From Catajapyx aquilonaris (taxonomy: Eukaryota): DNA of 32,533 nucleotides. The translations under genes and the position numbers were made by a program. The notes under the pieces were generated by a model that worked only from the letters and a program-made list of their open reading frames with translations, made no database searches and was not told the DNA's origin. Location of the stretch: assembly GCA_000934665.2 (NCBI GenBank), contig JYFJ02004385.1, positions 1-32,533 of the forward strand, in the 5' to 3' direction. Position 1 is the stretch's first letter, and the number at the start of each line of letters is the position of its first letter. Positions 1-32,533 of this stretch are shown here, one piece after another.

Positions 1-89
1 CACTAGCTATATCTGCAGGCTGTGTTGCAGTTGGCAGTAGCAGCCCTGAGTCCCTGATTTCATCAAACTTTGCTGTCAGTGTGATGAGC
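1..89 (-). CDS. CLASP: CLASP coding exon 5 (may be truncated by window edge)
   Basis: Acceptor tatctttgcag; (K)LITLTAKFDEIRDSGLLLPTATQPADIAS resembles the end of CLASP TOG1 (KFDEVQKSG). Confidence 0.88.
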
Positions 90-1120
90 CTGCAAAGATA
101 AGAACAATGAGGATTAAAATAAGGAAGGCATTCAAAGGCATATTTTAGTGACCATAAATCCTGCAGTGGCATACTCCTTTGAACATTTCCTTTGTCTTGT
201 TTATACATTCACCTCCCTTAGAAAAAGTACAGTAAGGCATTTCTGGTAGACTGATACGGCTTTAAAAAATAGGCTTCATGATAATTGCAAGTAGCTTATG
301 ACCATGGAAAGAACTTTTGCCCAAAATCATCCCAGATTTATAGCATTTTTTTTTTAATTCACAAAAAAAAATGTCAGTACATGCCCAAATTTTGTGCACA
401 GAAAGAAAAGCTGAATTTCAAAATATTCACATAAATTCCCCCATGTCCTCCCAAATGCATTATTCACCTGTGTCCTATGGTAGAACAAATTATCTACTAA
501 TTGAAACAGAACTACTGTTGCATTATTTTTCATGCATGCATTGAATTCTACAAATGTTGCACAGATTAATTACTAGTGAGAAGTGATGTATGCCTTGAAT
601 ACCATATGGGTGTGGAAAAGTAGCTTTTGTTCACAACAAAAAATAATCTTCATTTTAGATCTCATTACCTGCCAAAATGTAGATCAGGTGTGTTGCCATA
701 GATGCAACATCACTGTAACTAACATGGGACTTTTTTCTGTCTCGAATGCAAAGGCAATCCAATATTCTCTCCATTGGTCATGTAGTGGTGTCAAGTTTCA
801 CTCTGACATCCCAAGCAAAAACGCAGCACATGCAAAAACCATGTATGTTGAGCTGAGCATACCACTGCACTCCCCTTTATGCAGCCTACGTAACGGTACA
901 AACCTTGTTACTCTACAAGTCTTCGTTGCAAAGTTAGGGGCATAGTAAAACCATGTATGAATATCCTTTTCAATGGAAAGTGAAAACTTCAAATGCGCTT
1001 ATCTCGAAATGATAAAAACCACACATACAGGGTTTTTGCTTGGTACGTCAGCACTGCTCATGCAAATGTAAAAATTGTCCAAGGCCTACATGTCACCATT
1101 TAAAAATGCAAGCAACTCAC

Positions 1121-1297
1121 TTTGTAGGTGGAATATTGTGTTTCTTCTGAAGATCCACTCTCAGTCTCTCACCAACATGGCGGTAAATTTCCACTAAGGT
1201 CACTGCTGCTGCATCTCTCACAGAAGGAGCAGGATCACTCAAGAGTCGCACCAGGGAAGGCACGAGTTTTGAAAGGGACAAGGAGCTTGAGCCATGG
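1121..1297 (-). CDS. CLASP: CLASP coding exon 4
   Basis: Acceptor ttctttactacag, donor AA|GTGAGT; HGSSSLSLSKLVPSLVRLLSDPAPSVRDAAAVTLVEIYRHVGERLRVDL, with the CLASP-diagnostic LVEIYRHVGE. Confidence 0.95.
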
Positions 1298-3563
1298 CTG
1301 TAGTAAAGAAACAAGACAAATGATAAATAACAAGACCTACTGGGCGAAGTACATTATTATCTACTATTCATCTAACAAGTCAATCACAAATTCACATGTG
1401 CAGAACATACTATCCTAGGGCTTTGGAAAACCCACTTAGCCTGCATTAGTGTGAAAGAATTCTTTTTTGTACACTAAAATACAAAGTGCAAAATATTGCA
1501 CTTGGGTACAAATATCACATTTCTACAAAATATGCACACAGTACTTGAAAAACTATGGTGAAATCTCCACACTGATATGTGCAGCGCTTCATAAAATGTA
1601 GGTTGCCTGGTTTGTGGAACGCTATCCAATTTGGACTGGTACCAGCTCTGGGTGTTCCACAGCTCTAGTACACTTCCACCAGGGGACCAAAATTTCTTTT
1701 TTATACTTTGGCAGTTACTACTACAAACACACAACATAAGTCAAATTGATTTTTCTTGTAACTTGCTCAAAGGGTGTGGCACCTGACCTCATTCCTGCTT
1801 CTCAGGTAAGTATATTTAATAATCATTAATAATAATCATGACATAATCAGCTTATCCAACCATTAGCTAGTCCTTCCTAAAACTTGCAGCCATAGCAACT
1901 TGGCAGGTCCCCAATAGAGCCCCTCTATGCTTCCTGACTACTGAATAATGCACATGGCATTCTCAGTGTTGCAACATGTACTTTCTATGGCAGTTCTGAT
2001 ACTAGGCCACGTGAAGGTCCTACACACAGTCGCAGTCAGTTAATGCAGGTGGCATACAGATTTCCAATTTTACAAAGAGGATGGCAGAGAGGCAAATGGT
2101 TGCTTGTTGCTACTATTTTTACTGTGCTACATGGCATCGATATCAGTTCATTTAAAAAACATGCAGCTCAACCTGCATGCAACCAACCATGACAGAAATG
2201 TGCCTCTCTAGGTCACAAGTCCAGCACAAAATATCACACACTTACTATAGGAAATGCAGAATTATAATTTTGCACACTTCAGAAATTCTACCCCATGTCC
2301 TGTTAATTGTTTTCAAATGTAATTTATCACAAATTAATTTATAAACCTACTGTAGAACAATTCAGCCATGTGCCCTGACTTGCTCTAACAGCTCTAACAT
2401 ACGATATGCATTGCTGATTGTAGTTGCATGGCACGATATGAATAATGGAAAGTGTAGCAACAAATTGACTAATGTAAAATTGCCACAACGCTTATGCTTC
2501 ATGATGCTGTCACTTAACCACCACCAAGTTAGTTGCATTACTCTTGTTGCATCATACTTGTTGAAGAAAGCTGATTTAATTCAAGTAGTCTGTGTTACAG
2601 ATGCTCAGTCTGTAGGTACAACAGCTAATAAGTTCCTCACTTAATAATTAACTAATTAAGATGAAACAAAAGGCACCAGTGAATATATTGGAGTAGCCAA
2701 TTCTTAAAACCCGCAAAAAAACCTTCTGTACTTGTAAACTGCGTTTATGTCATAAGTCACATTATCCTCCATATGCCCGCAAAAGTTAAATTTCTGTGCC
2801 TATTTGAAATTTCAGGTTTTTTTTGTGCCTTAAAATCCGGGCTCTAGTCTTAAGTAGCGTAATATTACACATGTACCGCTAACAAGGCATGCTAAGTCAA
2901 AATAATGCATCAAGTTGTCCCCCCGGTGCAAGATGTCTTTCATGTTGAGTCCTTGAAACATTAGGACTTCCAAGGGCTAACCAGTCAACTTGGTGAAGAC
3001 ACATTGTCTCATGCATATATGTAACAGCCCGGGGGTAAAAGGCCAATAATTATTAAAGATCTATGGTCTCCATTGACAGTGGATGCAAAATTGCCCAGTG
3101 CTTCACAGATCAATAAGTACTGGCCGAAGTTTCAGTACAATCAATGACAGAAGTTATTCAAGTAATGCCTGTGCAATGTTGCAAAATATCACCTAGGAAT
3201 AGAACAAGTCATGCAACATTTCAATCCCGAACCAATACATTCTATCTGCAATTAAATACTTCTTGCCTGGCATTCAGCAAAAGGTATACAAAGACATTGC
3301 AATCAGACATATATGACCACAGAACCCAGCATTGCAAACTTGCATTATTACACGCTACTTCTCTGACCATTCAGCACTTTTCCCTATATGAAATGCATCA
3401 AATAAAATGCTTAGGACCAATTGATACTAGGCCCTATCTGGAGCAATCCAATAATATTTCACCTGCCTAATGATCGCTTACCAACAATAAACAACCAGAT
3501 GGCAGGAGAAGTTTAATCATGTTAAAATAATAGATTCTTCTTTTGAGACAACAGTAAAAACAT

Positions 3564-3626
3564 CAGCTGGGAATTGAACCCAGATCCCCTACATTGAACA
3601 GGTGTTCTGCCACTAAACCACTGCTA
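3564..3626 (-). pseudogene. Degenerate tRNA-like/SINE head
   Basis: A-box TGGTTTAGTGG and B-box GGTTCAATTCC with T-arm CTGGG/CCCAG; no intact anticodon arm. Confidence 0.5.
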
Positions 3627-3730
3627 CTTTATTGCTTATTAGCAGCAAACAATAGAAGTTTTTGGGTGACGTTTCCTAAAGATTGTCTACATTACTTCCT
3701 TGGGAATTTACGCCAGGCTATAAGGAAGGT

Positions 3731-3755
3731 CACACACACACACACACACACACAC
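3731..3755. repeat. (CA)n microsatellite
   Basis: About 12 CA units. Confidence 0.95.
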
Positions 3756-3929
3756 CCATGCAGTACAAACCTGCAAATATAATCCCACATGCATAACTTC
3801 TGAGCAGGTGTTACTACATAATTATGTGTTGCATGCCATGCACGTTTTAATTGTTATACCGTAAGAAATGACTTTAAAACACTTAAGGCAGATATACAAG
3901 GTCACAAAAATCCTCATTTGTGCTCTTAC

Positions 3930-4098
3930 TTGCTCAGTGCTGTTCTGAGACACCACATGATCTCTTCCCTAACCCTCCCATTTTTGTGTGAGAAAGCTGG
4001 TAGGAGTTTCTCAAATAGCTGTCCTGGACTTAAAACATGTTCCATGAGCGCAGATAACACAAGCTGCGCCCTTTCCCGGACCACATCCTTGGGATCAC
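3930..4098 (-). CDS. CLASP: CLASP coding exon 3
   Basis: Acceptor ctttcttcctag, donor AA|GTAAGA; 169 nt encoding GDPKDVVRERAQLVLSALMEHVLSPGQLFEKLLPAFSHKNGRVREEIMWCLRTALS; phases 1/2 fit both neighbours. Confidence 0.93.
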
Positions 4099-5287
4099 CT
4101 AGGAAGAAAGGTAAAAATTAGTCAGCATAATTCTTAAGCTTCACACAAGCACTTCCATAAGCAACAAGGAGTAATAACAATAATTCCCTAAACTATTAAG
4201 AAGTGCTATTAAGAAAATAAATATGGCAGACATTTGTGCAATCATTAAAAATACACAACGGCTTAAAACTCTAGTCCACAATGAAAATGACAGCATGAAC
4301 AGTGTCACTGCACATGGTGAAATGCTCCATTTGAAAGAAAAAGGTGCTCATCCTCATAAGGCTCAAACCATCATAGGCAGATGTTGATGGCTAATTTGTA
4401 CAGCTGAGCATTTTCGACCACAAGCTCTTTGGACCAGCTCAGAAAGTGAAGTGAAAAGGCTTAGTCATTTATCACAACTTATTCCACATGTGGTGAGTTT
4501 CTACCCTGGTATGACTTGAGGTTTATAGGCAGAACAAAAAAATTCAGAGAAGTTGCAATGCAGCATTATCTTGATCTACCTTGGGTGTAGGTGTTTATGA
4601 TGTTAGTTTATTGTTTGTTTTATTTACCACATGCTGTAGCATGGCTCCTTTGGAAAGGGAAAGCAAACAGTTTACAGGTCACATAATTTCATCCATTTAA
4701 CTATGTTCAAGAAAAAATTATGTATATTTAAAATAGTTTCTGGGTATCATAATTTCACACTTGTTTCATCTACTTGGATATGGGAGAAGGAAGCAAGAAA
4801 CACTGAGCAGGAAAGGGGGGGGGGGGGNGGGGGGACCAAAAAAAAATCGGGTACTCATACAGGAGGTGAAAGGTGTACAGTACATACACGAACCCTATTA
4901 CACCAGAACTTGATCATTGGATAAGGGAACCGCTTATCCGTAACAACAGTGAATTATTTCTAAAATTTACACGAAGCTGCAACTCTGTCAGATTTCAATG
5001 AGGTTAGCAACTGTGTACTACAAACCCCTTGTCCATGGTTGATCCAATGGTTCAATTTCCCGAATAAGCTGCCATGTAAGAAGAATTACATGCTTCCCTT
5101 CCATTTTAGCTCATTTGGAGGGGAGTGATCTTCCCACCCTCTGGTCATTGCGTGAAAACACTACCATCTGGAGGTCCCACCATGGCAAGGAAATGCCAAA
5201 AATCCTTACCATAATGGCTTGCCCTTTCCTGTGTACAGGAGCCAAGTACACAGCAGTTGCATAATTTTACTTTTCCTATTGATAATA

Positions 5288-5895
5288 CAGTCAAACTTCT
5301 ATAAGTAGAATCTCCATGGGACTGGAAAAAACTTCCAGTTATAGACGATTCGAGTTAGAGAAGTTTGGAATATTTTTTAAGCACATAACTCTACAAGGAA
5401 AACCACCTTAATATCCAGCGACGAAAGGTGTTCCAATCTTAAAAATAACTGTCACTATCACATTACAATGTTCCTCCTTGTTTTGTTGTAAAAAAAACTC
5501 CCTTATGGACATTTGCCTATTCTTAGATCGGCTCTCACTCTTAAGAAAGGATTAAATAGTCACAGTCGAGTCAAACACTTCTTTCGGTGGCATGAGTCAT
5601 TACTGGTAGACGGAGATCAGGAAAGAGACTTTCTGTACATGTGGCCTACTCTCGACCCTTCGGCTGGGAAATGAGAAAATTTTCCGTACTCGCCAACATG
5701 AACTTCGACTTAGGGAAACTGAAAATGCATCAATATCCCATCGTAAGGCCCCACCTGCACTTCGAGTTATGGAGAACTTCGAGTTAGGGAAGTTTATTTC
5801 CTATTATTTTACATTGTGACTAACCAAGCTCATAATTTTCTTTGACTTATACAGAACTTTGACTTAAGGAAGTTCGACTTATATAAGTTTTACTG
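5288..5895. mobile_element. Tigger/pogo-like MITE
   Basis: TIRs CAGTCAAACTTCTATAAGTAGAA / CAGTAAAACTTATATAAGTCGAA, TA on both flanks, subterminal TTCGA(G/C)TTA repeats. Confidence 0.85.
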
Positions 5896-6381
5896 TAATA
5901 ATCATCATCTGGGTAATGCTTGCTGTACTATTGATCGCGCCACAAAGGCGGCATGACACTTGTGGCAAGAAGGCGCAGGAAAGCACGGGAAAGCATAGGG
6001 GTAGGATGCAGTTCACTGTTGCTGTGGACCTGTTCTCGTGCTAGTGCTGCGGAAATCACTGTTAGGTCGTGTGTTGACATTGGCTGAGCGTAGGGCATGC
6101 CATATTGTATCCGACGGAGGGAACTTTGAAATTATATTTAATAAAAATGGCCAGCTATGTATGACATGAAACAAATCACGAATTTCTAAAGCATTACAGA
6201 GTGTACATCAGGGTTATTCAACGAACCCTCTCCATGGCCACACATGTGGTTAGCAAAAATTGTTTACTTTAAAATTGCCAAAGAAGGCACTATGAGTCTG
6301 CCATAATTTGTTTTTATAATGTTAGACTATGTACAGATGATGGCCATTTTTGAGTCTCGCATTATGTTCATATGTAATAAT

Positions 6382-6695
6382 TTTTTTTCTTCATTACTCC
6401 TTGGGGGGGGGGGATTACCACCATTGGGATTTGTTGGAGCGTGTTAAGAAGGATCTTATTAGTTTTCTCCAAGGGTAGGTGGGAGGGGATGTGCAAAGTG
6501 CATGTGCGCTGTCGTTGAGTGGTCATTTTGTGAACTCCCCTGGGTGGATTAGTCTTTAGGAAATTTCCACCCGAAATGAAGCCGGAGATGGCCCAACTCT
6601 GCACGGATAAAGGTGGGAACCCCGGGTGGGGATTGAACCAGGGACCTTCACATCCGTGGGCGCGCGCGTTACCGCGGATCCACTTCATCTCCCCG
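6382..6695 (-). mobile_element. tRNA-derived SINE, full length
   Basis: GGGGAG start, B-box GGTTCAATCC, A-rich tail, 12-bp TSD ATATGTAATAAT (6370-6381, 6696-6707). Confidence 0.85.
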
Positions 6696-6707
6696 ATATG
6701 TAATAAT

Positions 6708-6800
6708 CATAATCATAATAATAACGTACCCCGTGACAGGCCTCCTTGCCGGGCATTTTATATCATGTCAATGACTGGAATCATTTGCCTGCCGCCCTGA
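6708..6800 (-). mobile_element. 3' fragment of a SINE related to the element at 12764
   Basis: CAGGCAAATGATTCCAGTC...GGCCTGTCACGGGGTA plus an (ATT/ATG) tail aligns with 12955-13020. Confidence 0.65.
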
Positions 6801-6871
6801 ATATTAAATATAAAAGTAATGGTAACAGTAAATACTTAAATTAATCTCTTTGAACAATATGTGACAATACC

Positions 6872-6872
<1 letters not shown>

Positions 6873-6919
<47 letters not shown>
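6873..6919. repeat. (ATT)n microsatellite
   Basis: About 15 units. Confidence 0.95.
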
Positions 6920-6920
<1 letters not shown>

Positions 6921-9484
6921 CTATAATGCGGGATCATGCACTGGCTTGTTTTAAATTTTGGTGGCCATGTCAAATGCAAAAAATTGCAAATTATCATCTT
7001 TCAAGCCCATCATGCCAGTGTGCCATTAGTGCCCTGGCCCATGCCTACCAAGACCAAGCTGTAACCAGTCTCAACATAAATCGCACAAGCAACAATTTGT
7101 AGCTGTAACATTTGGAAGGTCAGGCTCGAGGTAAGAGTTCATAGGTTTGACAGAAGTGAAATCTGTTTATAAAAAATTACACAATCCAGCGCAAGTCCAC
7201 TGGGTCATAATTTTAATGTAAGAACATGAATTTCCCCCCCTCATTGATGATTCATGACTGTCAATTTGTGAGAGGACTGGATTTTTGGAAAATGTGGCCA
7301 ATCACTGTATATTGGGCTGAATAAAACTATGTGAGCGAAGGGAGCAGCAGACATCAAGTACATGGCATGCACACTTGCAGACATGCAGAATAAAACTGAG
7401 AAAGTACATGAGAATTATATTGTGTTACTGCAAATTGCTTGAATGGAGCATAAGTCAATTTTTTTAAGTTATTTTTGTTATTAGAAAGCAAAAAAGGATA
7501 AGGTGAAGGATCTGTAATAATGTGTGCGTGGCAGGAGGCCCAGGGAGGGGATTGATGGAGATAGGGGAGGGAAAGAATGCTTAAAAAACTGATTTGCTGT
7601 CCTAGGATTTCCTTATTGGCTAACTGAAACCATATAACAGCACCCAACAAATCTGCAATTACCTAAAATACCTTCACAGAACCCTTGTAACAAGCCTACA
7701 GAACCTTAGGATTCTACAGGAGACAGGTTGAAGAACATGAGTCTAGCTAATCAGACATTTCTAAACACGCTCAAGGATGGCATTGTCATAACTTAATTTC
7801 TACAGCACAATACAATGACACTTCCTAGCCAAAAATTATGGAAAAGTTACTCATCACCCTGCACCAACCTGTGTTATACAACAAAAAACAGAAATTTTGA
7901 CTGTCAGAAAATAAACAGCCTTTTTTTTGTGAAATACAAATTATTCTTGCAAATGATCTAACTTTTCATATCCATTATCAAGTTACTACAGATTTCACCA
8001 TTTTACATAACTGCAAATCTTATCAACAACAACAAAAAACCTCAGAAATGAGCAGGTCACCGTTGGTTGTACAGTGCTTTTCTGGGAAATCCCCTAAGGT
8101 AAATTCAAGGACCCAGTCGTCATGGCAACAGCAGATTTCCGTCAAGAATCCCTCAGTGATTGGCTCACATAGTAAAGAAAATATTACAATTGTTTTTTGA
8201 GAACAAGGATAAAATACTTTCAACATAAATGCCATAATGTTTTAAACCCAATTGAAACCAATTACTTGGACTGGTATAACACGTAAGATCATACTCTACA
8301 GGATCAGTTCTGTAGTATGATTAACGGAACTCTAGAAACAACTAGAGAGTCTGGCTGACTGGTATAACACATATGCCATTTCCTTCAAATGTTACGAATT
8401 TAATACAATTTCTAGCCACAGGTTAAACCAAATTTGTTAAAAAATCTTCAAGTTCCCTATATAGTCACCCATTTTTAAAATTCATGTGTCCTATTATGTA
8501 TGCTAGTAGTAGACTCGTTGCCATATTTTGGCAGCACCCCCGACTTAAATTAGAAACATGTGCAGCAAGGGTAGAAGGGCCTAAGACAGGACATATTAAG
8601 ACATTGTCGCCCTCTATGATGTCCTGTACAGGCGCGTAGGCAGCAAAAAATTTGAAGGGCCCCCCCACTTCATAAGCGCAATGTGAACAAGTCATAAAGG
8701 GCGGAAATGGGGGGGGGGGGGTTCAAGGTCACACGAGCTTAGGTGAATGTGGGAGATTTAAATGGGTTGTATTTGATGAAATTAGTAGCACTTTTCCCCC
8801 CCCAAAAATCATGAATTAGTAATTTCTAATGCTATTTCAAACTGTCCTGTATATCGTCGCGGTCCGCCAGTTGAATAGCCCTGAAGTAGCGCATCAGAAT
8901 GTCTAGTGAACCCAAGGAAAAAAATTCCTGATACTGCCAGGTTTCCCAGTGCTCATTTGACTGAATTTCCCTGATTTTTATGGCTTGTATGGTGCGGTGT
9001 GCATTGACGATTGTTCGGAAAACACAACAAAATGCAAGTAGTTCAATGACAAATTTGCGTAATTGTGTTCACAGAAAGAGTTGTAATGTGACTCAAAGAC
9101 CTAAACCTACAGAAAGAGCCCTGGAATCCCAGTCGGGCCGAACTCCAACCCAACATCAAGCCAGTGGCAAGGCAATTGAAGGGCTCCATGGAAGAAGGGG
9201 GTAACTAGATGGGAATTCCCATCTATTTACCCCCTTCTTCCATGGATTCAATTGTGAGAAGGGTGGCTAGCACTCACACTGCCGTTGTCACCGATTCCTC
9301 ATTGGGCAGAATTCCAGCCTGGCAAAGAAATTCCCCGATAATTCCTTGACTCTTCCAGAACAATAAAATTCCCAGATATTTCCAAGATTTCCAGGTTGCT
9401 AGACACCCTGTACATAGGCCCCTACCAGTTGGTGCATAGGCTCTCCCTCTGCACACTACTTCTGTGCTTAGGGGGAAAGTAGTA

Positions 9485-10511
9485 CAGGTAGTCCCCGGTT
9501 TACGAACGACCTGACTTATGGTGATCTGTACTTATGAACGGGCTCCCAAGGCTCCATGGAAAAAAAATTTATAATGGGGAAGTAGCCTTCATTTTGGAAA
9601 CTACATAATAAATTCGCCCACATTTTTGGGATTTTTTTGGCATATTCCGTTTCAAGATATCAGTTTCAGTTCCGGAGTAATTGGGGTTTTTATGTAGGCT
9701 ACTGGTGACGTCACTGTTTCCCTAGAAAATGTTGACGTCACGCGAAGTGAAATGAACGCAAAAATGGTGTTATAGAACGCGCCCCGTCATTGTCGTAAAA
9801 TGCTTCGCTGTTGTTAGCAACTGTCCCATTCCGTGAGCAAGATAGCGGCCGGGGCGCGTATTTATTCCAGGGCGCGCCAGTCGCTTCTGGGCTGACAGTG
9901 GTGCCAACTGGTAGGAATTATCTGTCACCCGAATTCGGCACATTGAGGTCCCTTTTCTCCACCTCGATGGCCTACATCCGCCTTGCAAATGCTTTCCGTC
10001 GTGTCCGCGGTTAATTCAAAGTCAAATTCCTCATATCTCGCAGTCAACCAGGCATTTCAGTGCACCCTTTCGATTGGCACCACCCGGCTCCGCCGTTTTT
10101 CCCGCCAATTTTGAAGGCACTTTTAAATGTGCCGTAATTTATCCAGTAATGTCATTTTGATGCAACAAAGTGATGGAATGTATGTTTACAGGCATGGGCT
10201 AGCTAGTTATGAACAAAAATCCCAAATCCCAGACCAAGGCTAGTTCCCCATTACTCCTCTATTTTTAATCACTTCTTCATACGTTGATCGACACCTAGTT
10301 CAACATAGCCTGTATATTGTATAATTAATACATAATTGCGAAACTACGTTCGTCGTGCATGTAAACAGACACACATGACATTAGTGGTTCGTTGGAGCAG
10401 AATCTTTACTGTGTATGTATGCGCTGTTCCTCAGGGATTTGAGTTACGTACAAATGCGACTTATAGACATTTTCAGGAACGTAACCTTGTTCATAGAACG
10501 GGGACTACCTG
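9485..10511. mobile_element. Tigger/pogo-like non-autonomous DNA transposon (~1 kb)
   Basis: TIRs CAGGTAGTCCCCGGTTTACGAAC / CAGGTAGTCCCCGTTCTATGAAC, TA TSDs, no transposase ORF. Confidence 0.87.
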
Positions 10512-10937
10512 TACTATATGCACGTTGGTGATAAGTCACTGTGCAGAAAAAGCCCACCAGGGCGCCATGACCAGCATGTGTCTCGCCTCCATTGAAGTGG
10601 GTCATACCCCTTCTGACCGCTATATGTCCTAATTGTTGGAAATGGAAAGTGAAAAACCATGGTCACTACTACCTAGGCAACGAGTGTTGATGGACATATA
10701 AGCAGAGAGAGAGGATAAGGCTTTTAGTTATATAGATAAAAAGCCTGTGAATTTGGAAAAGCCAAGAAATCTTTTCTTTTTCCAGGCCTTTACAACACTA
10801 ATTAAACCCGAAAACAAATATACATAATTAACCATATACATAATTAACCCACTGGCACACAAAATATTTTGAGCATATCATTCGTGCTCCCTGGCACATG
10901 ATGCATACATGTTGCATGCATTACATATTATGTATTA

Positions 10938-11338
10938 CAGTAAAACCCGGCTTATCTGACCGTCCGATTCAGTAATAAATGTATGTTTTCTCATCAAATG
11001 TAATGTAATCAAATGTAATGCAGGCCTACTAATTATTTGTTTTGTATTGCCTTAGTTAAATTTTAAACAGCAATGTGTGTACGGAAAAGATAAATACTTC
11101 ACTATTTCTTAGAAAAGCGTAATATTGTACATTATTTCATTTTTAATGCTTTTTAGCGTTTTCCTTTGCTCCTCGGATTATACGACCTTTTGTTACCTGA
11201 CATTGCCTCCATCCCATGAGTGACGGATAACACTATGTAACAAAATTTGACTTTTTTTTGTCCATGGTAATTTGGACTTCGAATTCAGTGTGAACATCGT
11301 CCTGGAACGAATTAAGTTCGAAGTACGAGACACCACTG
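10938..11338. mobile_element. Fragments of two Tigger-like MITEs
   Basis: Left end TA|CAGTAAAACCCGGCTTATC at 10938 and a different right end ...GTACGAGACACCACTG|TA at 11338; they match only at the terminal CAGT. Confidence 0.5.
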
Positions 11339-11363
11339 TATAACTGATGGTGTGATCCAGTTG

Positions 11364-11705
11364 TTTGTTTGTTTTGTTTATTCCGTGATGTCCCTTACAG
11401 GATCTATAGGGGGGTGGCACACCATCGGTTTTCTATATATTTTTCAGCTTCCTTCTCCGGTGCAAGGAAACAGGGACATTGGGTAAGGATAGGGATTGTT
11501 GGGGAGGGGACACTTGTGCAGGTCCAATGTCTTAAACCTTTGGGCCATGTGCAGTCCCCCAGGAGGTTAGGTTGCCAGACACCTCCAAGGTGCAGGTCAG
11601 AGACCCTCCCGACGCAGGTGAAAGGGAACTCCCGGGGGGGATCGAACCTGGGACATTTCACTCAGCAAGCCGAGATGTTACCATCTCGGCCACCATACCT
11701 CCCCA
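11364..11705 (-). mobile_element. tRNA-derived SINE, full length
   Basis: A-box TGGCCGAGATGG, B-box GGTTCGATCC, (AAAC)n tail, perfect 15-bp TSD GGTGTGATCCAGTTG (11349-11363, 11706-11720); second copy at 30541. Confidence 0.92.
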
Positions 11706-11976
11706 GGTGTGATCCAGTTGGACTCAAAAACTGATTATTTAGTTATCACCAGATTTATAACACCAGTTTTATATCTACCGAAACCTCACAGATTCTATTA
11801 TACCAAAAGACCACATATTAACTTCATTGTCGGCTGTTTATAATGAGCTCTACCTTCATCAATCATGTAGATATGCACCACAATCAACATTGCATGAACA
11901 TACACCACAAGTGGCCAGGTAGCACTGACACCTGTTAGCAACTCCTTGCCCTACCACAAAGCACCAATGGACCCAC

Positions 11977-12082
11977 CTAATCGATCCACAGCTGGCGGGA
12001 TGACCGTTGACAAGTAAGCCCGGAAATCCTCCCTCATCTGCACTATCAAATGGTGCAGAATCTCCAGTCCATTCTGAGCCAC
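11977..12082 (-). CDS. CLASP: CLASP coding exon 2
   Basis: Acceptor ttttgtcgtag, donor G|GTGGGT; 106 nt encoding VAQNGLEILHHLIVQMREDFRAYLSTVIPPAVDRL(G), a TOG HEAT repeat; not in the ORF track. Confidence 0.92.
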
Positions 12083-12159
12083 CTACGACAAAAGCCAGAC
12101 GTTTGAAGAAAAAAAAACAACACATCACTCACACACCAACTTGCTAATCACAACCACAC

Positions 12160-12339
12160 CTTAAAATTAGATCCCTGCAACCAGAGCACAAGACAGTCCA
12201 CAAAACGTCCGATATCCTCGCACTCAATGGTGGCATCCGGCCTGGAGAAATAATCCTGCAAGTCCGTCCCCAGCTGTAGCCGGCGCTTGGTGTCCGACAC
12301 ATTGAGATGGATCAGGAAGGTATCCAGCTCGGTACCCAT
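12160..12339 (-). CDS. CLASP: CLASP (CLIP-associating protein/Orbit/Mast) coding exon 1, start of TOG1 domain
   Basis: MGTELDTFLIHLNVSDTKRRLQLGTDLQDYF...WLQGSNFK (60 aa) resembles the CLASP N-terminus (KRLQVGQELIDYF...WVNSSNYK); donor AAG|GTGTGG, phase 0. Confidence 0.93.
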
Positions 12340-12537
12340 CCTGGGGCTTATTGGGGCGGCGGCTCCAAGGCGTGGCCCCCTTTCTCACTAGACAGTCCCC
12401 ACAGCACCCACAGATTCGCTCACAACTGACTGCAAAACACGGGTGGCACTCAGGGGCAGCCACGACGCTGGGGTATTTGCCTCAAGCGACTAGCAGGCAA
12501 CTCCACGGAAACATTCATAACACTGGGCGCAGCCCAT

Positions 12538-12650
12538 CCGCCATCTTCTTTTTACAACGGCGCTACTGTCGGGGCTGATTGTAGCGTAGCGGCTATTGTA
12601 GAATTAGCTGGAAATTCTAGCTGATAGTTACACATGATTGGCCTGGAAGT
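12538..12650 (-). promoter_or_regulatory. Probable CLASP core promoter: YY1-type motif AAGATGGCGG, CCAAT box, ETS-like GGAAGT
   Basis: CCGCCATCTT at 12538-12547, ATTGG at 12637-12641 and GGAAGT just after it; CpG-rich and ~200-300 bp upstream of the ATG. Confidence 0.5.
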
Positions 12651-12763
12651 AATAGCTAGTGATAACATCAGCACAATTGAAATTTTACGGTTTTCCTAAG
12701 AGGTGGTGAGTGTCATTTTATGTTTATAACTTGCAACCCCTTGCATGAATAGTAATTATAGCA

Positions 12764-13027
12764 AGGGCGACACGGTGGCGAAGTGGTTAGCGCCACAAAC
12801 CTTCCACCTCTAAGGTCCCGAGTTCGATCCCTAGGTCGCGCAGAGGATACTTATATGTGGATAGAGTTTCGATGGGTTCTCTCTGTGTTCGCGTGGGTTT
12901 TCTCGGGGTTCTCCCGTTTCCTCCCGCAATGGCGCAATCAAAATCCATCACACTCAGGCAATGATTAAAGTCGGTTCACGAAAAGATGATCCCCTAAGAG
13001 GCCAAGGCCTATCACGGGGTATTCATT
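12764..13027 (+). mobile_element. tRNA-derived SINE with V-SINE-like core
   Basis: A-box TGGCGAAGTGG, B-box GTTCGATCC, core GTGGGTTTTCTCGGGGTTCTCCCGTTTCCTCCC, 14-bp TSD TAGTAATTATA(G/T)CA (12750-12763, 13028-13041). Confidence 0.88.
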
Positions 13028-13179
13028 TAGTAATTATATCAGAAACTTCATCCCACTCTAGATGCCATATAATACATTACTATAGGCACCAACTTGCCAT
13101 AATTTGGCAAAAAATTTGGCAAAATTGCGAAAGTGGAGAGATAGACCAGGCAGCGACATCCGACGGTGAAGTGCCGAAG

Positions 13180-13442
13180 TAAGCTGGTGCAGAAGTAAAC
13201 GAGTCGCCCTAGGAGGTGGTGCCCCGCGCCCGGAACGACGGAAATGGGAATTCCGTGGAAAGGTCGCGGTCGGGGTTTTTTGCGTTTTATAAATTCCCTG
13301 GACACTATTTCCAAACAAAAAAAGTTTATTGCAAAATATAGAAAACGCGGGCTAAATTTTGACACCAATCCCAATGCTGTAGGCCGTACGGTGCGGGAGG
13401 AGTTGTGGGGACAGTCGGGTATTAATAATATAGATTATAGAT
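13180..13442 (-). mobile_element. Possible non-autonomous Helitron-like fragment
   Basis: Minus strand begins ATCTATAATCTATATTATTAATA, similar to HelitronN 5' ends, and is CpG-rich; 3' end not resolved. Confidence 0.3.
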
Positions 13443-15571
13443 GTCTGAAGCATTGAAGGTGAATTCACTGTCTTATAAACTAATTTTGTTATCATTGAGT
13501 CAGGTGTGTGTCCAGAGCAGTTCGAATTAGTTGCTTCCTGTCAAAAACAATCAAAAGACGGTCTCGGCCACCTGAATGACTTCAAACTGTCCATAACCGA
13601 AAGGTTGTACTACTGTCAATTTTGATTTCAGATTTTGACCGCCAAAATATCCAACCTAATAATAAAAGCCGCTTTAAATAACCGTTATCAAAGAACAAAC
13701 TCCATTCTAGCTAATATAGCAACTACTGCTGGCTCTGCTGAGGGCTGGATCAGCCTGTGACGTCACCGTAAACGCACCCTCCCCACCCTGTATTGAGAAA
13801 AACATAACCCCCGACCCTATCATCATCCTTTCCTCCCCCATAACCACCAGAAGAAAAAAGGTTACAATTCAAAACACGAAAAGTTGCAAATGCACGCTAA
13901 CAGATGATGATCATGATTACGATGGAAAGACAATAACAACAATCGATTCATAGTTGTATTAGTCGATATAACTGGGTCAAAAGTTTCCCTTTGCACTTTT
14001 ACAGACTGAGCATATTCAGCGCATTCGACTAATGAACCGACGCGATTGATGGATCAATTAAATGTCATATTCGGTCATTTACTCTTGACATTATTGCGAC
14101 GGGTGCATACAGGAGCAATGAAGATGCCGATCACGGTCGATGCCGATCATGATGCTGGAACATTGGTATACTTACCGGTTTTTACCGCACGCCCTCCTAG
14201 TTTCTAATGGTGACAATGTGATGCATTGCTGTAATGTATTTTTTGTTAATTCCTGTGACGGGTACGCCCCAAAAGTCGAGTATTTGTAGTGCGTAGGCCT
14301 ACCTGAGAGGGAGTATCCAGGTAGGTGGAATATTATACGTGTATAACTTTATTATCAGTATAAAAAAAAGCACTATTCATTAGATGGAGCTACTCTAACC
14401 TGTTTTCTCGTGCAAAGTACCGAACAGCTCACGTTTGTTCCTATTTCCACAAACTTCTCGCAGTTTCTGGCCTAGCATTACGGTATCGTAAGAATAGCGC
14501 ATGCCTCAGGTCCTTTTCATTCATTGTTATGCTTGAGTTCCTTACGTCCCTGTAGCCTACTATTTTTTCTCTCTCTGTGGATGGTGTATTTTTGAGAGTA
14601 CTGAGGTTATAGATTATGTGGAGCATTTGAGGAGCATTTGATATCTAATCTCGACATGATAGATTGCGATAAGACTGTAAACACTAACGGTATTTGTTTC
14701 ATAAGGCTGCAATCACAATGGTCGCGATATCAGGTACTTCGAAGTATTATCAGTGCATGCATCATTCGTCTGTGTAAATCGGAAGGCCAAGGACCTTAAG
14801 AATTTTCCATCAGCCTTTCAATTCAAGAAATGAAATCCGACATAATCAGATATTTTCTTCTCCATTTGTAATCATATGTGTGGAGGAATATATTGATGTA
14901 GGATTTAAAGAGTAATGGATGGAATTGAAAAAAAAAACACAATAATGATGGACGAGACAAAACCATTTTATTCAACTATAGTACCAGATCGCACGTGTTG
15001 AGTCCATGTGCTGAACAACACCTACTTAAACATCATCACTAAGTCTAAACTTATGCAATTCGTGAGAAAAACATATATGCCAGGGGTGTAGCAAAGGTTA
15101 TATGGGAGAGGGCATCTAGCAATAATAACCTACAAATAATTTCAACAACTACCCATAAAAATCACAATATCATAACACCCTTTACAAAGTGCCAGACGGC
15201 TTTATAATTCAGGTATAATCCACAAACACGTGTCACTTTATTTTCTGCAACTAGCGATCAGAATAGACTCATGCGTACTACACAGTGTGAATGGACTATG
15301 TAGGTGAACTCCTTTTAACACCTTTTTCTATCCATCCTACTCACTCCAAGGTACGTAGGCAGGGCGGAGGCTGGATCCCCCCTCCTCTCAGAGCACCCCT
15401 TCACTCCCCCTGGCATACGCAGCATGACAACATGAAGAAAAACTCATAACAAGACAAAAATTCATCGGATAAAAATCCTATTGAGCGGACCTGATTGTTG
15501 TCGTTGGGCGTGTCCCCTGGCTAGAATATATACCCTGGGCTGCTTGTCCATCCCTCATCCAAAACCCAAGA

Positions 15572-15802
15572 TCAGTGGGCGAGACGATAGGGAACCCTCT
15601 CAGCCCTACCCTTCCTCCAAAGCAGGAATCCGGCCATGAGTCCTACGCCGACTCCAACCACCGCCATGGCCAAGGCGAGACCAGCCACTGCCCCCGACGT
15701 GTAGGCAGCACGCCCCAGGCGAAGACTTTTGCGACCGAGGCGGCCACCGGGGTGCAGCGCCTCCGACAAGGTCACCAACGACCCCCGCACCAGTGGTACC
15801 AT
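15572..15802 (-). CDS. LolA/EPDR-like membrane protein last exon (TM helix + short cytoplasmic tail)
   Basis: Acceptor gcctgccccag; YTSGAVAGLALAMAVVGVGVGLMAGFLLW hydrophobic span followed by basic RKGR and VPYRLAH*; candidate AATAAA signals on the minus strand near 15237 and 14967. Confidence 0.85.
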   Translation of the reverse strand: MVPLVRGSLVTLSEALHPGGRLGRKSLRLGRAAYTSGAVAGLALAMAVVGVGVGLMAGFLLWRKGRAERVPYRLAH

Positions 15803-16926
15803 CTGGGGCAGGCCACGGATGAGTGGGAGTTGATGATGGTATTATATAGAGAGAGATAAAAAAAAGGGGGGGGACAAGTAGGAAGTTTTCATTCTGGTCA
15901 TTGGATGGACAGGCTTGATTTTCCCGTAGCTGGGCCAGGTTTTTTGAATTTAGTGATGGATGAATAGTGACAGGGTGACCTTGCGTTTCAATCAGTTGTG
16001 AGAAATAATATTGGAATATTTATATTCTAGGTGGTCTTTCATGACGTGTCATTGACGGGGAGGGTAGAGATTGGGATGGAAGTCGACACAGGAAGAACGG
16101 TTTTCTCTTCCTGTCTCGCCTGACACTCTTTTAAAACAAGCGGCGCGGCGTAACGTTATGGGAAAGCACGGCTCAGGCTCTATAATAATGACTCTGCAAC
16201 TAGACGTGATGGCGATTCGGATATGAACCGGACAATTTAGCGTTACTTTCATGTAGGTGTGCGTGTTGCAGAACTATCTGAATACATAATCTGACAATAA
16301 TAATGCAAATATTGTCCCCCAATATATGCCTTGTCATGCTGATACCGTATGTTAATTTTGTCAGATATGCGCATATTATAAATAGAGTAGCTGCTGTCAA
16401 TCATATTCAGAGAGTACGTCGTCCACCTACTGTACTAGAAAACATTTCAAAACCCAAGGTTCACTTTAGAGATAGGACTGAACTGCTGAAGGGTGGCAGC
16501 GGGTGGCAGTGGGTGAGGGTAGCGGGGAAGGATGGTACACGTAGGCTACAGTATAGCTAACTTCTGAAAGTCTGTGCTGCTAAATAGACCTACTGGTCCG
16601 TTACATATACTGCATGGATTTACAGGTAGGCCCGGTTGCGTTGTAGGACGGGGTTCGGTTCCGCAAGACAGGGTCGTAGCCTATAAGATGAAAAGGCCTA
16701 CCTGCATATAAGCTCTGTCATAAAGCACCATGAGAAACAAGATTAGCGCCTATAGTATGTTTGCATTCAGAGGTGCGGTGCCGGTAGGGCCTATGTGTTT
16801 ATGTTTCGATTTATTGTTATGTCAAAAAATAAACAAATATTTCAATTTTTAAAGGTAATTTAGAAAAAGTCGTTATTGTGAAACGTCGCAAAGCAGGGCC
16901 TATCCGTAACTTATTTCAATTGTGAC

Positions 16927-17265
16927 CAGACCCGGATTTACCCCCCCCCCCCCCGGCCGCCCTTATCCGCCCCCCGGTATGCTGCTTCAAAATTCCATTT
17001 TTCTCTTGTGTTCTCTCCTATATTTCATTTCATTTCGGCAATAGTTGGACTGACTAACTTCAACACAGCATAGTTGGAACTCATTTCGGCAATTACCTTT
17101 TCTGCCTAAAGCGGTAAATCAAGTGCTCAAAAAGGTTTTTTTGTGTGTGTGTGATCTCGCCTTTATTTCTTATTATAGTATTTGAAGAGAAAAAAAAAAT
17201 TATTGTAACTCGCGGCCGCCCCTATAGGCAAGTGCCTACTGTGCCTAATGGAAAATCCGGCGCTG
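16927..17265. mobile_element. hAT-like MITE
   Basis: Imperfect TIRs CAGACCCGGATTT / CAGCGCCGGATTT and an 8-bp TSD-like pair ATTGTGAC / AACGTGAC. Confidence 0.65.
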
Positions 17266-17410
17266 AACGTGACTATAATAACTTTTTAACTGTTGTTACA
17301 TCGCGCTTGAACCATCCTTGAGAACCACAGTTTGATAAGCGTTTCTAAAGGGTGATGCAACAATGTTAAGTAGATAAATTGTTAATTTTATAATTAAATA
17401 AAACACTGAC

Positions 17411-17635
17411 CAGAAGACGTCCGGGCCCTAGCTCGAGGCGCACGGAGACGCTGTGGTGGGCCACCACGGATCGCAACAACTGGAAGGCGTCGGCTAGCGG
17501 AAGTTGAGGTGCTGGAGACTCGGATGTGGACGATCCCAATGGCGGGCGTTCCAAAAGGACGAACCAAGCCAATGATGAACCGTCTTTCTCCTCGTCGTCT
17601 ACATCGTAGCCCAAGTCATCATCGGCTCCTTGTAA
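17411..17635 (-). CDS. LolA/EPDR-like membrane protein exon 10
   Basis: Acceptor ttttgatttgtag, donor CTG|GTCAGT; LQGADDDLGYDVDDEEKDGSSLAWFVLLERPP...LADAFQLLRSVV... Confidence 0.83.
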
Positions 17636-17722
17636 CTACAAATCAAAAGTAATACAACCTGAGTGATAATGCAACATTGTTCTTACTGTAAAACTATATA
17701 TTATATTAGCACCAATACATAC

Positions 17723-17832
17723 AAAGACTCCGGTCACACGAAGTGGCGAAACACCTGCAAGTCCTGCAATGGCTCTGCGAAGAGAATCTTGAGCTGCCTC
17801 CAGACCAAACTGCACCAGATGCTCGTACGATT
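17723..17832 (-). CDS. LolA/EPDR-like membrane protein exon 9 (SEA-like juxtamembrane module)
   Basis: Acceptor ctgacttgcag, donor TTT|GTATGT; ESYEHLVQFGLEAAQDSLRRAIAGLAGVSPLRVTGVF. Confidence 0.85.
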
Positions 17833-17901
17833 CTGCAAGTCAGCAATGTGGCAGGAGACTCATATATGCTGAGGCACCATTAATTCAGGCATATGACAAA
17901 C

Positions 17902-18040
17902 CTCTCAAAGTCAAGCGCAGAAAGAGTCTCTGTGCTCTCGGAAGACAAGGTTGAATATCAAAATGGTGCCAGGCAGGATGCCCAGCGCGGTAGTGAAGAA
18001 AGTGAGTAACGGCAACCTGGGTGAAAGTCTCATCTTCTCC
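17902..18040 (-). CDS. LolA/EPDR-like membrane protein exon 8
   Basis: Acceptor cttttacag, donor G|GTTTGT; GEDETFTQVAVTHFLHYRAGHPAWHHFDIQPCLPRAQRLFLRLTLR. Confidence 0.85.
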
Positions 18041-18098
18041 CTGTAAAAGGTTCGACATCAGTTGTGTGGTGCAACAAAGAATTAGAATTATTTCTTAC

Positions 18099-18275
18099 CG
18101 GAGGTGATGAGTATGTGGCCAGTCCCAGAGGAGCTCTCTGTACTCGATTGACCCCCTCTACCTCGACGCTCCAGTTGTCATGAGAGAAGAAGAGTTCCAG
18201 AGTGGCCTTACCACCTCCGGGTTCCTTGTTCCTCTCGGACACCCACACGTCAGCCAGAACACCGCGAACTTCTCT
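18099..18275 (-). CDS. LolA/EPDR-like membrane protein exon 7
   Basis: Acceptor gtcctttcag, donor CCG|GTAAGA; REVRGVLADVWVSER...TLELFFSHDNWSVEVEG. Confidence 0.87.
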
Positions 18276-18331
18276 CTGAAAGGACATTTTCGAGTGTACG
18301 GAGAATGGTGTGCCAAGAATGCCGCACGTAC

Positions 18332-18492
18332 CATTCCCGTGTAGACAAATGAGTCGGGATCAGCTGACAAGAGCTCCTGAGCATGCCGTAAACGAACGTG
18401 ATGCGAGTCCAATGCCCAGGCATCAAGGGCAGCCGCTGGAATCCCTCCTAAAGTACAATTACCCGTGTCTTCGTTGATCTCAAACTGTAGAC
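18332..18492 (-). CDS. LolA/EPDR-like membrane protein exon 6
   Basis: Acceptor cttctgttag, donor ATG|GTACGT; LQFEINEDTGNCTLGGIP...HVRLRHAQELL...FVYTGM. Confidence 0.87.
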
Positions 18493-18556
18493 CTAACAGA
18501 AGAAAGGCGAATTCAGAAGCAATTTTCGGCACTGTAGTGTTTGCGTGTCTATTTAC

Positions 18557-18728
18557 CTGTTCTAAAATCATGTACAACACGAAGAGTATCGGCAGGCAAC
18601 GTTTGAGCGAATGGAAAAGCAGCAAAGAGCGTGGCTGGCAGGGCATGGAGATGAGGGCGCCATCGGAAAGCAGCCAGTTTCTCTCCAAAGTCAAAGTGGA
18701 ACTCTTCGTACGAGAGAGTACGTTGTCT
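18557..18728 (-). CDS. LolA/EPDR-like membrane protein exon 5
   Basis: Acceptor tttttcag, donor G|GTAAAT; RTLSYEEFHFDFGEKLAAFRW...LRVVHDFRT(G). Confidence 0.87.
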
Positions 18729-18783
18729 CTGAAAAACTACAAGCATGCAGCACATGGATTTGAAGAAGGTGCAAACGACTTAC

Positions 18784-18991
18784 AGCTGCTACGGTTTCCA
18801 TAATGACTGAGAACTGCTCTGCCAATCGGGGAAGACGTTTTCTCTGAGGCCCCAAGGGCGGACAGTAGACACCTCTTGGGGGCAGAAAGGGCGAGCCGGG
18901 TCGGTCCCATCCTCCGGCTGCACCCTCAGCCTTGCGGAAGTTCACTACAGCATACACCAGTCTCAGGTTGCCACCTAACAGGCCCAGAGTC
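18784..18991 (-). CDS. LolA/EPDR-like membrane protein exon 4
   Basis: Acceptor ttccatag, donor GCT|GTAAGT; LRLVYAVVNFRK...FLPPRGVYCPP...KRLPRLAEQFSVIMETV, the inter-repeat F-x-P-P-x-G-V-Y-C motif. Confidence 0.85.
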
Positions 18992-19056
18992 CTATGGAAC
19001 AGTCCAACGTTGTTGAACACCGTAGATGATTCATAGTAGATTCATGTGATACATAC

Positions 19057-19321
19057 CTGGCCGAACCTTCAATCGCGAAAGCCGCAGGTACCAATGAGTG
19101 TCCCTCAGCCCGGGCGAAGGTGGCTCGGACGCTGACCCCATCTCTGGTGGTCTTCCAGGACCAGAGTTCAGCTCCATCGACCCCGACCTCCTGTGCCTGG
19201 ACTCCGACGGGGTCAGCCACAAGAAATGCCAGCAAAGTGGCAGCCGGTACGAAGGAAGCACAACCTCCACTGCCGCAGAAGCAGGACTGGGGCAGCGCCG
19301 ATGACCTGTGGCATTGTATGC
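19057..19321 (-). CDS. LolA/EPDR-like membrane protein exon 3
   Basis: GIQCHRSSALPQSCFCGSGGC...WSWKTTRDGVSVRATFARAEGHSLVPAAFAIEGSA(R); donor AG|GTATGT; the acceptor (cacaaag) is weak, so the 5' boundary is less certain. Confidence 0.7.
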
Positions 19322-19402
19322 CTTTGTGGTGATGGCCAACAAATTGCGTGAATAATGCGCTGCTCATTGACACTAGATTGGCTAATGATCAAGGGAACCT
19401 AC

Positions 19403-19574
19403 CTCGTATGACGTGTCCTGTTCCGGTGGTCAGGTGGACCAGGCATGAAGTTGGTGGGTGGTGGAGAGTAGGAGGAACCAGAGTCACGGCCAGACTACTG
19501 CCTTCGCCATGTTCCAGAACGGTGAAGTAGGTACGTTGGACGGCATCCCACACTTTCAGAGTTACGTGGTAGTT
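19403..19574 (-). CDS. LolA/EPDR-like membrane protein exon 2
   Basis: Acceptor ttgttctcgtag, donor G|GTAGGT; NYHVTLKVWDAVQRTYFTVLEHGEG...TGTGHVIR, 172 nt. Confidence 0.8.
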
Positions 19575-20365
19575 CTACGAGAACAATAAGGTAATCATAA
19601 GAGCAGTATAAGGCGCGTAAGCACAGTATGACAAAATGAAGTTTAGGACAAACGTATAATTATATTCTGATGTTTACACTGTCAGCACTTTCTTGATAGT
19701 TGATGGTCGTTTAGCGCAGTCCTGTACATATTTGTCCTAAACTATGTTTATACATATATAACTACCCCATTTAGATGGTCTACACTAAATGTCCATGATA
19801 CAGATCTTGTGACCTATATATGTGCTTGTCATGGCGAGACGCATAAACTACTAGATGGAATTTGGAAATATTTACGAAGCTTCCTACCATTTCAAGAATG
19901 TAACCTGAAGACAGAGTGATGTGCTGAATGGGCTATTAATAGTAGGGGGAGAGGGGGGGGGGTCCAATATTTGAGGATGTAGTCTTCGCGTATACTGATT
20001 AACATTTGCGTATGAATAAGAAGATTGCACACTAAACTAAATGCGTTGCACAGCGATATGTACAGAGGTAGATTCACGAGCTATTGTACTATTGTAAGTT
20101 ATTTAAAATAAAACATATGAACGCGGGCCCATAATATGGACCTACTTGTAGCCTATATGAGCTGAGGTTATTGGCCTCTATAATGAGTCTTTCTGTTAGT
20201 GTTTATTAGGACTGTACTGTACTATTTGGACAATATCACCACGGACATTCTCTCACAAGACTTGTTAAGTGAAATATTATTGTTCCTGATAAATTGTGCC
20301 GATAACCATATCGCAAAAAATTAGCGTCATTGCTAGTTGATGGGATTTTTATACTGCTGCACTAA

Positions 20366-20520
20366 GGCCGGGTTCCACCGGCTCCCGGAAAGTCTGGCAG
20401 ACAAAGAGCCGGGTTACTTTATTATTCATTTTTGTCAACCATGCTGTCAACAATGAATAACAAAGTAACCCGGTTCTTTGTCGGCCAGACAAATTTTCCG
20501 GGAGCCGGTGCAACCCGGTC
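20366..20520. mobile_element. PIF/Harbinger (Tourist-like) palindromic MITE
   Basis: 155 bp, almost entirely self-complementary (GGCCGGGTTCCACCGGCTCCCGGAAA...TTTCCGGGAGCCGGTGCAACCCGGTC), TAA on both flanks. Confidence 0.85.
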
Positions 20521-21698
20521 TAATGGCGATAATGAATGGTTGATGATGACTCAGGAGTTTTTTTTCTGGCGTGTGGAGCAGCACTTCTCATCACTTGATA
20601 GAGGATAATTATGTATGACACAAGTATACGCGTCGAGGAGTCGACGATGAAGGGATGAATTACATTATAAGAGAGATGACAAAGGGGTACTAATCTACAG
20701 ACTTGTAAAATAATAATGAAAAGAGAGCACCTCGGGATTACCCGGAAACAAGAATATTGGGCGCATTGTGGACAACTGAGAATACGCAGGACGTCATTGT
20801 AATGTAGTAAAACTAATAAAACTGGTTTTATTTTAGGATTTGCACAGTAGCTTGAAATTCTGTATCATGTTAACGCTCTGAAATTAAAATTACATTTTCA
20901 TTGACGACTTTTTTTCCGTAGGCTCGCTTTGCAAATTGCCACCACAATTCTCCATATTCATGAACTCTATAGCCGGTACATTTCACATTCAGAACGGGTC
21001 CTGTACTGTACTGTACAGTACCTCCATGTGTTACACTCAGTTACAGTCTCCTCATCAACAACATAATAATAGTCCAACTTGTTTCAAGAATCAAACAATG
21101 TTGTACCCACGACTCCTTAATTATTCCCTCCAAATCAGCGCTGTAAAGGAGCTAATTGAGGCACAAAGCAGGTGACAGTAACCCTACATACTGTGGTATG
21201 ATATATGAAAACAGTTAGTTGTAAACCAGCCTAGAACAGACCATTACCTTACTTCATTACACCTGAGGCACAATAAACTCAAATAACCCGACCCCTACCA
21301 TCGATCCAGTTGACTGTAGGGAGCTCCCACTTGTCATATTCCTTCCATAATGACGCATATCATTACGACCAAGACATTTCGAGTAATTTGAGGACCACAG
21401 TGTGATTGTCGCTTTGCCATTGTGCTAAGGGTAGCCACAGGCATGCGACTATTTCCATTTTGGGAGAAAGGGCTCGCAGCAATCGAGCTTGAATGTCCTC
21501 GTCTATTTCCATCACGCCAAGTTTACCAGCATTTTTACCCCACCCCTTCTGTCGCTTCTTTTAACCACTCGGAATGTCAGGCACCTCCAAGCCAGAACTT
21601 TGATGTTTACAAACATTGCCGTGAACTTCTCTAATTGGAGGCAAACTCACTTCTAGTATGCACAAAATAGACTAGGTAGTAATTAGAAATAAAATTAC

Positions 21699-21953
21699 GG
21701 GCGGCAGTTGCGGGGGTGTGAGATCCAAGGCCGGAGGAGGAGATGTGAGCAGCGATGGGGTCAAAGGTCGAAGTGTAGCAGCTAGGGTGAAGTTGACCAT
21801 ATCTTCGTCCGGGTCGACGGTGGTGGTCAAGGGCGGCGGCGGAGAAGAGCTTACCACTGTTTCGTTGACGTATGACATGAATTCCGGTTGCCATTGTTGC
21901 AAGCAGGTGCCCATTGACACCATCACCCACAGGCTCACCACAAACGACAGCAT
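21699..21953 (-). CDS. LolA/ependymin-like type I membrane protein, coding exon 1 (signal peptide + S/T/P-rich segment)
   Basis: MLSFVVSLWVMVSMGTC hydrophobic leader, then a Thr/Ser/Pro-rich stretch with NET and NFT sequons ending PPQLPP; donor CCC|GTAATT, phase 0. Confidence 0.75.
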
Positions 21954-23524
21954 CCTGTCTCCGTTTACACCTAACCCCACCAAAATCCAGTATTATTACA
22001 GGTGTTTCTATACTTCCCCCCCAAAAAATGACATTATCAACTCAATTTTCTCATATGCGAGCAAACACCTGTCAACGGGAGTGTAAACACCCACGTTGAC
22101 TTATCTGGCACGTAATCTCATTTGAAAGCCCCCAAATCGGATCCTAGCACCTTAGGAGCAACCTGAGCCGAAACCAATTTGGCCGCCTCTCTAAGGAGCC
22201 CCTAACAGAGCCAATCACTCGCACAGTCGTGTAAAAAGAGCTTAAGTAAATAAAGAGCCTAGTGAAAATAGGAAATCACACCCAGCTCTTCTCGACACCC
22301 GCCGTCCTTCCGCCTTACTTGGGCTCCTCTAGTCTCTGGCAAGCCGATCGATCAGGTGTGCGCAGCGTTGACATGTGTACCCGCCAATAGTGGATGTTCA
22401 TCATATGTGCAAATATGGTTATGTAGTTTGGAAGATAGCTTTGAATTTGTGCTGAATTGGCGAGGGGGGGGTCTGAAAGATTATTTGTATATTTTAAAGT
22501 GATGGGAGGAGGGGCTGTATGGACCACAATCGTGGTTCTTATCGATTGACAACATCGCAGATTACGCGGGATCGGAGCCACACCCTCCCTCACCAAAATG
22601 ATGTCAAAATGACGTCCCCCTTTTAATAATTCGGCGGAGAATGCGTGGTGGATGGGGGGAAATATGGTGGTGTTTCTTTGGGGTTTTACAGCAAAATAGT
22701 GTCTGATGTTGATGGATTGAAAGATATTCAAATTCGCGCCATTGCTTAATTTGATGGCGTGCTATTTGCTCTCTGTAACTTTTCTGGAATGAAACGTTCA
22801 TTGCTGGTCTTTCAGGGCATGGGTCACCTTGCCTGCACTTGAAGAGTGCAATCCACATGGTGACATTTTTCACACAGTGTTTTAGACATCCCTATATATG
22901 AATATCCACAGGGCACATCATCTTCAAAGTGAGATACTATGTGATGATAGTATAATTATGATGCTCAAACTGTCTGTGCTGAAGACTCACTGGACTTTCT
23001 AGATTTTTTCTTCTCATTTACGCGTATATGCTTCATATTGTGCTGATGCAATATCCTGTGACCAGGTTAGGAATACCTCTGTATGGTGACCAGCTTTCGA
23101 CTACTGCCTAATGGCAAATGCCTTCGTTACTTTCCAAATGCCCCCCTTGTACTGTACAGTATCATGGTATCATACATCACATAGCAATTATACCTGGTTT
23201 GGAGGGCTTTGGTAATTACAAGATTTCTCCTTTGGGTTCATGTGGATGATGGGATTAACATGACAACTGCTTATGTTCTTGTTCAGACTATAGGACTGGG
23301 TTGTGAAATTGAACTGTAATAAGTGCAGAAGGCTGTAAAAGAGTGCCCAAAACAGTCAGCCTTACCATCCAGCTGGTGAGGGATTGTCTAATATCCATAA
23401 CTAATCATCATTCCAACAATAGAAAATAATATCTCTCTGCAATGGCTGACTTTGATGAGAAAGGGGAGATATAAGTGCATACATACCATTCCATACCTTC
23501 CAGCAGCACTCGGCATTTTCAATA

Positions 23525-23698
23525 CAGTAAAACCTCGATATAACACTCTTCAAGGGACCGCCCAAAAGTAGTGTTATAAGTGGGATAGCATTATATGCAG
23601 GAAAATTTACCTTATAGAAATGGTCAAGGGACTGGAAAAGGGGGGCGTTAAGAGCGGGAAAGCGTTATGTGCAGGAGCATTATATTGAGGTTTTACTG
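23525..23698. mobile_element. Short Tigger/pogo-like MITE
   Basis: TIRs CAGTAAAACCTC(G/A)ATATAA; TA on the left flank, TC on the right. Confidence 0.85.
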
Positions 23699-23967
23699 TC
23701 TGCATCAAGGGGGTAATCACTTCGGTACTCCGGTGTACACCTGCGAGTGGTACTCCCTGGTACTCCTTGAATTTGGTACTCCAGTGTACACTTTTCAGTC
23801 GAGGGATTACCCCTTTGGTCTGCATATAATTTCTGTGCATTCCTCTCACCACAACCTGTGTCCCAACCCATCCCATCCTTCACCTGAGAGCCCTTGCAGC
23901 AGCTTAATAAGAGATGGTAGAAAAAGAGAATACACACCCAACAAGAGGGGGTCATATAAGCTGATAT

Positions 23968-24710
23968 AAGGGTCATTCAAATGAAAACAACCCAGGGTCA
24001 CAGCAAATTGCCGAACGAGTTTCTTGTGGCATCTTCTACACAAAACGAAGGTGGTACAGATGTAGAATTATGACACTGACAGTTGTAGATTTGATCATGT
24101 GATACAGTTGTTGCAGTGTGCCTTTGTTCAGGACCTCATATGAAAAAGACCATCCAGTCAGAATGATATGGAAGTCAACGAATGCTGAGCAGCAAGTGGT
24201 GATTTGTTTTTGAACCACGGAAGGTGTCAGGAGTACAGAAGTCCATCACCGTATGAGTAGGCCTACCGAGTACAAAAATGGTATGTCTTTGTCATATGTT
24301 AGAGCCTGGAATAAGAGGTTCTGAGAGGGGTGGTCGTCCTTGACTGGTGATTCCAGGCCAGAACAAGCAAACCACTTACTCCAAGCTCTAACACGTGATG
24401 AATACTTACTGTTTTTGTACTCGGCGATGGATTTCTGCACAGTACACCGGGCACATTTGATGGTTCAAAAACGGATCACTGCTTGTTGCTCAGCATTAGT
24501 TGCTTCCGTATCTGACTGAAAGGTGTTTTTATGGGTGTCCTGAACAAATGCACACTGCCACTGTGCCATGTGATAGAATCTCCAACTGTCAAGTGTGTCA
24601 TAAATCATAATACTACATCGGTACCAACTTCGTTTTGCATAGATGATGCCACGAGAAACTCATTAGGCAATTTGCTATGACCCTGGATTGTTTTCATTTG
24701 AATGACCCTC
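23968..24710. mobile_element. Long-TIR non-autonomous DNA transposon, Sola2-like
   Basis: ~250-bp diverged inverted repeats (23968-24217 vs ~24462-24710) with (G/A)AGGGTCATTCAAATGAAAACAA ends and 4-bp flanks ATAT/ACAT; superfamily inferred from the GRG end and 4-bp TSD. Confidence 0.7.
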
Positions 24711-25313
24711 ACATTTTAGTCCATGTGAAATGCTCCTGTAACTTTTTACAACCTGTTCTAACTCACATTCCGGATAGCTTGGTTTACAGGAAGACTGGAA
24801 CCAGGAACTTTTCATCAATATGGCCCAGGCTGGAAAAAATGGCCAAAACAACTGTTTTCATCAAAGTAAAACAAACTTTATTTATCATGTGAATGATAAT
24901 TTTTCCACTTTTGATATCAATTGGATGAGCTGTCCCCGACATGCCATCCCAATATACAATGTAACTCAGGAAGTCAGACCACAACATTACTTAACTGGCA
25001 GAGTACAGACCTTACGGTTGGAAACAGCTGTTACATCGAGATCTTGCAAGCATGCACACACGCATCTACACTTGCACATTTACACACAGGCAATCATTCA
25101 CACCCGCATAAAATCACACTGTATCCAACCCTGAGCGCTTACCTCTCTTCATCTAAAATGGTTAATCCACTTGGATTAATGAAAAAAAAATACTGCTGTT
25201 TCAAAAATCATTGGCATCCCATAAAACAAACTGCCCTATTATGCTTGTACACTCATTTTTTTTTTTGTCTAAATGACAATAACAAGGTCCCATAACAGCA
25301 AAGGCATGGCAGG

Positions 25314-25363
25314 TCAGCGTCCCACATTCTTGAGGAGAAGACGAAATGTTTCAGTTGATGGAT
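25314..25363 (-). CDS. TFCP2: TFCP2/gemini-like last coding exon
   Basis: Acceptor tttcttacag; (D)PSTETFRLLLKNVGR* resembles the LSF C-terminal hydrophobic-LK end; candidate AATAAA on the minus strand at 24877-24882. Confidence 0.85.
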
Positions 25364-26278
25364 CTGTAAGAAAGGTATCATAAATGTAAAACTAAACTTC
25401 TGAATGGTTATCACATATGAAGAACAAAAAAATTTGTAATGATTATGGTGAGGAGAATAAAGGAATTAAATGTAATTCTGTTTAGCATATTACATTACGA
25501 TATCTAGTAGTAGAAGGAAAGTACAAAACAGGCTGCATCACATCTCAAGTAGGATCCCACTTTTCTGACTACACAGCCATATATTTTCATGAACTACACC
25601 ATGCGTATTACAGAAGATAAATAGTGGAACAAAACATGGCCTCTGTCCTCTAACTACAGATTACAATCCGTCAGTATTTTGAAAACAATACTGAAATTAT
25701 GGAGGGCTTAGTCACTTGATACTATAGTGTACATTTCGACCAAACTTCAAGAGCTTCAGTCGGACATCAAGGACTTCATGAACTTTTTGTTCGGACTTCA
25801 CTGGACTTCAGTCTCGGTGCACGAAAGACTTCTTTAGTGACTAAACCCTCGGAAATTATACTACATGCACAGACATCTTGAGACAAAAGTACAGTGAAAC
25901 CTGTCAGCGTGCAAGTCCCTCCATTACAAGATTTGTTTTTTGGCACCGAACATGTGACCACTTGATGTGAAAAAAGTACACTCAAATTCACCACCAACAC
26001 CAGTAATAAAGATTAAGTAACAGACATGTTTTCATTAAACCCAGGGTCCATTACAGTTAGGTTTTACACTACTTAAATTCTATCATGGTCCAGCTAATGA
26101 GTTCATTTGGTATCAAATTCAGTATCACAGGAAGAAGAAAAATAATACAGTTAGGAACCACTGTTGCAAATCAAACAAGCCTGCATGCATAAACTTTTAA
26201 ATCTCAGGGTATTTTATTTCACTGCTGTAACAGTGTTATATTAGATTGCAATAACCCCAAAATACTGCACTCACTCAC

Positions 26279-26523
26279 CAGATAGCACATGGAGACAAAA
26301 CATTGATTCATTCCTCAGGTTGCGAACCACCTCGTCGGTAATGACAACATGGATCCCGGAAGGGCCCTGGACAAAGACATCTCGCACTTGAATGATGCGT
26401 ACTGCCAACAGTTGGGCCAATTTCCCCACCAGTTCACTGTACAGAGCTTGCTCCAAGTACAGTGCATGGAACACTTGGTCTGACTCCTGACATATATACA
26501 GGGTGAGAAGGGGTTCAGCAGAC
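26279..26523 (-). CDS. TFCP2: TFCP2/gemini-like C-terminal (ubiquitin-like dimerisation) exon
   Basis: LTLYICQESDQVFHALYLE...VFVQGPSGIHVVITDEVVRNL; acceptor ttttcag, donor G|GTGAGT. Confidence 0.93.
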
Positions 26524-26890
26524 CTGAAAAATTGGTTCAGCTTTTTACAATCAGAATCAACTAGAAAAAAGGGTGTATAATAAGCTTATGGCCATCTGTC
26601 CAATCCAGAGAGGAATATTTCTAAAATAATGCAACTGTATTTTCAAATATCTATATCATCACGGGGCATACAGGAGAAATCCACTGAGTAAAAAAAAATC
26701 AGTTGTGAGATAATCTAAAGTCAAGATTTGAACTTGCACTTGTTTATATGTCAGTGCATGCAGAATTATGAATTGTTAGGACTAAATGGACTTCACCAGG
26801 AAATAGTGTTGAGTCAATGCTACTTACGTGGTGTTAATAACTCAAAACTGCCAAAATTGGCCTACTGGATTTCTCCTGCATGCCAAGAGA

Positions 26891-27594
26891 CGAGGGCTGT
26901 CAATTAAATTGTAGCAACACATCTCTAGAAAAGCAGTGAAATGTAGAAAGTTTACACTGCTTATGCCACAGATAGGGTGGGTCTTGATCTAACCTCAGGA
27001 CATAATGGGATTGTCCTACCTCAATATGCGTATGAGCAGTAAAGAGTATACTGTGAGCTGTTGCGATCAACAGGTCTAAAGGTGATGTTTTCCAAATTTG
27101 AGCAAAGGTGCTGTTAAAAATTGAAAATTTGTCATGAAATGCTTTTACAGGCTTGTGGGGAACATGCATTGCTATATAGAACGATTGCAAGGTGGGCAAA
27201 AGCCTTCTGTCAGAGAAGGCAAAACGTGACATATGAGCCCCATCCAAATGCAAGTGAGGAGCAAGTGGCTGCTGTTTCCGCATTGATGGAGAACGATCGG
27301 AGGTAGACAGTTCGTGAGTTAGCCAGTGAGACAGGCTCATCGAGTATGACTATCCTGAACATTCTCAAGAAACGTCTGGGTATGACTATCACAGACCTTC
27401 GCGCTTTTGACCGCTCTATACGAAACAACAACCAACCAAGGGCTGCCAACGGCATCCTTAGACTTCCACATCGCTAATGACGGGTGTTACACAATGCTGG
27501 TGACTACAATGAAGGACTCTGAAAGTTTGAAGCTGCCATGTATTTCCAGTCCCAAGTAATTAAATAGTTGCCACTATTTTATTTACAGCCCTCG
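26891..27594 (+). mobile_element. Internally deleted mariner element with transposase remnant
   Basis: TIRs CGAGGGCTGT(C/A)AAT(T/A)AAAT; remnant CHEMLLQACGEHALLYRTIARWAKAF...ENDRR*TVRELASETG (mariner HTH region) joined to C-terminal GILRLPHR...VLHNAGDY; stops present, catalytic core missing. Confidence 0.9.
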
Positions 27595-27760
27595 TATAAT
27601 CCTCAGGGATGTCAGGAGTGTTTATTGTCCAAGCATTCTTTGATGCAAGGCAGAAAACTTTCAGTGTCACAATTACCCCTTATGCTTTTGCCAAAGTGCA
27701 ACATGCTGATTTCTATGCCTGTTGCAATTGATCTAATCAGTACTTGTAGTATATACTCAC

Positions 27761-28108
27761 TTGCTGTGAAGTGCATTGTATAGCCGGATACCATCAGGTA
27801 GCCCACATATTTGTACAAGGTCTTCCCTAGTCAGACGCAGGAGGTCTGAGCCAGAGAAGTTGGCAAAGGTGCGACAGTAGGCCCCAAAGCGATTTGTCTG
27901 CAGCCAAATGGCCGTGTCTGAAGCGCTTGTGTCCGACTGCAAGAAGAGGTGCTTTCCAGGACCCACCTCAGTCTGGGAGTGGGAGTGCGAAAGGGAGTAA
28001 TGTGACGAAAGGTGGTAGGTGCTCACACGACCATCAGGTGAATCTTGCTCTGCTCCGTTGGGGCTCTCTTGCCCAACTAATCCGGCTGCTGACACAGCCA
28101 CAGGGACA
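27761..28108 (-). CDS. TFCP2: TFCP2/gemini-like SAM-domain exon
   Basis: WLQTNRFGAYCRTFANFSGSDLLRLTREDLVQICGLPDGIRLYNALHSK, the LSF-subfamily SAM motif; acceptor tacctcag, donor AA|GTGAGT. Confidence 0.95.
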
Positions 28109-28384
28109 CTGAGGTACAAAAAGTTAAGTTACTGTGATGACAATGAAAAAGGCACATTAAAAACCCTTAAAAAATAAAAGCTCAATTTGGAATCTTTCAA
28201 CATGAACATACTTTTTGGTAATACAATATTAATATAGATGATAATAATAATAATAGATAAGATTAATTACAGTTGTGCCCTTGGTAAGCTGTGCACTACA
28301 AAATAGTATTTTCCAAGGATCAATTATAACCTACAGCTGGGCAGATGTCAATGGCTTTAACTAGAGGAGAGATGGTTGACAAAC

Positions 28385-28599
28385 CTGGGCTCCTGCTGCA
28401 CTAGAAAACCTCCATTCATGCCACCTCCTCCGCTTCCCCCAACATTACTTCCAGCGCTTGTCACGACACTATTAGCTCCTCCTCCACCCCCTCCTCCACT
28501 TCCGTTTCCTCCTGCAGAAGTTCCCCCAGCTGCCGACGTTGGTGCAATAGCAGCCATAGTGACTGGCATTGTCCCAGTGTAGACTGCATCTAATGGGAG
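28385..28599 (-). CDS. TFCP2: TFCP2/gemini-like Gly-rich linker exon
   Basis: Acceptor ctgttccag after a 63-nt intron, donor AG|GTTTGT; LPLDAVY...GGGGGGGANS...QQEP; phases fit both neighbours. Confidence 0.82.
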
Positions 28600-28662
28600 C
28601 TGGAACAGCAAGGAAAATTTTTAATTCACTTTCTCTTCATTGATTTGGTCATACAAACTTAC

Positions 28663-29139
28663 ATCTGTGAGAATAGTGCAATGGCATGATGGCTGATACT
28701 TTTGAAACTCCGAAGGAGGACGCTTCATGATCTTCTCACGATCCTGCTTATGTTTACGGTCAGCTCCCTTCAGCTTAAAAACCTTAACCTGGCAAGCTCC
28801 AGCATGCAGTCTCCGCTGTGGATGCCTCTCCGTGGCCTGTGAGTAAGTTTCCACCTGGATACGGAATGGCACACCTTTTTCTCCTCCGTGTTTCTTTGGG
28901 GTGAATTCAGTGCTGATACAGTTCACCCGGATGTACACCCCAACTTCCTTAATGGGGTCCCAGGAGAATTCAACCAGGTTCAACTGTGTAGGATCTTGAT
29001 ACACATCAAAGAGGCCATATGACAGGGGTAGATCCACCTCTAGGATTCGGTCTCCTGGTCGACTTTGCTGCCACGCCAGCAGTTGCTCTCGCTCAGTGTA
29101 CTGCAAGCGGCGCTCATGAAAGCAAACCCGCACCACTGA
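28663..29139 (-). CDS. TFCP2: TFCP2/gemini-like CP2 DNA-binding domain exon
   Basis: FHERRLQYTEREQL...VNCISTEFTPKKHGGEKGVPFRIQVET...CQVKVFKLKGADRKHKQDREK; 477 nt, phase 0/0, donor GAT|GTAAGT. Confidence 0.97.
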
Positions 29140-30358
29140 CTGCAGAGAAGAAGTGGGTTTCAAGTTTAGGCAGAGGATAAACCATGCAGTTCAACAGCCT
29201 TAGTAGAAAGGCCACGTTTAAATTTTCTACACATATCTAGTACACAGGATGGTGCCAAATAGAGAAGAAGACTAATGGTATATCCTAAACAAGTCATTGA
29301 CACATGTTATTCACATAAGCTCAATCACTGGTTTTGGATTTATCAACCACACCCTAAAGCACATGTGGTTGAAAACATGCTCTTGTCAATATCTTCATAC
29401 ATGAATCTATGTAACCTCTTGGCACAATATCTCCAGTACAGTGTTGGACATTTATCGAGGCATACTGCTAGCGACATTTTCTGAAGCGGCAGAAGGAATC
29501 TTGGTCCAACACTGTACAATACAAAAATCATTGTATGGGCTCATGTTTTCTCAAATCTCCAATGCTATCCAGCCTAAATGCAAAAGGCCAGATATTTACA
29601 AATTTCCTGAGAAAATGTGAGATTTTCTCCTCACAACATGGCCACATCTCGACGTAATACATAATGTATGTATTTGTGCTTGGATAGATATGAACAGGAG
29701 TGCACATTGTGCACCAGGCTGGTAGCAAGGGGCACAGGCACATTTGGGCTGACCACACCCAAACAGGGGTGAAAGAGAGAGGGCTAAGTTCAGTCTGGCT
29801 TGGCCAGTAAGGTAGAGAGTGTTGCAAGGTGCCCAAAGAAGAAATGAGGACATTGTTATTGTAGATTGGCAACTTGTGACGAGCTCATACAACATATGCC
29901 AAACTGTGCCTAACACTTTCTAATTTGTAATTAACCAACTTGCACTTTAATAGCTGCATTTAAATGAAAGTCATGTAATGACCTTGCGGAGAGCACTGTG
30001 ACCCTGCGGCCTACAGATCCAGTACCTCATTTTCCTCATGTTGCGATTAAAAGTCATAAAAAATGGTATCAGAAAACTTCTGACCAGATCTGTGCTAATA
30101 CATATACTATGATCAAACACAAAACCAATATGGATATTTTAAGACCAAACTAATTAAACACCATGCATGGCAAGTTGCCATTCAACAGATCTTGGAAATA
30201 ATATGCAGATTTGGTAGAAAAGTGATTAGTTAGAGATGTATTCTCGCTCTTCCTACAAAACATACAACTCGCCTGAAGTTGCCCAAATGACACTAAGGAA
30301 CAAATTGCAAATGCAATGAGCACTGTCATAAGAGGCATGGCTTGCTGTACTTGTACGC

Positions 30359-30429
30359 TGCCCCTGCCAGGAATCGAACCTGGGTCCACACTCACAAGAG
30401 TGTTTGCTCTGCCACTGAGCTACAAGGGT
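30359..30429 (-). pseudogene. tRNA-like pseudogene (Thr-TGT-like) or isolated SINE head
   Basis: ACCCTTG/CAGGGGC acceptor, GCTC/GAGC D-arm, CCAGG-TTCGATT-CCTGG T-arm; anticodon arm ACACT-CTTGTG-AGTGT has only a 6-nt loop. Confidence 0.6.
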
Positions 30430-30540
30430 ATAGATATGTACAGGTCTACCACATCTCAATAAAATAGGACCACAACTCTGATGATTCCTCATCACACCTA
30501 CGAAACTGACCACTACTTAATTTGGAAATTAGGAAGAACC

Positions 30541-30824
30541 AGGCCGGGTTCGATCCCCGCCCGGGAGTTCCCTTTCGCCTGCGTCAGGGGGTCTCTGACC
30601 CGCGCCTTGGAGGCATCTGGCAACCTAACCTCCTGGGGGATTGCACATGACCCATTTTCAGACATTGCACCTGCACCTATGTTCCCTCCCCAAAAATCCC
30701 CATCCTTACCCCATGTCCTTCCTTGCATGGAGTATGAAGAAAAATCCGAAAATTGAATGGAAATATGGTGGTGCTCCATCCCCCTAAGAGGGCCCTATCA
30801 CGGGGTAATACACAAAAAAAAAAA
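30541..30824 (+). mobile_element. 5'-truncated SINE of the 11364 family
   Basis: GGTTCGATCCCC...CCGGGAGTTCCCTTTC...CTGGCAACCTAACCTCCTGGGGGA matches the reverse complement of 11364-11705; ends ATCACGGGGTAATACAC(A)n. Confidence 0.88.
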
Positions 30825-31146
30825 CTCTCTCTCTTGACCACATAAAAAAATCAGTCGTAATTTGTTTTGACTCGCCCTCACATATTCAGCCTAATACGTA
30901 TTAACAGTAAATATTTTAATAACTATGACAAGTAACTGATTAATCAGCACCATATAATGAGGTTTGAAATAAATAAAATAAGTAGCTTGGCGGAATAAAT
31001 AAGGTAACTAAAACAGACACCTCCATTGCAACACACATCTATGAGGGCTTATCAAGAGCAATAGGCCTCATAAAGCAATGTGATTGACCATTTCATACCA
31101 TTCATTAATGTGCCTCAAGTTCGGGATGTGAAGTGCCCTTCCTCAC

Positions 31147-31291
31147 CTTAACAACTTTGCCCCTGAAGGCAGAGAGTTCACCCAACTTCTTCAACTTGAT
31201 TTCATAAGATTGACCTTGGTTCAAATAGGTCAACGTCTCCTCATTCATCTTGCAGGCCACTGAGGTTGCTGCAGCAAGGACGTACTGGAAT
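31147..31291 (-). CDS. TFCP2: TFCP2/gemini-like CP2 DNA-binding domain exon
   Basis: FQYVLAAATSVACKMNEETLTYLNQGQSYEIKLKKLG, the LSF/CP2 signature; acceptor ccttccag, donor AAG|GTGAGG. Confidence 0.96.
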
Positions 31292-31391
31292 CTGGAAGGA
31301 GATGCTTTGTCAGAAGCAGTCTTATATGTAGATAGACTACGGTACACAAATCTATGTAACAATATTAATCTGCCAGCAATCAGCAACTTGC

Positions 31392-31536
31392 CTGTTGTCT
31401 TCCCCCAAATCCGTGTCATTAATGCGCTCGTACTGATTATATTTGTCGAGGTCACTGTTTTCTGATGAGGATGGAACCAGAATTCCAGCAGCTCCCTCTT
31501 CTGGAGAATGTTTGATGGTGCCCCCAGTTGATGCAC
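31392..31536 (-). CDS. TFCP2: TFCP2/gemini-like exon preceding the CP2 DNA-binding domain (earlier exons not resolved)
   Basis: Acceptor ttttaatttccag; ASTGGTIKHSPEEG...TDLGEDN(R); GC donor AG|GCAAGT joins in frame to give EDNRFQYVLAAATS. Confidence 0.72.
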
Positions 31537-32446
31537 CTGGAAATTAAAAGTTCCAAATACCAGGAATCCCATGCCAAGTATATCCAGTATGATCACATGA
31601 TCTTCATCAAATGACATTAAATTGACACAGGAGATCCACTTCGTATTATATGAATAAATCCCAAATAAATTTTAAGAATCTAGCACAATCATTAACAATA
31701 GCTATAGATATGAATCTCATGTGTTGTGACAATGTTTTGTGGCAAGTAGGGAGAAAACATCATGTTGCAGTATGTGGCCTTTTCACTTTAAAAAATAAAT
31801 AAATAAATAATAATAAAAAACAAACTTTAAAAATCACACCAGTTAAAATGGGCCAAAATTAGGTTAATATATTTTAGTGATGTCACATTCTTTCCTTTGC
31901 AAAGGTGGCAGTAACTTCTGACCTCCCAATTTTAGCAAGTGTTGTTTCCCCAACCTTCATCAACATGCCCTATCCAAAAATTAACACAACAGGAATAGGT
32001 TTGAACGTAAAATTTAAATGCTATTAACCGCACAGTTACAGCAGCACATGCCTACTGCAGGGTTAGTCACCAGGCTTCCATGGCGATTTGGTGGGTGCTT
32101 AAGCTCTACTGACAAGGCACAATGACTTGGTCTGTGGTGGGGCCCTTGGAATTTTCCTAGTCAAATATACATACCCTGGCAAGGGGCACTGCCAGAGAGA
32201 GAGAGGTTGATGAATGTTTGCAATTAATGTTGCTCATGTTGCTCAAACACATAGCTGAAGATGCTTCTAACATGCTTAGTGGAGTACACAGTTGTGAGAG
32301 ACTTTGTTTTCTCAGACACAAACAAGCCCTAGCCACCCAGAGCAGCCAAACATATGACCTTTCGAAATGGTTAGGAACAGTCTACATCAACAACATGCAA
32401 ATGAAGATTTTTCGTTTACTTCTTACCTCAATATATATATATATAT

Positions 32447-32533
32447 ATCTTAATCTATAAATGAGGAGAGTTTGTTTGTTTGTCCCTTATAGAAATCCAG
32501 GGGAAAGCCCCTACACCGCCTTAAATTAGCATA
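32447..32533 (+). mobile_element. Probable 5' end of a non-autonomous Helitron (cut by window edge)
   Basis: ATCTTAATCTATAAATGAGGAGAG(TTTG)3TCC following a (TA)n run, typical of arthropod HelitronN 5' ends. Confidence 0.55.

Follow-up and report, generated by a model that had tools for sequence, protein, structure and literature searches.

A predicted membrane-anchored arthropod protein with two LolA/EPDR-fold domains encoded by an 11-exon gene of Catajapyx aquilonaris

The window analyzed here, a stretch of 32,533 nucleotides of Catajapyx aquilonaris DNA (contig JYFJ02004385.1), carries a real and intact 11-exon arthropod gene, its exon chain being predicted from the DNA. Judged by sequence, the gene is a new member of a family that protein databases already catalogue under Pfam PF25898 (LolA_2nd_metazoa) and PF25899 (DUF7959) and that is functionally dark. 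The spliced gene model and its alignments establish its reading frame and orthology, and modeling of a mayfly ortholog predicts its folds and topology. A type I membrane glycoprotein of this family that binds hydrophobic ligands while tethered to the membrane is the best explanation, at what we judge to be even chances; lipid capture or transfer is what we infer from the fold alone.

Results

Structure of the gene

Spliced from 21953 to 15572, eleven minus-strand exons give 2115 nt, encoding 704 aa followed by TGA, with no internal stop. This agrees with a preliminary description of the same DNA, and the chain has collinear orthologs. All ten introns run from GT to AG; eight measure 55–87 nt and two are long (2124 and 1608 nt), with phases in order of 0,1,2,0,1,0,0,1,0,0. 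GC content is 0.50–0.65 in exons vs 0.28–0.50 in introns. The exons are as follows.

21699..21953, minus strand: exon 1, residues 1–85; start codon, likely signal peptide (~1–18), S/T/P-rich low-complexity stretch, opening of domain 1
19403..19574, minus strand: exon 2, residues 86–142; strands 1–5 of LolA/EPDR-fold domain 1; 47% identity to Cloeon
19057..19321, minus strand: exon 3, residues 143–230; domain 1, strand 6 with C146, CFC..C cluster (~19283-19260), lid helix
18784..18991, minus strand: exon 4, residues 231–300; end of domain 1 with PPRGVYC (~18882-18862, C274), linker, strand 1 of domain 2
18557..18728, minus strand: exon 5, residues 301–357; domain 2, invariant HDF motif
18332..18492, minus strand: exon 6, residues 358–411; domain 2, GNCT (C370; conserved glycosylation sequon at N369)
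18099..18275, minus strand: exon 7, residues 412–470; domain 2
17902..18040, minus strand: exon 8, residues 471–516; end of domain 2 (C502), start of SEA-like domain
17723..17832, minus strand: exon 9, residues 517–553; SEA-like domain with GVSPLRV; best-conserved exon, 72% identity to Cloeon
17411..17635, minus strand: exon 10, residues 554–628; SEA-like domain with 11-residue acidic loop insertion
15572..15802, minus strand: exon 11, residues 629–704; end of SEA-like domain, basic juxtamembrane patch, transmembrane (TM) helix (~15697-15614), short tail, stop

Exons 2–11 are each 36–72% identical to the Cloeon ortholog, and tblastn of orthologs against the raw window matched them in order. 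Exon 1 is the weakest exon, with 23% identity to Cloeon and no tblastn match, and its N-terminus is similar to that of the mayfly ortholog. Exon 10 could be shortened through an in-frame AG (17590 or 17587), but the lack of a pyrimidine tract at those sites and a similar loop insertion in Hetaerina ruled this out. The adjoining genes are a CP2 transcription factor gene and a CLASP-like gene.

A phmmer search with exon 6 returned 22 matches, comprising five long homologs, 14 fragments, and three unrelated repetitive proteins, the last of which would not align to the gene model and were dropped. In nine of the 14 short fragments, all selected by exon 6 as the query, the match ends at residue 410–411, the exon 6 donor, and continues with Val (a GTN codon), as expected of intron read-through; two further fragments show G-x-V at this boundary. 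The intron position after exon 6 appears to be conserved.

Orthologs and family assignment

Full-length orthologs are present in mayflies, odonates, malacostracan crustaceans, and one millipede. BLASTP over residues 76–702 (E=0) gave 49.7% identity to Neocloeon, 50.7% to Ephemera, and 48.9% to Cloeon, while identity was 37–42% to most malacostracans and 35% to a millipede. A Hidden Markov Model (HMM) of 22 family members scored the spliced protein at 703 bits over its full length, and its placement in the ortholog tree is insect-like. PF25898 and PF25899 are precomputed on 15 of 15 ortholog matches in one search and seven of eight in another, and both are carried by the top three ESM Atlas clusters (score 0.95, 204–211 shared features). 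The two families are assigned through this precomputed annotation of the orthologs, and the Catajapyx protein is placed by full-length homology. Queries with single exons returned four weak Pfam matches across the 11 exons, none near the cut-off; with exon 4, a word-based search found nothing among 93 candidates and ESM Atlas gave no usable match.

All named orthologs are annotated "uncharacterized" or "hypothetical". Our literature search, to which subscription papers were largely closed, found no paper on the PF25898 + PF25899 family, nor any ligand, expression, or localization data for a member. The protein had been called uncharacterized: no characterized ortholog was found, but Pfam already lists the family as LolA-like, so the link to the LolA fold is not new. 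The label "antigen B membrane protein", which derives from a tick vaccine antigen, may apply to some chelicerate relatives. PMC8402349 lists this label for spider venom vesicles.

Domain order, cysteines, TM helix, and tail are alike in Cloeon dipterum LOC135939337, Ephemera danica B566_EDAN011378, and Penaeus vannamei LOC113822915. The Catajapyx protein differs in a S/T/P segment shorter than that of insect orthologs and in the acidic insertion of its SEA-like loop, comparable to one in Hetaerina. It also lacks two cysteines (positions 419 and 680) found in 18 of 21 orthologs. This loss, the long terminal branch (1.08) and composition bias in the tree, and an exon chain known from DNA alone would fit a decaying or mis-assembled gene model, whether a pseudogene or a gene spliced otherwise than proposed. 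We consider this very improbable, given a frame that stays open through all 11 exons, their canonical splice sites, the retention of all eight ectodomain cysteines, the full-length HMM score, and the conserved intron position.

Topology and conserved residues

The spliced protein has the layout of its family, namely a signal peptide, one or more LolA-like domains, a C-terminal domain, a single TM helix, and a short tail, as judged from hydropathy, alignment, and the ortholog model; for the signal peptide, the basis is hydropathy and alignment. Its N-terminus is hydrophobic (19-residue Kyte-Doolittle mean 1.65) and aligns to an ortholog, residues 34–85 are 52% S/T/P, and one TM peak (Kyte-Doolittle 2.33) is followed by a tail of 13–14 residues. 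The S/T/P-rich segment, single TM helix, and ~14-aa tail noted previously are thereby borne out, and the signal peptide is likely. A second TM helix at the hydrophobic stretch from 160–165 was ruled out, as it maps onto a short helix within domain 1. The TM helix contains G-xxx-G-xxx-G, with G682 and G686 kept in 20 of 21 orthologs; the tail has a conserved P-Y (Y700 in 18 of 21) and no canonical YxxPhi motif.

C146/C274 in domain 1 and C370/C502 in domain 2 occur in all 21 orthologs, and the extra CFCGSGGC cluster reported for domain 1 is present and conserved. The other quoted motifs (PPRGVYC, VVHDFRTG, GNCT, YTG-x-REVRGVLADVW, FDIQPC, and GVSPLRV) were all recovered in the spliced protein. 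PPRGVYC, previously placed in repeat 2, instead occupies residues 268–274 and closes domain 1. The pattern [PR]-x-L-P-x(2-5)-[YF], said to open each repeat, matches at 81, 265, 501, and 596, and nowhere at the start of domain 2.

Predicted folds

Fold evidence came from the mayfly ortholog as modeled by AlphaFold (mean pLDDT 70, falling below 50 in several loops of domain 2; pTM 0.58), and three domains were delimited in this model.

18853..21716, minus strand: LolA/EPDR-fold domain 1, residues ~80–277, exons 1–4 (mapped by alignment from ortholog model residues 104–313)
17942..18843, minus strand: LolA/EPDR-fold domain 2, residues ~281–503, probably PF25898 (ortholog model residues 317–548)
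15758..17932, minus strand: SEA-like (ferredoxin-like) domain, residues ~507–643, probably PF25899 DUF7959 (ortholog model residues ~546–673)

Using VIA-align on this model, domain 1 matched PDB 4mxt at Z 12.7 (rmsd 3.5, 166 aligned) and frog EPDR1 (6lxx) at Z 11.6, and domain 2 matched human EPDR1 (6e7o) at Z 11.7 (rmsd 3.9, 161 aligned) and EPD-BCP1 (8i34) at Z 11.0. The best 11 matches listed by Foldseek were all EPDR structures, led by EPD-BCP1 (E 4.6e-7). Each modeled domain has 11 predicted strands, with one cysteine where strand 6 begins and another past strand 11. Both domains are thus predicted to adopt the LolA/EPDR fold, a curved 11-stranded antiparallel sheet, as had been guessed beforehand. 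Identity to every matched LolA/EPDR structure was at most 16%; PDB sequence searches returned nothing with the 22-ortholog HMM and three chance-level matches with one ortholog (P0044).

The two domains had been described as repeats. They are like-folded by structure, but a profile alignment shares only a 16-column opening segment (HHalign probability 4.4%), so the term draws on structure, not sequence; BLAST of the spliced protein found no meaningful internal duplication. Intron positions do not correspond between the domains, so any duplication would be old. Domain 1 is indeed the more diverged, with a mean identity to the 21 orthologs of 31.5% vs 46.7% for domain 2. Conservation is good in domain 2, with 29 of 223 residues invariant, and in the SEA-like domain, with 13 of 137.

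The GVSPLRV-containing module also exists, and it looks SEA-like. In the model it matched SorCS2 (Z 8.9), Trop2 (Z 8.4), and MUC16 SEA5 (Z 8.0); RRM/UHM domains matched it too (Z 6.7–7.3), and Pfam SEA gave no match among the orthologs scanned. The self-cleavage motif of SEA domains is G-S-V-V-V in the beta2–beta3 loop. This motif is absent: orthologs mostly have G-E-V-[DA]-V-W, and the Catajapyx protein has G-S-S-L-A-W after its long acidic insertion. "SEA-like" is the best label for the modeled third domain.

Relationship to ependymin-related proteins

The preliminary description regarded the protein as an ependymin relative. As defined in PMC6280359, an EPDR is a single-domain secreted protein of ~213 aa that matches Pfam PF00811 at E 1e-5 or better, and all EPDR profiles share an N-terminal, a central, and a C-terminal cysteine. 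The Catajapyx protein has 704 aa, two domains, and a TM anchor. PF00811 matched ten of 22 orthologs weakly (best E 0.024, short of the 1e-5 threshold) and none of the 11 single exons. The central and C-terminal cysteines are present in both domains, as judged by strand order and aligned ranges, and neither domain has a cysteine at its first strand or ahead of it, leaving the three-cysteine set incomplete. At the level of sequence, then, the protein falls outside this strict definition. EPDRs in the broad sense of PMC6363788 have a signal sequence and a beta6–L12 cysteine pair, linked in EPDR1 as C113/C210, and form a dimer of two EPDR domains. The first two features are found here, the pair in both domains and in 21 of 21 orthologs, with a presumed bond. 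The ependymin relationship therefore holds for fold and cysteine pair and fails for PF00811 score, first cysteine, and single-domain form.

Proposed function

The signal peptide would direct the protein into the secretory pathway, to be displayed at the cell surface or facing the lumen of endosomes or lysosomes. From the N-terminus, the predicted layout is a signal peptide, a mucin-like segment, two LolA/EPDR-fold domains, a SEA-like spacer that would remain uncleaved, a TM helix, and a short tail. Each LolA/EPDR-fold domain is probably stapled by the EPDR-typical disulfide from the sixth strand to the last loop, and two further disulfides probably fix the lid loop of domain 1. A hydrophobic ligand (glycolipid, lipoprotein lipid, sterol, or carotenoid) may be bound by the concave sheets or at the domain 1/domain 2 interface, staying close to the membrane until it is taken up or passed to an enzyme or carrier. 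Dimerization may occur through the glycine pattern conserved in the TM helix, and the tyrosine conserved in the tail may guide trafficking.

Proteins of this fold serve varied functions, which tells against a hydrophobic ligand: the matches within Z 1 of the EPDRs include the enzyme VioE and RseB. RseB is a protein-binding sensor. By rough position, as opposed to residue-level structural alignment, the conserved polar residue R77 of EPDR1 has no obvious equivalent here. Alternatively, the protein could serve surface adhesion or protein recognition, as a glycocalyx or apical-matrix type of molecule in which the LolA-fold domains recognize a protein or a glycan instead of a small hydrophobic ligand. 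A mucin-like segment, SEA-like domain, and single TM helix recall mucins, Trop2, and SorCS2, all represented among the structures that the third domain matched; RseB/MucB share the fold; and related ESM Atlas clusters, treated only as leads (scores 0.83–0.85), fuse PF25898 to PAN/apple domains, which bind proteins and glycans. We nevertheless think this rather unlikely, since the best Foldseek matches are EPDRs, the closest solved of which bind lipids or carotenoids, and the tail is too short for most signaling roles.

It is less likely still, in our estimate, that the protein assists digestive or lysosomal hydrolases (glycosidase, lipase, or cathepsin) as a membrane-bound cofactor, presenting substrates or regulating activity without transporting cargo. 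The action of EPDR1 on NEU3/NEU4 and the cathepsin fusions among arthropod EPDR-fold proteins, both from PMC6363788, would suit such a role, but the protein has no protease or hydrolase domain and no clear lysosomal sorting motif in its tail, and its gene neighbors are the CP2 and CLASP-like genes.

A more specific form of the preferred reading, a membrane-tethered binder of hydrophobic ligands, would have domains 1 and 2 fold together as a single-chain EPD-BCP1 heterodimer. The protein would then be a carotenoid or dietary-lipid uptake receptor that crustaceans, myriapods, and early-branching insects retained while most other insects lost it; we regard this as a long shot.

Discussion

Orthologs were already predicted in public annotations, and Pfam labels the family LolA-like. 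The present analysis adds that domain 1, which has no Pfam family in the arthropod matches examined, is also predicted to have the LolA/EPDR fold, that the DUF7959 region looks SEA-like in the model, and that, among solved structures, lipid and carotenoid binders related to ependymin come closest. In one survey, ecdysozoans yielded no EPDRs (PMC6280359), and the sole arthropod EPDR-fold proteins listed in PMC6363788, from two insects surveyed, are cathepsin fusions; against these surveys, the PF25898 + PF25899 family looks like another arthropod branch of the fold, the second, and one anchored in the membrane. If dietary lipids or carotenoids were bound, this would matter for crustacean nutrition and pigmentation. 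Should the receptor reading be true, the ependymin fold would for the first time be seen to make up a membrane receptor, and the protein would become a candidate for crustacean carotenoid or sterol uptake.

Comparison with known systems

Bacterial LolA/LolB, LprG/LprF/LppX, RseB/MucB, and VioE share the fold (Z 8–12.7), at identities of at most 13% and with roles ranging from lipoprotein carriage to catalysis. Among arthropods, the EPDR + cathepsin clade (Drosophila Q9V3U6, Anopheles Q7QL68; supplement of PMC6363788) likewise has a signal peptide and an EPDR-fold domain. There, however, one EPDR domain is fused to a papain-family protease without a TM helix, whereas the Catajapyx protein has no protease domain.

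Vertebrate EPDR1/MERP (6e7o, 6e8n, 6jla, 6lxx) resembles both domains in its 11-stranded LolA-type sheet (Z 11.0–11.7) and shares the signal peptide and, by position, the beta6–L12 cysteine pair. Identity is 11–16%, no cysteine occupies the C42 position, and domain 1 has its separate cysteine cluster. EPDR1 is a soluble single-domain homodimer, in contrast to two domains per chain with a SEA-like domain and TM anchor. PMC6363788 describes binding of EPDR1 to BMP/GM1 liposomes under acidic conditions, as well as stimulation of NEU3 and inhibition of NEU4.

The top Foldseek match, the sponge blue carotenoprotein EPD-BCP1 (8i34), aligns with both domains at Z 11.0–11.1. It is a soluble two-chain dimer with known ligands and without a TM or SEA-like domain; according to PMC10470211, two carotenoids are bound between its two EPD subunits. 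These subunits differ from each other, and the tandem Catajapyx protein might achieve a like pairing within one chain.

Gene structure and flanking features

Three-frame reading and junction mapping of the minus strand recovered 11 exons running from 21953 to 15572, with 2115 nt encoding 704 codons plus TGA and no internal stops, in exact agreement with the exon count, length and stop-free reading of the preliminary description. All ten predicted introns are GT-AG with compatible phases; eight measure 55–87 nt, the first is 2124 nt and the last 1608 nt, and GC content is higher in the exons than in the introns. Judged from its sequence, the window carries a predicted intact gene for this protein. 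An additional upstream exon is possible: a single base separates an AG from the ATG that follows it (window 21954-21960, where the pyrimidine tract is weak), and the first residues contain no basic amino acid.

The gene is flanked on the same strand by a CP2/gemini-type transcription factor gene, which adjoins it upstream and whose 5′ part may extend past the window, and by a CLASP-like HEAT gene downstream, which continues past the window start. These two neighbors gave no clue to function. We read a small last exon of the CP2/gemini-type gene near 25314-25362.

Other features of the window
25314-31300 (approx.), minus strand: CP2/gemini-type transcription factor gene; CP2 (E 4.6e-42), SAM_3 and GRHL1_C over three exons
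1-4100 (approx.), minus strand: CLASP-like HEAT-repeat gene exons; CLASP_N E 7.5e-5 (below curated cut-off), HEAT E 4.5e-7
3558-3628 and 30357-30430, minus strand: two intronic tRNA-like elements, probably tRNA-derived repeats or pseudogenes; ARAGORN Leu(CAA) and undetermined anticodon; Rfam 38.9 and 47.2 bits
6873-6919: (AAT)n microsatellite
about 4829: single N within a G/C homopolymer run

Orthologs in other arthropods

With exon 6 as its sole query, phmmer returned 22 proteins (five long homologs, 14 fragments and three unrelated repeats), and cluster look-up of the matches named proteins from mayflies (Cloeon LOC135939337 and Neocloeon), penaeid shrimp and the millipede Chamberlinius. Further searches, from the Cloeon protein and from an alignment, brought in Ephemera, Hetaerina, Ladona, lobster, crayfish, crabs, an isopod, a stomatopod and an amphipod; the named orthologs are annotated throughout as "uncharacterized" or "hypothetical". 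The spliced model is 49–51% identical to the mayfly proteins over residues 76-702, and a 22-member HMM matched it along its length with 703 bits. Identity to Cloeon ranges from 36 to 72% in exons 2-11 and is 23% in exon 1. Nine of the 14 fragments lose the match at the exon 6 donor and then show Val; because the fragments read like genomic run-on into a GT intron, the position of this intron appears common to other species. Set beside these figures, a faulty gene model is very improbable. In one Cloeon annotation the ortholog gene is apparently broken up into separate proteins of 266 and 400 aa (P0033 and P0049), which marks the gene as easily mis-modelled.

A midpoint-rooted tree of 21 rows placed the window protein as sister to a group of mayflies and odonates (100/99); its branch is long and its composition was flagged. 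From this position the window probably comes from a hexapod. Insects among the named matches listed are mayflies or odonates only (4 of 15 from the Cloeon-protein search, plus Neocloeon), and no neopterans occur among the matches listed. Loss from most other insects is possible, as a lead only.

Domain architecture

The N-terminus is hydrophobic by hydropathy, and we infer targeting to the secretory pathway. Residues 34-85 are 52% Ser/Thr/Pro, and a single strong transmembrane (TM) segment lies near the C-terminus, followed by a tail of 13–14 residues; the S/T/P-rich segment, single helix and ~14-aa tail described earlier were thus borne out. Across 21 orthologs, the helix keeps G-xxx-G-xxx-G (G678 in 21/21, G682 and G686 in 20/21). 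The tail retains P-Y, with Tyr in 18/21, and contains no canonical lysosomal motif. This predicted type I membrane layout is conserved among the orthologs.

As a stand-in for the window protein, the fold of the Cloeon ortholog was predicted with a 22-sequence alignment (mean pLDDT 70, pTM 0.58), the first 104 residues being disordered except for the signal helix. Foldseek placed the sponge carotenoprotein EPD-BCP1 and frog, human and mouse EPDR1 at the top, with bacterial LolA after them. In VIA-align, residues 104-313 matched 4mxt (Z 12.7, rmsd 3.5, 166 aligned) and frog EPDR1 (Z 11.6), and residues 317-548 matched human EPDR1 (Z 11.7, rmsd 3.9, 161 aligned) and EPD-BCP1 (Z 11.0). Residues about 546-673 matched SorCS2, Trop2 and MUC16 SEA at Z 8.0–8.9; since RRM domains reached Z 7.3, only slightly lower, we label this third domain SEA-like. 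In the modelled ortholog the LolA/EPDR fold occurs twice, followed by the SEA-like domain, and the LolA/ependymin fold first guessed from sequence proved right.

Domains of the window protein, mapped by alignment to the Cloeon model
residues about 80-277: domain 1
residues about 281-503: domain 2
residues about 507-643: SEA-like domain

By these limits PPRGVYC, previously placed in the second repeat, closes domain 1 as its last loop and corresponds there to FDIQPC of domain 2. The two domains are scarcely alignable by sequence. Domain 1 is, as proposed, the more diverged (31.5% vs 46.7% identity), and its extra cysteine cluster is real: four additional Cys are kept in 20–21 of 21 orthologs, and the four core Cys (C146 and C274, C370 and C502) in 21/21, in a set that leaves out two N-terminally truncated proteins and includes near-duplicates. 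Disulfide pairings may be presumed within the domains, at 146-274 and 370-502 and, for two more, among residues 129, 156, 158 and 163. The SEA-like β2-β3 loop bears an 11-residue acidic insertion (exon 10, window 17635-17560) that ends in G-S. Cleaved SEA domains carry G-S-V-V-V at this site; most orthologs have G-E where the insertion ends, which makes self-cleavage unlikely as a family trait.

Family assignment

Precomputed Pfam annotation gave PF25898 and PF25899 on 15 of 15 matches listed from the Cloeon-protein search and 7 of 8 from the alignment search. Their names in ESM Atlas are LolA_2nd_metazoa and DUF7959; there the Cloeon protein falls in with three clusters (score 0.95) that have 131, 227 and 69 members, mainly from molluscs and nematodes. 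Because an N-terminally incomplete Ladona protein beginning within domain 2 has both and the 266-aa Cloeon piece, probably the N-terminal part, has neither, we assign the pair to domain 2 and to the SEA-like domain; domain 1 seems unannotated by Pfam in these arthropods. Among 22 members, the Pfam copy scanned returned neither entry and gave weak Ependymin matches in 10 (best E 0.024). In other ESM Atlas clusters, of proteins of 870–1430 aa, PF25898 is joined to PAN/apple domains (scores 0.83–0.85, leads only). The window protein thus adds a member to an invertebrate family that is catalogued but functionally uncharacterised, and on which searches by accession, LOC identifier and tandem-domain description found no paper.

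Proposed function and comparison with ependymin-related proteins

In the mechanism we propose, the membrane-tethered tandem domains would bind a hydrophobic ligand, and the pair within a single chain could mimic an EPD-type dimer. The retrieved text of PMC10470211 describes EPD-BCP1 as a pair of different EPD subunits with two carotenoids held between them; that of PMC6363788 describes EPDR1 binding anionic-lipid liposomes at acid pH and modulating neuraminidases. By analogy, hydrophobic-ligand binding may be expected, and we give ligand capture or transfer an even chance. Confidence is limited because VioE and RseB share the fold at similar Z, identity to the matched structures is 16% or less, and the tail lacks that lysosomal motif. 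Adhesion or protein recognition is a less probable role, and that of a hydrolase cofactor, for all the neuraminidase modulation by EPDR1, is more doubtful still.

PMC6280359, in the portion available, defines EPDRs as proteins of about 213 aa that match PF00811 at E 1e-5 and have three Cys in common, and the window protein is not an EPDR by that definition because it falls outside these limits. The same portion reports that ecdysozoan EPDRs were not found. The available text of PMC6363788 reports a single EPDR plus cathepsin protein for Drosophila, another for Anopheles, and none for C. elegans; its text on EPDRs, as retrieved, does not contain "transmembrane". Its "Basal-2" group takes in multi-domain members (62 domains in 36 proteins). 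By analogy, the window protein may work like a membrane-tethered EPDR.
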